From the NCBI GenBank assembly GCA_044221725.1, contig JBGAON010000001.1:672001-736000 (forward strand): a DNA stretch of 64,000 nucleotides, read 5' to 3'. Shown piece by piece: positions 1 through 64,000 of the stretch. Within the stretch, counting starts at the first letter, position 1; the number at the start of each line of letters is the position of its first letter. The DNA comes from Elusimicrobiota bacterium. Lineage in GTDB: Bacteria; Elusimicrobiota; Elusimicrobia; F11. The notes beneath the pieces are model-generated. The model saw only the letters and a list, made by a program, of their open reading frames with translations, had not been told where the DNA came from and did no database searches. The position numbers and the translations under genes were made by a program.

Positions 1-728
1 GCAAGGTCGCGGTTGAGATGGTTGAGAACGCGAAAGGAAAGAAGAGCAAACACGCTTCCATCACACTGAAAGATTTAAGCCACTATCTTGGCGCGCCCGA
101 GTTTATCCGTGAAAAAATCACGGTCAACTCCGTTGGTATTTCAACGGGACTCGCGTGGACCGATCACGGCGGCGAAACGCTGACGATTGAGGTCACCACG
201 ATGCCGGGCCAAGGGAAAGTGATGCTGACCGGTAAACTCGGCAACGTGATGCAAGAATCGGCACAAGCGGCATTGTCTTTGGTGAAATCCCGCTCCGAAA
301 AGTTGGGTCTGCGCACAAAGTCTTTCAACAAAACAGATTTGCACGTGCACATTCCCGAGGGGGCGGTTCCAAAAGATGGACCGTCGGCCGGTATTGCCAT
401 GGCAACGGCGATTGTCTCCGCGCTGAGCGGTCGCGCGGTTCGTAAAGATCTGGCGATGACGGGAGAAGTGACGTTGCGCGGTCGCGTCCTGCCGATCGGT
501 GGCCTCAAAGACAAGGTTCTCGCCGCGTATCGCGAAGGAATCAAAGAGGTGTTGTACCCGGTTGGAAACGAAAAAGATTTGCCTGAGATTCCCGAAAACG
601 TTCGTTCCGGAATTAAGTTGGTCCCGGTCGAAACGATTGATGATGTTTTTGCTCGGGCACTGCAAGCAGTCCCACCCAAAACTGTTCTATCATCCAGAAA
701 ACCTGCGCAAATCGCGGGAACCAACTAA
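1..728 (+). CDS. lon: ATP-dependent Lon protease, C-terminal part (5' truncated by window)
   Basis: Lon protease-domain motifs HVHIPEGAVPKDGPSAG (catalytic Ser) and AMTGEVTLRGRVLPIGGLKDK (catalytic Lys); frame open to window start. Confidence 0.97.
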   Translation, partial: KVAVEMVENAKGKKSKHASITLKDLSHYLGAPEFIREKITVNSVGISTGLAWTDHGGETLTIEVTTMPGQGKVMLTGKLGNVMQESAQAALSLVKSRSEKLGLRTKSFNKTDLHVHIPEGAVPKDGPSAGIAMATAIVSALSGRAVRKDLAMTGEVTLRGRVLPIGGLKDKVLAAYREGIKEVLYPVGNEKDLPEIPENVRSGIKLVPVETIDDVFARALQAVPPKTVLSSRKPAQIAGTN

Positions 729-761
729 GCCCACAATAATAAGGAGAAGAGAGAGCCCATC

Positions 762-1895
762 ATGAAGAAATATTATTTGCTTACCCCCGGCCCAACACCC
801 GTTCCGCCCCGCGTGGCCGCGAAATCCGCCGAACCCATTTTGCATCACCGCACCAAAGAATTTCAGAACGTGTTCGCAGCGGTTCAAGAAGGCCTCAAGT
901 ATGTTTTCCGCACGAAGAACGACATTCTCATGATCAATGGCTCGGGCACGGGCGCCATGGAAGCCGCGGTGCAGAACACGCTTTCTCCGGGCGATGAAGT
1001 CATCGTGGCTTCGGTTGGCTCGTTCGGCGAACGTTGGATTAAAATTTGCGAAGCATTCGGTATCAAAGTTCACGCGGTGCGCGAAGAATGGGGCAAGCCG
1101 GTTGATCCGGCGAAAGTGGAAGCGGCGCTCAAAGAATTTCCAAAAGCGAAAGCGGTGTTTACGCAACACACCGAAACGTCCGCGGGCACGGTGAACGATT
1201 TGCCGGCCATTGCGAAAATTGTTGCGAAGACACCAGCGATTTTTGTGGTGGACGCGATTTCCGGACTCGGCGGCGAAGAACTTCACATGGACGACTGGGG
1301 CTTGGACGTGGTGGTGTCTGGCTCTCAGAAAGGTCTTATGACGGCGCCGGGCCTCGCAATGGCGTCTCTCTCCGAGAAGGCATGGAAGCATGTTGAAGCA
1401 TCGAAGTGCCCGAAATTTTATTCCGATTTCAAAACGATCCGGAAATCCATCAAAGAAAACGAAACACCGTGGACGCCGGCCGTGTCGCTTTTCTGTGGCA
1501 TGAACGAAGCGATCAAAATGATTCAAGAAGAAACGATTGAGAAAGTGTGGGAGCGCCACAAGAAACTCATGCGCGTCACGCAAGCGGGTATTAGAGCGCT
1601 TGGCTTTCCGTTGTTCTCCTCTCGTCCGTGCGCCGTCCTCACCTCCGCCAAGTTGCCAGAGGGTTTCGACGGTAATCTTTTGATAAAGAAAATGCTTTCC
1701 GATCAAGGTGTCTCGATTGCGGGTGGCCAAGACCATCTCAAAGGAAAAATTTTCCGTCTCGCGCACATGGGTTATATGGACAGCTTCGACACGATCATCG
1801 GTCTCACGGCGCTCGAGAACACATTGACAGATATGGGTTACAAAGTGCCCGAGCCAGGGAAAGCCGCGAAAGCCGCCGAAGCGGCGTTGGTGTAA
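762..1895 (+). CDS. Class V PLP-dependent aminotransferase (alanine-glyoxylate/serine-pyruvate family), probably acting in serine biosynthesis with serA
   Basis: LLTPGPTP start, GSGTGAMEAA, HTETSAG, VDAIS, GSQKGLM (PLP Lys), FRLAHMG; adjacent to serA. Confidence 0.92.
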   Translation: MKKYYLLTPGPTPVPPRVAAKSAEPILHHRTKEFQNVFAAVQEGLKYVFRTKNDILMINGSGTGAMEAAVQNTLSPGDEVIVASVGSFGERWIKICEAFGIKVHAVREEWGKPVDPAKVEAALKEFPKAKAVFTQHTETSAGTVNDLPAIAKIVAKTPAIFVVDAISGLGGEELHMDDWGLDVVVSGSQKGLMTAPGLAMASLSEKAWKHVEASKCPKFYSDFKTIRKSIKENETPWTPAVSLFCGMNEAIKMIQEETIEKVWERHKKLMRVTQAGIRALGFPLFSSRPCAVLTSAKLPEGFDGNLLIKKMLSDQGVSIAGGQDHLKGKIFRLAHMGYMDSFDTIIGLTALENTLTDMGYKVPEPGKAAKAAEAALV

Positions 1896-1900
1896 CGGCC

Positions 1901-3472
1901 ATGGTTAAAGTTCTCGTTTCTGATCCAATCGAAAAAGAAGGGCTTTCGCCCCTTTTGTCGAATGCAAAGTTCGAGGTTGTGATAAAGACAGGTCTTAAGC
2001 CCGAAGAATTGTTGCGCGAAGTGGGAAGCGCCGACGTTTTGCTCGTGCGCTCCGAAACAAAAGTGACGCCCACCGTTCTTGAGTCGGGAAAACATCTCAA
2101 ACTCGTTGGTCGTGCCGGTGTTGGCGTCGATAACATCGATTTGGCCGCGGCGTCCAAGCAGGGCGTGATCGTGATGAACGTGCCCGGCGGAAACACGGTT
2201 TCGGCCGCTGAGCACACGGTGAGCTTGCTGATGGCGCTTGCGCACAACATCGCGCCGGCCGATGCGAGCATGAAAGCCGGAAAATGGGACCGCAAAAAGT
2301 TTATGGGATCCGAACTCGTTGGCAAAAAGCTGGGACTTATTGGACTCGGCCGCGTGGGTCGCGAAGTGGCGACACGCGCGATTGGTCTTGAAATGCAAGT
2401 GATTGCTCACGACCCCATGGCCGACCCAGAATGGTGCCGGCTCGTCGGTATTCGTCTTTGCTCGGTTGATGAAGTGATTCGAGAGTCGGATTTTATTTCG
2501 ACGCATGTTCCGCTTACCGATGCCACGAAACACATGATCAATGCCGACACCATTGCGAAAATGAAACAAGGCGTCCGTATCATTAATTGCGCGCGCGGTG
2601 GGGTGATCGACGAAAAAGCGTTGTTGAACGCGCTTAATTCCGGCCATGTGAAAGGTGCAGCGCTCGACGTTTTTGAGTCCGAACCGCCAACCTATTGGGA
2701 TATTGCGAAACATCCGAACGTGATTGCGACACCCCATTTGGGCGCCTCCACCGAAGAGGCACAATCCAAAGTGGCCGTGCAGTTGGCGGAAGCGGTCGTC
2801 GAATATTTTGAGAAAGGCACACCAAGAAATGCGCTCAATTTGCCTGCGGGTCTTCCGCCGGAAGTGAAGCCGTATTCGGTTCTCGCGAACCGGCTTGGTC
2901 GCTTCATCGCGCAGATTGTCGATGGGCCCATCAAGAAGGTGACGATCACGGGCGCCGGAACACTTTCTCGCATCAACCTTTCGCCGCTCACATCCGAAGC
3001 GGTGGCTGGAATTCTTTCGGCGCGTACCTCGGGAATTTCCCCGGTAAACGCGCTGGCCAAAGCGAAAGATTTCAATTTGGCGATCGCTGAAGTGGCGCAA
3101 CCGGATTCGAAAGAATACACGGGACTGCTCACGCTCGAGATTGAAACAGGTCGCACGCGTCGCCGGGTGGCGGGCTCGATTTTCCGCACGGATCAACCGC
3201 ATCTTGTTGAAATCGATGATCTCACGCTCGATATTGTGCCCGAAGGTCACATGATTGTACTGACCAACGTGGACCGTCCGGGTGTTGTTGGATTCATCGG
3301 GACGATTCTCGGTGCATCGAACATCAACATCGCGGGTTACGAAGTGGGGCGACGCGCGGCCGGTGGGGAAGCGGTGAGTATTCTTACCGTCGACACACAC
3401 GTGCCCGAAAATGTGCTCGAAGCCATTCGCACGAACGCATCGATCCTCGATGTACGGCTCGTAAAAATCTAA
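1901..3472 (+). CDS. serA: D-3-phosphoglycerate dehydrogenase (type I, with ASB and ACT domains)
   Basis: GRAGVGVDNID, GLGRVG NAD motif, INCARGG, TPHLGASTEEAQ, C-terminal NVDRPGVVG ACT domain. Confidence 0.96.
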   Translation: MVKVLVSDPIEKEGLSPLLSNAKFEVVIKTGLKPEELLREVGSADVLLVRSETKVTPTVLESGKHLKLVGRAGVGVDNIDLAAASKQGVIVMNVPGGNTVSAAEHTVSLLMALAHNIAPADASMKAGKWDRKKFMGSELVGKKLGLIGLGRVGREVATRAIGLEMQVIAHDPMADPEWCRLVGIRLCSVDEVIRESDFISTHVPLTDATKHMINADTIAKMKQGVRIINCARGGVIDEKALLNALNSGHVKGAALDVFESEPPTYWDIAKHPNVIATPHLGASTEEAQSKVAVQLAEAVVEYFEKGTPRNALNLPAGLPPEVKPYSVLANRLGRFIAQIVDGPIKKVTITGAGTLSRINLSPLTSEAVAGILSARTSGISPVNALAKAKDFNLAIAEVAQPDSKEYTGLLTLEIETGRTRRRVAGSIFRTDQPHLVEIDDLTLDIVPEGHMIVLTNVDRPGVVGFIGTILGASNINIAGYEVGRRAAGGEAVSILTVDTHVPENVLEAIRTNASILDVRLVKI

Positions 3473-3493
3473 AAAAGTTCTCTCCTTATTATT

Positions 3494-3531
3494 AACGCCG
3501 GCGAAGAAAAGTCTTCGCCGGCGTTTTTTTT
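3494..3531 (+). terminator. Rho-independent terminator after serA
   Basis: aacgccggcgaaga-aaag-tcttcgccggcgtt hairpin followed by T-run. Confidence 0.9.
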
Positions 3532-3615
3532 CGCTTCGAACTTCATCGTTCAAACGTCGTATCTCAAGTAAGTCAAGACAGAGAAAGGATTTTTGAGCGA
3601 TGTTGCTCGTTCGCT

Positions 3616-4707
3616 ATGTTCAGTTTTCGTGGTTCCATCTTACCGACGCATCGAATTAAGTCCGTCGCCATTTTTCGGGCGCTCCAGCTGGGTGATATGT
3701 TGTGTGCGGTTCCTGCTATTCGCGCTTTCCGCAACGCAATTCCCGACGGCACATTTACGCTTGTGGGTTTGCCATGGGCACGCGAATTCGTGCGACGTTT
3801 TCCCAATTTGTTCGACGCGTTTGTGGAATTTCCAGGTTATCCGGGTTTGCCCGAGCGCGTGGCCGACACGAAAGTGTTTCCAGATTTTGTCTCCGACATG
3901 AAAAGCCGTCGCTTTGATTTGGCTGTGCAACTTCATGGCAGCGGTCCGATTGTAAATCCGATCGTTTCAGCGTTTGAGGCACGTTACGTTGCTGGATTTT
4001 TTCGCGACCAATGCGACAAGCCATCCACCGGAGCGTTTGTGCGGTTTCCCGAGACGGGACACGAGATCGAGCGATTGCTCCATCTGCCCACCGAGCTCGG
4101 GTTGTTGTCGGATGGCACCGACCTGGAGTTCCCCGTCGGCACCCAAGACCGCGAAGAAGCCGCCCGGTTAATGAACGAAAATGATTTGAAAACGAAACGC
4201 TTTGTTTGTGTGCACGCCGGTGCCCGCCTTCGGTCGCGGCGTTGGTCGGCGAAAAATTTTGCACAGGTGGCCGACCGTATCCGCCAGATGGGCTTGTCCA
4301 TCGCTCTCACCGGCTCCGCAGCGGAATGCGATGTTGTCGATGCGGTACAAAATCAAATGAGCACCGACGCGATAAATTTGTGCGGAGAAACGTCCGTTGG
4401 TGCGTTGGCCGTGCTGTTGAAACATTCCGTTGGCTTGATTTCAAACGATACAGGCGTTTCTCATATCGCTTCCGCTTTAAAGGTGCCGAGCGTGGTTGTT
4501 TGCTTGGGGTCCGATCCGAAAAGATGGGCTCCGCTCAATCATGATCGGCACCGAACGGTTTACGCAGAGGTGGCGTGTCGGCCTTGCGCGTACGATGAAT
4601 GTCCGATCGAACACGCGTGCGCGGTTCCGGTTCTGCCCGAACAAATCGTGCGCGAATTTGTGAATCTGCTCGCGACCGAGTCGATCGCCGTCGGGGGCGT
4701 ATCTTGA
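3616..4707 (+). CDS. Glycosyltransferase family 9 (ADP-heptose heptosyltransferase-like)
   Basis: RALQLGDMLCAVPA, HAGARLRSRRW, ISNDTGVSHIASAL GT9 motifs. Confidence 0.9.
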   Translation: MFSFRGSILPTHRIKSVAIFRALQLGDMLCAVPAIRAFRNAIPDGTFTLVGLPWAREFVRRFPNLFDAFVEFPGYPGLPERVADTKVFPDFVSDMKSRRFDLAVQLHGSGPIVNPIVSAFEARYVAGFFRDQCDKPSTGAFVRFPETGHEIERLLHLPTELGLLSDGTDLEFPVGTQDREEAARLMNENDLKTKRFVCVHAGARLRSRRWSAKNFAQVADRIRQMGLSIALTGSAAECDVVDAVQNQMSTDAINLCGETSVGALAVLLKHSVGLISNDTGVSHIASALKVPSVVVCLGSDPKRWAPLNHDRHRTVYAEVACRPCAYDECPIEHACAVPVLPEQIVREFVNLLATESIAVGGVS

Positions 4708-5690
4708 AACCGTTGCGGATTCTCATTTGGCATGTGCATGGAAGCTATCTTTATTATCTGACGTCTCGGTCGCAACACGATTTTTACTTGCCGTCCAAGC
4801 CGGACCGGAAGAGCGATTACAGTGGCAAATGGGGACATTTGCCGTGGGGCGAAAATGTTCACGACGTCCCCATTAATGAGGTCAAGAATTTGGATTTGGA
4901 CGCCGTTATCTTCCAGTTGCCCAGCGAATACTTAAACGACCAATACGATATTCTTTCTCCGGCGCAACGACGCCTTCCTAAGATTTATCTCGAACACGAA
5001 GCGCCGCAAGAAAAACCAGCGGATTCCGTTCACTTCATCGATGATCCGAACACGTTGATCGTGCACGTTACCCCCTTCAACAAGTTGATGTGGAATACGC
5101 GGCGGACGCCGAGCATCGTTATCGAGCATGGGGTGATGGTGCCCGAGTCCGCCCGTTACACGGGCGAATTTGATCGCGGGCTCGTTGTAATCAACCACCT
5201 GGCTGAGCGCGGTCGCCGATTGGGCGCGGATGTTTATCTCGAGGCGGCCAAGCAGCTTCCATTGGATCTTGTGGGATTGGAGTCCGAGAAATTGTTGAAC
5301 GGTCGCGGCGAAATCCTGCACGGTCAATTGCCCGATTTTGAAAAGCGTTACCGATTTCTTTTTACTCCGATCCGTTACGGAAGTTTGGCGCTTGGTGTGG
5401 TTGAGGCGATGATGATTGGTTTGCCCGTCGTCGGATTGGCAACGACCGAAATGGCAACCGTCATCGAAAATGGGGTGTCCGGGTACGTCGACACGCGTGT
5501 TGAAAACCTTGTGACGGGAATGAAAATTCTTTTGAAAGACACCGCACTCGCGTTTGAGATGGGCCAACAAGCCAGACGCACGGCCGAAAAGCGTTTCCAT
5601 ATCAATCGCTTCACATCCGATTGGGATAACGCGCTTGATTTGGTTTGTGGTCGTTCATCAACGCGGAGTCTCGTGGAGGTGGAGGCATGA
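4704..5690 (+). CDS. Glycosyltransferase, GT-B/family 4-like
   Basis: TTG start overlapping upstream stop; WHVHGSYL N-terminus; SLALGVVEAMMIGLPVV GT-B motif. Confidence 0.85.
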   Translation: MKPLRILIWHVHGSYLYYLTSRSQHDFYLPSKPDRKSDYSGKWGHLPWGENVHDVPINEVKNLDLDAVIFQLPSEYLNDQYDILSPAQRRLPKIYLEHEAPQEKPADSVHFIDDPNTLIVHVTPFNKLMWNTRRTPSIVIEHGVMVPESARYTGEFDRGLVVINHLAERGRRLGADVYLEAAKQLPLDLVGLESEKLLNGRGEILHGQLPDFEKRYRFLFTPIRYGSLALGVVEAMMIGLPVVGLATTEMATVIENGVSGYVDTRVENLVTGMKILLKDTALAFEMGQQARRTAEKRFHINRFTSDWDNALDLVCGRSSTRSLVEVEA

Positions 5691-6952
5691 AGATGCGTGT
5701 GGCAATCATCAGCGATCACGCGTCGCCGTTAGCGACGCTCGGAGGGGTCGATGCGGGCGGCCAGAACATTTATGTGGGGCACGTCGCGAAAAATCTCGTT
5801 GCGATGGGACATGAGGTCGATGTTTTTACACGGCGTGACGGCGATTTGCCGCTGATGGCGTATTTTGATGGCGTGCGTGTGATTCATGTGCCGGCGGGTC
5901 CGGCGAGCGCGGTTCGCAAAGAAGACATTTTCCCGTTCCTTAGCGATTTTTGTGCGTTCATGGTGGACTTTATTAACAAGAACGGCCGCTACGACGTGGT
6001 GCATGCAAATTTCTGGATGTCCGGCTATGTGGCCGATCGGTTGAAGCGAATTTTCTCGATTCCGTTCGTGATCACGTTTCATGCGCTGGGCCATATTCGG
6101 CGTATGCATCAACGGTTGGCGGACCGTTTCCCCATCGCTCGAGAAAAAATCGAAGAGCGGCTTGTGCAAGTGGCCGATCGTATCATCGCCGAATGCCCAC
6201 AGGACCGAGAAGACCTTTTGCACTTTTACAAGGCTGATTCGCAGAAAATTTCGGTGGTGCCCTGCGGTTTTGATCCAGCCGAGGTGTCGCCGTTAAACAA
6301 GGGTTTCGCGCGTTTCATTTCCGGTTTTTCTCCAAAAGAAAAAATTTTGTTGCAGTTGGGGCGCATGGTGCCGCGGAAAGGCGTGGACACCGTGATTCGG
6401 ACGCTGGCGCGCGTGCGACACGTTCATAATTTGGCGGTCAAACTGCTCGTTGTGGGCGGGGAGTTTGGTCAGCCCGACGAGCGTGCCGAGATGGAACGCC
6501 TGAAACAAATCGCACAAAATGAAAATGTAAGCGAGCATGTGGTTTTTCGTGGCAAATGCGACCGATCCGAACTTCAAACGTTTTATAGTGCGGCGGATTT
6601 GTTTTTAACCTTGCCGTGGTACGAACCGTTCGGAATCACGCCGCTCGAGGCCATGGCGTGCGGCACGCCCGTTATCGGTTCAAACGTTGGTGGTATTAAG
6701 TTTTCGGTCGTCGATGGTCAAACGGGATACCTCGTGCCGGCCAAAGATCCCGATGCGGCCGCAACGTGCGTGGCCGCTTTTTACGCGCGCCCAGAGTTGG
6801 CACGGAAGTTTGGTCGTCAAGCCATTGACCGTGTGAACAAATTGTTCACATGGTCGTCGGTATCGCAGAGCATAGAGAATATTTACGACATGGTTCTTGG
6901 TCGCGTGCAACAGAAGTCGATCGGTGAGCGGCGTCGCGCGGCGCGACTATGA
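5687..6952 (+). CDS. Glycosyltransferase family 4 (MshA-like)
   Basis: GGAGG RBS; HASPLATLGGVDAGGQNIYV, GRMVPRKG, EPFGITPLEAMACG. Confidence 0.9.
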   Translation: MKMRVAIISDHASPLATLGGVDAGGQNIYVGHVAKNLVAMGHEVDVFTRRDGDLPLMAYFDGVRVIHVPAGPASAVRKEDIFPFLSDFCAFMVDFINKNGRYDVVHANFWMSGYVADRLKRIFSIPFVITFHALGHIRRMHQRLADRFPIAREKIEERLVQVADRIIAECPQDREDLLHFYKADSQKISVVPCGFDPAEVSPLNKGFARFISGFSPKEKILLQLGRMVPRKGVDTVIRTLARVRHVHNLAVKLLVVGGEFGQPDERAEMERLKQIAQNENVSEHVVFRGKCDRSELQTFYSAADLFLTLPWYEPFGITPLEAMACGTPVIGSNVGGIKFSVVDGQTGYLVPAKDPDAAATCVAAFYARPELARKFGRQAIDRVNKLFTWSSVSQSIENIYDMVLGRVQQKSIGERRRAARL

Positions 6953-7509
6953 ACCGGTCCATTTTCGTGGATAAAGACGGAACGCTCGTCGTTGATGCGC
7001 CCAAAAAACACCCGCTTGAGTTTTCGTTTATGCCGGGCGCCATTGAGGCGATGCAGCGCTTTTCTGAAAAGCAGTTCAAGCTGGTTGTCGTTACGAATCA
7101 AGGCGCTGTGGCCCACGGACGGATTTCCGAGACGACGTTAATGGCGCTTCGGCAACGGCTCGCCGACGTTTTCCTGTCTCATGGCGTTACGCTGGACGGA
7201 TTTTATTATTGTCCCCACGATCCAAACGGCAGTGTTTCGGCGTACGCGATAACGTGCGATTGCCGAAAACCGCGTGCGGGTTTATTTTTTCGGGCCGCGC
7301 ACGATTTGGATATCGACCTTTCTCGGTCGTGGTTTATCGGCGATATTTTGAACGACGTCGAAGCGGGGCGCTCCGCCGGTTGTCGCACGGTGTTTTTAAA
7401 TACAGGAAATGAAACCGAATGGATTTCGTCACCGTTGCGAGTGCCCACGTGCGAAGTGTCGTCCTGGCCTCAGGCGGCCGATGCGATTCTGGGGTGCGAA
7501 CGTGGATAA
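6949..7509 (+). CDS. gmhB: HAD-IIIA phosphatase, D-glycero-D-manno-heptose-1,7-bisphosphate phosphatase-like
   Basis: DKDGTL, VTNQG, CPH...CDCRKP Zn motif, FIGDILND. Confidence 0.8.
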   Translation: MNRSIFVDKDGTLVVDAPKKHPLEFSFMPGAIEAMQRFSEKQFKLVVVTNQGAVAHGRISETTLMALRQRLADVFLSHGVTLDGFYYCPHDPNGSVSAYAITCDCRKPRAGLFFRAAHDLDIDLSRSWFIGDILNDVEAGRSAGCRTVFLNTGNETEWISSPLRVPTCEVSSWPQAADAILGCERG

Positions 7510-8593
7510 GCACTGGCAGCGGGCTCGAAAAGTCTTGTGCGTTCGCCTCGATAGCATGGGCGATGTTCTCATGACGACGCCGGCAATCCGTGCCGTGAAA
7601 GAAGCGCCGACGCAACCGAAAATTACCCTGCTCACGTCGTCGGCGGGCGCCGAGGTTGGAAAATTGATTCCCGAAGTTGATGATGTCCTGGTTTATGATG
7701 CGCCGTGGGTGAAGTCAACCCCGGCACGGCAAACCGCTGCAAAAGATTGGGTTCAAGCCAGTTATCTGCGCGACCATGGCTTCGACGCCGCGATAATTTT
7801 CTGCGTGTTCAGTCAGAATCCGTTGCCGGCCGCGCTCCTGTGTTATTTGGCCGATATCCCCGTACGGCTCGCTCATAGTCGCGAAAATCCCTATCAGCTT
7901 CTCACGCATTGGGTGCCCGATCCGGAGCCCGCGAAATTTATTCGGCACGAGGTGCAGCGCCATCTGGATCTTGTGAAAACAATCGGATGCGTGCCGTCGC
8001 ACGATCATCTGTCGGTGCGATTTTCGTTGAGCGCCGTCGATTTTGTGGCCCGTGAGCTGGATTCGTACGACGTGCGCGACGATGAAAATATTGTGGTGAT
8101 TCACGCCGGAGCGTCGGCCCCGTCGCGGCGCTATCCACCGGAACGTTTTGCGTGGATCGCGAACCAACTTGCCGTGCGCGAACAATGTCGAATAGTTTTT
8201 ACCGGTTCGAAGCACGAGCTGGCGTTGGTCAATCAAATGTGCGACATGATGAATGGACCAGCCATTTCTTTTGCCGGTGAACTCAACGTTGAACAGTTGG
8301 CCGCGTTGTTGGCACGCGCGTCGCTGCTCATTTCGAACAACACCGGGCCCGCTCATTTAGCGGCCGCGGTTCAAACTCCGATCGTCGAGCTTTACGCGCT
8401 CACAAATCCGCAGCACACGCCTTGGAATGTGAAGAACAGGGTTCTTTTCGCAGATGTTCCGTGCAAATATTGTTACCGCAGCGTTTGCCCCGAAGGGCAC
8501 AACGACTGTCTGAACAAAGTGGATCCCGAAAGTGTTGTGGCCGCTGCGCAGGAGTTACTGAAGGAAGGTCAATATGTATACGCTCGGAATTAA
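7502..8593 (+). CDS. Glycosyltransferase family 9 (WaaF-like heptosyltransferase)
   Basis: RLDSMGDVLMTTPA, HAGASAPSRRY, SNNTGPAHLAAA; GTG start overlapping upstream gene. Confidence 0.88.
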   Translation: MDKHWQRARKVLCVRLDSMGDVLMTTPAIRAVKEAPTQPKITLLTSSAGAEVGKLIPEVDDVLVYDAPWVKSTPARQTAAKDWVQASYLRDHGFDAAIIFCVFSQNPLPAALLCYLADIPVRLAHSRENPYQLLTHWVPDPEPAKFIRHEVQRHLDLVKTIGCVPSHDHLSVRFSLSAVDFVARELDSYDVRDDENIVVIHAGASAPSRRYPPERFAWIANQLAVREQCRIVFTGSKHELALVNQMCDMMNGPAISFAGELNVEQLAALLARASLLISNNTGPAHLAAAVQTPIVELYALTNPQHTPWNVKNRVLFADVPCKYCYRSVCPEGHNDCLNKVDPESVVAAAQELLKEGQYVYARN

Positions 8594-10304
8594 TGCGGTC
8601 TTCCACGATTCGTCTGCGTGTTTGGTTGAAAACGGTCGGGTTCTCGCGGCCGCCGAAGAAGAACGCTTTACGGGCATAAAACACGGAAAACGTCCGATTC
8701 CATTCTCAACGTACGAGCTTCCGTTTAATGCGATCGATTTCTGTTTGAAAACAGCCGGCGTATCTTTGAAGGACATTCATCACGTTGCGTATTCGTTCAA
8801 TCCTTATTTGCTTTTGAATGGCTATTCGGACGCAGCCACCGTGCCAATTCCGCTCGATCTGCGAAGATTTTCCAAGAACGGTTGGGAGAACCCATGGGAT
8901 CCGCTTTTCTTGTCGCTTATTGTGAACGCCCCGGGACAGTTGGCCGACGGGGCGCCCCATCATCTGCGTGAGCGCTTTGCCGGAGTTAAGACCGAGGGAA
9001 CATACCGGTGGCATTTTGTGGATCACCACGTGGCGCACGCGGCGAGTGCTTCGCTGGCCTCGCCTTTCTCTTCGGCGGCGATTCTCACGCTGGACGGGCG
9101 CGGTGAACGAGCGACGACCACGTACAATTTTTCCGATGGCGTCGCCCTGTGCCGCCTCGGAGAAGTGACGATGCCCAATTCGTTGGGCCTTTTGTACGAA
9201 CGGCTCACCACGTATCTCGGATTTTTGCATTCCTCAGACGAATACAAAGTGATGGCTTTGGCCTCCTACGGAAAACCGGTCTACCGTTCCGTTTTTCGTG
9301 ATGCGATACGCTTGAGCGCCAACGCGCAGTACGAGATCGCAAACATCGATTTGGAGCGCGTGTTCGGTCCGGCCCGGGCGCGCGGGGGCGCTTACGAACA
9401 AAAACATTTCGATATCGCGCATTCGCTGCAGGTCGTTCTCGAAGAGACGGTGCTTGATATATCGTCGTGGCTTTTTGAGCAGACACACGTGAAAAATTTG
9501 TGCTTGGCCGGTGGTGTGGCTCTCAACTGCGTGATGAACGCGCGGATTCGGGATCGTGGCAAATTTAAGAATGTGTGGGTTCAACCGGCCGCTGGTGATG
9601 CGGGAACGTCGCTGGGCGCCGCGCTGTGGGTGGATGCGCAGGAACGGAAGCCGGCCAGTCGCGCGTTTCACATGAACCATGCGTACTTTGGTCCGAGTTT
9701 TAGCGATCCGGAAATTGAGGAAACTTTGAAGACGGCCAAGTTGAATTATCGTCGAAGCGCGGATATCGCTGAAGATACCGCCGAATTGCTCGCCGAAAAC
9801 AAAGTTATCGGTTGGTTTCAGGGAAAAATGGAATTTGGTCCGCGCGCGTTGGGCGCGCGGTCGATCATTGCGTCGCCGATCCCCTTGGATATGCAAGCGC
9901 GATTGAACGACATCAAAGACCGTGAAGATTTTCGCCCCGTTGCGCCATCGGTGTTGGAAGAGAAGGCCGGCGATTGGTTTGAGGGCGCGAACGAGTCGCC
10001 GTTCATGCTTTTTGTGTTCGACGTGAAGCGCGAAAAAGCGGACAAAATCCCAGCGGTTCGTCATGTTGACGGCACCGCGCGCGTGCAAACGGTGCGGCGT
10101 GGTCAGAACGCCGTCTATTACGACATGATTCGCGCGTTCGAGCGGCGCACCGGTGTTCCCATTGTCATTAACACGTCGTTCAATACATTGGGTCGACCGA
10201 TTGTTTGCAAGCCGCGCGACGCGCTGGAAAGCTTTTTCACCTCGCCACTCGACGCGTTGGTGATCGGTTCGTTTATTGTCGAAAAAAATCCAACGGTGTC
10301 ATGA
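8574..10304 (+). CDS. O-carbamoyltransferase (NodU/CmcH family)
   Basis: FHDSSACL, AAEEERF, HHVAHAAS, DGRGE, EYKVMALA, AGGVALNC, GPRALGARS, REDFRPVAP, NTSFN. Confidence 0.95.
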   Translation: MYTLGINAVFHDSSACLVENGRVLAAAEEERFTGIKHGKRPIPFSTYELPFNAIDFCLKTAGVSLKDIHHVAYSFNPYLLLNGYSDAATVPIPLDLRRFSKNGWENPWDPLFLSLIVNAPGQLADGAPHHLRERFAGVKTEGTYRWHFVDHHVAHAASASLASPFSSAAILTLDGRGERATTTYNFSDGVALCRLGEVTMPNSLGLLYERLTTYLGFLHSSDEYKVMALASYGKPVYRSVFRDAIRLSANAQYEIANIDLERVFGPARARGGAYEQKHFDIAHSLQVVLEETVLDISSWLFEQTHVKNLCLAGGVALNCVMNARIRDRGKFKNVWVQPAAGDAGTSLGAALWVDAQERKPASRAFHMNHAYFGPSFSDPEIEETLKTAKLNYRRSADIAEDTAELLAENKVIGWFQGKMEFGPRALGARSIIASPIPLDMQARLNDIKDREDFRPVAPSVLEEKAGDWFEGANESPFMLFVFDVKREKADKIPAVRHVDGTARVQTVRRGQNAVYYDMIRAFERRTGVPIVINTSFNTLGRPIVCKPRDALESFFTSPLDALVIGSFIVEKNPTVS

Positions 10305-11263
10305 ACGTCTCGGTGGTTGTGCCAACGTACCGACGTCTGGATTTGTTAAAGCGATGTTTGTCGGCACTTTCGAGCCAGAGCCTCGAGCCAGCGTGCTACG
10401 AAATTATCGTGGCGGACGACGGTGCCGATGAACAGGTGGCGGCCGCCGTGGGCAGGTTTCAGGAATATCATGGGCCGCGTATTTCCTACGTTCCGGTGCG
10501 TGGGCCCCACGGTCCAGCGGCCGCACGCAACGCGGGGTGGCGCGCAGCTACTGCACCGATCGTTGCTTTTACCGATGACGATTGCATTCCGGATCGACAA
10601 TGGCTCGAGAAAGGCGTGAAACGTTTTCGTGAGGATAACGTCGTCGCCGTTTCCGGACGCGTGGTGATGCCGATGTCGAAGAATCCTACCGATTATGAAA
10701 GAAGCGCCTCTCACCTCGAGACAGCGGAATTCGTGACGGCGAATTGTTTTTGTCGGCGGGACGCGCTCGAGCGTCTCGACGGATTTGACGAGCGATTTAC
10801 GCGCGCTTGGCGCGAGGACAGTGATTTGCATTTCCGCTTGCTCTCGTGCGGAAACGTCGTGAAAGCGAGCGATGCGATTGTGATCCATCCGATTCGGCCG
10901 GCGGCTTTTGGCGTCGCTCTCACGCAGTTGAAGAACAATTTTTTTGAAGCTTTGCTTTTCAAAAAACACCGGGCGCTCTACCGGGAGCGCATTCGACCGT
11001 TTGTTCCATGGTCCTATTATCTGATGGTTGCTCTGGTTGTCGCGGCAGGGATCGCCTTCGTCTATTCCCACGGCGACGTCGCGTGGTTGATGATGGGGGC
11101 TTGGCTGTTTCTTACGGCCCGCTTTTGCCGGCGGCGACTTCACCGCACCACGCACCGGTTGGGTCACGTGATGGAGATGATTGTCACTTCTGTCCTTATT
11201 CCACCGGTGGCGATCGCTTACCGCGTGGCCGGGGCCATTCGCTACCGCGTTCTGTTCTTGTAG
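10301..11263 (+). CDS. Glycosyltransferase family 2 with C-terminal TM helices
   Basis: VVVPTYRR, VADDG, GPAAARNAG, FTDDD, EDSDL. Confidence 0.9.
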   Translation: MNVSVVVPTYRRLDLLKRCLSALSSQSLEPACYEIIVADDGADEQVAAAVGRFQEYHGPRISYVPVRGPHGPAAARNAGWRAATAPIVAFTDDDCIPDRQWLEKGVKRFREDNVVAVSGRVVMPMSKNPTDYERSASHLETAEFVTANCFCRRDALERLDGFDERFTRAWREDSDLHFRLLSCGNVVKASDAIVIHPIRPAAFGVALTQLKNNFFEALLFKKHRALYRERIRPFVPWSYYLMVALVVAAGIAFVYSHGDVAWLMMGAWLFLTARFCRRRLHRTTHRLGHVMEMIVTSVLIPPVAIAYRVAGAIRYRVLFL

Positions 11264-11270
11264 GAATTGA

Positions 11271-12266
11271 ATGGAACTCCCTAATTTTCTTCAGATCGAA
11301 CCCGTTGGTCAATGCAACTTGCGCTGCCGTATGTGTCCGATTCAGTACCGCAAGGACGGTCCGCCTTACGGTCCGCCCGCGTTCATTTCGTTTGAAAAAT
11401 TCAAAAGGCTTATCGATGGGTTTCCGAATGTTTCGGAACTGCATCTGCAAGGGTTGGGGGAGCCTTTGATGCATCCGCGATTTTTTGACATGGTGCGTTA
11501 CGCGGCCGACAAGCATATCAATGTGAGTGTGAATACGAATTTGACGTTTCTCTCACGCGAAAAAGCCGAGCGTTGCGTTCGGTCCGGTCTGAACACACTT
11601 CACGCCTCCATTGATGGCGCCACCGCGACGACATACGAGTGGATCCGGCGTGGCGCGGATTTCCGTAAGGTGACGAGCAACCTCAATGAGCTCGTTCGCG
11701 CGCGCGATGGGTTGAACAGCGAATTTCCGCACGTTCGGCTCGTTATGGTCGTTATGCGCCGCAACTTACGGGAGTTGCCGGCGCTTGTCGCGATGGCTGT
11801 GCGGTGGAACGTGGAATCGATGTCGGTTCAGCATTTGTGTCACGATTTCACGGAGGAAACGTTGCCCGCCGCGTACGCGCAAATGCGCGATTTCGTAAAC
11901 GAGCAAACCTTGTTAAGCGAAGACCCGGCGCTCGTTGACAGCGTATTCGAGGAAGCGCGCGCCGTGGCCGCGCAACACGACTTCACACTGCGCCTTCCGA
12001 CGATTCGGCCGCATCCAAAAGATTTTCCGTTGGGCGCCAAACGTTGCGATTGGCCGTGGCGGGGCGCCTACGTCAGCTACAACGGCGATGCGATGCCGTG
12101 TTGCATGGTCGCCACGCCCGACCGGATCAATTTCGGAAACATGACCGAGCAGTCGCCGGACGCCGTGTGGAACAACGAACGCTACAGCGAGTTTCGTTCA
12201 AAACTTGCGTCGGAGGATCCGCCTGCGATTTGCCGCGCGTGTTCGGTTTATCGGGGCGTGTTTTGA
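11271..12266 (+). CDS. Radical SAM protein with C-terminal SPASM/twitch domain
   Basis: CNLRCRMC (CxxxCxxC), GLGEPL, C-terminal CDWPW...PCC...CRAC. Confidence 0.92.
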   Translation: MELPNFLQIEPVGQCNLRCRMCPIQYRKDGPPYGPPAFISFEKFKRLIDGFPNVSELHLQGLGEPLMHPRFFDMVRYAADKHINVSVNTNLTFLSREKAERCVRSGLNTLHASIDGATATTYEWIRRGADFRKVTSNLNELVRARDGLNSEFPHVRLVMVVMRRNLRELPALVAMAVRWNVESMSVQHLCHDFTEETLPAAYAQMRDFVNEQTLLSEDPALVDSVFEEARAVAAQHDFTLRLPTIRPHPKDFPLGAKRCDWPWRGAYVSYNGDAMPCCMVATPDRINFGNMTEQSPDAVWNNERYSEFRSKLASEDPPAICRACSVYRGVF

Positions 12267-13693
12267 GCGAGCAGCGTCACCTTTCGGATCGGCGGTTCGT
12301 CGGCTCGCCAAGCGATGAAGAAATTCAGACAAGCTTGCGGGCCTGCGTAAAAGAAGGCGTGGCCGCTCAAGTGATGATCGGTATCTTTGACTATTATCTA
12401 ACGCCCTACGCACTTTTTTTAAACGCTTCCACCGCTGACATCGGAATGTTGGTCGCCATCCCAAATCTGTTTGGTTCGGTCGCGCAACTTTTCAGTGTGA
12501 AGGCGGTTCATTGGGCCGGGGATCGCTTGCGATTGCTCCTCACGTCGACGTGGGTTCAACTTCTGTTTCTTCTGCCCGTTGGTTTTCTCATCTACGCGCC
12601 ATCGAAATGGCGCCTTCCGTTATTGATTTTGTTGATCACGGTTTTCCGTACGATTGGCAGTCTCATTGGCCCCGCGTGGGGCAGTTTGGTCAGCGAATAC
12701 TTGCCGCCCAACCGCCGCGGTCATTTCATGGGATGGCGGTCTCGGTGGGTTTCGATCGCTGGACTTGCCGGCGTTGCGTTCTGGGGATTGTTTCTCTTTT
12801 ATTGGAAACAGTTTGGCAGTCAAGCGGTCGGATTTATCATCTTGTTTTTGGGTGCCGTTGCCTCCCGTTCGTTATCGCTGCGGTACATGTCGCGCATGGC
12901 CAATTTGCCGATGCACAAAGATGAGGAAAGTGAATTTACTCTTTGGATGTTTTTACGCCGGTTCCGCGAGAGTAATTTTGTGAAGTTTGTCTTTTATGTC
13001 GCGACGGTAACGTTCGCGACGCAACTGACGGCGCCTTACTTCAGCGTGCATATGCTGCGCGATTTGAAATTCAATTACGTTGCGTATATGAGCGTGCACA
13101 TGGCGTCCATTGTGACCGGTTTGTTGTCTTTTCCGATTTGGGGACGGCACGCCGACCACGTGGGAAACGCGAAGATTCTTAAAGTGACGAGTTTCGCGTT
13201 GCCGGTGATTCCGTTGTTGTGGCTTGTCGCGCGGCAACCCGTGATTCTTGTTCTCGTGGAAATGATGTCCGGTTTTGTATGGGGCGGCTTCACGTTGTGC
13301 GCGACGAACTTTATTTACGATGCGGTGAGTCCGTCAAAACGCGTGCGCTGTCTGAGTTATTTCAATCTGATCAATGGTGCGGCGGTTTGCCTCGGAGCGT
13401 TGAGTGGCGGTTATCTTGCTGAACACGTGCCGCCGTATTTCGGGTTGCCGCTCGGCGCGCTTTTTTTGATTTCCGCGGGCGCTCGTTTCCTGGCTGATTT
13501 CCTGCTCGCGCGACACTTTGAAGAGGTCCGTGCCGAGACGATACCGGTGTCAAGTTCTCAACTGTTCTTCAGTGTGATTGGCGTGCAGACGTTCCTTGGG
13601 AGAAACGAAGAGCTCCGACCCGTGCCTCTCGCAAAAGATGTGAATTTCGGAACGCATGCCCCCGGTTCCGATCGGCGTCACGCCAAAAAATAA
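12263..13693 (+). CDS. MFS transporter
   Basis: About 12 hydrophobic segments in two halves; WGRHADHVGNAK motif-A-like loop; start codon approximate. Confidence 0.8.
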   Translation: MSEQRHLSDRRFVGSPSDEEIQTSLRACVKEGVAAQVMIGIFDYYLTPYALFLNASTADIGMLVAIPNLFGSVAQLFSVKAVHWAGDRLRLLLTSTWVQLLFLLPVGFLIYAPSKWRLPLLILLITVFRTIGSLIGPAWGSLVSEYLPPNRRGHFMGWRSRWVSIAGLAGVAFWGLFLFYWKQFGSQAVGFIILFLGAVASRSLSLRYMSRMANLPMHKDEESEFTLWMFLRRFRESNFVKFVFYVATVTFATQLTAPYFSVHMLRDLKFNYVAYMSVHMASIVTGLLSFPIWGRHADHVGNAKILKVTSFALPVIPLLWLVARQPVILVLVEMMSGFVWGGFTLCATNFIYDAVSPSKRVRCLSYFNLINGAAVCLGALSGGYLAEHVPPYFGLPLGALFLISAGARFLADFLLARHFEEVRAETIPVSSSQLFFSVIGVQTFLGRNEELRPVPLAKDVNFGTHAPGSDRRHAKK

Positions 13694-13839
13694 CAACCAC
13701 CGTCCGCACGCGCTCAGACTGGTAAAGATAAAACGGAAATCCACATCGGTCCGCGAGCGCCAACGATCTTCATCGGTTTGCGTATGTAGAGAATAGCCTC
13801 ACCGTGAGCAATTCCCAAAATCCCGGCGCCGAGTGAACA

Positions 13840-14424
13840 ATGCCTCAGATCTTTCATCGCGGTTTCAATCCATTATCGAAGGCCAGTATTTTTGGAGGAA
13901 TTTTTATTGTGGCCGCCATAATTTATGTTTTTGATTTGCTGTACAAGAGCCCTTACGTTAACGAAAAGCTCGTTATTCGTGAACAACCAATTCCATTCAG
14001 TCACCGGCATCACGTGAACGAATTGGGCATCGATTGTCGTTTCTGTCACACGTCAGCGGCTTTGTCGTCGTTTGCCGGAATTCCGTCGCTTCAAACCTGC
14101 ATGACATGTCATTCGCAGATTTGGACGAACGCCGAAATGCTCGAGCCCCTGCGCCGGGCCTACGCCGCCGGTGAAACCATTAAGTGGGTGCGCGTTAATT
14201 CCGTGCCGCAGTTCGTGTACTTCGACCACAGCATCCACGTGAACAAAGGCGTTGCTTGCACCACGTGCCACGGGCCGATCGACAAAATGCCGCTCACGTG
14301 GCGACAGTCGACGCTCGAGATGAAATGGTGTCTTTCGTGCCACGAGCATCCCGGAAAATTTGTTTCGCAAATCGCCGGGGCGAGAATCAGAAAAGTAACG
14401 GACTGTATCGCATGTCACCGCTAA
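13840..14424 (+). CDS. actA: Alternative complex III subunit ActA, pentaheme cytochrome c
   Basis: MPQIF start, N-terminal TM, QPIPFSHRHH, five CxxCH motifs (CRFCH, CMTCH, CTTCH, CLSCH, CIACH). Confidence 0.92.
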   Translation: MPQIFHRGFNPLSKASIFGGIFIVAAIIYVFDLLYKSPYVNEKLVIREQPIPFSHRHHVNELGIDCRFCHTSAALSSFAGIPSLQTCMTCHSQIWTNAEMLEPLRRAYAAGETIKWVRVNSVPQFVYFDHSIHVNKGVACTTCHGPIDKMPLTWRQSTLEMKWCLSCHEHPGKFVSQIAGARIRKVTDCIACHR

Positions 14425-17375
14425 ACTTTGACGACATCCGCGCGCGATTGGCAAGCAGTCACGGTTCCGAATATTGGCGCAGTCTCGATGAACTGGCCGA
14501 TACCGAAGAGTTTCGAGATTTTGTGAGGCACGAATTTCCCCGCGACGTGGAAACCTGGCTCGAGCCGATGTCGCGCCGATCGTTTTTGAAACTCATGGGT
14601 GCGTCGCTGGCGATGGCGTTTTTCAGCGGCTGTCGCAAGCCGCTCGAACATATTCTTCCTTACAATAAAGCGCCCGAGGGAGTGATTCCAGGAAAGCCAC
14701 TCTATTTCGCGTCGGCGTTGCCGTTTCAAGGTTACGCGCGCGGCGTGCTCGTCGAGACGCACATGGGACGGCCCACAAAAATTGAAGGAAACCCGCAACA
14801 CCCGGATAGCCTTGGCGCGACCGACATTTTTTCGCAAGCGGCCACGCTTGAATTCTACGATCCGGACCGCTCGCAAACCGTTGTCCAAAATGGATTGCCG
14901 CATACATGGGATTCGTTTTTTGGTTCGTTGAAGGCGCTCATCGACCGACAAAAGGAAAAAAGGGGCGCGGGGTTGAGAATTCTCACCGAAACCGTAACGT
15001 CCCCGTCGTTGGGAGCGCAGCTGCACGGCATTCAACGTGCGTTCCCAGAGCTTGTGTGGCACCAATACGAGCCCGTGAACCGCGACAACGTTCACGCGGG
15101 GGCGCTGCTGGCGTTCGGCAAATCACTGGATGTGCGTTACAGGTTCTCGGACGCCAACGTCATCGTGTCGATCGACAGCGATTTCCTAACAGCGGTCCCC
15201 GGCGGCCTTCGTTACGCCAATGATTTTTCGAAGCGGCGGCGGTATGAACGCGGGAAATCAGAAATGAACAGGCTGTATGTGATCGAAAGCAATCCATCGA
15301 TCACCGGTAGCATGGCCGACCACCGATTGCCCTTGGGGCCTGCCGCGATTGACACTTTTGCGCGCGTGCTGGCGGCCGAATTGGGAATAAAAAATATTTC
15401 AAAATCGGGCGTCGCGCTCGGATCAGAGAACATGGTATGGCTCCGTGCGGTTGCGGCCGACCTGAGAAAAAACCGTGGATCCAGCATCATCGTTGCGGGA
15501 TATGCGCAGCCGGCCGTTGTGCACGCGCTGGTTCATGCGATGAACGACGCGCTGGGCAACCACGGGCGAACCATCGAAATTACGGCGGCCGCTCAAGTGA
15601 ATCCGGTCGATCAATTGGATTCTCTCGAAACACTGGTGCGGGAGATGCGCGCGGGTGGTGTGGAACTGCTGCTGATGTTTGGTGGAAATCCGGTCTATTC
15701 GGCGCCGAGTGATTTCAATTTCGCTGACGCGCTCACGAACGTGCCGACGCGTGTGCACGCGAATATCTACGAAGATGAAACGTCCGCTGCCTGTCATTGG
15801 CATGTGCCGCGCGCCCACGCACTCGAATCGTGGGGAGACGCGCGCGCTTTTGATGGCACCGTCTCAATTGTTCAGCCACAAATTCAGCCGCTGTACGACG
15901 GGAAAACGGACGGTGAGATTTTATCGCTGTTGTTCGACGCGAATCCGCGGTCGGGGTATGATCTTGTGCGCGACCATTGGAAACAACACGCCGCCCACGC
16001 CGACTTCGAATCCTTCTGGAAAAAATCGTTGAACGATGGTGTGGTGCCCAATACCGCGAGTTCACCAACGTCGGCGCGCATGCACGGTGTGAGTGCTTGG
16101 GTGCCGCAGATTCCATTGGCCGAGAGCGAATTGGAAATTCTATTTCAGCCGGACCCGACGATTTGGGATGGCCGTTACACAAACAACGGTTGGTTGCAGG
16201 AATTGCCGAAGCCTATCACGAAATTCACGTGGGGCAACGCCGCGCTTGTTTCTCCGGCGCTGGCGGAGATCCGCGGTTTGGACAACGGTGACGTGGTGCG
16301 ACTCGAATGGCAGGACCGAACTGTCGAAGCTCCCATATGGATTGTTCCGGGTCACGCCGAGCGTACGGTGACCGTAACGTTCGGTTATGGCCGCACGCAC
16401 CCGGGCCGTGTTGGTGCGGGGCTTGGGTTTAACGCGTACGCGTTACGAACCTCTGAGGCCATGTGGTCGGGCCCTGGGCTTGTGCTTGAAAAAACCGGTC
16501 GCCGAGTTTCACTGGCCAGCACCCAGCATCATTACTCGATGGAAGGCCGTGATCTCATTCGCGTCGCCACACCCGATGAGATGCAGAAAAACGAAAGCTC
16601 TCCCCGTGAAAAGGAAACGCTCTACAATTATTCGAAACCGGCAGCGTCCGACGATTACGCGTGGGGAATGGCGATTGATTTAAACACGTGCATTGGTTGC
16701 AGCGCGTGCACCATTGCGTGTCAGGCGGAAAACAATATTCCGATCGTCGGAAAGGAGCAGGTCGAGCGCGGGCGAGAAATGCATTGGATTCGCGTGGACC
16801 GCTATCACACCGGTGGTTTGGACAATCCGAAATCGTATCCGCAGCCGGTCCCATGCATGCACTGCGAAGAAGCGCCGTGCGAACTCGTGTGTCCCGTCGG
16901 TGCGACGAGTCACAGCGACGAAGGTTTGAACCAAATGGTTTACAACCGCTGCATTGGCACGCGTTACTGTTCGAACAATTGTCCGTACAAAGTGCGACGG
17001 TTCAACTTCCTGAATTACACGGAGATGATCAAAGGGCCTTTGAAGATGATGGAGAACCCCGACGTCACGGTGCGCAGCCGCGGTGTTATGGAAAAGTGCA
17101 CCTACTGCGTTCAGCGAATTCAGCAGGCGAAAATAGGGGCGGAAAAAGAAAATCGTTTGGTCCGTGACGGTGAAGTTGTTCCGGCGTGTGCGCAAGTTTG
17201 CCCATCCAAAGCCATCGTTTTTGGAAATCTCAAAGATCCAACGAGCGCCGTGGTCAAACAAAAGTCCGATGGTCGCGATTACGGGATTTTAACCGAGCTC
17301 GGCACGCGCCCGCGAACCACCTATCAAACCCGACTGCACAACCCAAACCCAGCCATTAACGAGAGCAGCCTGTGA
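14412..17375 (+). CDS. actB: Alternative complex III subunit ActB (molybdopterin-oxidoreductase-like plus Fe-S domain)
   Basis: YWRSLDEL, Tat motif SRRSFLKLMGAS...GC, GRPTKIEGNP, Cys motifs CIGCSACTIAC, CMHCEEAPC, CIGTRYCSNNCP, EKCTYC. Confidence 0.93.
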   Translation: MSPLNFDDIRARLASSHGSEYWRSLDELADTEEFRDFVRHEFPRDVETWLEPMSRRSFLKLMGASLAMAFFSGCRKPLEHILPYNKAPEGVIPGKPLYFASALPFQGYARGVLVETHMGRPTKIEGNPQHPDSLGATDIFSQAATLEFYDPDRSQTVVQNGLPHTWDSFFGSLKALIDRQKEKRGAGLRILTETVTSPSLGAQLHGIQRAFPELVWHQYEPVNRDNVHAGALLAFGKSLDVRYRFSDANVIVSIDSDFLTAVPGGLRYANDFSKRRRYERGKSEMNRLYVIESNPSITGSMADHRLPLGPAAIDTFARVLAAELGIKNISKSGVALGSENMVWLRAVAADLRKNRGSSIIVAGYAQPAVVHALVHAMNDALGNHGRTIEITAAAQVNPVDQLDSLETLVREMRAGGVELLLMFGGNPVYSAPSDFNFADALTNVPTRVHANIYEDETSAACHWHVPRAHALESWGDARAFDGTVSIVQPQIQPLYDGKTDGEILSLLFDANPRSGYDLVRDHWKQHAAHADFESFWKKSLNDGVVPNTASSPTSARMHGVSAWVPQIPLAESELEILFQPDPTIWDGRYTNNGWLQELPKPITKFTWGNAALVSPALAEIRGLDNGDVVRLEWQDRTVEAPIWIVPGHAERTVTVTFGYGRTHPGRVGAGLGFNAYALRTSEAMWSGPGLVLEKTGRRVSLASTQHHYSMEGRDLIRVATPDEMQKNESSPREKETLYNYSKPAASDDYAWGMAIDLNTCIGCSACTIACQAENNIPIVGKEQVERGREMHWIRVDRYHTGGLDNPKSYPQPVPCMHCEEAPCELVCPVGATSHSDEGLNQMVYNRCIGTRYCSNNCPYKVRRFNFLNYTEMIKGPLKMMENPDVTVRSRGVMEKCTYCVQRIQQAKIGAEKENRLVRDGEVVPACAQVCPSKAIVFGNLKDPTSAVVKQKSDGRDYGILTELGTRPRTTYQTRLHNPNPAINESSL

Positions 17376-18703
17376 TCAAAACACCGTTGGTCCGACCGGG
17401 ACATACGTACCAAACAGTTACCGACAAAATCAGTTCGATTGTGCTCACGCGCAAAACGCCGCGCGCGTGGATGATGGGTGCATCGCTTTCGTTTGGTCTT
17501 GTGCTCGTTCTGCTCTATGCGATCACGTATTTGTTTGCCAAGGGCGTTGGGATTTGGGGTGTCAATGTTCCGGTCGCGTGGGGTTTTGCGATTGCAAACT
17601 TTGTTTGGTGGATTGGTATTGGGCACGCCGGAACGCTGATATCCGCAATCCTTTTGCTGATGCATCAGAAGTGGAGAAACTCCATCAATCGGTTCGCTGA
17701 GGCGATGACGCTTTTCGCGGTTTCGTGCGCGGGACTTTTCCCGGTTCTTCATTTGGGACGGCCATGGGTTTTTTATTGGCTCTTTCCGTACCCGGACACA
17801 ATGAAACTCTGGCCGCAATTTCGCAGTCCGCTCGTGTGGGACGTGTTTGCGGTCTCGACCTACGCCACGATTTCATTTTTATTTTGGTTCATTGGACTGC
17901 TTCCGGATTTGGCGTCCATGCGCGATCAGGCAAAAAAACGCTGGCTGCGGATTTTTTACGGCGTGCTCGCCATGGGATGGCGCGGCTCCGCGCGCCACTG
18001 GTTCCGGTACGAACGCGCGTATTGGATTTTGGCTGGCCTCGCGACGCCGCTCGTGGTGTCGGTGCACAGCGTTGTTAGTTTCGATTTTGCGGTCGCTCAG
18101 TTGCCGGGTTGGCATTCGACAATCTTTCCGCCGTATTTTGTCGCCGGTGCCATTTACTCCGGTTTCGCAATGGTGGCGACGCTCGCGATCCCTTTGCGGC
18201 GAATTTATCACCTGGAAGATTTCATTACGTCACGTCACTTGGAAAACATGGCCAAGATAATTCTCGCGACAAGCCTCATTGTGACCTACAGCTACATGGC
18301 GGAGATATTTATCGGTTGGTACAGCGGCAATGTGTTCGAGATAGCGGTTGCAAGAAACCGCGCGTTCGGTCCTTACGCGGTCCTTTACTGGCTGTTGATT
18401 CTTTGCAATGTCGGTGTGCCGCAGTTGTTGTGGTTAAAAAAAGTGCGTCTCAGCGTGCCGGCGCTCTTTGTGGTCTGCGTCATTGTGAACATTGGAATGT
18501 GGCTCGAGCGCTACGTCATCATTGTGACCGCGCTGAGCCGCGATTTTCTTCCGTCGTCGTGGGGAACCTATCACGGTACCGTGTGGGACTTTGCGACGCT
18601 GTTCGGTTCCATGGGTCTATTTATCGCGCTCCTGTTTATTTTTGTTCGCATATTGCCGGCGATTTCGATGTTCGAGACGCGTCAACTCGTGGAGCGAGAA
18701 TGA
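17372..18703 (+). CDS. actC: Alternative complex III subunit ActC (NrfD/PsrC family)
   Basis: NFVWWIGIGHAGTLISA, RFAEAMT, HLGRPW, WPQFRSPLVWD, PGWHSTIFPPYFVAGAI. Confidence 0.93.
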   Translation: MIKTPLVRPGHTYQTVTDKISSIVLTRKTPRAWMMGASLSFGLVLVLLYAITYLFAKGVGIWGVNVPVAWGFAIANFVWWIGIGHAGTLISAILLLMHQKWRNSINRFAEAMTLFAVSCAGLFPVLHLGRPWVFYWLFPYPDTMKLWPQFRSPLVWDVFAVSTYATISFLFWFIGLLPDLASMRDQAKKRWLRIFYGVLAMGWRGSARHWFRYERAYWILAGLATPLVVSVHSVVSFDFAVAQLPGWHSTIFPPYFVAGAIYSGFAMVATLAIPLRRIYHLEDFITSRHLENMAKIILATSLIVTYSYMAEIFIGWYSGNVFEIAVARNRAFGPYAVLYWLLILCNVGVPQLLWLKKVRLSVPALFVVCVIVNIGMWLERYVIIVTALSRDFLPSSWGTYHGTVWDFATLFGSMGLFIALLFIFVRILPAISMFETRQLVERE

Positions 18704-19230
18704 AACCGCTTTTTGGAATGATGGCCGAATTTGATTCTCCGGCAGCGCTGCTTTCGGCAGCGCATCTCACGCACGATAAAGGTTACCGAAGCACGGATGC
18801 CTACACGCCTTTTCCCGTCGAGGGTTTAAGCGAAGCGCTCGGTTTTTCGAAGACACGCATGCCTCTCGTCATTTTGATTGGCGGAATTTGTGGATGCATG
18901 GCCGGCTACCTTTTGCAGACATGGGCGATGGTGTGGAGCTACCCTCTCAATATCGGCAATCGCCCTCTGCACAGTTGGCCCGCGTTTATTCCTGTCACGT
19001 TCGAACTGACCATCCTTTTTGCGGGTCTCGCAGCGGTGTTCGGTATGTTGGCCGCCAACGGATTGCCGATGCCGTACCACCCGGTGTTCAACGTGCCACG
19101 TTTTGCGTTGGCGTCGCGCTCGCAATTCTTTCTTTGCATCGAAGCCCGCGATCCGTTGTTTGAAACCGAGGCCGTGCGCAAATTTCTCATGTCGCTTGAA
19201 CCCACGGGCGTTTATGACGTCGAGCCGTGA
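18700..19230 (+). CDS. actD: Alternative complex III subunit ActD (DUF3341)
   Basis: DAYTPFPVEGL, YPLNIGNRP, WPAFIPVTFELTILF; operon position. Confidence 0.9.
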   Translation: MKPLFGMMAEFDSPAALLSAAHLTHDKGYRSTDAYTPFPVEGLSEALGFSKTRMPLVILIGGICGCMAGYLLQTWAMVWSYPLNIGNRPLHSWPAFIPVTFELTILFAGLAAVFGMLAANGLPMPYHPVFNVPRFALASRSQFFLCIEARDPLFETEAVRKFLMSLEPTGVYDVEP

Positions 19231-19774
19231 ACGCGCGATAACGCTTGCGGCAGGTATATTTCTTTTCTGTTCGTGCGGAGGATGCCGACACGGTATGGAG
19301 GAACAGCCGAAGTTTGAACCGTTTCAAGAGAATCCGTTTTTCGCGGACGGTAATTCGGCTCGGCCGCGCGTGCCGGGCACGGTGGCGCACGGATCGTTTG
19401 CCGGCACGGATCCGACGAAAAAAAGGCCTTTCTCTGTGACGCGCGAGCGCTTGGAAAAAGGGCGACAAAGTTACGATGTGTTTTGTTCGGCGTGTCACGA
19501 CCGGGTGGGAGCCGGTGCCGGAATGATTGTGCAGCGCGGTTTTCCAGCGCCCGCGACGTTTCACAGCGAGCGTTTGAGGAATGCGTCGGATAATTATTTC
19601 TTCGATGCGATCACAAACGGATTCGGTCGCATGTATCCATTTGCGGATCGGATCCCAATCGAGGAAAGATGGGAGATCGTTGCGTACATTCGGGTTTTGC
19701 AACTCAGTCAGAACGTGCGCGTGAAGGATATCCCAAAAGCGGCGCGTGAGAAACTTGAACGGACGTCCCAATGA
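19214..19774 (+). CDS. actE: Alternative complex III subunit ActE, monoheme cytochrome c lipoprotein
   Basis: Lipoprotein-like GC, MEEQPKF, CSACH heme motif, GFGRM axial Met, RWEIVAYIRVLQ. Confidence 0.88.
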   Translation: MTSSRERAITLAAGIFLFCSCGGCRHGMEEQPKFEPFQENPFFADGNSARPRVPGTVAHGSFAGTDPTKKRPFSVTRERLEKGRQSYDVFCSACHDRVGAGAGMIVQRGFPAPATFHSERLRNASDNYFFDAITNGFGRMYPFADRIPIEERWEIVAYIRVLQLSQNVRVKDIPKAAREKLERTSQ

Positions 19775-20901
19775 ACGCCACGCACGCCGCTACGATTAAA
19801 AAATTCGAACGCGTCTCGGCGATTGTTGGCATCGTCGTTGGGATTGCGGGTGTCTTAGCGAGCCCCACTCAGTTTTTTCGCTCCTATCTCTTTGCGTTTA
19901 TGTTTTGGTTCGGAATGGGCATCGGTTGTTTGGGGATTGTTCTGTTGCTGCACGTGGTCGGGGGGACCTGGAGCGATTTGATTCGTCCGCTGCTCGAGGC
20001 GGGGGCGTCCACACTTCCGTGGCTCGCGATCTGCTTTGTGCCGATTTTGTTTGGCATTGAAAAAATTTATCCGTGGGCGCGGGCGGATGCCGTTGCCGGT
20101 GATGTCGTGCTGCAGCACAAGCGCGCCTATTTGAATGTTCCGTTTTTTGTTCTCCGCGCGGTCGCTTGTCTGACGCTTTGGTCGCTTATGGCGGTGCGCC
20201 TCAATCGTTGGTCCGATCCGCGGAACGCACCGCTCGAGGAGCGAGCGCGCCGGTACAGCGGTGTGGGTTTGTTTATTTACTTTCTCACCCTTCTTTTCTG
20301 CTTAACCGACTGGACGATGTCGCTCGAGCCGCACTGGTACTCGACGATCTATCAACTGATGGTGGTCGTCGGCCAGGCGCTGGGCGCGCTCGCCTTCGCG
20401 GTCTGTGGGCTTGCGCTTTTTGGTTGTGCGCGCTCGTCGGAGGCAATGCCACCGAAACCGCTTCTCGATCTCGGAAATATGATGCTCACGCTCGTGATGT
20501 TCTGGGCCTACACGGCGTTCTCTCAGTACTTAATTATTTGGTCGGGCGATATTCCGGATGAGATTTCCTGGTATTTGCATCGCCAGCAAGGCGGCTGGTT
20601 CTGGATCGCGATGGTGTTGATCGTGTTTCAATTTTTTCTGCCGTTCACGGTTCTGCTGTTGCGCACCGCCAAGGCACGCCTTGAGCGCCTTGCCGGCGTG
20701 TGCGCTCTCATTGTCGGAGTTCGGATCCTCGAAGTGTATTGGCTGATCGAGCCCGCGTTTTATCCCGGCGATTTTCACATTCATTGGCTCGATGTGGCGC
20801 TTCCGATTGGGTTGGGGGGCGTTTGGTGTTTCGCCTTTTTGAAGACGCTGGAGCGCCGGCCGGCCATCATCGTTGCGTGCATGCCCGAGGCGGCGCCGTG
20901 A
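19771..20901 (+). CDS. actF: Alternative complex III subunit ActF
   Basis: Polytopic membrane protein with DWTMSLEPHWYSTIY, DLGNMM, FSQYLIIWSGDIPDE. Confidence 0.9.
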   Translation: MNATHAATIKKFERVSAIVGIVVGIAGVLASPTQFFRSYLFAFMFWFGMGIGCLGIVLLLHVVGGTWSDLIRPLLEAGASTLPWLAICFVPILFGIEKIYPWARADAVAGDVVLQHKRAYLNVPFFVLRAVACLTLWSLMAVRLNRWSDPRNAPLEERARRYSGVGLFIYFLTLLFCLTDWTMSLEPHWYSTIYQLMVVVGQALGALAFAVCGLALFGCARSSEAMPPKPLLDLGNMMLTLVMFWAYTAFSQYLIIWSGDIPDEISWYLHRQQGGWFWIAMVLIVFQFFLPFTVLLLRTAKARLERLAGVCALIVGVRILEVYWLIEPAFYPGDFHIHWLDVALPIGLGGVWCFAFLKTLERRPAIIVACMPEAAP

Positions 20902-21206
20902 TTCACGAGAAACAGGATTTGGGTTTCCGAATTGTCGCCTTGGCGCTGGGCGCGCTTCTGATTCTAATGGGGGTGGTGCACCTGGTTTCAATAACGATGA
21001 ATCCGCGCATCGTTGAACAGACAAAAGCCTTTCCACCCAAACCGCGTCTGCAGGCAGATCCCGCACGCGAACTTACGCGATTGCGCGAATCGGAAGACGT
21101 CGTGTTAAAGAACTACGGTTGGGTTGATCGCTCGCGAGGCATTGTGCATGTGCCGATCTCTGATGCGACCGAATTGTATTTGCAAAGACAGCGGAGTCGC
21201 CCGTGA
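20898..21206 (+). CDS. Small membrane-anchored protein, ActG-like
   Basis: One TM segment, PPKPRLQ, YGWVDR...VHVPISDA; lies between actF and SCO. Confidence 0.7.
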   Translation: MIHEKQDLGFRIVALALGALLILMGVVHLVSITMNPRIVEQTKAFPPKPRLQADPARELTRLRESEDVVLKNYGWVDRSRGIVHVPISDATELYLQRQRSRP

Positions 21207-21979
21207 ACCGCACATTTGGAATGTTGCTTTTTCTGTTGGTCGTCGAAGCGTCGGCAGCGCCGAACAAAATGTTGGACAGCGTGAGCTTTGATCAAAATCT
21301 TAACGCGCAAATTCCGTTGGCGCTGGAATTCAAAGACGAACATGGGCAAGCGGTGTCATTGAAAAACTATTTTTCCGACAAACCGGTGATCTTAAGTCTC
21401 GTTTACTACGACTGTCCGATGCTGTGCACGGAAACATTGAACGGGATGGTGCGCGTGCTGCGATCCCTCAAATGGAATGTCGGCGACCAGTTCAATGTTT
21501 TGACCGTGAGTTTTAATCCGCGCGATACGTCCGCGCTCGCGCTGGCGAAGAAAAACTCTTATGGGAATCGTTACGGTCGCGCGGGCGCTGCGACCGGCTG
21601 GACATTTCTTACCGGCGATGAAGATAATATCGAGAAGCTTACGAACGCGGTCGGCTTCCATTATGTTTACGATTCAAAAGCCGATCAATACGCGCACTCG
21701 ACCGGCATTCTCGTCGTCACACCTCAAGGAAAAGTTTCCCGGTACTTGTACGGTGTCGAATATTCCGCGCGCGATCTGCGCCTGGCTCTGGTGGATTCCG
21801 TGAACGGAAAAATTGGCTCGCCGGTCGATCGAATTCTGCTCTATTGTTATCACTACGATCCGTTGACAGGAACCTATGGTGTGCGGGTGATGCGCGTGTT
21901 GCGGGTGGCCGCGTTCTTCACCGTGATATTCGTCTTGTTCCTGGCTGGGGCGCTGACGGTTTGGCCACGGGGTGCCTAA
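21203..21979 (+). CDS. SCO1/SenC family copper chaperone
   Basis: CPMLC (CxxxC), YAH copper ligand, LYCYHYDP. Confidence 0.9.
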   Translation: MNRTFGMLLFLLVVEASAAPNKMLDSVSFDQNLNAQIPLALEFKDEHGQAVSLKNYFSDKPVILSLVYYDCPMLCTETLNGMVRVLRSLKWNVGDQFNVLTVSFNPRDTSALALAKKNSYGNRYGRAGAATGWTFLTGDEDNIEKLTNAVGFHYVYDSKADQYAHSTGILVVTPQGKVSRYLYGVEYSARDLRLALVDSVNGKIGSPVDRILLYCYHYDPLTGTYGVRVMRVLRVAAFFTVIFVLFLAGALTVWPRGA

Positions 21980-22629
21980 TGGGAAACTTAACGTTTTTCC
22001 CGGAAGCGGCATCGGAAATTTCGCACGAGGTCGACGCGCTTATGCTGTACGTGCTCGGCGTTGCAATTTTCTTCTCGGTTCTCATTTCCACTCTCATTGT
22101 TTATTTCTCGATCAAATACCGGTTCCCGACAAGCGCGGATCGTTCGAAACCGGTTTCCTCGAACATTCTTCTCGAAATAGTGTGGACCGGAATTCCTCTG
22201 TTATTAGCGCTGACCATGTTCGCGTGGGGCTCGCGTTTGTTTATTCGCATGCACGAGCCGCCGCCGGACGCTATGGATATCTATGTGATCGGCAAGCAGT
22301 GGATGTGGAAAATGCAACATCCCGGCGGGCAGCGTGAGATAAATGAGCTGCATGTTCCGATTGGCCGCTCGGTGCGCCTTCGTATGACGTCGCAAGACGT
22401 GATTCACAGCTTTTTTGTGCCGGCGTTTCGACTCAAGCAAGATGTGTTGCCGGGGCGTACCACGTTCGCGTGGTTCGCCGCAACGCGGGCCGGCCGGTAC
22501 CATTTGTTCTGCTCGCAATACTGCGGCACCTCGCACTCGGCGATGGTGGGATGGGTGGAGGCGATGCCGCCGGCCGATTATCAGCGTTGGCTGAGCGACA
22601 ACGCCGGCCGTACCAGGGGCACGCCGTGA
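21979..22629 (+). CDS. coxB: Cytochrome c oxidase subunit II (CuA), without C-terminal cytochrome c domain
   Basis: [29 protein letters not shown]uA motif. Confidence 0.93.
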
Positions 22630-24221
22630 AAAACTATCTAAACGATGGATACTCGGTGCGCTCATGGCTTCTTTCGACGGACCACAAACGCATTGCACTG
22701 TTGTATTTGTTTTCAATTACGTTTTTTTTCGTTGTCGGTGGTTTTGCAGCGCTGCTAATGCGGTTGGAGCTGTTAACGCCGGCCGGCGACCTTGTGCAAG
22801 CAGAAACCTACAACAAGCTGTTCACGATGCACGGCGTGACCATGGTTTTTCTTTTCTTAATTCCTTCAATTCCATCCGTGCTCGGAAATTTTCTTGTTCC
22901 GCTGATGGTCGGCGCGCACGACATGGCGTTTCCCAAGCTCAATTTGGCCAGCTGGTATCTTTTTATGCTGGGCGGAATTTTTACGCTGGCCGCAATGATT
23001 TTGGGCGGCGTCGACACCGGTTGGACTTTTTATGCACCCTACAGCAGTGTTTATTCCACGACACCGGTGATCACGATGGCGGTCGGAATTATTATTGCTG
23101 GCTTTTCTTCGATCCTTACCGGACTCAATTTCATGGTGACGATTCACCGGTTGCGGGCACCGGGGCTGACGTGGCCGCGACTTCCGCTTTTCATTTGGTC
23201 GATGTACGCCACGAGCGTCATTTTCATTCTCGGAACACCCGTGCTGACGATGTCGCTCGTCTTAATTGCGCTGGAGCGTGTGTGGCGCATCGGCATATTC
23301 GATCCGGCGCTCGGTGGGGATCCGTTGCTTTTTCAGCATTTGTTCTGGTTCTATTCGCATCCGGCGGTGTACATCATGATTTTGCCGAGCATGGGTGTTG
23401 TGAGCGAAATCGTTCCGTGTTTCGCTCGCAAACGCATCTTTGGCTACAACTTTGTGGCCGGCGCCAGCTTGGCTATTGCGGCGCTTGGATTTCTCGTGTG
23501 GGGACACCACATGTTTGTGTCGGGCCAGTCGGTATACGCGGGCCTGGCGTTCTCGTTGTTTAGTTTTCTCGTAGCCATTCCATCGGCTGTTAAAGTGTTT
23601 AATTGGACGGCCACGTTGCACAAAGGTCGCATCTATTTGCGCACGCCAATGCTGTACGCGCTTGGATTCATTGGCCTTTTCACAATGGGCGGGCTCACGG
23701 GCCTCATGCTTGCGTCGCTCGGACTGGATGTGCACGTGCACGACACGTATTTTGTGATCGCGCACTTTCACTACATCATGGTGGGCGGCGCTGTGATGGG
23801 ATATTTGGGCGCGATTCATTTTTGGTGGCCAAAAATGTCGGGTCGTCTCTATCCGGAATTCTGGGGAAAAATTTCGGCCGTCATTGTGTTTATTGGATTC
23901 AATCTCACGTTCTTCCCGCAATTTGTTCTCGGGTATCTCGGCATGCCGCGACGATACTTTCATTATCCGCCCGAGTTTCAAGTGTTGAATGTTTTCTCGA
24001 CGGCGGGCGCCTCCATTCTCGGTGTTGGATATCTTTTGCCGTTGCTTTATTTGATTTGGTCCTTTCGGTATGGAGCGTCGGCCGGAGACAATCCGTGGAA
24101 TGCCACGGGGCTCGAATGGCAAACCGCGTCGCCGCCAACAACGGAGAATTTCGCGTCAGCGCCGACGGTAACCGAGGAAGCTTACGCGTACGAAAAACGC
24201 ACGGAGGCGCCGCGTGTCTGA
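22626..24221 (+). CDS. coxA: Heme-copper oxygen reductase subunit I, type A2
   Basis: [20 protein letters not shown] (YS motif typical of A2), VWGHHMF, HFHY, GMPRRY. Confidence 0.95.
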
Positions 24222-24834
24222 TCACGAACAAGAAAATTTGAACCGCGATGCGTCTCAAATCGGCATGTGGATTTTTCTTGCAACCGAAGTTATGTTTTTC
24301 GGCGGCTTGTTCACCGCGTACAGCGCGTTTCATTATCGGCACGCGGATGCGTTTGCCTCCGCCGGCGGCCACACGGATTTGTGGATGGGCGCTGTGAACA
24401 CCGCGGTGCTTCTCCTTAGCAGTCTTACCATGGCGCTCGCTGTCGAAGCAGCGCGAGGGACTTCATCGCGTTCGCTCCTGCGGTATCTTTTGGCGACGAT
24501 TGGGCTTGGTTCAATTTTTCTTGTGCTGAAAGGAATCGAATACGTTCATCACATCAATGAACATCTTTTCCCGGGGCCCACTTTCGACTACTCGCCGAAC
24601 AGCTTTCGCGGGCCGGCCGAGTTGTTTTTTTATTTGTATTTCACGATGACCGGCCTGCACGCGCTGCACATGATCATTGGCATCTTGGTTTTGGTCGCGC
24701 TCGCCGTGCTTGCAAAACACAGGGCCGGCGGCGTTTCGGATACGGCGGTCACATTAACGGGCCTTTATTGGCATTTCGTGGACGTCATTTGGATTTTTCT
24801 GTTCCCCATGTTTTATTTGGTTCGGAGCCGTTGA
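24214..24834 (+). CDS. coxC: Cytochrome c oxidase subunit III
   Basis: [30 protein letters not shown]. Confidence 0.93.
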
Positions 24835-24836
24835 AC

Positions 24837-25106
24837 GTGCCGGAGAATCACCAAAAGACATTGTTGAAAGTGGCGGTGATACTTTTGCTGTTGCTTGCAT
24901 TGACCGTGGGGCTCTCGTTTGCCCAGTTGGGCAAATTTGGTTTTCTCGTGGCGCTTTTGATTGCCGCGGCAAAGGCCGTCCTGGTGGTTTGGTTTTTCAT
25001 GGAACTGCGCGTGGGCAGCGAGACCGTGTGGATCATGTCGTTGCTGGGTTTCTTTTGGCTTTTTATTTTGATCGCTGGAACGTTGGCGGATATTTCTAAC
25101 GCTTGA
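24837..25106 (+). CDS. coxD: Cytochrome c oxidase subunit IV family protein
   Basis: Three hydrophobic helices, IAAAKAVLVVWFFMEL motif; start approximate (TTG 24831 or GTG 24837). Confidence 0.8.
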   Translation: MPENHQKTLLKVAVILLLLLALTVGLSFAQLGKFGFLVALLIAAAKAVLVVWFFMELRVGSETVWIMSLLGFFWLFILIAGTLADISNA

Positions 25107-25140
25107 AGGGCCCCATGCGTGGTTTGCTATACTCCGCCGG

Positions 25141-25181
25141 TCGCCGGTGAAGAGCCTGGCTCTTCATCGGTGATTTTTTTT
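25141..25181 (+). terminator. Rho-independent terminator after the ACIII/oxidase operon
   Basis: tcgccggtgaagagc-ctg-gctcttcatcggtga followed by T-run. Confidence 0.8.
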
Positions 25182-25182
25182 C

Positions 25183-25255
25183 GTGCCCGTAGCTCAGCTG
25201 GTAGAGCATACGACTTTTAATCGTAGGGTCGAGAGTTCGAATCTCTCCGGGCACA
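25183..25255 (+). tRNA. tRNA-Lys(TTT)
   Basis: Cloverleaf: acceptor gtgcccg/cgggcac, anticodon arm tacga-cTTTtaa-tcgta, TTCGA loop; CCA not encoded. Confidence 0.97.
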
Positions 25256-25265
25256 TATCAATAAA

Positions 25266-25337
25266 GGCCCCATCGTCTAACGGTTAGGACATCAGCTTTT
25301 CAAGCTGACGATCGGAGTTCGATTCTCCGTGGGGTCA
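25266..25337 (+). tRNA. tRNA-Glu(TTC)
   Basis: Acceptor ggcccca/tggggtc, anticodon arm tcagc-ttTTCaa-gctga, TTCGA loop. Confidence 0.96.
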
Positions 25338-25418
25338 AATTCCAAATAATCCTCCCGAAATCACGCGTCGTTTTTTCGAGCATAAATTCCCTAGAAAATT
25401 ACTCCAATCGCTACCAGA

Positions 25419-25474
25419 CTGTCACTGAATTGTCGCGGTCCTGTCCTCATCTTGTCTTACTTCTCGGTTATCTT
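25419..25474 (+). promoter_or_regulatory. Four 11-bp-period YTGTC direct repeats (Pho-box/OmpR-family-like) plus candidate -10
   Basis: ctgtcac(25419), ttgtcgc(25430), ctgtcct(25441), ttgtctt(25452); TATCTT begins 10 nt after the last unit. Confidence 0.55.
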
Positions 25475-25506
25475 CAGGCGAGAGCAAAAGGCGCACGGAG
25501 GCGGTT

Positions 25507-28347
25507 ACGAATCGAATAACGAAATCAAAGGGTGTTTCGCTGCCGGAATTGATCGTGGGAACGATGGTCATCGGTCTGGTCGTCATTGGTTCGGCTCGGT
25601 CTCTCGTGCCGGTTTACCGCGGCTACGTCCGGAATCAGCAAGTCCTCAAGATCGAACAAAAATTAAACACGGTAACGGATGTTATTCGCCACGACACCGA
25701 TAGTTTTGACTTGCCTTCTTTTACCCAACTCACGCCCGCCAAGCACCCCGCTTCTGACGCGCAAGTCGAAGTGCTGTACACAGTCCAAAATATTGATCCA
25801 ATCAGTCGGTCGCGGGACGTCAATTTAACAGCAACATGGATCGCCGGAAACAACGACGCCAATTCATTGGTGCGAACGCGAACATTCACCGTCATGAAAC
25901 TCCGGAATTCGTTGCGGAACGCAATGATTACTGGGACGGTCGTTCATCCAAATGGTGCGCCGGCGGTCGGCATAAATGTTACGGCTCCCGGACAGGTGTT
26001 GGCTCAGGTTTCTGCTGTAACGAACGCGAACGGTGAATATGCGTTGAGCAACGTGCTCGTTTCAAAAGATGGGATCTATATCACCGTCAATGGCGAATCG
26101 AAGCGCAATTATTTTCTCAATCCCGCTTCTTTTCACAAAGATTTCAAAACCGCCGAGACCAAGGAACAAACAACGGTTCAAATGCCTCCGATTGAGATTC
26201 GTCCGCCCGGAAAAATTCAAGGCCGCGTGACGATGGTAAATTCATCAAATGGTGTCCCCAACGTGAAGATTTTCGTGGTCCAAAAACAAATGATCATTAA
26301 TGGCGACTACAAACAAACGGCCATCACCGATGAGAACGGGGATTATGTTTTTACGGACGTGATCACGGGGCAATATTGGATTTACATGCTCGGAAACAAC
26401 AGTATCGCCGCTCATGGGAAACCGGCTGCTTTTGGTTATGACAAGACGACCAAATCCCTGCTCGATCCCGGCGATTACTATAAGTTTAACCCAACGAATA
26501 CGCACGCGACGGTGGACAGTGGCAGCACGGGCGACGCGTTGACAAAAAATTTCTCCGTTATCAAAAAAGGAGATGTGCATGGGACGGTCCGCACCGTTCG
26601 TTACGTCGGTGGTCAGTACGTTGTCGGCCAACCGCTGGCAAACCAAACGTTTCGATTCCAGAGATACTATGCGTTTACAAACATCAACTCTCCATCCCAA
26701 GGCACGTTGCTCGATTTTCGGAATACCACAGCGTTTCGCGACGTCTACTTCAATTATTTTGATTTGAGTTTAAGTAACTTCGGACCAAATTATGAGAGTT
26801 ATTACGATGAAGATTTGCCGTTCACAACGGATGCCAATGGAAATTATACGGTGCCAAATGTCGGGCCTTCGATTGTTGACCCGACTCAAGATATGTCGCT
26901 GCAATACACCACCGCTAAAATCGGTATCGGATCTTTTCAATACGATAACACGTCACAAAAGCCTGCCTCGCCGATATTTGTAGTGTTGCCGCTCACGTCC
27001 CCGCGTTTCGCGATTCCCGGGTGGGGCTCTTTTGAATATCGTCCAGCATATGTCCCTCCGGCCTCGCCGAATTTCACTCCGACACTCGGCGGACCTGTAA
27101 GTAGTGACGGTTCTCCGCTCACCCCTTTTAACAACACTTACGACGATCCTAACCTCGATGCGTTTGGTCATCCAAAGCTGTTTGCCGGCGTCGACAATGT
27201 GTACGACATCTACTTGCTCGAGCGGGAAGACGGCACGTTTGGCAACATCTATGGAGAAATTTCGAATTCGGACGGTTCGCCGTTTCCGTATTTGGGGTAC
27301 ACGCAGGCCGCCTTAACCGCGGAAGTTAGGGATATTGGAAGTATGAACTCCGTAACCCCTTTTGGTCTGTCGCCTTCATTTTGGTGCGTCGCTCCGGATT
27401 ATTCCACGCGCAATTGTTTTAATTTCAAATACAAAACCAATTTCGTGTCGAACTATTGGGTCGACTATCGTGGCTTAATTCCGAATCTCGATGCGACCGA
27501 CAGAACGCGTTTGTATTTCACTCAATACGGGCCGAGTACGATGGTGGATGTCTATATAAAGGGCAGCGTGCGCGCCTACCGAAAAACCCAAGATAATGGG
27601 AAATTTGATTTTGAGCAATTGATTCCTACCGATACCAATTTGACTCTAGCGGTCGAAGCGCGGCACGGTCAGGCATGGAGTACGGCTTTCCCGGTATGGT
27701 GGAATGAAAATCTTTCGGTTACGAATGGTCTCTTTGTCACCGGCGCGCACTCCAACGATACCTACATGGAGTATTTAGGGAAGGGTGTTGCCGACGTACA
27801 ACCGGGTCAGGATACCTATTGCCCTATTACCATTGATGATTCTCAAACACGCCAGCGTTGGGGTGGATTTGTGCTTCGGGTTACCGGCGGAGAGTGGACG
27901 CAATACATACAGGAAACCAGTGCGGGCGAATATGTTTATACGGACTACAATTCGGCGCACCCTGCTAACGAACTGACTGGGATGTTAAGCCTCTACCATA
28001 TCAGCAAGGCGAACGTGACGGGAGTCGTAAAGAATGCGGCGGGAAATCCAATAGCGAACGCTGTTGTGCGTTTGATGCGATCGTCCACCTACGGATATAT
28101 CGACCCGGTATATTATCATCCGGATTATCCGCCGCTCTATTTTCAAACAGGGGCCGATGGCCGCTTTACTTTTAGTGATGTGAAATTTGTCGAGTTGCAG
28201 GGAACGAATCTCAACATCAAGGTCACCGCATCAGGATATATTGAAGGAACCGATACGTCGGAAGCCATCGATGGTTTTTCTTGGACGCGAGATTTCACGT
28301 TGCTGACACCCGCCGTCACTGCGATCGTGAGCGATGGTGATTTGTAA
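25507..28347 (+). CDS. Large prepilin-type (PilV-like N-terminus) protein with carboxypeptidase-regulatory-like beta-sandwich repeats
   Basis: In-frame class III signal KSKG/VSLPELIVGTMVIGLVV lies upstream of the ORF-track TTG (25549); repeats of I.G.V....G.P....V / TD.NG.Y.F..V type; start codon uncertain (ACG 25507 after GGAGG). Confidence 0.75.
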   Translation, partial: TNRITKSKGVSLPELIVGTMVIGLVVIGSARSLVPVYRGYVRNQQVLKIEQKLNTVTDVIRHDTDSFDLPSFTQLTPAKHPASDAQVEVLYTVQNIDPISRSRDVNLTATWIAGNNDANSLVRTRTFTVMKLRNSLRNAMITGTVVHPNGAPAVGINVTAPGQVLAQVSAVTNANGEYALSNVLVSKDGIYITVNGESKRNYFLNPASFHKDFKTAETKEQTTVQMPPIEIRPPGKIQGRVTMVNSSNGVPNVKIFVVQKQMIINGDYKQTAITDENGDYVFTDVITGQYWIYMLGNNSIAAHGKPAAFGYDKTTKSLLDPGDYYKFNPTNTHATVDSGSTGDALTKNFSVIKKGDVHGTVRTVRYVGGQYVVGQPLANQTFRFQRYYAFTNINSPSQGTLLDFRNTTAFRDVYFNYFDLSLSNFGPNYESYYDEDLPFTTDANGNYTVPNVGPSIVDPTQDMSLQYTTAKIGIGSFQYDNTSQKPASPIFVVLPLTSPRFAIPGWGSFEYRPAYVPPASPNFTPTLGGPVSSDGSPLTPFNNTYDDPNLDAFGHPKLFAGVDNVYDIYLLEREDGTFGNIYGEISNSDGSPFPYLGYTQAALTAEVRDIGSMNSVTPFGLSPSFWCVAPDYSTRNCFNFKYKTNFVSNYWVDYRGLIPNLDATDRTRLYFTQYGPSTMVDVYIKGSVRAYRKTQDNGKFDFEQLIPTDTNLTLAVEARHGQAWSTAFPVWWNENLSVTNGLFVTGAHSNDTYMEYLGKGVADVQPGQDTYCPITIDDSQTRQRWGGFVLRVTGGEWTQYIQETSAGEYVYTDYNSAHPANELTGMLSLYHISKANVTGVVKNAAGNPIANAVVRLMRSSTYGYIDPVYYHPDYPPLYFQTGADGRFTFSDVKFVELQGTNLNIKVTASGYIEGTDTSEAIDGFSWTRDFTLLTPAVTAIVSDGDL

Positions 28348-28999
28348 GTCGGGTTATCGCAGCTCCACGCGCGCGGGAGTTACGCTCATCGAAGTCATCA
28401 TTATTGTCCTGTTGCTCACGGCCGCGATTGCGCTCGCACAGAAAGGGGTCGGGGTGGTTAACACGCTTGTTAATTTTAAAGCGAGCATGGAGGCACAAAG
28501 TATGGCGGACGCCGCCATCTCTCGACTGATTCAAGAACTAAAAAATGCAAATAACATTGTTACGCTCGAACCTGGAAAACTTGTGTTTACGGTATTTAAC
28601 ACGGAACGCGGTTACGATGTGAATCAATTTGATTTTTTGGATCCAGCCACGTTTGGCACGGTGGCGTACGAATTTGTCACGACTCCGCAGGGAGCTCGAC
28701 TCAAACGCACCGTGGATTTCCCGGCGGCGGCTTTGCGGCACGGCGTCAATGCGGCGTATCACGAAGAGGGGTTTCTCTGCACCAATATTTTGGTTCCGCC
28801 CGACACGAGCAATCTCGCGAGCGTCAAGGCAACGAGCATTTTTGCTCCGATATTCGGATGGACCGCGGCCCCCTTTTCAATGGTCGCCGCTGATAAACTC
28901 GATGCTGTTCGCATATCGTTTCGAGTGAAACCGCCGTTGGCCGTGCGAGCCGTGCGCACGTTCGAGCAGGATATCACGTTGCGATCGCGAGTGATTTGA
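28334..28999 (+). CDS. Prepilin-type N-terminal cleavage/methylation protein (PilW-like minor pilin)
   Basis: RAG/VTLIEVIIIVLLL class III signal with Glu at +5. Confidence 0.8.
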   Translation: MVICKSGYRSSTRAGVTLIEVIIIVLLLTAAIALAQKGVGVVNTLVNFKASMEAQSMADAAISRLIQELKNANNIVTLEPGKLVFTVFNTERGYDVNQFDFLDPATFGTVAYEFVTTPQGARLKRTVDFPAAALRHGVNAAYHEEGFLCTNILVPPDTSNLASVKATSIFAPIFGWTAAPFSMVAADKLDAVRISFRVKPPLAVRAVRTFEQDITLRSRVI

Positions 29000-30342
29000 T
29001 GCGACACCCAAAAACGAATAACGCGGGCTCCATGTTGGTTTACGCGGTGGTCATCGCGTTAACGGCCGCAGTTCTTTTTGCAGCGATCGGGCGAATTGCA
29101 CGTTACAACGCATCGCAGTTTGTTCATACCGAAGCAACAAATCGACTCATGCAAATTGCCGAGAAAGGATTGAACGAAGCAATCAGCGAATTGGGGCGCA
29201 ATTCGGATATCGCGTTGTTTGACACGTCCATCAAAGTAAGCCCGGATGATCCGTTAGCAACCTATCAAAATACCGTCCAACGGCGGGATATACCGGAACT
29301 GGGAATTTATTACATCAAGACCACCGTCAGCCGCACAACCAACGGTTCCACTGAAAAGGCTGCGCTGCATTCGTATGTGCGTGTGGTCAATGTGTCCGAC
29401 TATTTTGCTGCGGTTTCCGATGTGCTCACAATTTCACATGGCGCGGATATCAGTGGCGGGAAGATTTATGCACCCAAATTGGTGTTTCAATGGAACGATG
29501 GGAATTCAACGCCGACGCGCGTCGGTTCGGCGGCGTTTTACGATACGTGTGATCCACCCTTGGCCGGTGATAAAAGTTGGCCCGGAAATGTAAAACAGGA
29601 TGTGCAAATACTGAACACGCCGAAGAACGCACCGGTTCAATTAACGGCTCCTTTGTTTTTTCCGCAATTAAGCGATCAGGACATGGCGCGGTACCGAATT
29701 CTTGCTGGTCCGCACACCGTGCAAAACACGTTTTCCGGGGAAATCTACCCGCCCGGCTATTCCGATTTCACGACGAACGAAGCGGGGGACACCTATAATG
29801 ATTCGGGTGGAAACAGTCTCCACACCACCGAAAACACGCAGCATGTGTATTTCTTTGATGGTGATATTTATCTGCAAGGTCGCGTTCATGGTCAAGTGCT
29901 TTTTGTTGCGACAGGCGATATTCACATCACCGGCGATTTGCGCTGCGCTGATAATGCCGAGGCGTTGCCTGGAGGGGGCGCCGCCGATTCTTCCAAAGCG
30001 CATCAGCCGGTTGTTCTCACGAAAAAAAATATTTTTATCGACAAGATAACGGTGGATCCGAACGCGCCCGGCACGGTGACCGAAACAATTCAGGGTTTGT
30101 TTATCGCGCCGAACAGCTCGTTAATTCCTGTTTCGTACGGCAACGAAACAATTCACGGTAAATTGGTTCTCGATTTCACAGGGTCGTTGATTATGTCGAC
30201 GTTGAAATCGACTCCAACATTGCCGTCCATTTTTAAAGCCGGACGGACATATGCGTATTTGGATTCGTTGGCAACAAACACGCCGCCCTACCTGCCGGCG
30301 TTCGCGGAAATTCTGTACTCGTTGTTTGATCAATCCATTTAG
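28999..30342 (+). CDS. PilX-like minor pilin with large C-terminal domain
   Basis: NNAG/SMLVYAVVIAL (no Glu +5, as in PilX/GspK), IAEKGLNEA motif; third gene of pilin-like operon. Confidence 0.7.
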   Translation: MRHPKTNNAGSMLVYAVVIALTAAVLFAAIGRIARYNASQFVHTEATNRLMQIAEKGLNEAISELGRNSDIALFDTSIKVSPDDPLATYQNTVQRRDIPELGIYYIKTTVSRTTNGSTEKAALHSYVRVVNVSDYFAAVSDVLTISHGADISGGKIYAPKLVFQWNDGNSTPTRVGSAAFYDTCDPPLAGDKSWPGNVKQDVQILNTPKNAPVQLTAPLFFPQLSDQDMARYRILAGPHTVQNTFSGEIYPPGYSDFTTNEAGDTYNDSGGNSLHTTENTQHVYFFDGDIYLQGRVHGQVLFVATGDIHITGDLRCADNAEALPGGGAADSSKAHQPVVLTKKNIFIDKITVDPNAPGTVTETIQGLFIAPNSSLIPVSYGNETIHGKLVLDFTGSLIMSTLKSTPTLPSIFKAGRTYAYLDSLATNTPPYLPAFAEILYSLFDQSI

Positions 30343-30360
30343 TGGCGGAGGAGGTTCGCT

Positions 30361-30870
30361 ATGTTGAACAAATTTATTTTCGTGCTGCTTGTGTTCTGTG
30401 GCGTGTTGATTTTTGCTTTGTCACAACTTCATCGCGTTCCACCGGCGCTCCCCTCGCATGGAAGGGTGCTTACCCCGGAACAAGGCAGCACGGCGATGCA
30501 TGAACAACAACAAACGACGGCTCTTTCGAGTGTAACGGAGGCGATTCCTCAAGAGAAAGGCAATGCGGCCGGTGCTGTTGCAAACCGTATAAAAGAAATT
30601 CCGGTAACTCGAACCGACCTGCAGAAAGCCCCGGTCGGCGAATTTCAAGGCGCTCCCATCGAAGATTCGCGTTTCATTAAAAAATACACGCTCGAACCGG
30701 GAAAACTAAACTCGGTGCCGCAGCTCAGCCATCCGATGGTAATGACCGAAGAAAATGCAAAATTGATGTTGCGGCAACCGCCCATGCCAGCGATGTCGAA
30801 CCCGGTGAATGCCGCGCCACCGGCAGGATGGATGCCCTCGCCCCAAAATATGACCCGTGAGCGGAAATAA
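30361..30870 (+). CDS. Hypothetical membrane-anchored, Pro-rich protein
   Basis: GGAGG RBS, N-terminal hydrophobic segment. Confidence 0.6.
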   Translation: MLNKFIFVLLVFCGVLIFALSQLHRVPPALPSHGRVLTPEQGSTAMHEQQQTTALSSVTEAIPQEKGNAAGAVANRIKEIPVTRTDLQKAPVGEFQGAPIEDSRFIKKYTLEPGKLNSVPQLSHPMVMTEENAKLMLRQPPMPAMSNPVNAAPPAGWMPSPQNMTRERK

Positions 30871-30975
30871 CGGGCCCGTCTCGGTCTCCCGCACAACTCT
30901 TAAAATTGTACATTGTTACAGCTTATTTACGGTTTTTTAACCTCTCCTTAATTTCCGTATGTTAAAAGTTTGGAG

Positions 30976-33900
30976 ATGCGAAAATCGTCCTCCCTTTCGA
31001 AAATATTTTCCGCGTCGCTGTGTACCGTTTATTTCGCTACAAATTGCACTTTCGCGTATTCCGCCGAAGTTAATTTTTGGACCGAACGACGGCAAGCTTC
31101 GACGTTACCAACGCCGTTGCCCCGGCATGTCTCTGTCCAGGGCGCCCTTTTTTCCTCTCTCGCCTCCTGTGGCACCGTCCGCAAAATATTAAGACCCTCC
31201 GGCATTGCGAAGTCCACGGTTCTCCATATTCAGGATGTGCACATGAACGGGGACGCGCAGAAATATATCGGGAACGCGCTTTCGCAGCTGATGAAGTCCA
31301 AAAATATTGAATTCGTTGCGCTGGAAGGAGCGTTCGGCGCAATTGATCTTTCCGTATTTCAAACATACTCCGAGCCGCACGCCGTGAAAGCGGCCGCCGA
31401 TTTTCTGCTACGCGAGAACAAGATTTCCGGTGCGATACATGCTCTCTTGGTGAGTCATTCCGCGGTCAACGCTATTGGAATCGACGATGAAACCCACTAC
31501 CGTGCAAACGTGGAAGCGTACCGCCGTTCCGCTCCTCTTATCCCGTCGATAAAAAAGCAACTTGTCGAACAAGAAAAACGGCTTGCCGAAAAAAAGAAGA
31601 ATATTTTTAACTCGCAGCTCGCGGCGTTTGATGCGCAGGTTGCGGCTTATCATGGTGGCGTTGTCAGTATGGCCAATTATGTGAGAGCTCTTTTGAAATA
31701 CGATTCAATGCCGACCAGCAACATTCGGTTGTACGAGAAATGCGTCGCGCTGGAAAACGCATTGGATTTCTCGCGAGTCGAAGCGCAGCGCACGGCACTT
31801 CTTGCTGTTCTAACAAAACGCCTCTCCGAGAATGAAAGCGCTGGGCTCCTCACGGCGACCGCAGATTACCGCAAAGACCGACTTCGACATGCGGATTTTT
31901 ATGGATATCTGAAGAAACTTTGCACATCCAAAGGTATTTCGCTGACACGGTACCCGGCCATGGATGATTATCTTCGGTATGTAACTATGAGCGACGCGAT
32001 CAACGCTGAGAAACTTTTGACCGATATGCGTGTCGCAGAAGCCAGCGTCTACGAGCAGCTCGCGCGCAGCAGCGACGAACGTGCGCTCGTTACGGAATCC
32101 CGGCAGCTTTATTTGATTGGAAGACTCGTCGATTTCTCTTTGACACGCGAGGAATGGAAAGAAATCAAAAAGATACGTCGTGATGCCCAATCCTCTTTGC
32201 GTTCGTTCGAAGATTTTTATGAGCGAGCGGAGTTGCGTGATGAGGCGATGGCGCGCAATCTCTTGAATAAAATCCAACGCACGACATGCGCTGTGCCAAA
32301 TACTGTTGTCTTGGTCACCGGCGGTTTCCACTCCGCCGGTATCGACCAACGCCTCGTTGATGCGGGTTGCACCGTCGTCTCGTTTGTCCCCAAAATTTCT
32401 CACTTGGGGATTGGCAGCGCGAGCAGCGGTGATAGTGCCAAAGAAAACTATCTCAGTGTGTTCACCCAACAAAAGTCGCCGTTGGATTTGCTTTTTGAAG
32501 GCAATCGGTTGTTCCTTTCTCCCGAGCAATGGACGCCTGCCATTCGCGGTTTCGCGGGGGTGCTTGCCACGGCATCGGAAATTCGGTTTTTAGGAAATAA
32601 AGTTTCGCAGCGCCGGATTGAAAATGATTTGTCTCGTTTAACGGGAATCAAAGCGCAGCATGTGGATGTGTATCGAAAAGACAGAATGGTTAATCTCACC
32701 GTTAACCGCGACGTTCGTGTGAAAACCATATTCGACTCGTTCGATAATATTGCTGACGTCAATCAGGAAAAATCGCGTTGGACCGGCGCGCTCTTCACAG
32801 ATCCGTTCCACGAGTGGGGTGTTTTTATTCCGGTGCCGCTGTCGGTGGCGTTCGCATTCTTTACGGCCGGCGTGACGGGATTCGCAGGGTCGCCGTGGAT
32901 CATTGTTTTGACGGCGCTCGGAACCGGGTTCAGTGTTATGGCCTTTTCGTTTATTCCGCTCCACTATGTTTGGACAAACGAAATTCACACGGCCCGGTCT
33001 TATACGTTTTTAAAAGATTTCCGCGCCAAATCCAGCAAGCGGGAAATCTCTCTGTTTGAGTACCGACAGAAACTCGGCGATCTCTTCGTTAAATTTTACG
33101 TCGTCACGTTTGCCGCTGTGATAGCGATCTCCTTGCTGCCGGTTGGTATGGAGCGTCTGACTCCGAAGCAATGGTTCGCACTTTCGTTGGCGGTGCTCGA
33201 CGTTGCGTTGGTTGTTCATCTGTCTCATCACTTGCTGCACAACTTTTTGTTTTGGTTGGGAATAAGGGATATTCCGGGCGCATCTCAGGCGTCACCGAAA
33301 AAGACGGCTCACGATTTGCGCCGTGCGGTTGCAAGGGTCCCTTATCCTGATGCGCTGTTCTTGCTCGAAGCGCTCGAGATCCGATTAATGATGAAGAAAG
33401 AACCACCGACGATGGATTGGGTGATCGATTTCTTCGCCCAGAAAAACAGACGGATAAAACCCACCGCGGATTTCGTTCGTCCTCATTTAATGACTATTTT
33501 CCGCGAGATGCAGAATCTTGGAAGGGTGCGGACCTTCGATGACGAGTTAAAGGAAATATGGGACGCGGTTATTCGCTTGGTGGACGAATCCAGACAGAAT
33601 CCAACCGCGAAGGCAAAGCCAGCTCCAGCGCCGACGAAAGCCGTGGGTATTGCGAACGCCAATTTGGGCGGTTATGAGCAGTTGTTGCTTCGAAGGATGG
33701 TGGACGGACTCACGACGAGTTACCATTTTACGCTGCGCGATATTCAAAATTGGTTTCAATTATTTGATGAGCGCGCTGCGCATAAGAAAGTGCGTGAAAT
33801 CCTGTATCACCTCGAGAGTTATTTCTTGCCCGCCGACATGGACGCCGACCTCACAAAAGCCGTGAAGGAATTCGAGCGCCTCGCGGGCTCCGATGTGGCG

Positions 33901-36900
33901 AACGCCGCGATCACGATCAATACATCAAAATTCACGAGCAAGCGTCCTCTCTCTTACCGTTACCGTCGCGCGCTGAAAAGGGGAATTCTTCCCAATATTC
34001 CGGTGGTGCTGTTTGCGCTGTCGGCCATGGCGCCGCGCATGGTGTTTTTCGATGCCTCCGGCGTTTGGACAATAATTCCCGGTGTCTCAAAGCTCAAGGC
34101 CGTTCGAAAGGTTGGGCCAATTGGAGAAGGCGTCGGCGTTGTGGCGCTTTTTGCTTTGACGATCTCCGTTTGGAAAGTAGGACTGAGTGACTTGTGGTGG
34201 GTCGCGCTCGTAGCGCTCACGCCGTTCGCCATCATTCACGTGCTAAGCCAGATTTGGATGGATATCGATGGTCGCATCGAAACTCGCGGCGTGTTGCCTT
34301 GGAACGATGTTCGAATCTCATCACGCGACGCGATTATCGTGTTTATGCGGTCGTTTGTGCCGAGCGCGGTTTATTATCTTCCTTTCATTTCCGTCGTCCT
34401 GGGTCGTTCGGAAATCCGAGACGTCTCGTTTCTTGTTTTTGAATTTCTGTTGATCCTCTCTTTGATTTGGGCCTTCGGGCGGCACTATCAGGCGAATATG
34501 CGGCGACTCCAAAATCGTCATGTACGTGTCGATGCTGCGTTCGCGAAAAAATTCGCCCGTCGGGTCCGATATGTTTCCGCCTACGGTAAGCCGGGGGCCG
34601 GCAAAGGCACGATTCTCAAACAATTTATTGCCGAACTGAATTCACATCTTCCAGCGAACAAGCAATACGTGGTTCTCACGATGGGCGATATCTTTCGCGC
34701 GCTTGCAAAGAAAAGGAAGGGCGAAGACGCCGGAATATTTGATGCGCTGACGCTGCCAGAGTCTGCCGTGCGCGCGATGGAGTCCGGAAAAATCATCGAT
34801 GATGCGATCGCGCTCGATATATTAAATGAAGCGTTAAAGTTGGAACCGTTCCGCCGTGCGTACGGAATTATTTTTGACGGTTTCCCGCGCAGCTCCGCGC
34901 AGCTTGATGCCCACAATCAAGGAAAAGTCTTCATTAACGAAAGGCCGCTTCACTTGGATTTCAATTTCATTTTGGACATTGAGGATGCCACGATTCGCAC
35001 GCGCGCCGAGAAACGACGCAGCGGCGAGATTCAACGCGCGGACCGGGAAGGCCGCGCGCCGCAAGTGCGACCCGACGATGCGCCAGAAAAAGTGGAAGCG
35101 CGCATTGTTGATTTCAATTCCGTCACACGGCCAGCCGTTGAACGCAAACGTGGCGACGCCGACACGATTGTATTGAACGGCGAGTTGTACCCGAAGGTGG
35201 TCTACCGAAACTTTCTGCTCGAGACGAATCATTGGCTTGATAAACAAGCGCTCTGGCGCCGCTTCGCCGCTCGCGTTGTCGCTCCTTCAATTCTTCTTTC
35301 GACGGTCGGGAGTCTTGCGCCGGCAATGCCAGAGGGGAATACGATCACGATGCTTAATGCCGTGGCCTGGATGACGCTGATGTTCATCCCCGTGCTGCCT
35401 CTTGCGTTCGTCGCTATTTACCGAAAATATGTGCAGCCGCGTCGGGCGTATCGCGCGCCTTCTGCCGACGCACGGGTTGGCACCGGAGTGGATTTTGAAG
35501 TGATTCGCCTAGAGAAGTCGCCCCTTCCGCTTGAAATAAACGTTCCGAAAAATATTTGGCGGCAATTTTCACCGGAAGCCCAACAAAAAATCATTCGGGC
35601 CGCTACGTGGCAAGACAGGCCCCTCGAGAAGAACGTGCAAGGCCGAACGATTCGCGTTTATTTTGACGCGGTTGAGTCGGTTAATGGCGTGGAGTTAGCG
35701 GGCGTCGAATTAAAAGGATTGGTATGGAAAGACCCGAAAACGGGACGCATCCAGCCCCCGCGGATGGAACGATATTTTGGGGGCGGGCGTCGCGCGTCCG
35801 TCATGAAATTCGACCGCTGGTCCCGCCCGGTGTTCGTCGGTGAGAAAGACGCTCCCCAAGGCGCCATGACATTCGATTATGCTGCGAAAGAATGGGTGTC
35901 CGGGCATAAGCTTTGGAGCGAAGCTATGCCGATTGATTTGCCAATTGGGTTCGGAAAACTCATTGGGCCGCGCTCCCAGTTTTTTGATGGCCAGAGCAGA
36001 AAAGATGTTGGCTTTGCCATTCGCGGTATTCGAGACGTTGAAGAAAAGCGGTTGTTGCACGACATCGGCGATCGCCTTAGCGGTTTGCCGTTTGACCTCG
36101 AACGGCCAGCGGCTGTTGATGGCGCGGCGCTCGCCGATATTGACGCGGTCGCCGCTCAAAAATTTCGCGAGTTTGGCCGGTTGCTGCGTTATTTCCACGA
36201 TCGCGGTTTTATTCATGGAAGCCCACACACCGATAACGTGGTTGTCGATGGCGAACGATCGAATTTCAAAGATTTAAACACCGTTATTGAAGAGAAAAAA
36301 AATCCGCGCGATCAGGCCATTGTTCTTCAGCTGTTTGATTTGTCCATCGCATGGACGTCGCTTTTGATCATGAAACGTGAGACGGAATCACTTCTCCAAC
36401 ATCGTCTCCCGATAGAAGTTTTTTGGAATGGCTATTTTGGCGAATTCCTAAAGGAACACGATCCGAACGCTTTCGGTGCGATGGTCGTGAATTTTATACA
36501 TATGGAGGCAACTTCTGCGCCGCTGTTCGAAAGCGATTCCATTGTTACGAAGGTAATCGGGAGCATCGTCGGGCCGTTGCGTCAACCGGATTTTCCGCAA
36601 CCCATTCTTGCGTCCTTGCCCGATACGCGAATTTTGTCACGCGCACGAGTGATGCATGAAATAGAGCGTCTGAAAGGTCTCAGTTACGATGTTTATGTGG
36701 GATTAACCGCTGCATCCAAAGTTCAACAGGTTTTTGTGGATGTGGCCACATTGGCAAGGATGATTGATAAAAACAATCTGCTAGCGGCGTTTCACCGCGG
36801 AAAGTTATTTCTTGTTCATAAAAAACATCCGGCGGCGTACGCGTTTAAGCGGGATGCCCTTGAGCGACGTGCCCGGTGGGAAGAAGTTATGGGCGAACCC

Positions 36901-37161
36901 TACAAAGAAGACCCGCACGCACCGAAAGCGCCGTGGTACGTAAAGTTATTTAAGGGAGAGCAGTTAAATCTTGGCGTTTCGAGTTTTGGAAAGGCGCGAC
37001 GCCGTTCGGGAAATACTCCGGCGCCGCGAAATCCGGTGCCCGTTGCGGCGGATGACAAACGCAGTTACGCGCGCGAGGCGCTGTTCCGAGCTCTTGGCGT
37101 TCGCCGTTCTCCAGCGTCCACGACTGTTACCGACGAGCAAACTCGCCGAAAAGCTGCTTAA
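30976..37161 (+). CDS. Giant (~2061 aa) secreted/membrane multi-domain protein: TraB/EreA-like N-terminal domain, two CPBP-like membrane modules, NMP-kinase-like domain and SelO/kinase-like domain
   Basis: Long uninterrupted ORF; signal-like N-terminus; HIQDVH, LEGA, RDEAM, VTGGFH; GKPGAGKGT...DGFPRS; ELKG...FIHGSPHTDN...FKDL; domain calls from motifs only. Confidence 0.75.
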   Translation: MRKSSSLSKIFSASLCTVYFATNCTFAYSAEVNFWTERRQASTLPTPLPRHVSVQGALFSSLASCGTVRKILRPSGIAKSTVLHIQDVHMNGDAQKYIGNALSQLMKSKNIEFVALEGAFGAIDLSVFQTYSEPHAVKAAADFLLRENKISGAIHALLVSHSAVNAIGIDDETHYRANVEAYRRSAPLIPSIKKQLVEQEKRLAEKKKNIFNSQLAAFDAQVAAYHGGVVSMANYVRALLKYDSMPTSNIRLYEKCVALENALDFSRVEAQRTALLAVLTKRLSENESAGLLTATADYRKDRLRHADFYGYLKKLCTSKGISLTRYPAMDDYLRYVTMSDAINAEKLLTDMRVAEASVYEQLARSSDERALVTESRQLYLIGRLVDFSLTREEWKEIKKIRRDAQSSLRSFEDFYERAELRDEAMARNLLNKIQRTTCAVPNTVVLVTGGFHSAGIDQRLVDAGCTVVSFVPKISHLGIGSASSGDSAKENYLSVFTQQKSPLDLLFEGNRLFLSPEQWTPAIRGFAGVLATASEIRFLGNKVSQRRIENDLSRLTGIKAQHVDVYRKDRMVNLTVNRDVRVKTIFDSFDNIADVNQEKSRWTGALFTDPFHEWGVFIPVPLSVAFAFFTAGVTGFAGSPWIIVLTALGTGFSVMAFSFIPLHYVWTNEIHTARSYTFLKDFRAKSSKREISLFEYRQKLGDLFVKFYVVTFAAVIAISLLPVGMERLTPKQWFALSLAVLDVALVVHLSHHLLHNFLFWLGIRDIPGASQASPKKTAHDLRRAVARVPYPDALFLLEALEIRLMMKKEPPTMDWVIDFFAQKNRRIKPTADFVRPHLMTIFREMQNLGRVRTFDDELKEIWDAVIRLVDESRQNPTAKAKPAPAPTKAVGIANANLGGYEQLLLRRMVDGLTTSYHFTLRDIQNWFQLFDERAAHKKVREILYHLESYFLPADMDADLTKAVKEFERLAGSDVANAAITINTSKFTSKRPLSYRYRRALKRGILPNIPVVLFALSAMAPRMVFFDASGVWTIIPGVSKLKAVRKVGPIGEGVGVVALFALTISVWKVGLSDLWWVALVALTPFAIIHVLSQIWMDIDGRIETRGVLPWNDVRISSRDAIIVFMRSFVPSAVYYLPFISVVLGRSEIRDVSFLVFEFLLILSLIWAFGRHYQANMRRLQNRHVRVDAAFAKKFARRVRYVSAYGKPGAGKGTILKQFIAELNSHLPANKQYVVLTMGDIFRALAKKRKGEDAGIFDALTLPESAVRAMESGKIIDDAIALDILNEALKLEPFRRAYGIIFDGFPRSSAQLDAHNQGKVFINERPLHLDFNFILDIEDATIRTRAEKRRSGEIQRADREGRAPQVRPDDAPEKVEARIVDFNSVTRPAVERKRGDADTIVLNGELYPKVVYRNFLLETNHWLDKQALWRRFAARVVAPSILLSTVGSLAPAMPEGNTITMLNAVAWMTLMFIPVLPLAFVAIYRKYVQPRRAYRAPSADARVGTGVDFEVIRLEKSPLPLEINVPKNIWRQFSPEAQQKIIRAATWQDRPLEKNVQGRTIRVYFDAVESVNGVELAGVELKGLVWKDPKTGRIQPPRMERYFGGGRRASVMKFDRWSRPVFVGEKDAPQGAMTFDYAAKEWVSGHKLWSEAMPIDLPIGFGKLIGPRSQFFDGQSRKDVGFAIRGIRDVEEKRLLHDIGDRLSGLPFDLERPAAVDGAALADIDAVAAQKFREFGRLLRYFHDRGFIHGSPHTDNVVVDGERSNFKDLNTVIEEKKNPRDQAIVLQLFDLSIAWTSLLIMKRETESLLQHRLPIEVFWNGYFGEFLKEHDPNAFGAMVVNFIHMEATSAPLFESDSIVTKVIGSIVGPLRQPDFPQPILASLPDTRILSRARVMHEIERLKGLSYDVYVGLTAASKVQQVFVDVATLARMIDKNNLLAAFHRGKLFLVHKKHPAAYAFKRDALERRARWEEVMGEPYKEDPHAPKAPWYVKLFKGEQLNLGVSSFGKARRRSGNTPAPRNPVPVAADDKRSYAREALFRALGVRRSPASTTVTDEQTRRKAA

Positions 37162-37173
37162 ATAGCGGGCGTT

Positions 37174-37977
37174 ATGCCGGAATTGCCCGAAGTTGAAACC
37201 GTTGTCCGCGGATTGAACCGCCAATTGATTGGTCGGCGCATTGATGCGGTGCAAGTGTTCAAACCGCTCGTTCTCAAAGCCAATCCCAAAACCTTTTCCG
37301 CAACATTGGTTGGACAAACCGTTGATAAGATTTCGCGTCACGGAAAATCTATTTTCTGGACGCTTGCGAACGGCGCCCACGTGAAGATTCATTTGGGTAT
37401 GACGGGCGCCTTATTGTTTCGCGCGAAAGAACACGCGGAGGACCCATACGTTCGAGTAAAATTTCAGCTCGACGATGTTAAGCAAGATTTGGTGTACCGT
37501 GATGTGCGTCAGTTTGGAAAACTGTCGTTAAGTCGCGATCCGTTCGAAAAAAATTGGGGACCCGATGCGTGGGATTCATCGAACAACAAATTGTTTGATG
37601 CGCTCCGCAAGAAAAAGGGAATGATTAAGCATGCGCTGATGAACCAGAACGTGATCGCCGGACTCGGAAATATTTATGTGGATGAGACGCTGTTTCTTTC
37701 TCGGCTTCATCCGAAGAAGCGCCTCGAAAAATTATCCGATAAAGTCGTGATGACCGTTGTCGATTCCGCGCGCGCGGTGCTCGCGAAGTCTCTCGATGCG
37801 GGCGGAACCACGTTTCGTGATTATGTGAACACGGCGGGGCGGCGGGGGGAATTCAAGATTCAACTGAACGTTTACGGTCAAGATTCAAAACCATGCCGTG
37901 TGTGCAAGACGCCGATTAAAAAGATTGTGGTGGCCAGCCGAGGCACGCATTTTTGTCCGCGGTGTCAGAAAAGATAG
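37174..37977 (+). CDS. mutM: Formamidopyrimidine-DNA glycosylase
   Basis: MPELPEVE start, HLGMTG, DVRQFG, GLGNIYVDE, C-terminal Zn finger CRVC...CPRCQ. Confidence 0.97.
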   Translation: MPELPEVETVVRGLNRQLIGRRIDAVQVFKPLVLKANPKTFSATLVGQTVDKISRHGKSIFWTLANGAHVKIHLGMTGALLFRAKEHAEDPYVRVKFQLDDVKQDLVYRDVRQFGKLSLSRDPFEKNWGPDAWDSSNNKLFDALRKKKGMIKHALMNQNVIAGLGNIYVDETLFLSRLHPKKRLEKLSDKVVMTVVDSARAVLAKSLDAGGTTFRDYVNTAGRRGEFKIQLNVYGQDSKPCRVCKTPIKKIVVASRGTHFCPRCQKR

Positions 37978-37990
37978 TCTTGGCGAAGCC

Positions 37991-38062
37991 GGGCAGTTAG
38001 CTCAGCGGAAGAGCATCCGCCTTACACGCGGAGGGTCGGGGGTTCGAACCCCTCACTGCCCA
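37991..38062 (+). tRNA. tRNA-Val(TAC)
   Basis: Acceptor gggcagt/actgccc, anticodon arm tccgc-ctTACac-gcgga, TTCGA loop. Confidence 0.96.
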
Positions 38063-38068
38063 GTTTAA

Positions 38069-39343
38069 TTATCCAAATCGCAACGCCCGAATGATTTGTT
38101 CGAGATCGAGCGAATAGCTGTCGGCTTTCTCTGGTGGCGCGCCGCAAAGAAGGATGTAGCCGCGGCCGCGCCGAACGGTGGCAAACAAATGAATATCGAG
38201 CATCTTTCCGCTGCCCGATACTCCATAATATCGGCCCAAGTATCCGTATCCCGCCTGATAAAGCACATTTCGACCGCTGACGAATTGATAGCCAGAAAAT
38301 TTTGCGAATCGAGTGGCGACGTTCTCGGCGGTTGCTGTCGCCGAGCTTAGCTCCACTGCTTGCAGGCGGCCGTCGCCATCGTTATCGATCGTTCGAAATG
38401 AGATCAATGCCTGTGGATAGTAAAACCCCAGCGTCCAATTGGATGGCACGCGCAGCGATACCTCGTGATATTTGTTCAGATAATCTTGGCCATTCACCTC
38501 GCCCTGTTTGTCTTTGTCGACGCGGGGCAGGTGCGCTTTGATGGCGCTGTAATCTTCGTCGGACGGTTTCGCCAGGGGGCCCATGGTCGGTTGGCCAATC
38601 ATGCTTTCGATGATCTCAATGCGTTGTTTCGTGGACGGGTGGGTTCGGAAATAAAGATCCCAACCCTTCGCGTCCTTTTCGTCCATCGCTTCCAGTTTTT
38701 TCAGGAAACGCAGCGCGCCCTGCGGATCGTAACCGGCGCGCAACATATATTGAAGTCCGAGGTTATCGGCTTCCAATTCGCGCTCGCGACTGTAACCGAG
38801 CATGTAAAGCGATGAGAAAAGATCGGCGGTGTTGGCCACCATGAGCATCGCTTCGGGCCCGACGGTGAGCGCGGCGCCAATGGTGCCCAATACCGTGAGC
38901 GCGTTCTGGCCCATTTCTTTTTGAATCATTTGCACGCCGTGCAGAGCGGCCACGTGACCAATTTCGTGCCCGAGCACCATCGCAAGTTCGGACTCTTCGT
39001 TGACAGCCTCGAGCAGACCGCGCGTGACGAAAACGAAACCTCCGGGTACCGCGAACGCGTTGATAAGGTCGCTATCCAACACCGTGAAATCGTAATCAAC
39101 CGTGGGTCGATCGCAGACCTTCGCGAGCCTTTGTCCCACTTTGTTCACATACGTGGTCACTTGAGAGCTTTCAAGCACCTGATATTCTTCGAGAATCTTC
39201 TTTTTCGTTTCGAGTCCGATCTTTCGTTCGGCTTCCGGAGATAAGAGGCGCGCGTGAACTTTGTGCGTGGCGGGGTTTCGAATACACGCAGCCGCGCCCA
39301 GCAGAGCGGTGCCAACAAAGAAAAGTTTAAATCTGCGAATCAT
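38069..39343 (-). CDS. M48 family zinc metalloprotease lipoprotein with extra C-terminal domain
   Basis: Lipobox AAAC, NAFAVPGG, HEIGH, YSRERELEAD, THP. Confidence 0.92.
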   Translation of the reverse strand: MIRRFKLFFVGTALLGAAACIRNPATHKVHARLLSPEAERKIGLETKKKILEEYQVLESSQVTTYVNKVGQRLAKVCDRPTVDYDFTVLDSDLINAFAVPGGFVFVTRGLLEAVNEESELAMVLGHEIGHVAALHGVQMIQKEMGQNALTVLGTIGAALTVGPEAMLMVANTADLFSSLYMLGYSRERELEADNLGLQYMLRAGYDPQGALRFLKKLEAMDEKDAKGWDLYFRTHPSTKQRIEIIESMIGQPTMGPLAKPSDEDYSAIKAHLPRVDKDKQGEVNGQDYLNKYHEVSLRVPSNWTLGFYYPQALISFRTIDNDGDGRLQAVELSSATATAENVATRFAKFSGYQFVSGRNVLYQAGYGYLGRYYGVSGSGKMLDIHLFATVRRGRGYILLCGAPPEKADSYSLDLEQIIRALRFG

Positions 39344-39372
39344 ATTGGGAATTGTATCATGCGCCAGCGTTC

Positions 39373-41595
39373 ATGAAGAAAGCTCTCGTTGCCATCGTTT
39401 CTGTCGTGTTTTCGTCGACGTCCGCACTCTTTGCCGCATCGCTGGTCGATGCGGTCAATCCTCTCATCGGCACCGACTCCACCTTTGAACTGTCCAACGG
39501 GAACACGTTGCCACTCGTAGCGCTTCCGTGGGCGATGGCTTCGTGGACACCCCAAACCACCGACGCGCGTTGGATTTACCGGTACAAACACAACACGGTT
39601 CAAGGAATTCGGCTCACGCACCAACCGAGCCCTTGGATTGGCGACTACGGACAATTCTGTTTGATGCCGATGGTAGGGACATTGGAGATGAATACGAAGC
39701 GACGCGCGCAGAAATTCGAGCACGCGAACGAACGTATTCGTCCTTACGGATATCACCTCGAACTGCCGACACAGAAAATCACAGTCGAACTCGCGCCTAC
39801 GATGCGCGGAGGAAAATTTCGTTTCTCATTTCCGACGTCCGAACAATCTTACGTGGTTCTCGATGTGCCGGGTCCGAATTCCTACGTGTGCGTGATACCC
39901 GAGCAAAATAAGATTGTGGGGTTTTCGAGCGCCAAAGAAGCGGGGGCGCCAAAGAATTTCGCGAATTATTTTGTGATTGCGTTCGACCGGCCGTTCCTTT
40001 CGTTCGGAACCACGGCGGCACGGCAACAGCGCTCGTTCGAACGCGAACGTCGCGGTGAAAATCTCGGTGCGTTTGTTCAGTTCCGAACCGAAAAATCTCA
40101 GGCGGTCGATGTCAGCGTTGCCACCTCGTTTATCAGCCTGTCGCAAGCAGAGGAAAATCTTGCACGCGAGATCGGCAAAAAAACGTTCGATACCATTCAG
40201 TCCGAAGCAAAACAGGTGTGGGAAACACAGCTTCGAAAAATTGAAATTGAAGGCGCAACGAACGATCAGTTGACGGTTTTTTACACAGCGTTTTACCGAG
40301 CCCTTTTGTTCCCGCACACATTTCACGAATTAAATTCGGATGGGCATGAGCGCCATTACAGTCCGTACGACGGCAAAGTCCATTCGGGTGTGCTCTACAC
40401 AGACAACGGCTTCTGGGATACGTTCCGTGCGGTTTTTCCATTCTTTACCGTGTTGTTTCCAACGCAAGACGGCGAAATCATTCAAGGTTTCGTGAACACG
40501 TTCAAAGAAGGCGGTTGGTTTCCGCAGTGGCCCAGCCCGGGTTACCGCGATTGCATGATCGGTTCGCATTCGGATTCGATTGTCGCCGACGCTTTTGTGA
40601 AAGGCATTCGCAACTTCGACGTTGCTGCGGCCTACGAAGGTTCGGTGAAAAACGGTCGCGAGCAAAGTCGCAAAGGCCAGTTCGGCCGCAAGTCGCTCAA
40701 ATATTTGCGCGATTTGGGCTACATTCCTTGCGATCGACGCGATCAGGCCACGTCGCGCACGCTCGAGTATGCGTACGACGATTTTTGTTTGAGCACATTC
40801 GCGGCGGCGCGCGGTAAGAAAGAAGACGAAGCGGAATTTGCGAAAGGCGCGCGCGCGTACAAAAATGTTTTTAATCCGGCGACGGGTTTTATGCAGGGAC
40901 GCAAGGAAGACGGATCGTGGCGTGAACCGTTCGACCAATTCGAATGGGGGGAGCCGTACACCGAAGGCAACGCTTGGCATTATCTTTGGTTTGTGCCGCA
41001 CGATGTCGGAGGTCTGATTGACTTGCTGGGCGGCAAGCGCGCCTTCGCTGAGAAGTTGGACAAACTTTTCGCGCTGCCGGCAACAATCAATGTGGGTTCG
41101 TACCATGAAACCACACACGACATGCGCGAAATGCGCAAGGCTGGCATGGGGCAATATCATCACGGCAACGAACCCGTTCATCATCTCGCCTACCTGTACA
41201 ACTGGGCCGACGAGCCTTGGAAAACGCAGGCGTTGGTTCGAAAAATTCTCACGCGACTTTATTCGGCGAAACCCGATGGATTGTGCGGCGACGAAGACAC
41301 CGGACAAATGTCGGCGTGGTATCTTTTTTCCGCGATGGGCTTCTATCCGGTGTGTCCGGGAAAGCCCGAATATTCGTTGGGCAGCCCGTTGTTTCGAAAG
41401 GTGGTCCTTCACCTCGAAAACAACAAAATATTTACGATTGAATCGCCGCGTAATAGCGCGCATAATTTGTATGTGAAGACGATTCAGTTAAATGGGCAGG
41501 TCATAAAGGATTTTCGGTTGCGTCACAGCGATATCGTGGCGGGTGGAACATTGCGATTTGAGATGGTGGCAGAGCCGGAACATCGCTTGAAATGA
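39373..41595 (+). CDS. Glycoside hydrolase family 92 (alpha-1,2-mannosidase-like), secreted
   Basis: Signal peptide; VNPLIGT, THQPSPWIGDYG, WDTFRA, SRTLEYAYDD, GNEP, GDEDTGQMSAW, MGFYPV. Confidence 0.93.
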   Translation: MKKALVAIVSVVFSSTSALFAASLVDAVNPLIGTDSTFELSNGNTLPLVALPWAMASWTPQTTDARWIYRYKHNTVQGIRLTHQPSPWIGDYGQFCLMPMVGTLEMNTKRRAQKFEHANERIRPYGYHLELPTQKITVELAPTMRGGKFRFSFPTSEQSYVVLDVPGPNSYVCVIPEQNKIVGFSSAKEAGAPKNFANYFVIAFDRPFLSFGTTAARQQRSFERERRGENLGAFVQFRTEKSQAVDVSVATSFISLSQAEENLAREIGKKTFDTIQSEAKQVWETQLRKIEIEGATNDQLTVFYTAFYRALLFPHTFHELNSDGHERHYSPYDGKVHSGVLYTDNGFWDTFRAVFPFFTVLFPTQDGEIIQGFVNTFKEGGWFPQWPSPGYRDCMIGSHSDSIVADAFVKGIRNFDVAAAYEGSVKNGREQSRKGQFGRKSLKYLRDLGYIPCDRRDQATSRTLEYAYDDFCLSTFAAARGKKEDEAEFAKGARAYKNVFNPATGFMQGRKEDGSWREPFDQFEWGEPYTEGNAWHYLWFVPHDVGGLIDLLGGKRAFAEKLDKLFALPATINVGSYHETTHDMREMRKAGMGQYHHGNEPVHHLAYLYNWADEPWKTQALVRKILTRLYSAKPDGLCGDEDTGQMSAWYLFSAMGFYPVCPGKPEYSLGSPLFRKVVLHLENNKIFTIESPRNSAHNLYVKTIQLNGQVIKDFRLRHSDIVAGGTLRFEMVAEPEHRLK

Positions 41596-43058
41596 TTTTT
41601 ACGTCGCTGCAGTATGTTGTTTTCTTTCCGATCGTTGCCGTAATTTATTTCCTTCTGCCCTACCGATTCCGTTGGTTGCACTTGCTCATCGCCAGCTGCG
41701 TTTTCTACATGGCGTTTATTCCGGCCTACATTCTGATTCTGTTCGGAATTATTCTTGTTGATTATTACACGGCCATTGCCATGGAAAAATCAACGCGTTC
41801 CTCGGTCCGTCTTTTGTTCTTTCTTGCCAGTTGCACCGCCAATATTGGCGTGTTGTGCGTTTTTAAATATTTCAATTTCATTAACGCGAATCTCGCGGCG
41901 CTCTTTGGGCTCGTGGATTTGCCGTACCATGTTCCGATGTTGAAATGGGCTTTGCCGATTGGATTGTCGTTTCATGTTTTTCAGTCGCTCAGTTACACGG
42001 CCGATGTTTATTACGGCTATCAACCGGCTGAAAAACGTTTGGGGTATTACGCACTCTACGTGATGTTCTTTCCGCAACTTGTCGCCGGTCCGATTGAGCG
42101 GCCCGCCCATTTGTTGCCACAACTGCACGCGGAACACAATTTTGATTTTGAGCGGCTCAAAAAGGGCGGCTTTCTGATTCTTGTCGGACTTCTAAAGAAA
42201 ATTGTCGTGGCGGACCGCCTTGGCGTGCTCGTGGACACGGTTTATCAAACACCCTCTGGCGCGAACGGCATCGCGCTGCTGATGGCGACCTTCTTTTTTG
42301 CATTCCAAATTTACGCGGATTTTTCTGCGTATACGAATATCGCTCGTGGATCGGCGCTCATTCTCGGCATTGATCTCATGGAGAATTTTGACTACCCGTT
42401 CTTTTCCGCGTCGATTCGAGAGTTCTGGCGCCGTTGGCACATTTCGCTCTCCAATTGGCTAGGCGATTACGTGTTTGTTCCATTGTGCGTGTCGATAAAA
42501 AAGCCGAAGCCTTGGAAACAATACGTCGCTTTGCTCGCTACATTTTTCATCAGCGGATTGTGGCATGGTGCGAACTGGACATTCGTTTTGTTTGGTCTCA
42601 CACACGGTATCGCTTATGTGATTGAAACGATTTGGGAGCGCTGGCGTCAGTCATGGGAGAACATTCCGTTCTTGAACCGTTTGCCGGAGGCGCCGCACGC
42701 GCTGCAAGTCTTCACCACATTTTCGATTTGCATGATTGGTTGGGTGTTTTTCCGTTCTCCTTCATTGGCCGTCGCCTCGCAGGTGTTTCACCGCATTGGT
42801 TCGTCGCTCGTCCATTTTTCTTTTGCGGATGTGGAATCGGCGATCGCGGCTTTCCCGTCGCGGATTGATCTCGTCTGCGGAATCTTTTTTATTCTCTCGC
42901 TGCTCGTTCTTGAAATGAGAGATCAGCGGGTGCCCGTCAGCGACTGGATTTTCAAACAGCCGGAATTTACCCAATGGGCGGTCGGTTACAGCCTGCTTTC
43001 GTTGTTAATTATTTTCGGTCGCTTTCAAGCGGCTCAGTTCATTTACTTTCAATTCTAA
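41592..43058 (+). CDS. MBOAT family O-acyltransferase (AlgI/DltB-like)
   Basis: LPIGLSFHVFQ, FFPQLVAGPIER, QIYADFS, FWRRWHISLS, GLWHGANW, FIYFQF end. Confidence 0.95.
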   Translation: MIFTSLQYVVFFPIVAVIYFLLPYRFRWLHLLIASCVFYMAFIPAYILILFGIILVDYYTAIAMEKSTRSSVRLLFFLASCTANIGVLCVFKYFNFINANLAALFGLVDLPYHVPMLKWALPIGLSFHVFQSLSYTADVYYGYQPAEKRLGYYALYVMFFPQLVAGPIERPAHLLPQLHAEHNFDFERLKKGGFLILVGLLKKIVVADRLGVLVDTVYQTPSGANGIALLMATFFFAFQIYADFSAYTNIARGSALILGIDLMENFDYPFFSASIREFWRRWHISLSNWLGDYVFVPLCVSIKKPKPWKQYVALLATFFISGLWHGANWTFVLFGLTHGIAYVIETIWERWRQSWENIPFLNRLPEAPHALQVFTTFSICMIGWVFFRSPSLAVASQVFHRIGSSLVHFSFADVESAIAAFPSRIDLVCGIFFILSLLVLEMRDQRVPVSDWIFKQPEFTQWAVGYSLLSLLIIFGRFQAAQFIYFQF

Positions 43059-43477
43059 TGGTGATGAAACAGATCAAAATTGAAGTCGGTGCGGTGGCGG
43101 AACTACCATTCGTGGTTTCCGAACAGGACCTCGATGCCTTCGCCCATCTCAGCGGCGATGCCAATCCGCTCCATTGCAACGACGCGTACGCCCGGTCGCA
43201 CGGTTTCCGGTCGCGCGTGGTGCACGGCGCACGAATCGTCGCGCACATTTCGAAAATGCTCGGCATGACGCTTCCGGGAAACGGATGGATCTGGCACAGC
43301 CTCAATATTCGGTTCCGCGCCCCGCTTTACATCGGTGACGAAGCGATACTTACTGGAAAAATTATTTACGAGCAGGAAGCGTTGGAAATCGTGCGCATGG
43401 AAGTGACTCTCCGCAAAGGGGATGAGGTTCTCGCCGACGGCGATGTGCAAGCCGGCCGGCTGAGCAACAAATCATGA
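43058..43477 (+). CDS. MaoC-family (hotdog-fold) dehydratase
   Basis: FAHLSGDANPLH, VVHG, FRAPLYIGD. Confidence 0.9.
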   Translation: MVMKQIKIEVGAVAELPFVVSEQDLDAFAHLSGDANPLHCNDAYARSHGFRSRVVHGARIVAHISKMLGMTLPGNGWIWHSLNIRFRAPLYIGDEAILTGKIIYEQEALEIVRMEVTLRKGDEVLADGDVQAGRLSNKS

Positions 43478-44205
43478 AGACAGTTCTTGTAACCGGGGGC
43501 AGCAGCGGTATTGGCGCGGCTCTTGCACGACGGGCCGGAAAATCGGACTGGAACGTGATTGTTGGTTATGGAAACGGAAAAGAGCGCGCCGATCAGCTTG
43601 TGTCAGAAATAAGGACGAACGGCGGCAACGCGTCGGCGCTGCCATTGGCGTTGCATGACGCCGCGCAGATGAAAGACGCGGTGACGAAAATTTCCACGCT
43701 GGTGCCACGTCTGGACGCGGTTGTCTTGTGCGCATCGCCGGCTCCGGTTCTGCAATCGTTTTTGAAAATGACGGCCGCAAACTTTAATGATCAGTTGCAC
43801 GTCAATGTTGTTTCGAACCACGCGCTTATCGTTGAGATTTGGAAAAGTTTTTTTCAAAAACAGGATGGCGGCCACGTGGTCGCCGTGCTGTCGGCGGCGA
43901 TGGAATCGCCGCCGTGGAAACACATGAGCGCGTACGTCGTTGCGAAAGCAGCGCTGCAGCAATTGTTGGAATCCGCATTAGCCGAACTTGGAGCGGATGG
44001 TTTGCGGGCGAGCGCATTTTTTCCCGACTACACCGACACGCCGATGCTGCAAGCGTGCCATCCGCTGGTTATCGAGGCGGCACGTGCATCTCGGCCGAAC
44101 GGTCGATTCTGGGATCCCGACCAAGTGGCGCAAAAAATAATGTCGGCGCTCGAAAATCCTCCAGCCGACGCGCGCCTCAGGCGTGAGTGGATGAAACTAA
44201 CATGA
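43474..44205 (+). CDS. Short-chain dehydrogenase/reductase (ketoreductase-like)
   Basis: TGGSSGIG Rossmann motif, YVVAK catalytic motif. Confidence 0.9.
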   Translation: MKTVLVTGGSSGIGAALARRAGKSDWNVIVGYGNGKERADQLVSEIRTNGGNASALPLALHDAAQMKDAVTKISTLVPRLDAVVLCASPAPVLQSFLKMTAANFNDQLHVNVVSNHALIVEIWKSFFQKQDGGHVVAVLSAAMESPPWKHMSAYVVAKAALQQLLESALAELGADGLRASAFFPDYTDTPMLQACHPLVIEAARASRPNGRFWDPDQVAQKIMSALENPPADARLRREWMKLT

Positions 44206-46016
44206 GCACCACCGCAACGTTTGCCGATTTTATTTCTCTCGCCAACCAGGATTTGGATTTTGTGGCGACGATGAAGCTTGATAACCGCTTCCAATCGTTC
44301 CTCACAGAAAAGTCGACGCACGGTTTCCCGGTTTTGCGGCTTGCCATTTTAGCGGCGGCTACCATGGATCATTTGCTGCCGGCCATTCGTGTGGGCGCGC
44401 TGCGGCGTGGAGTGGTGGTTGAATGTTATCTGGCTCCCTTTGACCAGATTCAGCAGGAATTGCTCGTCGAGACATCCGGTTGTTACGCGTTCAAGCCCGA
44501 TGTTGTGTTGGTGTCATGTGATTCGCTGAGCAAAATGCCGGAGCTGCCATTGGCCGCGTCGGAGGAGGTAATTCAAAAAACCGTGGTGGCTCTTTCGTCC
44601 GAATGGGCTCGTGCCTGGGATGTGATTCAAAACAAACTGAATGCCGTCGTTGTTCAATCGACGTTTCTCACGCCGCCTTTGCGGATGTTTGGAGAATTCG
44701 ATGCGCGTGTGCCCGCGTCGCCGTTTGCGCTCGTGCAACGTTTGAATGCGACCTTACGAGCGGAAGCGGCGAAGAAAAATGTTTTGTTGCTCGATATTGA
44801 TTCGATGGCGATGGAGCAGGGAATTGCCCAGTGGTTTGATGTTTCACTCTGGCATCATGCGAAGCAAATGATCTCGCCGGTCGCCGCGCCGCTTTTTGGC
44901 AAACGTGTTGGACAAATACTCGGTGCGGTGCGCGGCACATCGAAAAAATGTTTGGTGTTGGATTTGGATAACGTTTTGTGGGGCGGCGTGGTTGGCGATG
45001 ATGGTGTTCAAGGGCTCGTGTTCGGCCAGGGCGACGCGGTGGGCGAAGCCTTTCTCGCGTTTCAGCGTTACGTAAAACGGCTTAAAGAAGCCGGCGTGTT
45101 GTTGGCCGTGTGCAGCAAGAACGATGAATCTGTCGCCCGCGAAGTATTTGAGAAGCGTTCGGACATGCCATTAAAATTGAACGACTTCTCTATCTTTGTG
45201 GCCAATTGGAACGACAAAGCGACAAACATGGAATTCATTTCCAAGCAGTTGAACATTGGTTTGGATTCTCTGGTTTTTTTCGACGACAACCCCGCCGAAC
45301 GTGAGCTTATTCGACAGAAATTTCCGGTGATGGCAGTGCCAGAGGTGCCAGTTGATCCGTCGGGCTATGTCGATTGTCTGTCGCAAGCCGGATTTTTTGA
45401 AGCGGCCCAATTTTCTTCGGAAGATGCGAACCGATCGACGTTTTATGCGTCGAACGCACAGAGAACGGAAGCGGCCAATCAAGCGCACGACATAACGGAT
45501 TTTTTAAAAAGCTTGGAAATGGAACTCGAAATATCGCGGTTCGATGATGTTGGTGTCGCGCGCATTTCGCAGTTGATCAACAAAAGCAACCAGTACAATC
45601 TGACCACGCGCCGTTACACCGACGCCCAAGTGCGCCGGATGGTAAACGAACCGAATCTTTTAACGTACCAGGCGCGACTCAAAGACAAATTCGGTGACAA
45701 TGGAATGATCAGCGTCATCATAGCGAAGCCGTTCGACGATAAATCCCTCGTTATCGATACGTGGCTCATGAGTTGTCGCGTGCTTGGGCGGCAGGTGGAA
45801 CACAATTTGCTCAATTCGTTGGTGGCCGACGCGAAACGCGCCGGGTACAAAAAAATCATCGGCGAATATATCCCCACCGACAAAAACCACATGGTTCAGG
45901 CTTTGTACCCATCGTTTGGATTTAAAGCGATGAGCCCGAACGGTCACGCATCGCTCCTGTGGGAGTTGGATCTCGGATCGTACACGCCGTTTAAGACGTT
46001 CATCAAATCCATCTAG
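44202..46016 (+). CDS. FkbH-like HAD-IIIC glyceryl transferase/phosphatase
   Basis: KCLVLDLDNVLWGG, CSKND, FFDDNPAER, QLINKSNQYNLTT, MSCRVLGR. Confidence 0.93.
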   Translation: MSTTATFADFISLANQDLDFVATMKLDNRFQSFLTEKSTHGFPVLRLAILAAATMDHLLPAIRVGALRRGVVVECYLAPFDQIQQELLVETSGCYAFKPDVVLVSCDSLSKMPELPLAASEEVIQKTVVALSSEWARAWDVIQNKLNAVVVQSTFLTPPLRMFGEFDARVPASPFALVQRLNATLRAEAAKKNVLLLDIDSMAMEQGIAQWFDVSLWHHAKQMISPVAAPLFGKRVGQILGAVRGTSKKCLVLDLDNVLWGGVVGDDGVQGLVFGQGDAVGEAFLAFQRYVKRLKEAGVLLAVCSKNDESVAREVFEKRSDMPLKLNDFSIFVANWNDKATNMEFISKQLNIGLDSLVFFDDNPAERELIRQKFPVMAVPEVPVDPSGYVDCLSQAGFFEAAQFSSEDANRSTFYASNAQRTEAANQAHDITDFLKSLEMELEISRFDDVGVARISQLINKSNQYNLTTRRYTDAQVRRMVNEPNLLTYQARLKDKFGDNGMISVIIAKPFDDKSLVIDTWLMSCRVLGRQVEHNLLNSLVADAKRAGYKKIIGEYIPTDKNHMVQALYPSFGFKAMSPNGHASLLWELDLGSYTPFKTFIKSI

Positions 46017-46026
46017 AGAGGATGCC

Positions 46027-46287
46027 ATGGAAAATATTTCGCGCGAAGAAGTGAAAAACAGTTTGACGGAAATTTTTCGGAACGTATTTGATAACGACGC
46101 GATCACGCTGCACGATGAAATGACCGCGAAAGACGTCAAACGCTGGGATTCGCTGAATCACATCAATCTCATCGTCGCCACCGAGCAGAAATTCAAAGTG
46201 AAATTCATCACCGCGGAAGTCATTCGATTAAAAAATGTCGGCGGGTTCATCGATATGATCCTGCAGAAGCTGGCCGCGAAAAAATGA
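46027..46287 (+). CDS. Acyl carrier protein
   Basis: WDSLNH phosphopantetheine-attachment motif; RBS GAGG. Confidence 0.92.
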   Translation: MENISREEVKNSLTEIFRNVFDNDAITLHDEMTAKDVKRWDSLNHINLIVATEQKFKVKFITAEVIRLKNVGGFIDMILQKLAAKK

Positions 46288-47432
46288 TGGCTCTATTGCC
46301 AATGGTCCGTGACATAATCAAACTCGGATTGTTGTGCGTTTTGCTGGTGCTTCCTCTTGAGCTGCGTTTGCGCGTGTTCCAGTCGTCGCCATACATCGTG
46401 AAAGGACAGAAGGTCATTCTTCCCGCGAACAAGACGTACGTCTACGTAACGCACAATTCGAAAAAGCTCGACCCGGTTATTTATGTAAAGAAAAACGCGC
46501 TCGGATTCCGTGGGCCGGAGCGCCCACAAAACTTTCACGACTATTGTTCGATTATTTTTATGGGCGGGAGTTCGTTGGCGGCCGATAACTTGACTGAAGG
46601 GAAAACGTGGATCGATGATCTCAGCCGCATGTTTTCGAGCGATTTCACAAACGTTTGGATTAACAATGCCGGTTTCATGGGGCATTCGACCGTCGCTCAC
46701 CTCACATTGCTCGCGGATTACGTCGTGAATATTAAACCCGATATCGTGGTCTTCTTCGTCGGTGAGAACGAAATAAGTTTGATTCGCCAAATTGATGCCG
46801 ATGAAAACATTGTGCGCGGCACCTGGCACACGTCGGGCGTTCGGTCGTTTCTGTTGTCGATCATGCGGAATATTGACTCCGTCAATCTCGCGGTGAACCT
46901 GTACCAAACGTACGCGCGCCACGCGCGGCCGGGCGCCTATCGGGAATTGGATTTTCGCGCGGACAAAAAAATTGCGATTTCGGCGGAAGAGCGGCAAAAG
47001 CGCGTCCGCGATTACGAGCAAACAATTCTTCCAGTCGCGATGGCGCGCGTTCAAAAGCTGGTCGACATTTGTCGAGCGAACGGAATTCAGCCGGTGTTTC
47101 TTACGTTCACGGCGCTTTACAACACCGACATCGATCCCGAAACGGGCGAGCGAATTTCCGACTTTGAAGTCGACACAAACCGCAACGCGGAATTGTCACG
47201 CGAGCTCATGGGTGTGATCAATGCGCGCATTCGCGGGTTACGCGATCAAGGCGTGGTCGTTATCGATGTCGACAAGAAAATGCCGAAGAGCTCGCGCTAC
47301 TTTTCGGATTATTTCCATTTCACAAACGACGGCGCCACCGAGATGGCAAAGGCAATTTATCCGGAACTGAAGGCGGTCGTTGAAAAATATTCAGTGGTAA
47401 GAAAGCGGGCAGGAAATAATAAGGAAAGTTAG
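46284..47432 (+). CDS. Membrane-anchored SGNH/GDSL-fold protein
   Basis: N-terminal TM, NALGFRG, MGGSS, NNAG, GENE, DYFH. Confidence 0.85.
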   Translation: MMALLPMVRDIIKLGLLCVLLVLPLELRLRVFQSSPYIVKGQKVILPANKTYVYVTHNSKKLDPVIYVKKNALGFRGPERPQNFHDYCSIIFMGGSSLAADNLTEGKTWIDDLSRMFSSDFTNVWINNAGFMGHSTVAHLTLLADYVVNIKPDIVVFFVGENEISLIRQIDADENIVRGTWHTSGVRSFLLSIMRNIDSVNLAVNLYQTYARHARPGAYRELDFRADKKIAISAEERQKRVRDYEQTILPVAMARVQKLVDICRANGIQPVFLTFTALYNTDIDPETGERISDFEVDTNRNAELSRELMGVINARIRGLRDQGVVVIDVDKKMPKSSRYFSDYFHFTNDGATEMAKAIYPELKAVVEKYSVVRKRAGNNKES

Positions 47433-47447
47433 CCGAGGATCGGGATC

Positions 47448-47528
47448 CAGCCTTCGCTCTGCGAGCTACGGCCGGCAAGCGAACCTAAATGCGAAGGCTG
47501 TCCACCGTAGCCGTCAGGCGTAGGTGGA
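47448..47528. repeat. REP-like structured palindrome (nested inverted repeats, possible pseudoknot)
   Basis: cagccttcgc(47448)/gcgaaggctg(47491); tccacc(47501)/ggtgga(47523); gctacgg(47465)/ccgtagc(47505). Confidence 0.75.
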
Positions 47529-47576
47529 GACTCTTGTATAATCCATTTCCCTTCAATAAATCCCCGGGATGCGTTC

Positions 47577-47813
47577 ATGTATGTTTATTTGCTTAGAAGT
47601 TTGTCCTCTCCAGATCAAAGTTACGTTGGTTTAACCAGAAACCTGAGGCGTCGATTTGCAGAGCATCAGTCTGGGAAGACTTTCCACACAGATAAATTTC
47701 GACCTTGGAAGATCAGTTTCGCGATATGGTTTGATGATCCTGTCAAAGCAAGCAGGTTTGAGAGATATTTAAAAACAGGATCCGGTTGTGCTTTCCGAAA
47801 GAGGCATTTATAA
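47577..47813 (+). CDS. Small stand-alone GIY-YIG nuclease
   Basis: YVYLL...SYVG.T.NL.RR..EH..G....T....PW...A..FE..LK.GSG pattern. Confidence 0.9.
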   Translation: MYVYLLRSLSSPDQSYVGLTRNLRRRFAEHQSGKTFHTDKFRPWKISFAIWFDDPVKASRFERYLKTGSGCAFRKRHL

Positions 47814-47816
47814 GTT

Positions 47817-47858
47817 AGCCGAGGATCGGGATCGAACCGACGACCTGCCGCTTACGAA
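47817..47858 (-). repeat. 3' half of native tRNA-Thr(CGT); att junction with core TTACGAA at 47852-47858
   Basis: Identical to 56535-56576; identity ends exactly at the anticodon loop. Confidence 0.92.
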
Positions 47859-48077
47859 TATCGAGGGATATTTTAACTCATCGGATTGAAAATATTGATA
47901 ATTCAATATGTTTCAATGTTTCCCTGATTTTCTTGATTCCCTCAGACTTCAAAATTCTCCCGAAAGAACCCGCAAAATGTCGTGATTCATCCCAAACCGG
48001 CAAGAATTAATACTACATAACGACTTCAAAAGGAATTTCGCAGACTTCGAAATATTTCGAGGACTCCCACTTTGGAC

Positions 48078-49118
48078 TTATATCAGAGTGTCTATGCGGT
48101 TCAAGGTGCCTTGCAGGTCCTGTTGGGAGAGATGTCCATACGTCCCTTCCGTCACTTCTACCGATGAATGTCCAACCAGCTTAGAAACCTTGTAGATCGG
48201 CTCTCCTGCAGCTAGAAGCCTTTGAATAAACGTATGCCGTAACGAATGGAATGTCACATTAGGGTATCCCAAGTTACGGGTAATGTCAGAGAACCAATCT
48301 GAAACTGTCCAATGCGTTGTATCACCTAGAACAAAATCGTCCGCCTTCTTTCCTTCCATTTGTTCTCGGATAAACGATTTCAAGTTGGGAGACATTGGAA
48401 CGTGTCTGGATCGTCCGTTCTTCGTTTCAGGAAGGAAGATCGTGTTTGAATGGAGGGAAACATCCCTTGCCTTGATATGAGCCACTTCCCCAAGTCTCAT
48501 TCCTGTATGCAAAGCAACATAATAGAACGGCCATAGCTTGTCATGCTTGATGACTTCACCCCGAATAATCTTCTCTTCGTCAGGCCCAATAAACCGTGGC
48601 TTATTGCGAGGTAGCCTCGGCATAGACACCTTTGCAGCAGGATTCCGCCCATTGTATTTGTCGTGCTTGATTAAGGCGTTTATCATCGCTTTTAGGATGG
48701 AATGGTAATGGTTAATCGTCTGTGCTGAATAATTCTTCTTTGTCCGTTTGCTGATCTGATTGGATAGGTGAGTTCGTAAGTCTCTAACGTCATCTGCCGT
48801 GATCTCCCGGATTAGTTTTCCTCGTCCGAAGAAGTTCATGATTCCCGTTAGCATCAGCCTATCGTCATTGTGATCTCGTTTGTGGGGAGTAATTTGCTTC
48901 CAATACCATTCGCAACCCTCCTCAAACGTGATGTTATGGTTGGCACCGTTATTAATGAGATCTGGATAAGTCTCGGCCTTGATGGCTTCATCCTTCTTAG
49001 CTGCTTCCGCATCCAAAGCCTGCTGTCTCGTCCGAAAGCCGGATTTGTAATGGTTTGTTCCCTTTCTCATGAATTCGTAATGCCACAGTCCTGATTGTTT
49101 GTCTTGTTTAACGCTCAT
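48078..49118 (-). CDS. Tyrosine recombinase/integrase
   Basis: HTGMRLGE (R), TKNG (K), FHSLRH (HxxR), VGH, TY catalytic residues; N-terminal arm-binding-like domain; GGAGG RBS. Confidence 0.95.
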   Translation of the reverse strand: MSVKQDKQSGLWHYEFMRKGTNHYKSGFRTRQQALDAEAAKKDEAIKAETYPDLINNGANHNITFEEGCEWYWKQITPHKRDHNDDRLMLTGIMNFFGRGKLIREITADDVRDLRTHLSNQISKRTKKNYSAQTINHYHSILKAMINALIKHDKYNGRNPAAKVSMPRLPRNKPRFIGPDEEKIIRGEVIKHDKLWPFYYVALHTGMRLGEVAHIKARDVSLHSNTIFLPETKNGRSRHVPMSPNLKSFIREQMEGKKADDFVLGDTTHWTVSDWFSDITRNLGYPNVTFHSLRHTFIQRLLAAGEPIYKVSKLVGHSSVEVTEGTYGHLSQQDLQGTLNRIDTLI

Positions 49119-49247
49119 ATTAATTTCCTCCTATAGAGAGTCGTCACAATAGTTATTCACAATCTTGGGACGTTCATTACTCTTTATATGGGAAATCATG
49201 ATTTCTATTTACAATGACAAGGATTTCAATCGTTATCGTCTGGATAA

Positions 49248-49285
49248 AAAAATACCCTTCAACTACAAAAATGAAGGGTATTTTT
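49248..49285. terminator. Bidirectional intrinsic terminator
   Basis: aaaaatacccttca-N10-tgaagggtattttt. Confidence 0.8.
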
Positions 49286-49300
49286 CCCAGGCTAGAGGTA

Positions 49301-49663
49301 TTACTCTGGACTTTTAGGTTGTAGTGAAGAGATGTCGAGTACTTTTGTGAATTGTGGTTTACGACGATCCACTACAACTACGACTTTAACGTAGTTCCCA
49401 ATTACAAGCTTTGGATCAAGTTCCTCTTGGATTTGACTTGGGTCAACATTCATGGCTGTTAACCAGTCATAGAGTTTTGATGAGTTTTGAAGGCTGGCTG
49501 GTACGAAGCCACTAACTCTATGTTCTGCGAATTCCCCGGTTACAATTTTGAATACAAACCTAAGCGATAATCCGTATTCTGATGAGTGTTGGATAAGGTC
49601 TACAACTTTGGCTGTATACATCCCCGGCTGAACGACTTCTGGTGTTGTGCTATTTCTTTCCAT
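49301..49663 (-). CDS. DUF669-like/phage OB-fold putative ssDNA-binding protein
   Basis: PGMYTAKVVD...FVFKIVTGEF...LYDWL.A...VIGNYVKVVV pattern; AAGGA RBS. Confidence 0.55.
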   Translation of the reverse strand: MERNSTTPEVVQPGMYTAKVVDLIQHSSEYGLSLRFVFKIVTGEFAEHRVSGFVPASLQNSSKLYDWLTAMNVDPSQIQEELDPKLVIGNYVKVVVVVDRRKPQFTKVLDISSLQPKSPE

Positions 49664-49899
49664 TTTTTTATTCCTTTCAATGAGCAATTTTGCGACATGG
49701 CATACTGCGCCATCTAGAATTATTCAGGAACGGCTGAAATCCATTCGATAAAAATGAGAATTCAAATTTGTTCTAGAAATCAATGCGTTTTCAATGGGAT
49801 GTAATAATTCAGCATATAGGTAGGAGACTACTAAGGTCTTCTGATCCCCAGAATAGTCATCAAAATTCTAGGGGCAATTTTCAATCGCGGAGGACTTAA

Positions 49900-50703
49900 A
49901 TGTTTTACCTTGAGAATAAGTATTTAGATAATAATCTGTCTTTAAAGCTAAGAATCATTAAACAGCCCAGAATTAAATCCTATATCAAAGGTAAAACATT
50001 TTCGGCTCCTGCTCCTGACGGAAAGTGTTCAGATTGTCCCAAGACCGAATCTTGTAGTTGGCACCGAAAGAAAGCCTATGACAGAAACTCTCCTTTATTG
50101 TGCAACTCTTGCTATCAAAGAATCTTTCGTCAGTCTGGGCACATTAAGCCAACTAGGAACTCTCAGGCCTATAACAGGGCCTATTACAGAAACCATAAAT
50201 GGCGCTATTTCGACTATTCAACTCCAGATGGATACTTAAGACACCTATATAACTCTTACCTGAAGCGGACTTTCTCGAAGGATCTTAAAATCCCTGAAGA
50301 CAGATTCGTTCAGACAATGAAAAAAGACCGGACATTCATAGACATGTATTTGGAGTGGTCAGACTCTCAATTTAATCCTCTGATGCAACCTCAAATTCGA
50401 CGTATTAGTTTTAAGGGGTCTTTGGCTATCGGGGATCTAACTTGGAGGCGGAAAAAAGATGTCGATGAGGAAAGGGTTAGAAAAAAGGAGCTTTTTGCTC
50501 AATATGTTCAATATCTAATCAAGCTAAGAAAAGACCATTCAGAGACAGAAATCTTCGACAGCATCAAAACTAATGGCAGTAAATTCTCAGGCAGGAAGTT
50601 TAATCGTACCCTGGTTGTAAAAGAATTTCAGGCACAAATAAAAAAGCAACTTGAGCTAGGACAATTGTTGGATTACCAAGGCTATCTGTACCCATCAAAT
50701 TAA
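49900..50703 (+). CDS. Hypothetical basic protein with Zn finger and degenerate HNH-like segment
   Basis: GGAGG RBS; CSDC...CNSC; FIDMYLEW...PQIRRISFKG...DLTW. Confidence 0.55.
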   Translation: MFYLENKYLDNNLSLKLRIIKQPRIKSYIKGKTFSAPAPDGKCSDCPKTESCSWHRKKAYDRNSPLLCNSCYQRIFRQSGHIKPTRNSQAYNRAYYRNHKWRYFDYSTPDGYLRHLYNSYLKRTFSKDLKIPEDRFVQTMKKDRTFIDMYLEWSDSQFNPLMQPQIRRISFKGSLAIGDLTWRRKKDVDEERVRKKELFAQYVQYLIKLRKDHSETEIFDSIKTNGSKFSGRKFNRTLVVKEFQAQIKKQLELGQLLDYQGYLYPSN

Positions 50704-50881
50704 TCTGTTTACTACGGAATAAGTTTTGGAATCCTATGTGGAAAGCTCTAGGTTGTCTTTCCCGTTCATCGTAATAAGTACAGGAATAGGCCAACAAGGT
50801 TATTCAATTATCTGATTCTTCCTACTGTTTACCGCTGATTCCGACTGTTAACGTCTTCGGAGAATCAACGTAACACTCTCT

Positions 50882-51070
50882 ATGAAGAATGCTTTTGTTC
50901 GGCAGGTCTATTATCTGATGTTCGAGCAAACGCTTTATGGCCCATACGATTCAATTCAAGATATCGACAAGCGTTACCAGGAATTGGACACGGATGGACG
51001 AGAAAAGAAAAACGTCGTGATTGTTACCCACCTAAACATCCCATTCCTCAAAGACTCATCCCTTAATTAA
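50882..51070 (+). CDS. Small hypothetical protein
   Basis: 62-aa ATG ORF in otherwise empty AT-rich space. Confidence 0.4.
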   Translation: MKNAFVRQVYYLMFEQTLYGPYDSIQDIDKRYQELDTDGREKKNVVIVTHLNIPFLKDSSLN

Positions 51071-51181
51071 TTGCCTTTATGATCAGATCCCTACTCGGTC
51101 AGCAATTATCTATGGGTTGGGTTCGAAACATCGTTTAAATCCGAAATATGAAGCGATAGAAACCAATCTAAGGATGGATTC

Positions 51182-51841
51182 TCAGTAGATTTTCTTGAGT
51201 TTGTGATTTTTGAAGAAAACTATCCGTTTTTCAAAAGTCCGCTTAGCGCATACTTTGACGGATTCCATTCGATCCTTCATAAGCCGTTTCAGGATTGCTT
51301 TTGGACAATTCCCATTCCTAGCTACTCCTCTACGAACAATCGCTTTTCCATCTTCCGCCAATTCAGAAAGCCTTTTTTCAGGAATCCAAAGGTTCATACC
51401 CGCATAGGATCGAACAAGATCATTTTTATCTCGGCTTAGTTTAAGAATTACAGCCTTTGGACTTCTTGGATTAATGGCTACTTCTGCCCGAACATAACAA
51501 TCTGGATCGGTGGAAAGCTTTTCGAGAAGCGAAGTATTTGCATTTGGATGGCGAGCAATAGCGACTCTCGTCTGATCCATGTAACTGTCTTCCAGTTCAT
51601 CTCTGATAGCCTTAAGCGTATCGGAATCCGTATTCTTGTTATAGGCCAGGAATTTCCTGTCGATAATGCTTGGACTAATGAGAAGCCTTTGGATAGCAGA
51701 CTTGGGAAGAGACTTATTTCGCAAGGCCGCAATTCGTACTTTCCAGCTTGGATGGAACACAAGGCGTTCAAGAATTAGAGAATCGGTCTCGGTATCTTTA
51801 GCTAGGCGAACAGCTATGTTTATCTTGGCAGTCTGATCCAT
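51182..51841 (-). CDS. HEAT/LRV-repeat protein
   Basis: Repeated L..L..D....VR..VA.NP units. Confidence 0.8.
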   Translation of the reverse strand: MDQTAKINIAVRLAKDTETDSLILERLVFHPSWKVRIAALRNKSLPKSAIQRLLISPSIIDRKFLAYNKNTDSDTLKAIRDELEDSYMDQTRVAIARHPNANTSLLEKLSTDPDCYVRAEVAINPRSPKAVILKLSRDKNDLVRSYAGMNLWIPEKRLSELAEDGKAIVRRGVARNGNCPKAILKRLMKDRMESVKVCAKRTFEKRIVFFKNHKLKKIY

Positions 51842-51889
51842 GAATTAAATACTTCATTCATGGAATTTGTTTGAAAGTAGTTTGAGAAG

Positions 51890-52246
51890 TTAAGCGGCTT
51901 TGGGAAGTTTCTTAACTACATCTAGGAGGGCTTTGTAATCCTCATATGGAACAGCGATGCTTTTGCTCGATCCAGAGGTAGGGGGTGGATTGGTAACTGT
52001 AGGTTTTGATAACGAAAAGCTCATATGATCAGGATTTACACAGTGTCGATTTTCACAGGTCCGATAAAGTTTTTGGCCTTGAGCCAGAGGCTCCTTTCCC
52101 CAAGCCTGCCAAACAGCTCTATTGGCTGCCTCTGAGCCAATAATTCCGTAATCTAGTTCATCATAGGCACCATCCCATAGCCAACATGGCCCAGGTGCTG
52201 TGGACTGTCTTATTTTTGATTGCAAATTTTTCTGAGAATGAGGCAT
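51890..52246 (-). CDS. HNH (His-Cys box/HNH_3-like) endonuclease homolog, probably inactive
   Basis: CWLWDG...YG...ANRAVW...LYRTCENRHCVNPDH; GGAGG RBS. Confidence 0.7.
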   Translation of the reverse strand: MPHSQKNLQSKIRQSTAPGPCWLWDGAYDELDYGIIGSEAANRAVWQAWGKEPLAQGQKLYRTCENRHCVNPDHMSFSLSKPTVTNPPPTSGSSKSIAVPYEDYKALLDVVKKLPKAA

Positions 52247-52425
52247 CGGTCCCTCCGTAACTTTGTCTATTGAGCATAAAGGGTCTCACCGAAATTTCAA
52301 TCAAAAAAAATAAAAAAAATAAGAAACGAATTGAAATCGTGGACTTTTCAACTCATACTCACTTAGCTGTGGTTTTGCCAGAAGCTGTTCGTTTTGGGAT
52401 GGGGTTCCACTCAAAGTAAAGGGAA

Positions 52426-53271
52426 ATGGAGAAACTTTTTAATGGTCCAAAAAATTACGTGGGTTTCTATGATCTCATGGTCAGAATAAGACTGTTGCTA
52501 ATTCCATCTCTTATTGGCCTTTTGTTTAGTGGATGTGCAGGACTGCCTATAAGAAATAGTTCCGATGCTAGAGGTGTTCTTGGGGTTATTACCAAAGTAG
52601 ATAAAAATAAATTTTATGTCGTGAAGGTTTTTGAAAAATCTGCAGCAGATAATATGGGATTGAGAATCGGTGATGTGATCATTTCTTTCAATGGAAGAGA
52701 AATAATGAACCGAGATGATCGAATGGATTACGTCGATTACATCGCTGGTTCGCCGAATAAACCAATTGAACTTGTTGTTAAGCGCAATGGGTCTTTGTCA
52801 ACTTTAAGCGGTATTTTAGGTGGAATTCGGGTCGAGAAAGAGGATCAGGTATTTGATGTGATCTCTAGGTTAGTTTATATCGGCGATAATGTTTCCGTAG
52901 CGTTTGTGATAGATGATATGCGTTGCCCGATATGTACGGGATTCAATGTTAAAGAATGGAAAGAAGGTGTGAAAACAGATCTTTTAAGCAAAACGGAGTC
53001 AGCGTATCTCTCTGTGCATAAAGGCAATAAGAATTTCAGAATCGTTGACAGGAATAAAATTGAGAGATTATTGGCTGAAATGAATTTTCAAATGACTGGG
53101 GCAGTTTCACCTGAACAGGTAAAACAAATTGGGAAAATGTCTGGAGCGTCGCATATTGGATTTATCAGTTTTTCCAGAATGGGATCGCCCAATTCGCCAC
53201 AAGACTTGGTTGTTGTAAGGCTTTTGGATGTTGAAACCGGAGATGTTATTGCATCCCAGAGATGGGATTGA
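52426..53271 (+). CDS. Lipoprotein with PDZ domain and CsgG/HfaB-like C-terminal domain
   Basis: Lipobox LFSGC; KSAADNMGLRIGDVII PDZ; FRIVDR...IGKMSGA...RLLDVETG. Confidence 0.75.
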   Translation: MEKLFNGPKNYVGFYDLMVRIRLLLIPSLIGLLFSGCAGLPIRNSSDARGVLGVITKVDKNKFYVVKVFEKSAADNMGLRIGDVIISFNGREIMNRDDRMDYVDYIAGSPNKPIELVVKRNGSLSTLSGILGGIRVEKEDQVFDVISRLVYIGDNVSVAFVIDDMRCPICTGFNVKEWKEGVKTDLLSKTESAYLSVHKGNKNFRIVDRNKIERLLAEMNFQMTGAVSPEQVKQIGKMSGASHIGFISFSRMGSPNSPQDLVVVRLLDVETGDVIASQRWD

Positions 53272-53273
53272 TA

Positions 53274-53453
53274 ATGGAACTATCCAATAACGATCAGAAA
53301 TTGCTATTGCAAGTAAAAGAATTTCTTAAGAATAATCCCATTCCCCAACCTGCATTTCCAGCTCCTAATCGTGATCGACTTGCAAACGAAGCTATTGAGT
53401 TACTTGATAAGGCATATGAGTTGATAAATAATCAGGTCAATTCTCAATCGTAA
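53274..53453 (+). CDS. Small hypothetical protein
   Basis: ATG 2 nt after upstream stop. Confidence 0.45.
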   Translation: MELSNNDQKLLLQVKEFLKNNPIPQPAFPAPNRDRLANEAIELLDKAYELINNQVNSQS

Positions 53454-53685
53454 TCATTTCCAAATTCAAGGCGCTAATCCGATGCAGTTTTTTACCCCCT
53501 CGTGCAATGTAACGAGCTCATGCGGCTGATCAGTTTTGCGATTTAATTGGCCTTTTTGGCGTACTCTTTGGGCTTGAATAGGAATCGTTTTAATTGTGTT
53601 TAGATTGTCGAATGATTGTCACAGGAAAATCACTTAATGCCCTTAGGCTAAGGGGGAAAGACAGGATGCATGAAGGAGGGCATTA

Positions 53686-53862
53686 ATGAGAAAACTGCTC
53701 GTTTTTTGTTTAAGTATTTACTCAATGCTTATGTTGTCAGGTTGTAATCGTCAAATGCTGGCATCAGTTTTAAGGGGTGTAGGAAATGGGATGGAAGAAT
53801 CCAGCCGGAAGATGTCATGCGACGCTGATCCCAATTGCATTAATGTAAATGTTCGCAACTAA
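53686..53862 (+). CDS. 58-aa putative lipoprotein (below ORF-track cutoff)
   Basis: AAGGAGG RBS; MRKLLVFCLSIYSMLMLSGC lipobox; translated by hand. Confidence 0.65.
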   Translation: MRKLLVFCLSIYSMLMLSGCNRQMLASVLRGVGNGMEESSRKMSCDADPNCINVNVRN

Positions 53863-53927
53863 GATCTGCTTGTCTTCTCTCCATGTCTCCAATTGATGAA
53901 TTTCCTCATTAGACCTTTGGAGGATGT

Positions 53928-54302
53928 ATGTTAATGCTTCAGGTCGCTGGTGGAATTCTCCTCGCATTTGCCATCCTGTGGATTATCAATTTTGTTGTTC
54001 AAAATAAGACGCGTGGTAGGTTAGTCGACCAACGATATTCGTTTTTAAATCAAGCAATACTAAACGAAGCGTCTAAAGTTCTTATTGGTAAGAGCGACAG
54101 CGAACAGAAGGATGCTGGAGAGTTTCTGAAAAGAGTATTTGAGGATCGAAACAATGCGCGTATAGCTGACCAACTTGGAATGCATGGGACTGATAGTATG
54201 GCCAATATGACAGACGACGAATTTAGGAAGTATGTTGAAAAAATTTCAGTTGGTGTGGCTTCGTTGGTTGTTGCTAAAAAGTATGCATGGCCTCCGAGCT
54301 AG
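53928..54302 (+). CDS. Hypothetical protein with N-terminal TM helix
   Basis: GGAGG RBS, hydrophobic N-terminus. Confidence 0.65.
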   Translation: MLMLQVAGGILLAFAILWIINFVVQNKTRGRLVDQRYSFLNQAILNEASKVLIGKSDSEQKDAGEFLKRVFEDRNNARIADQLGMHGTDSMANMTDDEFRKYVEKISVGVASLVVAKKYAWPPS

Positions 54303-54646
54303 GCCTAGTGACAAAAGTTGATAAGATTTTTTGGGAGATCTCATCTCCCTCTTAAGGAGGACATATGTTGAAACTCATTTTGAGGGATGCTCGTTTCCGC
54401 TTGACGCTACCAAAGTGCGACCCTTCGCTATCTCGCTGACAGGCGAGACGTGGAGATAAGTTGCATGGCGATGCCTAGCGGGAGATAACCTGAGAAATCA
54501 GGGAAAGCGGTATCCCCTGGGTCTGTCAACCTGGGACAAGGTATTGCCGAGTCTCCCCTTTAATGCTGATTTATTCCTGCCAAGAGGTTAACTCGCCACA
54601 AATTTAGTCTGCTAGTTAGCACTGCCTACTTCATTTTCAATAAAAC

Positions 54647-54692
54647 AAAAGCCCCCTAGATAAGTCTAAGACCTAAATAGGGGGCTTTTTTT
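54647..54692. terminator. Bidirectional intrinsic terminator
   Basis: aaaagcccccta...tagggggcttttt between convergent units. Confidence 0.8.
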
Positions 54693-54948
54693 ATTCTTTA
54701 GATGGGAAACGAATGCAAACTTGGGAATTGATAACGGCAAGTTCTAATTCTTTGTTGATAGCCATTCCAAGTGTTACATAGTTTATGAGGATTTCTGAGG
54801 CCCATCGGCGAAGCACTTCTATTTCTTTTTCGCCCACAGGGTAATGTTTTTCACTTTCCTTGAGATTATTCACTAACGAAGTGAACTCTTCAGAGGTTAA
54901 GTTCGAAAGGCCAGAAATATACTCTGGGCTAAACGATGTTCTTGTCAT
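54691..54948 (-). CDS. Hypothetical protein
   Basis: AAGGAG RBS, 85-aa ORF. Confidence 0.6.
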   Translation of the reverse strand: MTRTSFSPEYISGLSNLTSEEFTSLVNNLKESEKHYPVGEKEIEVLRRWASEILINYVTLGMAINKELELAVINSQVCIRFPSKE

Positions 54949-55122
54949 TTTATTCTCCTTTTAAAGATCAAATTAGGGCATTGAATGCCCCACAAATGAT
55001 TCAAGAAACGGAGATTTTCATTAGATACGAAACAGGCTGATTTTTAGATGTGTTTTTAAGCGCAGTTTTTTGGGAGGAATTTAGAGAGTGTAAGCCGATT
55101 CCTCGGCAGAAGACTAGGGAAA

Positions 55123-55392
55123 CTAATTCGTTCGATTATTAAAAACTTCTTTAAATGGCCGATAGTGTTTCAATACCTTGAGAATGTTTTCAGGGGAAAT
55201 TACTTCAACGGCCATAATGCCGTAACCTCTATGGTCAATGAAATTTACTGAGCCATCAGAGTGCATGATGCACATGACATCATCTATCACAACAGAAGAA
55301 AGAGCCTTCTCGACCCATTTCTCGATGATGTCCATTCCCTCATCCATTTTGACTTTCTCAAGTGCTTTGGCAAGTTCGACTGCTTTGGTCAT
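55123..55392 (-). CDS. Hypothetical protein translationally adjacent to Shedu
   Basis: ATG directly follows the Shedu TAA stop. Confidence 0.6.
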   Translation of the reverse strand: MTKAVELAKALEKVKMDEGMDIIEKWVEKALSSVVIDDVMCIMHSDGSVNFIDHRGYGIMAVEVISPENILKVLKHYRPFKEVFNNRTN

Positions 55393-56514
55393 TTAGCTAC
55401 CCTTCTCAAGAAGAGAAATCAACGTTCTGATCTTCTCGAACAATTCATCGAAAGTAATGACCTCAACATTTCTAAGGTTGGAACGGAAGAGTTCAAAGGA
55501 ACGACGCTTAGTCCTATCGTCTAAGGATTTCGTGTTTCCGACGATAAGCAAACCCTTCGGACAAAGATTCTGAAGTTCAGGATTGTCTTTGGAAAGCTTA
55601 TACCAGTCTGTTTGAGCTTCGTTCTGGTAGTTCAAAATCTGAGTAACACCTCCTGAAACGTCGGAAGACGGAGGATAGACATTGTCACGGTACTTCAATC
55701 CTACGAGAGAAGAGACTGGAGTCTTAATCTCGATATAGACGAGGTTATGCGTGATCTTGTTTTTATAAAGGTAATCGATCAGGTTTCCGCCCTTGTTGTC
55801 GAACTGTTTTCCTCCGACGTAGGCTTTATCTTGGAAGAGAATAATCGGAGCAGAGAAGACCTGGCTTATAACCCAAGGGTTCTCCGAAAGCTGTTTTTGC
55901 CAGAATTCTTCATCCTTGTTATTGGCATTGACAGTCCAGGTAGCTAGAGCTTTCTTAAGGGCTGAAAGGCTAAGGGACGTTTGAAGGTTGGAAAGCCGCT
56001 CCTTATCTATTGTAACGAGCTTATCGATCAACCCCTTCTCGTCAAACGTGGAAAGCCATTTGAGGGCAGAAACAACAAAATCCTCTCCACCTGTCTTGAG
56101 AAGTTTTTCTAGGGTTTCAGGCTTATCAACCAAATCCTTAACGACGGAGCTGATATTGGAAGGGGTAATGATGAATTCGTTGTCTCCGAGGACAATCCCA
56201 TGCTGTTGAACGAGGTGGTAACAATTCCGAAGGTTACCTATTAACTTGAAAACTTCTTCGGAACTGAGATCTAGCTGGAAGTATTGATCTTTTACGAGCT
56301 TATTAAGATCGAGAGAACGGTAATCCTGCCAAGCATCCTTAACGGACTTCTTTTGATAGACGAAAAGACCTCGGACGGCATGAGCGGAATTCTTTGGGTT
56401 ATCAACTAAGGTGGGTCGGAATACTAAACGGATTCGATCTCCGTCTCGAAGAATGACATCTTCACAAACGGCGGTAACAAGGGAGGTTGATCTAGTCTTT
56501 ATTGATTCTGACAA
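55393..56514 (-). CDS. sduA: Shedu anti-phage nuclease (DUF4263, PD-(D/E)xK)
   Basis: EEFWQ..L.ENPW, YVGGK...IDYL, IEIKTP, GGVTQ, LIVG, FELFR...VEVITFDEL; TTG start with AGAGGA RBS. Confidence 0.88.
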   Translation of the reverse strand: MSESIKTRSTSLVTAVCEDVILRDGDRIRLVFRPTLVDNPKNSAHAVRGLFVYQKKSVKDAWQDYRSLDLNKLVKDQYFQLDLSSEEVFKLIGNLRNCYHLVQQHGIVLGDNEFIITPSNISSVVKDLVDKPETLEKLLKTGGEDFVVSALKWLSTFDEKGLIDKLVTIDKERLSNLQTSLSLSALKKALATWTVNANNKDEEFWQKQLSENPWVISQVFSAPIILFQDKAYVGGKQFDNKGGNLIDYLYKNKITHNLVYIEIKTPVSSLVGLKYRDNVYPPSSDVSGGVTQILNYQNEAQTDWYKLSKDNPELQNLCPKGLLIVGNTKSLDDRTKRRSFELFRSNLRNVEVITFDELFEKIRTLISLLEKGS

Positions 56515-56534
56515 TAATATCCTCTTAAAGTGTA

Positions 56535-56607
56535 AGCCGAGGATCGGGATCGAACCGACGACCTGCCGCTTACGAAGCGGCTGCTCTACCAGCTGAGCTA
56601 CCTCGGC
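56535..56607 (-). tRNA. tRNA-Thr(CGT), complete copy located inside the element
   Basis: Reverse complement folds as cloverleaf: gccgagg/cctcggc, gccgc-ttCGTaa-gcggc. Confidence 0.96.
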
Positions 56608-56773
56608 ATTTGGAAAAGTTGAAACTTCCTTTACTGACTATCCCAACGTTTCTCTTAACGCTTGCTCACTTCAAAATCGGTTAATTAGCAATACGCTGCA
56701 AAATCATGCGGAATTTTACGTTTTTCCTCGTCGGATAACCCCTGGTAATTAACCCTTTTTTAACCCCAACGTA

Positions 56774-56811
56774 TTACGAAGCGGCTGCTCTACCAGCTGA
56801 GCTACCTCGGC
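56774..56811 (-). repeat. 5' half of native tRNA-Thr(CGT); att junction with core at 56774-56780
   Basis: Identical to 56570-56607; joined to 47817-47858 through the 7-bp overlap it rebuilds a 73-nt tRNA. Confidence 0.92.
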
Positions 56812-56851
56812 GTTGGGCGGTGATTGTAACAAATGAAGGGAAGCGGTCTAT
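56812..56851 (-). promoter_or_regulatory. Native tRNA-Thr promoter (extended -10 TGtTACAAT, GC-rich discriminator)
   Basis: Minus strand reads tagacc...tgttacaat-caccgcccaac then tRNA 5' end. Confidence 0.65.
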
Positions 56852-56855
56852 CTTC

Positions 56856-57591
56856 TCAGGTTTGTAGCACAAAGAGCCGAGAAACCAGCGGAATTCTTTT
56901 TAATAAATAGGAAAGAGCGGCCGAGCCCGCGAAGATGAGACATGTGACCACCGGCACGCCAATGAACGGTGTTCCTCCTGTTTTCTCCGAGATCGCAATT
57001 CCCAAATGCCCCTTGATCAACAGCCACAAGAAGAAAACGTGGATAAGATAGACGTTGTAGCTGTCGGCGCTGAAATAGGTAACGGTGCGTTCCAGCCACC
57101 GGTGACGTTCGTAAATCGAGTTCCCGCGTTTGCGCCGACCGCACGATCAACCGGAGGACCGGAGCAAGAAAGTAAAGCCCTATGATCATATAGACAAACC
57201 ACAGATGAAACTCCGTTGGACCATTGAACATGTCGATGGCAGCTTGTTGAAACGAGAACGGAGTTTCGTTCATGCGCGCTTCGTAATAGGAATAAATAAA
57301 GGACCAGCCGATGAACGGCGGAACCACTTTCAACAATCGTTTTTTAAGGAAATCCACGGCGAATTCTTGTTTGGTTGACGTAAGCAAAAGTGTTCCGGAG
57401 ATCATCACAAACAGCGGAACGCACAAACGGATCACGGAATCCAGCAGATTAAAGACCCACCAAACGCCGAGCGGGTAATCGTTCATGCCCGCGCATACCG
57501 GCGCAAACACGTGCGAGAAGATGACGAGAAAGATGGCGTAAGCGCGAATCGCGTCGAGATGATAAATGCGGCCCGCGCTATTTTGTTGCAC
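56856..57591 (-). pseudogene. Acyltransferase-3 family (WecH/OafA-like) pseudogene with internal out-of-frame deletion
   Basis: N-terminal LDAIRAYAIF.V...H, VPLFVMISG, HLWF; near 57115 the C-terminal SYNVYLIH motif continues in another frame to a stop at 56856; central TM block missing. Confidence 0.8.
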
Positions 57592-59443
57592 GCGGTCCGT
57601 TTTCCGTCAGTAGATGTTCCCCGGCCGGGAGCCAAATGAACGAATCGTTTTGGCGGTTCCACTTTTTTCCGTCCACGCGGTAAGACGTGTTGGTTGGTTT
57701 TCGCAATTCGACCGCGTCCAATGCGTGCACGCGGAGTCCATCGTCGCGTTCGTCTACCGACGAATCGGACGCCATGGCATAAGGAAGCAGGTCGTAATCT
57801 TTCGGGTGGATTGTCGATTCCGAGTACGCGACAACTTGCCGCGTAAACTTCGAAGCCGTGGCCCAAAGTTGGAACAGTTCTGTTCCGGACTGAATCGGCG
57901 TAGAAAACCCAAGTTGCGTCTGACCATGGGCGGAATCGACGACATTAATGTCGATCATGAACTTATTTTGTCCGAAGATTTTTGCGTAACGCTCGCCCAA
58001 AACCAAATAACGGTCCGGCGTTTTCGACCATTCAATGTACGCATCCTGGATCTCAACGGTGGCGCCGTAGCGCTTTGCCAACGCCAAATTGGCATCAAAA
58101 TCAATGGCAATATTATCGCGAAGCATTGGCTGGCCCAGCACATCGGTCAACGTTAATACGATGTCCCATTTCCGTAGCTGGTTCTTTTCAAGCTTTCTTA
58201 TGTGGGAGAAAACAATCTCTGTTAGCTCGGTGGTCAATCGGCGGCGGTATTCGAGAAAATCCGCGATCCCTTTTGAGTCTTTTTCCCAGAAGTGCGACGA
58301 CGATTCATCGAAGAGAAGCACCGGATCGAACCCTTGTTTCTCCGAAAAACCTTTTCGCACATCGTCGTTTAATGGTGTGAACGCTGGCAGAGATTTTAGG
58401 CCGTCGACCGGATCAAAATAAATCTCAGCGATATCCACGCCGTCCCATTCTGCGCTACGTAAAACTTTGTCTTCTTTTTCAAATGCCAGTGCACGGCAGC
58501 GCGGGTTCTGAAAGTTGATGAGCAAACGCCAATCCACATGCGCATCGGCCAGCGTGGCGGTTTTTTCACGGCACTCGGGATGGTCGTTCCAAAACTGTTC
58601 GCTTACGTGCGGCCATTCGAACCACGCGAGCACAGAAATTTTCTTTTGATGCGCGAGATTGATTAGCGTGGCATAGGGAAACGGATTTGGGGAATCCGAA
58701 TGCCAGGTGCCCACGTGCACCGAACTCACGCCGGCGTCGGCCCACCGATCGACCAGCAGTTTTAGATCGCTTTCCGATGGATTGAAGTGGAAGCCAGGAT
58801 CCATGTACATGATCGCGCGCTGCGCGCGCAAAAGAGGAGTAATCTTAAAGAAATCCACCATGATGTGAGGCAGATCGGTAAAACGGCCAAAGCCATACGG
58901 CGTCGCATCATCAAAAAGCGTTGAGAACACAACGGCCTTGCCGTTCTTCACGGTTCCTCCAACGACAACGGAGTGTTCGCCGTCTGTTGAAGAATAAAAC
59001 GTTTGGACGTTCGCGAGGCCCGTCTTTACAATTGTTTTTACGCGCGGTCCGTCGGGCCAGCGCGTCCCGTTGTTGGAGCGAATATGGTTTTTGAGCCGTG
59101 AAAGCGAAACAGGCATCGAAAATACGACGCCTAATTTGTCGGAAAGCGGGCTTTCGCCATCGACGACGAGATTCCCGCCCCCGCTTGCCCACTCTATGAC
59201 AGCGTCTTGCTCCTCATTCGAAAGTTTCGCTGCGGTTCCATGGGGGACAATTAACACGTTCGTGTTTCGCAGGGAATTGGTTTGTATCGTCGGAATTTTT
59301 TCGAGTCGAATTCCAATTGAACTGAGGGACCGAACGAAAGCTTGCTGGTCGTTTGACGTAACCGTGCTGTCCGGATGTTCGTCCCATAGAATTTTCTGAT
59401 GGAGAAAGTTTGTGGCGTGAGAAATGGTCGGCAGGAACAACAA
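57578..59443 (-). CDS. Putative secreted glycoside-hydrolase-like protein (TIM-barrel-like C-terminal region); start uncertain
   Basis: Long ORF; W...GGNLVVDG N-domain, AHQKKISVLAWFEWP, NFQNP, WDGVDIAE; the ORF-track start runs through tRNA-Phe. Confidence 0.6.
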   Translation of the reverse strand: MLFLPTISHATNFLHQKILWDEHPDSTVTSNDQQAFVRSLSSIGIRLEKIPTIQTNSLRNTNVLIVPHGTAAKLSNEEQDAVIEWASGGGNLVVDGESPLSDKLGVVFSMPVSLSRLKNHIRSNNGTRWPDGPRVKTIVKTGLANVQTFYSSTDGEHSVVVGGTVKNGKAVVFSTLFDDATPYGFGRFTDLPHIMVDFFKITPLLRAQRAIMYMDPGFHFNPSESDLKLLVDRWADAGVSSVHVGTWHSDSPNPFPYATLINLAHQKKISVLAWFEWPHVSEQFWNDHPECREKTATLADAHVDWRLLINFQNPRCRALAFEKEDKVLRSAEWDGVDIAEIYFDPVDGLKSLPAFTPLNDDVRKGFSEKQGFDPVLLFDESSSHFWEKDSKGIADFLEYRRRLTTELTEIVFSHIRKLEKNQLRKWDIVLTLTDVLGQPMLRDNIAIDFDANLALAKRYGATVEIQDAYIEWSKTPDRYLVLGERYAKIFGQNKFMIDINVVDSAHGQTQLGFSTPIQSGTELFQLWATASKFTRQVVAYSESTIHPKDYDLLPYAMASDSSVDERDDGLRVHALDAVELRKPTNTSYRVDGKKWNRQNDSFIWLPAGEHLLTENGPRATK

Positions 59444-59451
59444 ATGAAATA

Positions 59452-59524
59452 TGCCAAGGGCCAGAATCGAACTGGCGACACCACGCTTTTCAGGCGTGTG
59501 CTCTACCAACTGAGCTACCTTGGC
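59452..59524 (-). tRNA. tRNA-Phe(GAA)
   Basis: Cloverleaf on minus strand: gccaagg/ccttggc, cacgc-ctGAAaa-gcgtg. Confidence 0.97.
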
Positions 59525-59677
59525 GTTATTGGGTGCAGAACAGTCATGGAATTTACCGCCCATGAAGTCCGGCATCGTAGCATTTTTGGTTTTTAGGACG
59601 GAGATTAGAGGGTCACGAATCCTTCGGTGTCAGCCGCCGTAGCTTTCGTCCGGCTCGCTTCGCGAATTTGACGAAAG

Positions 59678-60301
59678 TTACTTAACTATTTTGAGGTTTT
59701 TACGAGAATTACCAAACACTTGGATTTCCGATATATCTTTTAAATATACAATTGCATCTTGGCCGGTCGGGTGTTCGTCATCCCTAATAACCAAGTATGG
59801 TTTTGGTGATTTCTGGATCTTAACGGCGTTCCCATTTATTACTTCGCCCTTTCCATTTCTAATTTTCATTTTGGCACCAGTTTCAATTTCTCCCAACTCT
59901 TTAATCAATTCATCGGGTTTGCATTCCACAAGGTTGCCCGCCATGGAGTCGGGGATTTTATCGTCCTCAGTTCTATATTTTATCAACGTGCCGTATACAC
60001 TGGTGGAAATCCTGGTAATGATAGGGAAATACCGAAATGGGAAATATGTGGCCTTACGATCAATAAAAACATTAATCATGGTATCCGCGGGAGCATCTCC
60101 TTGGGCATCTTCAATTGCGGCTTGAAGAGAATCATCGCCTATTGGGCCGATTCCAAACAGGTAAAAAGCGTGCGACTCCCCATTTGTGACGATTAATGGC
60201 TTCTCGTACTTCCCATTAAGGCTTGTCGTGGAAACAGCCGTAGGATAGTGGTACACACAAGCCGGTAAAAACAAGACGCATCCAATAATTATTCTTTTCA
60301 T
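59678..60301 (-). CDS. Hypothetical lipoprotein (TRL-like N-domain)
   Basis: GGAGG RBS; MKRIIIGCVLFLPAC lipobox; LFGIGPIGDDSLQAAI. Confidence 0.7.
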   Translation of the reverse strand: MKRIIIGCVLFLPACVYHYPTAVSTTSLNGKYEKPLIVTNGESHAFYLFGIGPIGDDSLQAAIEDAQGDAPADTMINVFIDRKATYFPFRYFPIITRISTSVYGTLIKYRTEDDKIPDSMAGNLVECKPDELIKELGEIETGAKMKIRNGKGEVINGNAVKIQKSPKPYLVIRDDEHPTGQDAIVYLKDISEIQVFGNSRKNLKIVK

Positions 60302-60469
60302 CCTTGTCCTCCGTAGATCGGAAGCCAGCAACGTGCATATCAAGCAGCTAAACCAATTAAGTTCGAAAATCCTGTAATTTTGATTTGGACATGCTCATAA
60401 AACTGACTGTTAGAATAGAGTCTTTATCGAGTTAACTTCGTTTTCTAGGCAATTTAAATATTGAGTTGT

Positions 60470-60597
60470 CCTGCTGATTGTTAACGCTTTGCCCATTGAT
60501 CCTGGTGCAAATTCAATAATGGCTGGGACATCGTGCCCTGCCGCGCGTAACTTTAAGATGCTTGCTTTAAGAGATTCTCATTGGCGAGAAAAAACAA
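60470..60597 (-). pseudogene. DUF5615/PIN-like toxin remnant (frameshifted, truncated); end approximate
   Basis: MFFLANENL then, after a frameshift, SILKLRAAGHDV; directly downstream of DUF433. Confidence 0.7.
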
Positions 60598-60837
60598 TCA
60601 AGTCGCCTTCTTCGGAAGGGAATATAGTGCTTCTACTTTCATGCATTCGGCGACAAAGGCAAATAGTGCTTTCAAAGCGTCCGGCGTAAGTGTCGGATAA
60701 TTTTCGAGAACCTGTTTCTCGGTCCAACCTTCGGCGAAGAGACTGAGGATAAAATCCACAGAGAGGCGGGTGTTCTTAATCGTCGGTTTGCCAACCAAAA
60801 CTTTTGGATCCGAGTGAATATGTGTTTGCCAATTCAT
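60598..60837 (-). CDS. DUF433 family antitoxin-like protein
   Basis: IHSDPKVLVGKPTIKNTRLSV...GWT...VLENYPTL. Confidence 0.9.
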   Translation of the reverse strand: MNWQTHIHSDPKVLVGKPTIKNTRLSVDFILSLFAEGWTEKQVLENYPTLTPDALKALFAFVAECMKVEALYSLPKKAT

Positions 60838-60987
60838 AGCGGTTACCAATAGTTATGTGAACAAGAGTCCACATGCGATTTATATGAGAGTCCAGTTAGA
60901 GTCCAGCAAACTAACGCGAAAGATGCTTACGATTGCTTGTACGAATGACAATGTTATGACAATACGGCACTTTACGACGTTTAAATA

Positions 60988-61062
60988 CGGAGTCGACGGG
61001 ATTTGAACCCGCGGTCTCTGCCTTGACAGGGCAGCGTGTTAACCGGGCTACACCACGACTCC
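60988..61062 (-). tRNA. tRNA-Asp(GTC)
   Basis: Cloverleaf on minus strand: ggagtcg/cgactcc, ctgcc-ctGTCaa-ggcag. Confidence 0.97.
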
Positions 61063-61153
61063 ACGGGTGACATTGGGACAAGCACCCTACCAAAACACTG
61101 CGAAATTGACAAATTCTTTACCTTGGATCACAAATTTTGTTTAGTTCCGCGCG

Positions 61154-64000
61154 ATGCCCGCACAGCAACAGTCTGAAAACATCTCGTTTTCACAACACGT
61201 TGTCTATATTTGCTCGCGTTTTATCGCTTATAGTTTTCCGCTTTTCTTTTTCCTCGTCACAAATTCGTTTTACCTGAAGACCTACGATTCCGCTCAGATA
61301 AAAATCACTTTTACTCAAATGGGCGCTACGCTGCTCGCGTTTGTGTGGATCGTCAAAATTTTGGTCGAGGGGAAGCTGCCATTTTCACGGCGGGACCTGG
61401 TTTATGTCGCTCCATTTCTTGCGTTTTTGTGTTCGGGGATTGTTGTGTGGTTGCACACGCCGTTCAAAGCATGGTCGCTTGAGGAAACGTTGCGCCGGGT
61501 TTTCTACGTGATACTCGCCCTCATGGCGTTGGCCGAAACGCGATCGAACGAACGCATGACACGGTTGTGGCGCTGGCTGTTGGTGTCCGCCTGGGTTGCG
61601 ATTGGTTATGGGCTCATTCAATATCTCGATGGCCGATTCTTTAAGGGAATGCCGCAGGGTTTGGATCCGTTTATTTGGCGATATGCTTTTGGACCACGTG
61701 TGTTTTCCACATTCGGGAATCCAAATTTCTACGGAAACTTCCTCGTGATTATTACGCCGATTGTTTTGGCCTCGGTTTTGAAAGAGAAGGGGTCCATGCT
61801 TCGCGTGGCTCTGGTCCTCGGGTTGATTTTCGCGTTGGCGTTGACGATTGACAAAATGATGCTGGGGCTTTTTGGCGATGTGGAACCGTCGCTGTCGATC
61901 GTGTTTAACGCACTTATATTTGGCCTGCTTTGTTTGTTCGCTTACGCGTGTGCCGGCCGAATGGGCGGACGACTCACGTTGGCGTCCTTGCTTTTGTTGT
62001 TTGCTTTGTTGTGCCTCAATATTTATTCCACCGAGACGAAAGGCGCGTGGATGGGCTTTATTGCGGCGTTCGGTATCACGTGTTTTCTTATATTTGAGTA
62101 TTTTCTGCATTTCGAAGACCATTTGGTCGATCCGAAAAAGTATTTCGTTTTCGTTGTGGTGATGGCAAGTTTGTTGGCGGTCGTGATACTTTTGTTGGCG
62201 GTGACGTTCGTTGTTCCGTTTTTCAAAGGCGACGTCAGCCAGATTGGATACCAGATTCTTTGGATCCCTCCGTTGTTGTTTGCGATTGTTTCGGTCTGCA
62301 CCGTTCTATGGATGTTGCGAAAGCCTTGGCATTTAAAAAAGGTCATTTACGGTCTGTTGATTTTCTTTATGATCACCATGGGCGGGGGCGTGTTGCAATT
62401 CGCGAAAAAGCGTCTTGTCTCGGTAAGTTTCCGTATGTTTACCTGGATCTCGACGTGGGAAATGGTCCGCACGAACCCAATTCTTGGCAACGGCGTTGGC
62501 ACCTTCAAAATTATTTACCCGGCGTTCCGACGCCCCGAAATTATCGTGCTCGAAGGGCGTTCGAACACCGAAACGGATCACGCCGAAGACGAATATATCG
62601 AAACATGGCAGGACGAGGGCATCATTGGCTTCGGCATTTTTCTGTGGATGGTGGTGACCGCTCTCGCGCTCGGTTTTAAACAACTTCGTTGGTATTCAAC
62701 CCACCGATCGCAGGATGGCCCGAAAGCGAAAAAACTTTTGGATGCTGACGGTAATCCGCGCTCGTACGAAGTTTTGGGATACCTCGGTGCCTATATTGGT
62801 GCCCTTATTCACTGGTGCGTGGACGTGTCCATCCGATTTGTTTCTTCCGGTATTTTCAGTGGATTTCTCCCCGGAATTCTCGTCGCGTACGCGCGCAACC
62901 ACGAGAATCCGGTTCCCGTTGAAGTACGACTTCCCTACGATCGGTGGATTCGCGCCGCACTTGCCGCGGTTTGGACGTGCGTCCTTCTTTGGCTCGGTCT
63001 TGAGTTGGTTCCACAAGCTTTCATTCAAAACGGTGATACAAGCACGGGCCAAATTGTTTTCTGGACCCTCTTGGCTGGTGGTGCGCTTTATTTATTAATT
63101 GAGCTCGTGGAAATCGGCAACGTACCCGAAAAGGAAATACGTTTTTCTGAGCAGTATGGTGAGATCAATCCGAAAGGCTCCATTTTCCGTTTGGCCGCGT
63201 TGCCATTTCTGTTCGTGGGAGCCTTGTGGCTCATTCGTTTTTCAGCGAATCAATTTTGGGGAGATGTGCATCACAATCTCGCGATCTTTTTCTCAAAGGA
63301 AGCGATTTGGATGAAATCGCCGGTTTACGATTCCAAAATGCTCAATTTGCCGCCCGATATTCGCGAGAAATACCAGAAAACCGGCGGCGCTCTCGAACAT
63401 TATCACGAAGTTGTCACATTGAATCATGCGTTTCCAATGGCTCATTATTTTACGGGCAATGTGTATAACGACTGGGGAAGCCAAATTAACGGTGAGAGCA
63501 TGAACGCGCGCCAGCGCGGGGATATCGAAGAGGCCGTCCGGCTCCGCCAAAAATCTCAGGACATGTGGAACAAAGCCGAAGAGGCGTACACAAACACAAA
63601 GAAGCTAGCGCCCAATTATGTTCAGACGCATCACCAGATGGGACTTCTGTTTGTGAAGCGCGCCGAACAGGCAAACGCGTGGGGAGAAGCAGCGCTCGCC
63701 CACGAGATGTACCAGAAGGCTCTTGCCGAATTTTACCGTTACAAAATGCTGGATCCGGTTTTTCTCGCGAACTACGACCGCATCGTGCAGATTTTGTTGA
63801 TGGATGGAAAAATTGACGAATCAATAGCGCTCTACAAGGAAGCGCTCTACTATAATAAGGATGTCGAATTTAAAATCAAAAATGCGATCACGCTGCCCGA
63901 TCGCGTGGCGGCCGTTTCAATGAGCCTCGCCAAACTTTATTTCAATGAGGTGGCGCATCTACCGAGCGCGTTTAACCCGCCGGTTCCGCAGGCCGAAGAG
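61154..64000 (+). CDS. O-antigen ligase (Wzy_C)-family membrane protein with C-terminal TPR-like region; 3' truncated by window and therefore absent from ORF track
   Basis: Hand translation from ATG 61154: many TM segments, FSTFGNPNF, TETKGAW, R...W...W.M....PILGNGVGTF, DHAEDEY; helical TPR-like tail; same frame at window end. Confidence 0.88.
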   Translation, partial: MPAQQQSENISFSQHVVYICSRFIAYSFPLFFFLVTNSFYLKTYDSAQIKITFTQMGATLLAFVWIVKILVEGKLPFSRRDLVYVAPFLAFLCSGIVVWLHTPFKAWSLEETLRRVFYVILALMALAETRSNERMTRLWRWLLVSAWVAIGYGLIQYLDGRFFKGMPQGLDPFIWRYAFGPRVFSTFGNPNFYGNFLVIITPIVLASVLKEKGSMLRVALVLGLIFALALTIDKMMLGLFGDVEPSLSIVFNALIFGLLCLFAYACAGRMGGRLTLASLLLLFALLCLNIYSTETKGAWMGFIAAFGITCFLIFEYFLHFEDHLVDPKKYFVFVVVMASLLAVVILLLAVTFVVPFFKGDVSQIGYQILWIPPLLFAIVSVCTVLWMLRKPWHLKKVIYGLLIFFMITMGGGVLQFAKKRLVSVSFRMFTWISTWEMVRTNPILGNGVGTFKIIYPAFRRPEIIVLEGRSNTETDHAEDEYIETWQDEGIIGFGIFLWMVVTALALGFKQLRWYSTHRSQDGPKAKKLLDADGNPRSYEVLGYLGAYIGALIHWCVDVSIRFVSSGIFSGFLPGILVAYARNHENPVPVEVRLPYDRWIRAALAAVWTCVLLWLGLELVPQAFIQNGDTSTGQIVFWTLLAGGALYLLIELVEIGNVPEKEIRFSEQYGEINPKGSIFRLAALPFLFVGALWLIRFSANQFWGDVHHNLAIFFSKEAIWMKSPVYDSKMLNLPPDIREKYQKTGGALEHYHEVVTLNHAFPMAHYFTGNVYNDWGSQINGESMNARQRGDIEEAVRLRQKSQDMWNKAEEAYTNTKKLAPNYVQTHHQMGLLFVKRAEQANAWGEAALAHEMYQKALAEFYRYKMLDPVFLANYDRIVQILLMDGKIDESIALYKEALYYNKDVEFKIKNAITLPDRVAAVSMSLAKLYFNEVAHLPSAFNPPVPQAEE

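Follow-up and report, generated by a model that had tools for sequence, protein, structure and literature searches.

Gene and domain organisation

P0001 is a single open reading frame on the forward strand of the window (the whole 64,000-nucleotide stretch analysed here), running from an ATG at position 30976 to position 37161 and encoding 2,061 amino acids. A pilin-like cassette, so labelled from its sequence, lies directly upstream (25549 to 30870), and the next gene downstream is mutM/fpg. The features of the gene and its product are collected in Table 1. Every motif that an earlier, sequence-only reading had picked out in this protein was found at its place. These motifs are not chance occurrences, because the head residues are invariant, the adenylate kinase (ADK) scores above its Pfam cut-off, and the late-domain residues are conserved.

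Table 1. Features of P0001 and its upstream region (window positions).
Feature	Residues	Positions	Strand	Details and basis
Family promoter-like element		30913–30952	+	TTAC-N7-TTAC-N6-TTAA-N7-TTAA; boxes at 30916, 30927, 30937, 30948; 10-11 bp period
Predicted extended -10		30960–30968	+	TG-n-TAAAAG; 10 nt after last box, 7 nt before ATG
Signal-peptide-like start, then W-x-[ED]-R	1-30, 35-39	30976–31092	+	Basic n-region and hydrophobic stretch
TIKI/Ere/ChaN-fold head, long helical insertion	57-520	31144–32535	+	Conservation, predicted structure, fold comparison
Head motifs	HIQDVH 84, LEGA 116, RDEAM 421, VTGGFH 447	31225 (HIQDVH)	+	Sequence
Membrane module 1, four helices	609-760	32800–33255	+	CPBP-like E613, H663, H752, N756; motif level only
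Soluble domain	760-1005	33253–33990	+	No Pfam match
Membrane module 2, four helices	1047-1178	34114–34509	+	CPBP-like E1051, H1088, H1170, N1174; motif level only
Adenylate-kinase domain	1195-1420	34558–35235	+	Pfam ADK
ADK motifs	GKPGAGKGT 1204, DGFPRS 1301, RPDD 1365	34585 (GKPGAGKGT)	+	Sequence
Predicted transmembrane hairpin	1430-1481	35263–35418	+	Hydropathy
Pseudokinase	1520-1900	35533–36675	+	R1557, K1580, E1639, R1692, H-G-S-P-H-T-D1753-N1754, D1766; sequence and profiles
Late-domain motifs	ELKG 1578, GFIHGSPHTDN 1744, KD 1765	36205 (GFIHGSPHTDN)	+	Sequence
C-terminal tail, Ala-Ala end (family end tag)		37114–37158	+	Paralog comparison

Contigs from three other runs of one study match portions of the gene at no less than 99%. 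These contigs are short and none spans the whole gene, which would leave room for separate genes fused by assembly or by a read-through artefact. No indel or joint is listed in these matches, the 2,061 codons form a single frame of even GC content, the same architecture occurs in 25 paralogs and 185 database proteins, and other head-bearing giants contain ADK and pseudokinase modules. Such an artefact is already disfavoured and we consider it barely credible. Four metatranscriptome runs of one study yielded short contigs scattered at a depth of about 1-9 across P0001 and its neighbours alike, which, lacking both strand information and a silent region as control, does not show transcription.

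The head has a TIKI/Ere/ChaN-type fold

The structural model of the head has a pLDDT of 89.2 and a pTM of 0.86, while a single-sequence fold reached a pLDDT of only 37.9. Comparison of the model with 48,161 chains returned only three at a Z of at least 8, namely ChaN (Z 9.1, rmsd 5.7, 183 aligned), EreC (Z 8.8, rmsd 4.9, 190 aligned), and 2qgm (Z 8.4). These Z values are middling. Foldseek gave nothing at E 0.001 or better (BcR135 was at rank 2 with E 0.097), the Pfam ChaN model matched the head under its cut-off (E 2e-4), and sequence and profile searches of the PDB found nothing significant. The predicted core parallel beta-sheet fold places the head in the TIKI/TraB/Ere/ChaN superfamily, in line with the type of domain that had been proposed from its motifs.

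D87, H89, Q95, E117, R421, and G449-G-F-H452 are invariant in all 26 paralogs of this genome (see below). Across 64 head sequences D87, H89, and E117 are invariant and R421 and H452 are conserved at 90% or more. D87, H89, E117, R421, and H452 form a candidate active site, with an apparently intact D-x-H/E/R/H layout. The H89-E117 spacing is 28 residues, the same as that of the His-Glu pairs H3902/E3930 in the toxin protease RRSP and H85/E113 in Bcr135 (part of PMC6254334).

Membrane modules resemble CPBP proteases at the motif level

Hydrophobic blocks had been noted before and are indeed present (residues 615-660, 703-751, 1052-1091, 1120-1168, and 1430-1481, plus a weaker stretch at 1008-1026), and we read modules 1 and 2 as CPBP-like at the motif level and not as plain anchors. 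Both have four helices with FxxxH and HxxxN, as in CPBP/Rce1 proteases (PF02517). The EExxxR motif of CPBP is found in neither module; there is only P-x-x-E, with the second Glu and the Arg absent. There are 18 occurrences of the pattern E..FxxxH..HxxxN/D, spread over 17 of 188 family proteins, and none in 1,371 other ORFs or in reversed sequences, as counted by a detector designed on P0001 itself. HxxxN behind a hydrophobic stretch is found at 44.5 per 10,000 positions in the family versus 5.7 in other ORFs. Alignment of the modules to the CPBP profile with hhalign was not significant (probabilities of 0.5% and 0.9%), they rank 269 and 279 among 395 hydrophobic windows compared with this profile, and an iterative HMM of the membrane modules fell from 39 to 19 matches, losing those of P0001. 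PF02517 has no match in this genome; true Pfam CPBP domains are present in three head-bearing giants of relatives, and other head-bearing giants carry rhomboid or S8 proteases. We regard the two modules, on motifs only, as CPBP-like candidate intramembrane proteases.

Adenylate kinase and a predicted SelO-like pseudokinase

For the soluble domain between the membrane modules, a set of 1,894 candidates (432-2,000 aa) contained no match besides the domain itself, which is weak evidence that it has no relatives. The ADK domain, already recognised by its P-loop, scores 54.3 bits against a Pfam cut-off of 26.8 (PF00406, E 2e-14). Its motifs GKPGAGKGT, GDIFR, DGFPR, RAEKRR, RPDD, and EAR align with the genome's own Adk, and its arginines are presumably the NMP-binding and LID arginines; by these motifs the enzyme looks intact. 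The domain is 48% identical to that of another giant, P0070, versus 25% to the genome's own Adk, and no stand-alone relative was found at E 1e-10 among 644 candidates. Judged by identity, it belongs to an ADK lineage common to other giants and separate from the housekeeping Adk.

The late domain had been called kinase-like. A kinase-like fold is upheld, corrected to a pseudokinase that resembles SelO and is without the catalytic Asp. At the position of the catalytic Asp of the kinase H-x-D motif P0001 has Ser1749, and in 50 aligned rows the six most frequent residues there do not include Asp. In the same rows K1580 is conserved in 47, E1639 in 45, N1754 in 44, and D1766 in 49. T-D1753-N1754 of P0001 matches SelO, the SelO-type Asp (D1753) being present in only 12 of the 50 rows. 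The Pfam SelO model (PF02696) has no match in P0001, 43 relatives, this genome, or 41 related genomes. With hhalign, which compared the late domain with SelO only, we obtained 71% (E 4e-5) against nine SelO sequences and 7.6% against one. The late-domain profile scores 7.7-16.8 bits on seven of nine SelO sequences, which does not exceed its 18.4 bits on an aminoglycoside-type kinase. SelO occurs in 35% of the members of the Atlas cluster of the late domain (0.93; 179 shared features), and matches to the PDB were weak and to kinases only (best E 0.007). On these comparisons the late domain is predicted to be a pseudokinase, closer in kind to the AMP-transferase SelO than to an ordinary kinase. 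Its family comprises about 50 sequence clusters and is without a Pfam model. A module related to that of P0001 is present in a 4,301-aa protein of Ca. Tantalella remota, which we take to be a member of Omnitrophota.

A family of giants with a constant head and variable tails

P0001 belongs to a family of 26 genes in an Elusimicrobiota-type genome whose giant modular products combine an unvarying TIKI-fold head with enzyme tails that differ from copy to copy. The sequence-only reading had predicted paralogs with the same head and different tails, and the genome search turned up these 26 copies. They have in common a signal-like start, the head, a four-box upstream element, and a C-terminal Ala. 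Of the 44,993 residues in the tails, only 1,335 have a counterpart in another paralog at E<1e-5. Pfam matches were obtained for the tails of 13 of the 25 other paralogs, and nearly all are cytoplasmic-type domains (2-hydroxyacid dehydrogenase, DHQ synthase, HD, hexokinase, PP2C, FHA, protein kinase, sigma70, glycogen synthase, beta-CASP, phosphorylase, GGDEF, and uridine kinase); no tail domain was recognisable in the remaining 12. Nearly all paralogs start with a signal-like peptide despite their cytoplasmic-type tails. Modules are shuffled, the closest relative of the P0001 ADK being in P0070 and that of its pseudokinase in another giant, P0003. Among 41 related genomes the family is all-or-none, with 15-40 matches in 22 and none in the other 19. 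We found no published description of this head-bearing giant family in the literature, although the supplements of 10.1101/2023.11.21.568195, outside our scope, may bear on this. A constant N-terminal region followed by variable C-terminal enzyme domains, as seen here, is a criterion for polymorphic toxins (part of PMC3482391).

Several of these observations would also suit cargo made up mostly of non-catalytic binders or decoys; the head would then serve a structural purpose, in export or docking, and captured domains would pile up without processing. ChaN and PMT C2, the latter a non-catalytic member, show that the head's fold need not be a protease (part of PMC6254334), the CPBP layout is incomplete, the late domain is without the kinase catalytic Asp, and nearly half of the other tails are unrecognisable. 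The D/H/E/R/H set of the head is nonetheless invariant, the ADK motifs are intact, and the K/E/N/D/R residues of the pseudokinase are conserved. Conservation of catalytic-type residues in all three indicates selection for chemistry, and we find an inert cargo very doubtful.

Upstream element, end tag, and neighbourhood

The four-box element lies upstream of 25 of the 26 paralogs and at 38 of 41 foreign loci, versus none of 40 in-gene controls; the P0001 copy has a leave-one-out score of 32.9. It presumably resembles OmpR/PhoB/CtrA sites, and its boxes are likely tandem sites for a putative activator. The genome encodes nine OmpR-type regulators, none of which could be tied to the element. High-scoring sites are followed by a TAxAAT consensus at offsets 11-16, with the start codon at offset 22-23 in 19 of 32. 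Because the predicted -10 of P0001 lies so close to the ATG, its position suggests a leaderless mRNA. In 134 of 188 family proteins W.[ED]R lies within the N-terminal 110 residues. At the other end, a C-terminal Ala is present in 21 of 26 paralogs versus 127 of 1,273 other ORFs. The P0001 tail resembles the genome's own tmRNA tag, ANSQEMALAA.

The element also precedes genes for 8,369-, 8,766-, and 18,006-aa surface-type proteins and PorV-like genes (labels read from sequence). With the signal-like start of P0001, this could point to a surface coat or extracellular enzyme array that acts on the prey envelope or on the contents of lysed prey, the ADK salvaging nucleotides; a similar role has been proposed for the archaeovorins of Omnitrophota (parts of 10.1101/2023.11.21.568195 and PMC10066038). 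P0001, however, has no adhesin, carbohydrate-binding, or T9SS-type C-terminal domain, the sigma factor, FHA, and PP2C tails of its paralogs would have no substrate outside the cytoplasm, and the K/R bias puts the cargo on the cytoplasmic side. We judge a surface role distinctly unlikely.

Adjacency to a pilin-like operon, to which the sequence-only reading had drawn attention, is real here but is not conserved, being found at 2 of 26 loci, and P0001 has its own promoter-like element. A functional link to this cassette as a rule was rejected and the adjacency taken as incidental. The pilin-like gene of the cassette is not among the Pfam N_methyl matches; the genome as a whole has 11 strong PilB/PilT/Tad-type ATPase matches and 12 above-cut-off prepilin matches, a point in favour of the effector reading set out below. 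No conserved immunity, partner, delivery, or chaperone gene was detected among 300 clustered neighbours of 65 loci, nor any conserved small partner gene among these neighbours, and no secretion locus linked to P0001 was seen.

Topology and side of action

By their K and R counts, the ADK, the pseudokinase, and the long loops all fall on one side of the membrane, together with the segment that precedes module 1. The head and the first cytoplasmic-type enzyme have no membrane segment between them in 5 to 10 of 30 proteins, depending on the threshold, so that both must lie on the same side. The parity of membrane counts is weak (19 even and 11 odd on a home-made hydropathy scale). The ninth, weak segment (residues 1008-1026), if real, would put the head and ADK of P0001 on opposite sides.

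Such a layout, head out and ADK in, would fit P0001 as a resident polyprotein of the producer's inner membrane, its head a periplasmic or cytoplasmic sensor or hydrolase and its ADK and pseudokinase in the cell's own cytoplasm, released or tuned by the modules, with turnover through the Ala tail during one life-cycle stage. Sec normally inserts chains with a signal peptide and many membrane helices. The sigma70, GGDEF, kinase, and phosphatase tails of paralogs look regulatory, the end of P0001 is tmRNA tag-like, and a resident protein would need no immunity gene. Members without a membrane segment before the enzyme cannot, however, have the head out and the enzyme in, and module 1 would be inverted relative to its K/R bias. 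The diversity and turnover of tails go far beyond housekeeping needs, and the genome keeps a separate, ordinary Adk. We consider residence in the producer somewhat unlikely.

Proposed mechanism

The reading that we prefer, at a probability of roughly 45%, is that P0001 is an exported, self-processing effector polyprotein whose cargo is destined for the cytoplasm of a target cell, either prey or host; both processing and export are proposed from sequence features. One activator would turn on the whole family together with the giant surface proteins, and the signal-like start would direct the chain out of the cytoplasm. The head, as a His/Glu hydrolase, may free or activate the chain. The four-helix modules would lie in a membrane, basic loops and soluble domains facing the cytoplasm, and would themselves cut the chain at neighbouring sites. 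The ADK would then interconvert adenine nucleotides and the pseudokinase would move AMP or another NMP onto proteins. The Ala tail may be read by an AAA+ unfoldase or protease, either as an export handle or as a producer-protecting degron that replaces an immunity gene. Against the effector reading, both adenylate kinase and SelO belong elsewhere to the normal enzyme complement of cells, and there is no conserved delivery, chaperone, or immunity gene near the family genes.

A broader proposal, which we think unlikely, is that a clade of Elusimicrobiota runs a new effector system. Co-regulated leaderless giants would be exported into a prey or host membrane and cut by the TIKI head and the CPBP-like proteases, and the enzymes so released would commandeer the metabolism of the target; P0001 would deliver an ADK and a new SelO-like transferase family, and the Ala tag would replace immunity genes.

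The literature leaves the function of the giants of both Elusimicrobiota and Omnitrophota unsettled (parts of PMC10066038, PMC11573180, and 10.1101/2023.11.21.568195). P0001 is small enough to be cloned in parts and offers testable pieces, namely a five-residue candidate site, two putative membrane proteases, a tag at the C-terminus, an upstream element that defines a regulon, and a family of pseudokinases. If the polyprotein reading is true, bacteria would have a new route for supplying other cells with metabolic enzymes; should the SelO-like reading alone be true, kinase-fold nucleotide transferases would gain a new branch.

Comparison with known systems

MARTX toxins have RTX repeats, a cysteine protease domain, and type I secretion. 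None of these was seen in P0001 or its locus, and P0001 is also unlike MARTX in having integral membrane modules and dozens of paralogs per genome. Alike is the use of one chain with several enzyme domains, whose release in the target is proposed for P0001, as in these multi-effector autoprocessing toxins, which include the TIKI protease RRSP (part of PMC6254334).

Within the TIKI superfamily (ChaN 2G5G, EreC 6XCQ, Bcr135/136, RRSP, HopBA1, and PMT C2) the head has the core fold and the layout of E/D-x-H, a Glu at +28, an Arg, and a late His in common. It differs in a helical insertion of about 240 residues, of varying length between paralogs, in the replacement of the first Glu by Asp, and in being a constant N-terminal module rather than cargo. 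The membrane modules have E, FxxxH, and HxxxN on four helices in the same order as CPBP/Rce1-like proteases (PF02517; part of PMC11980579), and differ from them in motif 1, which has a single Glu and lacks the Arg, in the greater length of their loops, and in an internal, repeated position.

SelO/YdiU AMPylases (PF02696; part of PMC12409994) and MchC-like relatives have, as is predicted for the late domain, a kinase fold without the canonical Asp. K107, E130, D246/N247, and D256 of E. coli SelO align with the late domain (numbers counted from the sequence, the matching done partly by eye). The alignment covers K-G, the alphaC Glu, G-x-P, G-F-x-H-G-x-x-x-T-D-N, and the metal-binding Asp, whereas a conserved H-x-x-P-H-x-x-N loop and a location inside membrane giants set the late domain apart.

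Archaeovorin-type giants of Omnitrophota are very long and signal-bearing, with many membrane helices and metabolic and nucleotide-acting domains, and have been proposed to serve in predation and perhaps to be cut (parts of 10.1101/2023.11.21.568195 and PMC10066038). P0001 is like them in all of these architectural points, and unlike them in its 2,061 aa, its origin in Elusimicrobiota, its 26-member paralog set, and its lack of a SecA-like domain; it falls outside the archaeovorin definition, which asks for an Omnitrophota protein of at least 30,000 aa and for SecA-like, glycosyltransferase, methyltransferase, and NUDIX domains, all of them absent from P0001. The available part of the giant-gene paper (10.1101/2023.11.21.568195) describes N-termini generally without identifiable domains except C39 or S8 peptidases, and 'Tiki' and 'TraB' have no occurrences in its main text as available. 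An immunity gene, expected for polymorphic toxins such as the PrsW-coupled ones, does not adjoin P0001. In PrsW-coupled toxins a membrane peptidase has been proposed to release the C-terminal toxin (part of PMC3482391), which provides a precedent for the proposed release of the P0001 cargo by a membrane peptidase.

The gene and its surroundings

P0001, a giant modular protein of 2,061 residues counted from its ATG, is encoded by a single open frame with uniform GC content, and every motif that the sequence-only reading had listed in it was found at its position. Parts of the gene are matched by short contigs from three other runs of one study, with no indel or joint listed and none spanning the full length; an assembly or read-through artefact is very improbable. 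The observation is real, and P0001 is a variant of giant modular proteins already known from this part of the bacterial tree.

The gene had been placed right after a pilin-like operon. Such a cassette does lie upstream, but it precedes only two of the 26 paralogs described below. The downstream neighbour is mutM/fpg, and cassette, giant gene and mutM together are flanked by tRNA-Lys/Glu and tRNA-Val genes. The genome has further prepilin clusters of similar sizes at other places and is abundant in pilins and pilus ATPases; this richness agrees with a contact-dependent life, without demonstrating one. Judged from sequence, the complex III- and oxidase-like genes of the window suggest aerobic respiration, and the low-GC stretch is probably acquired DNA. 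Family genes are dispersed among housekeeping genes or lie in tandem, and clustering of 300 neighbours at 65 family loci gave no conserved partner or immunity gene.

Positions of features in the window and in P0001
Feature	Position	Strand	Description
Alternative complex III-like genes, then SCO and cytochrome c oxidase subunits	window about 13840-25106	+	read from sequence
Six tRNA genes	window 25183-25337, 37991-38062, 56535-61063		
Pilin-like cassette	window 25549-30870	+	932-aa carboxypeptidase-regulatory-like repeats, 221-aa prepilin-like, 448-aa PilX-like and 169-aa proteins
Family promoter-like element	window 30913-30952		TTAC-N7-TTAC-N6-TTAA-N7-TTAA, upstream of the P0001 gene
P0001 gene	window 30976-37161	+	single open frame
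Segment behind head core	window 32410-32535 (residues about 479-520)		YLS.F..EKTPL..LF.G.KLFL
Low-GC stretch	window about 48000-57000		38-45% vs 52%, few long ORFs
Membrane module 1	E613/H663/H752/N756		four-helix block, CPBP-like residue order
Membrane module 2	E1051/H1088/H1170/N1174		four-helix block, CPBP-like residue order

A family of paralogs with a common head

A profile built on the first 520 residues retrieved 26 ORFs of 775 to 8,881 residues from the 2.82-Mb genome, bearing out the expectation of paralogs with a common head and unlike tails. Their tails have very little in common: of 44,993 tail residues, 1,335 have a match in another paralog. Pfam tail domains, nearly all of them cytoplasmic-type enzymes or regulators, were detected in 13 of the 25 other paralogs and none by Pfam in 12. 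Among the tails that follow a signal-like start are sigma70 domains and enzymes of biosynthesis, for example DHQ synthase and hexokinase (G000:C5:197498-203413, C4:575421-584024, and the family giants P0070 and P0099). Four family genes of about 2,530, 8,860, 1,975 and 2,936 aa stand in tandem at G000:C2:153694-204047 (L004-L006, L025), each with its own promoter-like element, and the array is interrupted by a transposase which we take to be IS30-like.

Scoring of 7,992 database candidates yielded 185 relatives of the head (1,133-3,607 residues), and those with an organism name are all Elusimicrobia, Elusimicrobiota or 'bacterium F11'. All 41 family loci from named genomes belong to Elusimicrobia/Elusimicrobiota or Ca. 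Obscuribacterium magneticum. Among 41 related genomes (own genome included), 22 from four families had 15-40 family matches each and 19 had none; these are match numbers and not copy numbers, and the genomes are kin and so not independent.

Fold and candidate site of the head

D87, H89, Q95, E117, R421 and GGFH452 are invariant across the 26 paralogs, and all except the Phe of GGFH are kept in at least 90% of 64 sequences. Pfam gave a weak ChaN/Tiki match below cut-off (residues 371-454). The model built from the 64-sequence alignment was confident (pLDDT 89.2, pTM 0.86). A Foldseek search with this model gave no significant match, and in a wide structural search Z reached at least 8 for just three of 48,161 chains: ChaN (9.1), EreC (8.8) and 2qgm (8.4). 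Closely below came BcR135, HopBA1 and the Pasteurella toxin C2 domain, interspersed with unrelated methyltransferases (Z 7.9 and 7.2). The His-to-Glu distance equals the 28 residues given for RRSP and Bcr135 in PMC6254334. The structural ranking, the invariant residues and this spacing thus support the TIKI/EreA/ChaN-type fold that had been proposed, together with its candidate site. The head may be a protease, and the same source includes a non-catalytic member in the TIKI-type fold (PMC6254334). The segment behind the head core is kept in most paralogs, has low model confidence, and is a candidate cleavage or docking element.

Membrane modules

Both four-helix blocks carry P-x-x-E ... F-x-x-x-H ... 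H-x-x-x-N, an order like that of the catalytic residues (E, FxxxH, HxxxN) reported for CPBP/Rce1 proteases in PMC11980579. HxxxN behind a hydrophobic stretch was about eight times more common in 188 family proteins than in other ORFs. Using a detector modelled on P0001 itself, the full E/FxxxH/HxxxN pattern was found 18 times in 17 of the 188, compared with none in 1,371 other ORFs, none in reversed sequences, and 0-4 occurrences of residue-swapped versions. True PF02517 matches were found in three head-bearing giants of relatives. Profile comparison of the P0001 modules with CPBP was not significant, an iterative profile of membrane modules ended up without them, and the EExxxR motif of CPBP is incomplete in them. 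We describe the modules as CPBP-like at the motif level.

Cargo domains

The predicted adenylate kinase was confirmed by a Pfam match above cut-off (residues 1204-1389), with the P-loop and arginine motifs retained; the latter presumably have the roles they have in adenylate kinases. It shares 48% identity with the adenylate kinase of another giant and about 25% with the Adk of the genome itself, and no stand-alone relative was found at E 1e-10 among 644 candidates.

The late domain had 50 matches, itself included, among 1.84 billion representatives, in proteins ranging from short ones to giants as long as 7,348 residues (named sources: Ca. Tantalella remota and Auribacterota); the head is also present in four of the 49 others. 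It had been read as kinase-like. Of the kinase residues it retains the Lys, the alphaC Glu, the loop Asn and the metal Asp and lacks the catalytic Asp. SelO occurs in 35% of members of its nearest named Atlas cluster (score 0.93), and hhalign against nine SelO sequences gave 71%. HGSPHTDN resembles HGVMNTDN of SelO and shares its shifted Asp, described as catalytic in a review (PMC12409994). Pfam SelO had no match in P0001, its late-domain relatives, the own genome or the 41 related genomes; the shifted Asp is present in just 12 of 50 rows, and an aminoglycoside-type kinase scores as high as SelO with the late-domain HMM. The domain is probably, though far from certainly, a SelO-like nucleotide transferase. 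Two SelO-like domains stand in tandem in a 3,097-aa family protein (L045:3823-13113, +). Searches with residues 760-1005 of P0001 gave no relative or domain that explains them.

Promoter-like element and C-terminal alanine

The promoter-like element had a leave-one-out score of at least 17 for 24 of the 26 paralogs. Scanning the genome gave 47 sites scoring >14, versus 0-3 with five shuffled matrices; these precede 25 of 26 paralogs and 12 other genes, the latter including PorV-like genes and giants of 8,369, 8,766 and 18,006 residues (as labelled from their sequences). Trained on the own genome alone, the matrix scored >14 before 38 of 41 foreign loci (two of them duplicates) versus none of 40 in-gene controls unmatched in composition. 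A TAxAAT hexamer lies 10 nt past the element, and 19 of 32 sites have a start codon at offset 22-23, which suggests that family genes give leaderless mRNAs. The boxes presumably resemble those of OmpR/PhoB/CtrA; none of the nine OmpR-type genes in the genome could be tied to the element. Second copies directly behind a family gene, ahead of mtaB-like and TPR-type genes (G000:C3:793564, G000:C2:130411), are possibly scars of family-gene gain or loss.

Ala is the last residue in 21 of the 26 paralogs, in 16 of the 23 foreign ORFs that are complete and in 86 of 116 homologues from databases, some of which are partial; for other ORFs the figure is 127 of 1,273. The tmRNA tag of the genome terminates in LAA. 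The 8,369-aa giant (G000:C5:256633-281814, +) lacks the TIKI head, but its promoter score, the second highest, its additional boxes upstream and its Ala tail (ending SQA) suggest that it may be part of the same pathway. Ala-Ala also terminates a coiled-coil-like protein of 1,616 aa (G000:C4:162856-167706, -) encoded immediately upstream of a family gene.

Topology and mechanism

By K/R counts, the long loops, the adenylate kinase, the late (pseudokinase) domain and the segment joining the head to module 1 all lie on the cytoplasmic side; an enzyme array at the cell surface is rather unlikely. Of 30 family proteins, 5-10 have no membrane segment between the head and the first enzyme of cytoplasmic type. 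Combined with a signal-like start, such an arrangement is paradoxical in a resident protein; export of the chain and its arrival in another cell's cytoplasm would resolve the paradox. A polyprotein resident in its producer conflicts with those 5-10 proteins, but a weak ninth segment at 1008-1026 (home-made hydropathy scale) would give P0001 the usual head-out, enzymes-in topology; we consider this reading possible but somewhat unlikely. Membrane-count parity was 19 even versus 11 odd, a crude test on the same kind of scale. Given these limits, an exported, self-processing effector polyprotein is the leading reading, at a probability of about 0.45, and a chain of non-catalytic modules is decidedly unlikely. 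The mechanism is specific and testable, and is an unproven proposal.

Comparison with known systems

Our literature search, covering the main texts of openly accessible sources, found no published description of this head-bearing family; huge proteins of Elusimicrobiota are called poorly characterised in two sources (PMC11573180; PMC12057145). PrsW-coupled polymorphic toxins, as described in PMC3482391, are an earlier example of a membrane peptidase proposed to release a toxin and are accompanied by immunity genes, whereas none is conserved beside family genes. The closest described proteins to P0001 in the texts covered are the archaeovorin-type giants of Omnitrophota (10.1101/2023.11.21.568195; PMC10066038), whose N-termini are said in the former to have no identifiable domains except C39 or S8 peptidases.

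Follow-up and report, generated by a model that had tools for sequence, protein, structure and literature searches.

A minimal GIY-YIG nuclease and hairpin leader inserted in tRNA-Thr: an atypical member of a family found at tRNA and tmRNA gene ends

Among the closest described systems are the Ssn nucleases, which in the accessible text of Chenal et al. 2025 (PMC11893778) are defined by cd10448, SRM hairpins and single-strand cutting; SsnA binds its hairpin and cuts adjacent single-stranded DNA, and the authors raise a mobile-element origin. Another is the phage T4/T6 nuclease SegB, which, according to the available part of PMC2330249, recognises a T-loop motif, prefers cutting just after the CCA and has a C-terminal DNA-binding part, NUMOD3; the available part of PMC13096335 adds that SegB breaks drive segment amplification. 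REPs, with their Y1 transposases and guide tetranucleotides (PMC3733652 and PMC6006769, as far as their accessible text goes), are a third point of comparison. Stand-alone bacterial Slx1-like domains are treated in the accessible portion of PMC1564403 without a link to tRNA genes.

The element described here lies in an Elusimicrobiota genome, within the 64-kb stretch of DNA that was analysed (the window), and consists of a hairpin leader and a small GIY-YIG gene enclosed by a 22-bp direct repeat (Table 1). The original prediction, made from the letters of the window, was that it may be a minimal mobile unit aimed at tRNA genes. We find that nuclease and hairpin form a widespread, multi-phylum family located at tRNA and tmRNA 3' ends, of which the window copy is an atypical member, being inverted and in the T-loop. 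A full-text literature search, whose coverage left subscription journals and supplements largely outside, found no description of the family, which is therefore apparently undescribed.

Table 1. Features of the element and of the adjacent island end (window positions).
Feature	Position	Strand	Description
Left 22-bp copy	47426..47447	-	displaced tRNA-Thr 3' end (57-73) plus 5 flank bases; contains the stop codon of the upstream SGNH hydrolase
Hairpin unit A	47447..47475	-	6-bp outer stem, 3x3 purine-rich internal loop, 4-bp inner stem, 3-nt loop (minus-strand reading)
Conserved tail beside unit A	47476..47480	+	in the search pattern that detects gene-less copies in relatives
Third arm	47491..47500	+	leader's first 10 bases (47448-47457) copied inverted; makes a 10-bp stem
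Hairpin unit B	47501..47528	+	design as unit A, plus strand
Spacer	47529..47576	+	AT-richer; TATAAT hexamer at 47537-47542
Nuclease gene	47577..47813	+	78-aa single-domain SLX1-like GIY-YIG; TAA overlaps the right repeat copy
Right 22-bp copy	47812..47833	-	runs on into the tRNA-Thr 3' half
tRNA-Thr(CGT) 3' half	47817..47858	-	42-bp att copy of the 8.7-kb island; not a working gene
Tyrosine integrase of the island	48078..49118	-	begins 245 bp away; outside the element
Complete tRNA-Thr(CGT)	56535..56607	-	island's far end

The two copies of the repeat are identical across all 22 bp and, read on the minus strand, comprise positions 57-73 of tRNA-Thr(CGT), the 17 nt of its 3' end, plus five flanking non-tRNA bases. 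Because the repeat starts at tRNA position 57, the break falls in the T-loop. This is the only exact repeat of at least 18 bp in the window besides two att-type repeats of tRNA-Thr (42 bp and 38 bp). The 364 bp between the copies hold a GC-rich leader, a spacer and the nuclease ORF, which is the only ORF there; the integrase nearby belongs to the 42-bp att pair. On all these points (composition of the repeat, breakpoint, overlap of the stop codon with the repeat, and lack of a transposase or recombinase inside) the original prediction was borne out. The module is inserted within the tRNA gene in the orientation opposite to tRNA-Thr, and the last base of the left copy is also the first C of the leader's CCA start (47447-47449), the plus-strand start of unit A being the CCA junction typical of the family. 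GC content is 63% in the leader (47447-47528) and 40.5% in the nuclease gene, against ~52% for the genome, and is host-like in the DNA to the left of the element. A promoter scan found no full sigma-70 promoter for the nuclease gene. The same DNA occurs in contigs from two other studies: one (X5) crosses the left junction, and the other (X6) covers the gene and extends 30 bases into the right copy, one base under our bridging criterion. A further contig (X1), possibly the source, covers the whole element.

The leader is built from two opposite-pointing copies of one hairpin unit together with an inverted copy of its first ten bases. The unit has a 6-bp stem, a 3x3 loop (G-T/A-A facing G-A-A) and a short inner stem, and units A and B display the purine-rich loop on opposite strands; the outer stem of unit A is identical to that of a relative (L120) which lies after a tRNA-Leu CCA. 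Of the three pairings originally proposed, the 10-bp stem (47448-47457 with 47491-47500) and the 6-bp stem (47501-47528) are both present in the predicted fold of the plus-strand leader (z -2.7 as DNA and -3.4 as RNA; minus strand as RNA, -1.75). The 7-bp crossing pair (47465-47471 with 47505-47511) also exists in the sequence, because the leader is two inverted copies of one unit; as a by-product of that design it needs no pseudoknot, and that reading was dropped.

The unit is a recurrent companion of the gene, occurring within 330 bases upstream in 67 of 89 loci on the gene strand and in 56 of 89 on the other strand (shuffled controls, 2/1,780 and 1/1,780, respectively). Its stems covary in homologs, as the original prediction would have it: at three stem positions left free by the search pattern, 52 of 66 cells were paired, against a permutation mean of 24.4 (0/10,000), a count that excludes three likely chance matches (L316-L318). 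These cells hold 22 distinct combinations, with four pair types at one position, and for the third arm 50 of 75 were paired where 27.4 were expected. Wobble pairs (six G-T versus five A-C on one strand, six versus two on the other) did not distinguish DNA from RNA or one strand from the other, the finder having required pairing so that pair counts are circular. Leader stems include the tRNA's own last bases, CA facing TG in 30 of 48 loci and CG facing CG in 2, and the third arm pairs back onto these bases, 5-7 deep, in 6 of the 48, in counts made with a finder that often chose the wrong arm and scored 15 of the 48 loci at zero. Such pairing may reflect templating, inheritance at one tRNA, selection against changes in the discriminator base or target reading by pairing. 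At gathering level Rfam found only tRNAs in the window, and on the leaders of eight loci it gave no match except a sub-threshold one to sX4, driven by the tRNA.

GIY-YIG is the sole Pfam domain of the 78-aa protein (E 2e-13), and no NCBIfam family scored above its cut-off. The predicted structure is one compact domain (pLDDT 96.5) whose top structural matches are HIGLE and Slx1, followed by UPF0213 proteins; the minimal fold and catalytic residues are those of Slx1/HIGLE and UPF0213 (YhbQ) (PDB 7wme, 4xm5, 1zg2), although eukaryotic Slx1 has extra domains and partners. The protein search recovered 548 relatives (42-137 aa; highest identity 76%), and in an alignment of the query with 99 relatives Y16, G18, H30 and E62 are invariant and R26 nearly so. 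A median dN/dS of 0.14 (range 0.06-0.45; 58 non-independent pairs from 27 loci) indicates that the relatives are under purifying selection. In a 65-protein tree, which rests on few columns and has weak inner forks, the window protein falls inside a leader-bearing clade (support 97/86), with YhbQ-type proteins and two neighbours of Neisseria-type NTS repeats outside it. The window nuclease is the genome's sole member of this clade among three GIY-YIG matches overall. The plasmid collection that was searched held no match, and viral contigs held one relative.

Ssn with its NTS/SRM repeats, in the accessible account, resembles this family in pairing a small single-domain GIY-YIG gene with sequence-specific hairpin repeats that are also scattered without the gene. 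The window protein, however, belongs to a different clade and has a different hairpin, arranged as two inverted units with a 3x3 internal loop that start exactly at tRNA termini, and targeting of tRNA ends by Ssn is not reported in the accessible text of PMC11893778. The SRM motif had no match in window positions 42001-53000 and occurred within 600 bp of 1 of 96 relatives; compared with two NTS-flanked GIY-YIG proteins that served as stand-ins for SsnA, the window protein gave pairwise E values of 1e-6 and 3e-5, where the Ssn paper uses a cut-off of E < 1e-10. By analogy the window nuclease may work like Ssn, but on the SRM motif and on similarity to the stand-ins (rather than to SsnA itself) it falls outside that group.

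Separately, Neisseria-type NTS/SRM repeats do occur in this genome, at G000:C4:548582 and ~25 other sites, several exact and one right after tRNA-Arg(CCG); despite these repeats, an SsnA-like gene is not evident among the three GIY-YIG matches.

The likeness to SegB, within the accessible sources, is that of a GIY-YIG gene at tRNA genes, and SegB's cut after the CCA is where the family's leaders begin. SegB uses its C-terminal part to bind DNA, cuts double-stranded DNA and homes by two-sided homology between phages, whereas the window protein is a bare domain accompanied by a hairpin leader and gene-less copies, at many tRNA types and in cellular genomes. The family might work in a SegB-like way, yet the window protein, ending at 78 aa with no C-terminal DNA-binding module, is not of the SegB type.

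Relatives came from three sets (31 loci in genomes, 80 of 560 in metagenomes, and those in the genome's class), giving 94 after dereplication, 85 of them with at least 150 bases upstream. In 58 of the 94 the leader core follows the T-arm of a same-strand tRNA or tmRNA; an encoded CCA precedes it in 31 and the discriminator base in 27, and the leader starts 2-7 bases from one or the other; one of these loci (L078) was counted via a false T-arm yet truly follows a tRNA-Ala CCA, and a few more qualify by eye. Among 30 further loci, 28 from another phylum, 20 have a same-strand tRNA or tmRNA within 700 bases upstream and none has one on the opposite strand, while four more show a tRNA 3' half by eye. 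The predicted tie of nuclease and hairpin to tRNA genes is supported for this family, and it sets the family apart from YhbQ-type genes, a separate clade in which none of 14 distant loci had a tRNA. One end of the module is precise, namely the CC(A) start of the leader, which abuts tRNA or tmRNA gene ends on either strand; the other end is ragged and lies shortly past the stop codon.

Two features named in the original prediction do not extend to the family. The usual site is not the T-loop; leaders sit at the 3' end when on the tRNA's strand and at the 5' end when on the opposite one. Nor is target-site duplication the rule: none of 60 gene-bearing relatives with a defined leader start has an exact duplicate of its target (best 12 of 14 and 11 of 14), and the 30 further loci show no target duplication, their only repeats being second leader copies. 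A compact transposon whose staggered cuts always duplicate ~22 bp of target would account for the exact 22-bp repeats of the window copy and of one gene-less leader (L339, below), and for the five non-tRNA bases inside the window repeat. This explanation is highly improbable, given the counts above and intragenic cases that differ in repeat length and breakpoint; the five bases, moreover, may be microhomology, 3 of 85 relatives having the same six bases at the stop codon as the window copy. A fixed 22-bp duplication as a family rule is largely refuted. The element also lacks the terminal inverted repeats and regular target-site duplication of a classical insertion sequence, no inverted repeat between its two ends being present among the 25 longest listed.

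Degenerate duplications suspected in a soil clade (L104, L110, L113, L125) were not above the null, except in L125. Three of these loci (L104, L110, L125), which are close gene-bearing kin, have common DNA past the stop codon and differing DNA upstream of the leader junction, a pattern that suggests rearrangements ending at that junction. In a sister clade of the same class, tRNA-fragment repeats often flank the gene, on the tRNA's strand. At L135 (1290-1430) a different hairpin insert follows tRNA-Asp and terminates in a 15-bp copy of the T-loop-to-end stretch, after which come leader and gene.

Most leader copies are without a nuclease gene. The leader pattern gave 68 matches in 15 of 121 genomes of the class; in this genome gene-less leaders lie after the tmRNA and tRNA-Leu 3' ends, and others sit antisense at the 5' ends of tmRNA, tRNA-Cys and two tRNA-Pro genes. 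We examined 63 distinct matches in the relatives and this genome, finding 10 after 3' ends (nine by script, plus L352), 12 antisense at 5' ends and six, the window copy included, inside tRNA genes with a partial tRNA repeat; the remainder are one tandem second copy, three likely chance matches and 31 elsewhere, mostly single hairpins. From the 12 antisense and six intragenic copies it follows that landing on the opposite strand is routine and that repeats go with intragenic sites. Besides the window copy, partial tRNA repeats were seen in only five of the 63 matches, all gene-less intragenic leaders. L339, from the same genus, is inverted in tRNA-Thr(TGT), and its exact 22-bp repeat stops at the discriminator base; L336 and L314 are inverted in tRNA-Arg, the former in the T-loop register of the window copy with a diverged left piece and the latter with a rebuilt T-arm unlike the displaced one (both by eye); L354 has a 14-bp exact repeat of a tRNA-Tyr 5' end; and L306 lies, as judged by eye, in the D-arm. 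The best of 378 swapped controls for such repeats scored 13. Breakpoints and repeat lengths vary among these cases, all four T-arm junctions end in C or CC, and the window copy is the only gene-bearing copy seen that is both inverted and duplicated. A pattern scan of 301 genomes for T-arm junctions returned only the window and two non-tRNA sites, and a scan of viral contigs only tRNAs or chance matches among 80 loci of at least 120.

Side by side with these, a tRNA-Asp gene in a related genome (L309, G002:C1:90614-91137) has a gene-bearing module at its 3' end and an antisense gene-less leader at its 5' end; the orthologous tRNA-Asp of the window (60987-61063) has neither module nor leader.

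The strand of the copies bears on whether the leader acts as RNA, co-transcribed with the tRNA and serving the nuclease as a guide or insertion as a template. Almost all gene-bearing copies share the tRNA's strand and so would be co-transcribed, RNA folding is stronger for the plus strand than for the minus, and the third arm can reach back onto the tRNA's last bases as noted above. We nonetheless consider an RNA role very unlikely: the two units present their loops on opposite strands, gene-less copies are often antisense at 5' ends, Rfam offers no match, and a search of this 94%-complete genome turned up no reverse transcriptase. The precise end, moreover, is the 5' end, the reverse of target-primed reverse transcription, in which the precise end is the opposite one.

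The right-hand tRNA piece is an att copy of the island next door. That island (47859-56534; 8.7 kb, 41% GC) is integrated in tRNA-Thr and encodes, besides its tyrosine integrase, a leucine-rich-repeat-variant protein; several of its ORFs have no Pfam or NCBIfam match. An exact 38-bp copy of the tRNA-Thr 5' half (56774-56811) lies 166 bp upstream of the complete gene, and since related genomes G002 and G003 have a like arrangement (90-92% over ~280 bp) it is inherited. On the other side of the element, a gene cluster (41592-47432) ends in the SGNH hydrolase (a Pfam-based label); its ORFs we take, from motifs, to be membrane acyltransferase-like, dehydratase-like, short-chain dehydrogenase-like, FkbH-like and acyl-carrier-like.

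The module is a unit distinct from the island, as predicted: it lies outside the island's att copy, and its 22-bp repeat begins at a different tRNA position. In G003 a matching island end (92% over 1,186 bp) borders on another flank and lacks the module, and G002 has a complete tRNA-Thr with two 3' pieces and no module match. The search for an empty allele that the original prediction called for yielded none in 40 related genomes, where it would be unreadable because no relative has the SGNH (left) flank, and no joint skipping the element is listed in sequencing runs X1, X4, X5 and X6; depth in X4-X6 is ~2-4, at which absent cover over the integrase carries no weight.

This setting admits another history for the 22-bp copies, as att sites of a former island whose integrase crossed over in the T-loop and which shrank to 364 bp, or as the product of a donor piece already equipped with a tRNA 3' end. 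Islands integrated in tRNA genes have this layout (tRNA end, insert, T-loop-to-end copy), islands favour this tRNA as a hotspot, and the T-arm of L314 is foreign. We judge such a history quite unlikely. The left junction is the exact CCA start of the family and the right junction the exact stop codon, neither of which is expected from shrinkage; the repeats are identical, leaving little time for decay; no integrase lies between them, as one would in a tRNA-integrated island; and against an origin from the neighbouring island stand its different, 42-bp att and the G003 island end that has no module.

In the accessible sources, REP/BIME/REPIN-RAYT and IS200/IS605 systems share with the family inverted pairs of short hairpins, species-specific variants, gene-less copies that outnumber the gene and possible target reading by base pairing next to the hairpin. 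The partner here is a GIY-YIG nuclease rather than an HUH Y1 transposase, copy number is low and centred on tRNAs, and GTAG-like letters sit inside the internal loop, not at the hairpin foot, though they may yet match one GTAG family of PMC3733652. With these differences, the analogy to REP/RAYT and to homing systems drawn in the original prediction is upheld. No HUH Y1 transposase gene is adjacent to the element, the only Y1 gene of the genome being on another contig.

It is conceivable that something other than the nuclease, either a Y1/RAYT-type transposase or host recombination, mobilises the hairpin repeats, and that the nuclease is a passenger or a domesticated partner acting on them, as has been suggested for Ssn. 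GIY-YIG nucleases cleave by hydrolysis and are not known to become covalently joined to DNA, the majority of leader copies are gene-less, and the genome does have one Y1 transposase gene. We think this unlikely, however, since the Y1 gene is far from all 16 listed of 18 hairpin units (nearest ~207 kb; the other two units are weaker), and since the nuclease gene keeps company with the hairpin: besides the upstream counts given above, a related nuclease gene is present in 10 of the 12 genomes with convincing leader matches and in 10 of 109 others, although kin are not independent.

We give about an even chance to a selfish module of hairpin and nuclease that spreads by nicking and copying, without a transposase; that it is mobile at all we infer from its scattered copies. 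In this scheme the nuclease would recognise the hairpin unit in single-stranded DNA and nick tRNA genes while they are briefly single-stranded. A target strand whose 3' end is C or CC would pair with the leader start over 1-3 bases; host repair synthesis would copy the module leader-first, and the new strand would rejoin the target through short homology. At gene ends such a landing would need no duplication. For the window copy, a nick in the T-loop of the non-coding strand, with the new strand rejoined 22 bases upstream, would have rebuilt the tRNA 3' end; the C shared at 47447 and possibly the five bases of flank would be the two microhomologies. Only events that rebuild the tRNA would survive inside a functional tRNA gene. 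On the best reading, then, the 22-bp repeat would be a tRNA-rebuilding repair scar of an unusual intragenic inverted landing and not a transposase-type target duplication.

Several observations count against this reading. The T-arm of L314 was rebuilt differently from the displaced one, so its second piece has another origin than copying of the target, and 31 of the 63 leader matches are at non-tRNA sites. The 40 related genomes and four sequencing runs gave no empty allele, the window copy stands alone among gene-bearing copies seen in being inverted and duplicated, and the wobble pairs pointed to neither strand and to neither DNA nor RNA. If the module came after the island, furthermore, the target was a dead tRNA half and the survival argument falls.

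A bolder form of the nick-and-copy reading, which we hold only tentatively and think doubtful as it stands, is that these modules are an unrecognised class of autonomous mobile elements shorter than 400 bp. A bare hydrolytic nuclease of 78 residues, together with two DNA hairpins, would then suffice for one-ended copy-in at tRNA termini on either strand, the target being chosen by base pairing of the leader's internal arm with the tRNA's last bases. If base pairing does pick the target, a change of arm would change the target, and the modules would rank among the smallest insertion systems that can be retargeted.

In many bacterial genomes small SLX1-like genes are annotated without a known role; for one clade of them the tie to a defined hairpin and to tRNA termini provides a testable substrate, and it extends the Ssn idea of a tiny nuclease with a cognate hairpin to a second clade. 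The modules are also a source of tRNA fragments and palindromes at tRNA ends, which island-finding tools may misread as att sites. The rare duplicated window copy hints at the family's mode of movement, and together with the gene-less L339, L336 and L314 it records intragenic landings that constrain the cut site, the strand and the repair route.

Two further settings of the hairpin unit were seen. In this genome a single unit (G000:C3:666910-666945) takes up the whole space between tRNA-Arg(TCG) and tRNA-Leu(TAG), whose 3' ends converge there, and in a related genome (L356-L363, G010) the unit is nested in another, larger family of palindromic repeats that lies apart from tRNAs.

Follow-up and report, generated by a model that had tools for sequence, protein, structure and literature searches.

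The segment from 47852 to 56780 of the window, by which we mean the whole 64,000-nucleotide stretch of an Elusimicrobiota contig analysed here, is very probably a single integrative defence island of 8.9 kb that combines a tyrosine integrase with Shedu cargo, uses a core-only attachment site, and carries a whole tRNA gene. Along the minus strand, the 5' half of the host tRNA-Thr(CGT) gene (56774-56811, 38 nt) comes first, followed by a whole tRNA-Thr(CGT) gene (56535-56607), of which no second intact copy turned up in the assembly, and finally by the 3' half (47817-47858, 42 nt). Neither half departs from the whole copy at any position (0 mismatches), and the two have only the 7-nt anticodon loop in common; when we rejoined them by script, ARAGORN called tRNA-Thr(cgt) with a score of 123. 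The loop overlap lies at 56774-56780 in the left junction (attL) and at 47852-47858 in the right junction (attR). ARAGORN calls no tRNA at the right junction as it stands and none across attL or attR, a result that hinges on the left end being 56774-56780. A first-pass annotation of this DNA had described the split, rebuildable gene with its 7-nt overlap, the identical full-length tRNA inside the end, and an AT-rich 166-bp spacer sharing a motif with the integrase end. Indeed, all of this holds: the whole tRNA is called by ARAGORN, and the spacer (56608-56773, minus strand) has 38.6% GC, compared with 49-50% in the flanks, and shares the motif described below.

The integrase gene (48078-49118, minus strand, 346 aa) is inside the island and points at the right junction. 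Its product matches PF00589, Int_N and, over residues 5-345, phrog_1, and has all six catalytic residues (R208, K233, H291, R294, H317, Y327). The target is a tDNA, and both junctions fall in the anticodon loop, that is, at the class A crossover position. Arm-DNA-bind_4 was seen only at E 0.055 in one of seven aligned homologues, and not in the window protein. Next to the whole tRNA, the cargo begins with a gene for the Shedu (SduA) anti-phage nuclease (55393-56514, minus; Pfam SduA_N and SduA_C; PADLOC PDLC00399, E 3.8e-121, full length), and continues with an 89-aa ORF of no family (55123-55392, minus), a PDZ-domain protein with a weak CsgG match in the domain search (52426-53271, plus), an HNH endonuclease-like gene (51890-52246, minus; PHROGs 1872 and 3593), a leucine-rich-variant/HEAT repeat protein found by domain search (51182-51841, minus), a 267-aa ORF of no family (49900-50703, plus), and a DUF669-like small protein (49301-49687, minus). 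The last of these has no match in Pfam or PHROGs and is a lead only, from mostly viral look-alikes (ESM Atlas, 0.95; DUF669 on about half of the cluster members). Together with the HNH-like gene, it is the only phage-like lead in the island: none of the 13 cargo ORFs scanned has a structural-gene match in Pfam or PHROGs, neither virion nor repressor genes were matched by these databases in the 8.9 kb, and no excisionase was recognised.

Candidate arm-type repeats lie on both sides of the core. In the spacer they are at 56695-56703 and 56668-56676, and in the 219-bp integrase-side arm (47859-48077, minus strand), which is without a tRNA 5' half, they are at 48044-48052, 48023-48031 and 47946-47954. 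Three of these positions hold the sequence ACTTCAAAA: 56668-56676 in the spacer, and 47946-47954 and 48023-48031 in the arm. All five copies of the motif in the 8.9 kb are inside the two arms, a count obtained with a motif picked after inspection of the sequence. A family-like word is also present in the spacer about 40 nt from the anticodon loop. In an unbiased test, the right arm and the spacer had 8-mers in common in both the window genome (G000) and a second genome of the same genus (G003); shuffles did as well in 145 of 2000 cases for the window, which is weak, and in 9 of 2000 for G003. Overall, 11 of 13 island ends passed this test at ≤46/2000 shuffles.

These arms bear on an alternative that we consider unlikely, namely that two events built the locus: an older 204-bp unit (the 5' half plus the 166 bp, as a miniature or deleted 5'-repair element) and an ordinary 3'-repair island ending at 56570-56576 and 47852-47858, with the whole tRNA as a regenerated hybrid. 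Such a history would agree with the general rule, as 3'-fragment islands make up 3760 of 3919 (PMC4383910), and miniature 5'-side inserts do occur, as in G028, where the spacer of two 119-bp units is met again at other sites of the genome. However, the right arm has no 8-mers in common with the 160 bp past the inner tRNA in either G000 or G003, and there is no space for an attachment arm there, because a Shedu or MUG113 gene begins 10-20 bp past the inner tRNA. The spacer, moreover, is single-copy in the genome and is conserved as much as the integrase between species whose genes are about 70% alike. We had also considered the stacked 5' halves of G028 as tandem scars of the window type, and dropped this reading on finding that their spacer is a multi-copy mini-repeat.

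Under the single-island model, the circular form would have a lambda-type attachment site in which the 7-bp loop overlap lies between the integrase-side arm (219 bp) and the spacer arm (166 bp). Recombination of this site by the integrase with the tRNA-Thr(CGT) anticodon loop would restore the gene at neither junction. The whole tRNA, which lies 166 bp in from the left junction and reads the same way as the host gene, would thereby be placed behind the host tRNA promoter and take over. Crossover chemistry, binding of the repeats by the integrase, read-through from the host promoter and present-day activity are the parts that the model supplies. The core-only attP with a carried whole tRNA, as proposed in the first-pass annotation, gained from three observations: the co-travel of both ends between species, the arm repeats shared by the two ends, and the foreign tRNAs of sister islands.

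The co-travel is seen in G003, where both island ends recur with identical 7-bp junctions, other outer flanks, and another gene after the inner tRNA. Its right arm is identical to that of the window at 210 of 219 positions and the integrase region at 92%, as against host genes that are 67-71% alike; its integrase is without the first ~33 residues, and the 267-aa ORF is partly present beside it (66% DNA). Among 12 family genomes, the spacer is found in three and the right arm in two. The block of 5' half, spacer and whole tRNA is the same in G002 and G003, with the left junction conserved in both and a spacer identity of 86-89%, so the layout is not an assembly slip. Of the nine other family genomes whose Thr(CGT) locus was read, six have one unsplit gene (G001, G004, G005, G006, G008, G009); a same-species genome with an empty site was not found.

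The first-pass annotation had counted a spacer kept without the element against its model, and G002 goes part of the way: it keeps the 5' half, spacer and whole tRNA, while the window-type integrase and its right arm are absent. A remnant of the 89-aa ORF (55% over 38 aa) follows a stranded 3' half there, and two further 3' halves with a different arm are stacked behind the inner tRNA. These two halves, the decay of the 5' half in the 204-bp block and the lack of a matching integrase speak for two events; we infer instead that the block is the scar of a lost island. Such a scar, consisting of 5' half, spacer and whole tRNA, would remain in G002 and likewise in G007 if recombination at the inner loop or between the two 42-bp 3' repeats had removed the interior, and the host tRNA gene would then be permanently replaced. 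The arms of the two extra G002 units have no clear words in common with the spacer, and tandem insertion of a window-type island into its own tRNA is thus unsupported in this genome.

The first-pass annotation had also allowed for an assembly artefact. One made by collapsed or duplicated tRNA repeats we regard as barely credible. The 38- and 42-bp repeats do exceed typical assembly words, but run X1, which may be the source sample and so is not independent, has contigs that span all four junctions, the same block is present in two other genomes, and the same layout recurs in three other families. The circle junction whose search it had suggested was found in none of the contigs of the four runs examined (X1, X16, X4 and X6, of 16 listed), contigs being a form of data that omits rare forms. 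One X16 contig runs from the left flank at 47816 into a whole tRNA and breaks off where the tRNA ends, as two events would predict; the joint crosses the 42-bp repeat, however, and fits either model or an assembly path through that repeat. In X1, contig depths (flanks 31/27, interior 22.5, spacer 21.5, whole-tRNA junction 25.7) would fit some cells lacking element and spacer, a reading that we rejected, as contig depth tracks GC and does not equal cell share. A pattern scan of metagenomes for the right junction gave one match, a chance one within the coding sequence of an unrelated contig.

How the island tRNA is expressed, and how much the host needs it, can be judged in part from the genome. 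Outside the island, upstream of the stranded 5' half, the promoter-like site of the first-pass annotation is present (56850-56823, minus strand; -35 and extended -10, 9/12, with TG), but its count of one against 0.7 expected in shuffles is alone not above chance; a consensus scan found no promoter of the inner tRNA's own. The fold of the read-through RNA (z -1.97) is uninformative, except that the stranded half may compete for the acceptor stem. The genome also encodes tRNA-Thr(TGT), which may decode ACG through wobble, and Thr(CGT) is single. The island tRNA may act as a replacement for a host Thr(CGT) gene that may itself be a non-essential target. A quite improbable extension of this point is that the model is right historically but that the island is now fixed, or uses either left site, with the inner tRNA mainly a spare landing site that is dispensable for growth because tRNA-Thr(UGU) covers ACG. 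Tallying with it are the contigs, in which no excision product was seen, the scars in G002 and G007, the two more 3' halves behind the inner tRNA in G002, and the tRNA-Thr(TGT) gene. Yet the integrase is intact in its six catalytic residues, the arms are near-identical in two species, and in G002 the stranded half has three changes while the inner tRNA is unchanged; ACG, moreover, is the commonest Thr codon: a rough tally of long ORFs in six frames gives it 17149 of 37966.

The single-island layout recurs at tRNA-Ser(TGA) in G413, G487 and G032, which belong to three other families, and there the inner tRNA is visibly foreign. The stranded 5' half forms all five anticodon-stem pairs with the far 3' half; with the inner tRNA it forms three of five in G413 and two of five in G032, whereas G487 pairs 5/5 both ways and does not discriminate. 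Inner and stranded 5' halves differ at 7, 4 and 8 of 32 places (G413, G487 and G032, respectively). On account of these differences and of the pairing, the inner tRNA of the three sister islands is not a hybrid, contrary to what two events would require. The inner tRNA of the window does not differ from the host halves, and a hybrid origin is compatible with that locus taken alone, although five of the nine family tRNAs compared are identical as well.

The first-pass annotation had asked whether integrase homologs also have a 5' half, full tRNA, cargo and 3' half in this order. Of 24 related integrase loci, these three do, while the other 21 fit 5'-side repair, with a stranded 5' half located in eight plus one tandem member; plain 3'-repair at the integrase's own site, which a two-event origin would call for, was seen in 0/24. 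An AU test rejected the five whole-tRNA rows as one clade (p-AU 2e-41); in the tree, their neighbours are rows in which an intact tRNA follows the integrase, and the whole-tRNA layout thus appears to have arisen at least two times; it is the tree that suggests the direction, from 5'-repair to whole tRNA. The family integrase would normally repair from the 5' side, through an arm, a promoter and a 5' half behind the integrase gene, and at least two lineages would have lost the 5' half and come to depend on the whole tRNA at the opposite end. The window right arm matches the tRNA 5' half at 5 of 31 positions, and alignment scores revealed no 5'-half relic above shuffles in any of five right arms; a decayed 5' half seen by eye in three Ser right arms was dropped on the same scores. 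Five homologues have 58-59% identity, annotated phages have only distant integrases (all <60%, top matches 26-27%), and no relative was found in viral contigs.

The principle of a short core with a carried cognate tRNA is known already, from the tRNA-dependent lysogeny of actinobacteriophages (Fionnbharth K4, cluster L, Gaia X, Gordonia CQ2/DL; Guerrero-Bustamante and Hatfull, 2024; PMC10865867) and from Sinorhizobium meliloti prophages (PMC11476347). The actinobacteriophages resemble the island in their tyrosine integrase, attB in a tRNA gene, short common core (8-17 bp in the phages, 7 bp in the island), cognate whole tRNA, arm-type repeats (candidates here) on both sides of the core, repairing sister integrases and more than one origin, and in neither does a junction rebuild a tRNA; tandem integration into the carried tRNA is also raised by those authors. 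They differ in being temperate phages, where the island has defence cargo and is not a recognisable phage, and in repairing sisters that supply the 3' half rather than the 5' half. In Fionnbharth, the tRNA is under a promoter of its own, overlaps gene 37 and is different from the host's, whereas the tRNA of the island lies at a distance of 166 bp from the junction and points the same way as the host promoter. The island's target may also be dispensable. The S. meliloti elements share mid-gene insertion into a tRNA, inactivation of the host gene and carriage of the same isoacceptor; unlike the island, they are intact prophages at tRNA-Leu(UAG) (2 of 88 elements) with a foreign copy ~81% like the host's, and a link to 5'-repair, as in the island family, was not reported in the passages of PMC11476347 considered.

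What is new here is a non-phage, 5'-repair-derived version of carried-tRNA integration, no other example of which was found in the literature searched, from which subscription papers were mostly absent. Two questions left open by PMC10865867 are the relation of tRNA-dependent integration to systems that repair their target and its extent outside actinobacterial phages. In the present family of non-phage defence islands, one and the same tRNA (Ser-UGA, and likewise Thr-CGT) is targeted in both modes by sister integrases, which makes the switch comparable and assayable. G007 exemplifies a route for foreign replacement of host tRNA genes, and if the tRNA is needed, the island is hard to lose by imprecise deletion. 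Like Islander tDNA islands (PMC4383910), the island has an anticodon-loop crossover, a tyrosine integrase and a stranded 5' half, and most relatives of its integrase seem, from their sequences, to resemble the anticodon-loop class A islands with a displaced 5' fragment (5' fragments, 159 of 3919). Those islands restore the gene through an attP fragment, whereas here both halves are stranded, and restoration would exist only formally had the locus arisen in two events. By their stated rules (integrase inside, ≥2 kb), the Islander filters would take this locus for an ordinary 3'-fragment island and misplace its left end. Finders that rely on tRNA fragments may thus yield a wrong attP for integrase mining, and such islands, mimicking ordinary 3'-fragment ones, may make up an unnoticed and wrongly delimited part of island databases. 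We consider it evenly balanced whether this Elusimicrobiota clade of island integrases as a whole uses the rare 5'-side repair and has, at least twice (Thr-CGT, Ser-UGA), given up repair for a whole tRNA parked just within the left junction, behind the host promoter. On that reading, the carried tRNA would be the only such gene left to the host once the interior is gone, host tRNA genes would be swapped serially, and the unnoticed part of the databases would follow.

Beyond the island lies a separate small unit (47428-47813), single-copy in the genome, with palindromic repeats and a GIY-YIG gene (47577-47813, plus strand); past that gene is a tRNA 3'-end fragment (47428-47448) that the first-pass annotation had omitted.

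In the window (G000:C3:672001-736000), the 3' half (47817-47858) and the 5' half (56774-56811) of a tRNA-Thr(CGT) gene lie at opposite ends of the island, and a whole copy (56535-56607) lies inside it, all three on the minus strand. Neither half differs from the whole copy at any position, and the two overlap each other only in the 7-nt anticodon loop. Rejoined by script, they gave a tRNA-Thr(cgt) call with ARAGORN, which called no tRNA at the right junction as it stands. The GC content of the split interval is 41%, as compared with 49-50% in the flanks. All four junctions were covered by words in contigs of sequencing run X1 (possibly the source sample). The split-gene layout described in the first-pass annotation is real. 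Of the 48 tRNA genes found in the genome, the inner copy alone is an intact Thr(CGT) gene; Thr(TGT) and Thr(GGT) are represented by one gene each. A tRNA-Thr(UGU) is often able to read ACG, the codon at 17149 of 37966 Thr positions by a crude count. The sole sigma-70-like site in 56300-57000 precedes the stranded 5' half (one found, 0.7 expected), and no terminator-like site was found on the tRNA strand of the 166-bp spacer (56608-56773) that follows, so read-through from the host promoter to the inner tRNA would be possible.

The island encodes a tyrosine integrase of 346 aa (48078-49118, minus strand; R208, K233, H291, R294, H317 and Y327 present; closest match 91% identical), with 219 bp between the end of its gene and the right loop. 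The annotation had proposed that attP shares only a short core with the host, that integration splits the host gene and that a whole copy is carried along. Our data support this model, and we consider it quite likely that attP consists of the right arm (47859-48077), the 7-bp loop and the spacer, and that the carried tRNA replaces the stranded host gene. Recombination of such an attP with the anticodon loop would strand both host halves, and the carried tRNA, which has the orientation of the host gene and lies 166 bp inside, would land behind the host promoter. Precise excision would restore the host gene; if the interior were lost via the 42-bp repeats or the inner loop, a scar of the kind described below for genomes G002 and G007 would remain. 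The circle junction that this model predicts was looked for in the contigs of four sequencing runs, and no excised circle was seen.

Several observations bear on the role of the spacer. In a comparison with shuffled sequences, 11 of the 13 island ends tested had an excess of 8-mers common to the integrase-side arm and the DNA that follows the stranded 5' half (at most 46 of 2000 shuffles as good); the window's own genome, G000, is weak in this respect (145 of 2000), and G020 has no shared words. The 160 bp past the inner tRNA share no word with the arm in four of the five whole-tRNA islands, and two words in G487 (324 of 2000 shuffles). A TTTTGAAGT-like motif, chosen post hoc, has five copies in the 8.9 kb, two in the spacer and three in the right arm. 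A CCGACGA-like word, also a post hoc pattern, occurs 31-43 nt after the loop in the left arms of 8 of 13 relatives and at 40 in the window, with one change each in G002 and G003. Given these words and motifs, the spacer would most simply be the left arm of the integrase family. The outermost 204 bp could instead be an older scar beside an ordinary 3'-repairing island, as the arrangement in G002, the miniature inserts in G028 and a joint in a contig of run X16 might suggest; with arm words shared by the spacer and both ends co-occurring in G003, which argue for a core-only attP with the spacer as arm, we regard this as unlikely.

Among 12 family genomes, the spacer is present in three (G000, G002, G003; 86-89% identity) and the right arm in two (G000, G003). 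In G003, both island ends lie at the same host locus, on two contigs, with identical 7-bp junctions and different outer flanks. Its right arm matches that of the window at 210 of 219 positions and its integrase region is 92% identical, far above the host genes of G001, G002 and G003, which are mostly 67-71% alike to those of G000 (one stretch 76%); the non-coding arms and the integrase thus appear either to have moved together or to be strongly constrained. The G003 integrase has lost its first ~33 residues through a deletion. Ten bp past its inner tRNA, G003 has a MUG113/T5orf172 gene, not Shedu; a gene of this type, or at least its start, comes immediately after the carried tRNA in G003 (L041:109-834), G007 (L049:4374-4500) and G032 (L084:17666-18271). 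Of the nine other family loci read, six have a single unsplit Thr gene (G001, G004, G005, G006, G008, G009; plain order Phe-Thr-M48-Val in G005). The M48 gene directly follows the tRNA in G003 and G005; ~8 kb of genes (39300-47432) separate it from the tRNA-Thr 3' end in the window, and part of these adjoin tRNA-Thr in G001. A GIY-YIG gene with GC-rich palindromic repeats (47428-47813, single copy in G000) has the stranded 3' half on one side and another 3'-end fragment of a tRNA on the other; it seems to be a small unit that entered the tRNA 3' end separately. Beyond the other end, an acyltransferase-3 ORF (56848-57591) matches only the first half of its Pfam model, with an apparent frame change near 57030, and is possibly frameshifted.

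Two relatives carry what look like scars. In G002, the 5' half has acquired three changes; it is accompanied by the spacer, a whole tRNA without changes and two extra 3' halves, whose arm is a different one. It is thus the inner copy that has been conserved, and no close integrase was found in this genome. One of its units begins like the post-tRNA DNA of the window and contains a remnant of the ORF at 55123-55392. In G007, a stranded 5' half is followed by a ParE-type pair and a whole tRNA of different sequence, whose anticodon stem pairs with the stranded half at only 2/5 positions; after it, the opening 43 codons of the cargo gene seen in G003 form a fusion with the host M48 gene. By its sequence, G007 is apparently a replaced tRNA with the island interior deleted. 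Similar-looking DNA lies immediately upstream of the stranded 5' halves of G002 (L040:16310-16780) and G007 (L049:3460-3614), which belong to different genera; judged by eye, it may be a decayed nucleotidyltransferase/HEPN-type pair. In G028 (C22:56558-56872; L044:9559-9869), two 119-bp units, each a 5' half and a short spacer, precede tRNA-Thr(TGT); several more copies of the spacer lie elsewhere in the genome, one beside a tRNA, and the units are probably a miniature 5'-side insert family.

Searching 401 phylum genomes with the integrase gave 58 matches in 47 genomes, and a class-level search gave 12 matches in 10 of 393. Long regions were read for 20 of the 57 non-self phylum matches (15 of the best 16 and five weaker) and four class matches. 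At 20 of these 24 loci an intact tRNA, oriented like the integrase, lies behind it, at most 790 bp away or overlapping its end, and at one (G270, first tandem member) a 5' half takes this place. For eight of the 20, a cognate 5' half that stops at the anticodon loop was located 1.5-17.6 kb upstream (Ser-GCT twice, Ser-TGA, Phe, Leu-CAA, Leu-TAA, Glu-CTC, Ala-CGC); none was found in the other 12, eight of which have <10 kb of readable upstream DNA. One of the 20, G413:C71, has an additional 3' half 1.2 kb downstream. These loci are best read as 5'-side repair, the arm at the integrase end supplying the 5' half, a type found in 159 of 3919 islands in the Islander catalogue (PMC4383910). The integrase ORF extends into the tRNA behind it, or right through it, in G404:C24, G038:C17 (only 301 aa), G023:C30, G092:C5 and G019:C8, like integrases that span their attachment site. 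Tandem 5'-repairing islands occur in G270:C17 (L095, L096) and G020:C66 (L083), in the order integrase, 5' half, next island, integrase, whole tRNA.

The order expected of integrase homologs (5' half, full tRNA, cargo, 3' half) recurred in three of the 24 loci, the other 21 being of the 5'-side-repair type. All three (G413:C7, G487:C7, G032:C1) are at tRNA-Ser(TGA). In each, 158-1205 bp separate the stranded 5' half from a whole tRNA, after which come defence cargo, the integrase, an arm, the loop and the stranded 3' half. The cargo is, respectively, type I RM, AbiE and RT; Mrr and Sir2-HerA; and DUF499/SNF2. In G413:C7 (L128:3647-15249), the type I restriction-modification system comes with Fic and an inserted reverse transcriptase, beside an AbiE pair. 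Inner and stranded 5' halves differ at 7, 4 and 8 of 32 places (G413, G487, G032), and in the anticodon stem the two stranded halves of an island form 5/5 pairs, as compared with 3/5 (G413) and 2/5 (G032) for a stranded half with the inner tRNA; in G487 the pairing does not discriminate. The inner tRNA of these Ser(UGA) islands is foreign cargo, not a repaired hybrid, and should be strictly needed if there is no other copy. As five of nine family tRNA-Thr compared are identical to the inner tRNA of the window, its identity to the host gene is expected.

A tree was built from 36 rows: the 24 relatives, the window, 10 context-free homologues and P0001, which represents the integrase of G003. On it, the whole-tRNA label requires three changes, at least two of them forced by well-supported branches. 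An AU test, rooted on four distant rows and leaving out the long or truncated rows G105, G413:C71 and G038 and the 10 context-free rows, rejected one clade of the five whole-tRNA rows (p-AU 2e-41). The Thr pair groups as sister with a Phe island of the 5'-repairing type, and the Ser rows are interspersed with 5'-type rows. No significant 5'-half relic was found in any of the five whole-tRNA right arms, so it is by parsimony, from kin that are not independent, that we infer 5'-side repair to be ancestral and the carriage of a whole tRNA to have arisen from it at least twice.

A short core with a carried cognate tRNA is described as tRNA-dependent lysogeny, where Lactobacillus Lj965 is named and tandem integration into the carried tRNA suggested (PMC10865867), and likewise for two S. 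meliloti prophages (PMC11476347); passages of PMC9897764, PMC12429752 and PMC13626063 add nothing on carried-tRNA integration. The island in the window would work alike, but it is not a member of this group, as it is no phage and the tRNA gene that it splits may not be essential. Its Shedu gene starts 20 bp past the inner tRNA, and the other cargo comprises a PDZ protein, an HNH nuclease, an LRV repeat protein and small ORFs without family; no virion, repressor, conjugation or excisionase genes were recognised among 13 cargo ORFs compared with PHROGs and Pfam, and a DUF669-like protein is a lead only. In the literature searched, we found no paper on a non-phage version, nor on its rise from 5'-repairing integrases. 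What is added here is the family context, in which 5'-side repair is the norm and has apparently given way at least twice to the carriage of a complete tRNA, together with scars that point to lasting tRNA replacement. Elsewhere in the same genome, a 46-nt tRNA-Pro(GGG) 3' fragment (G000:C5:431553-431598), 11.8 kb from the whole gene, marks another, ordinary-looking island.
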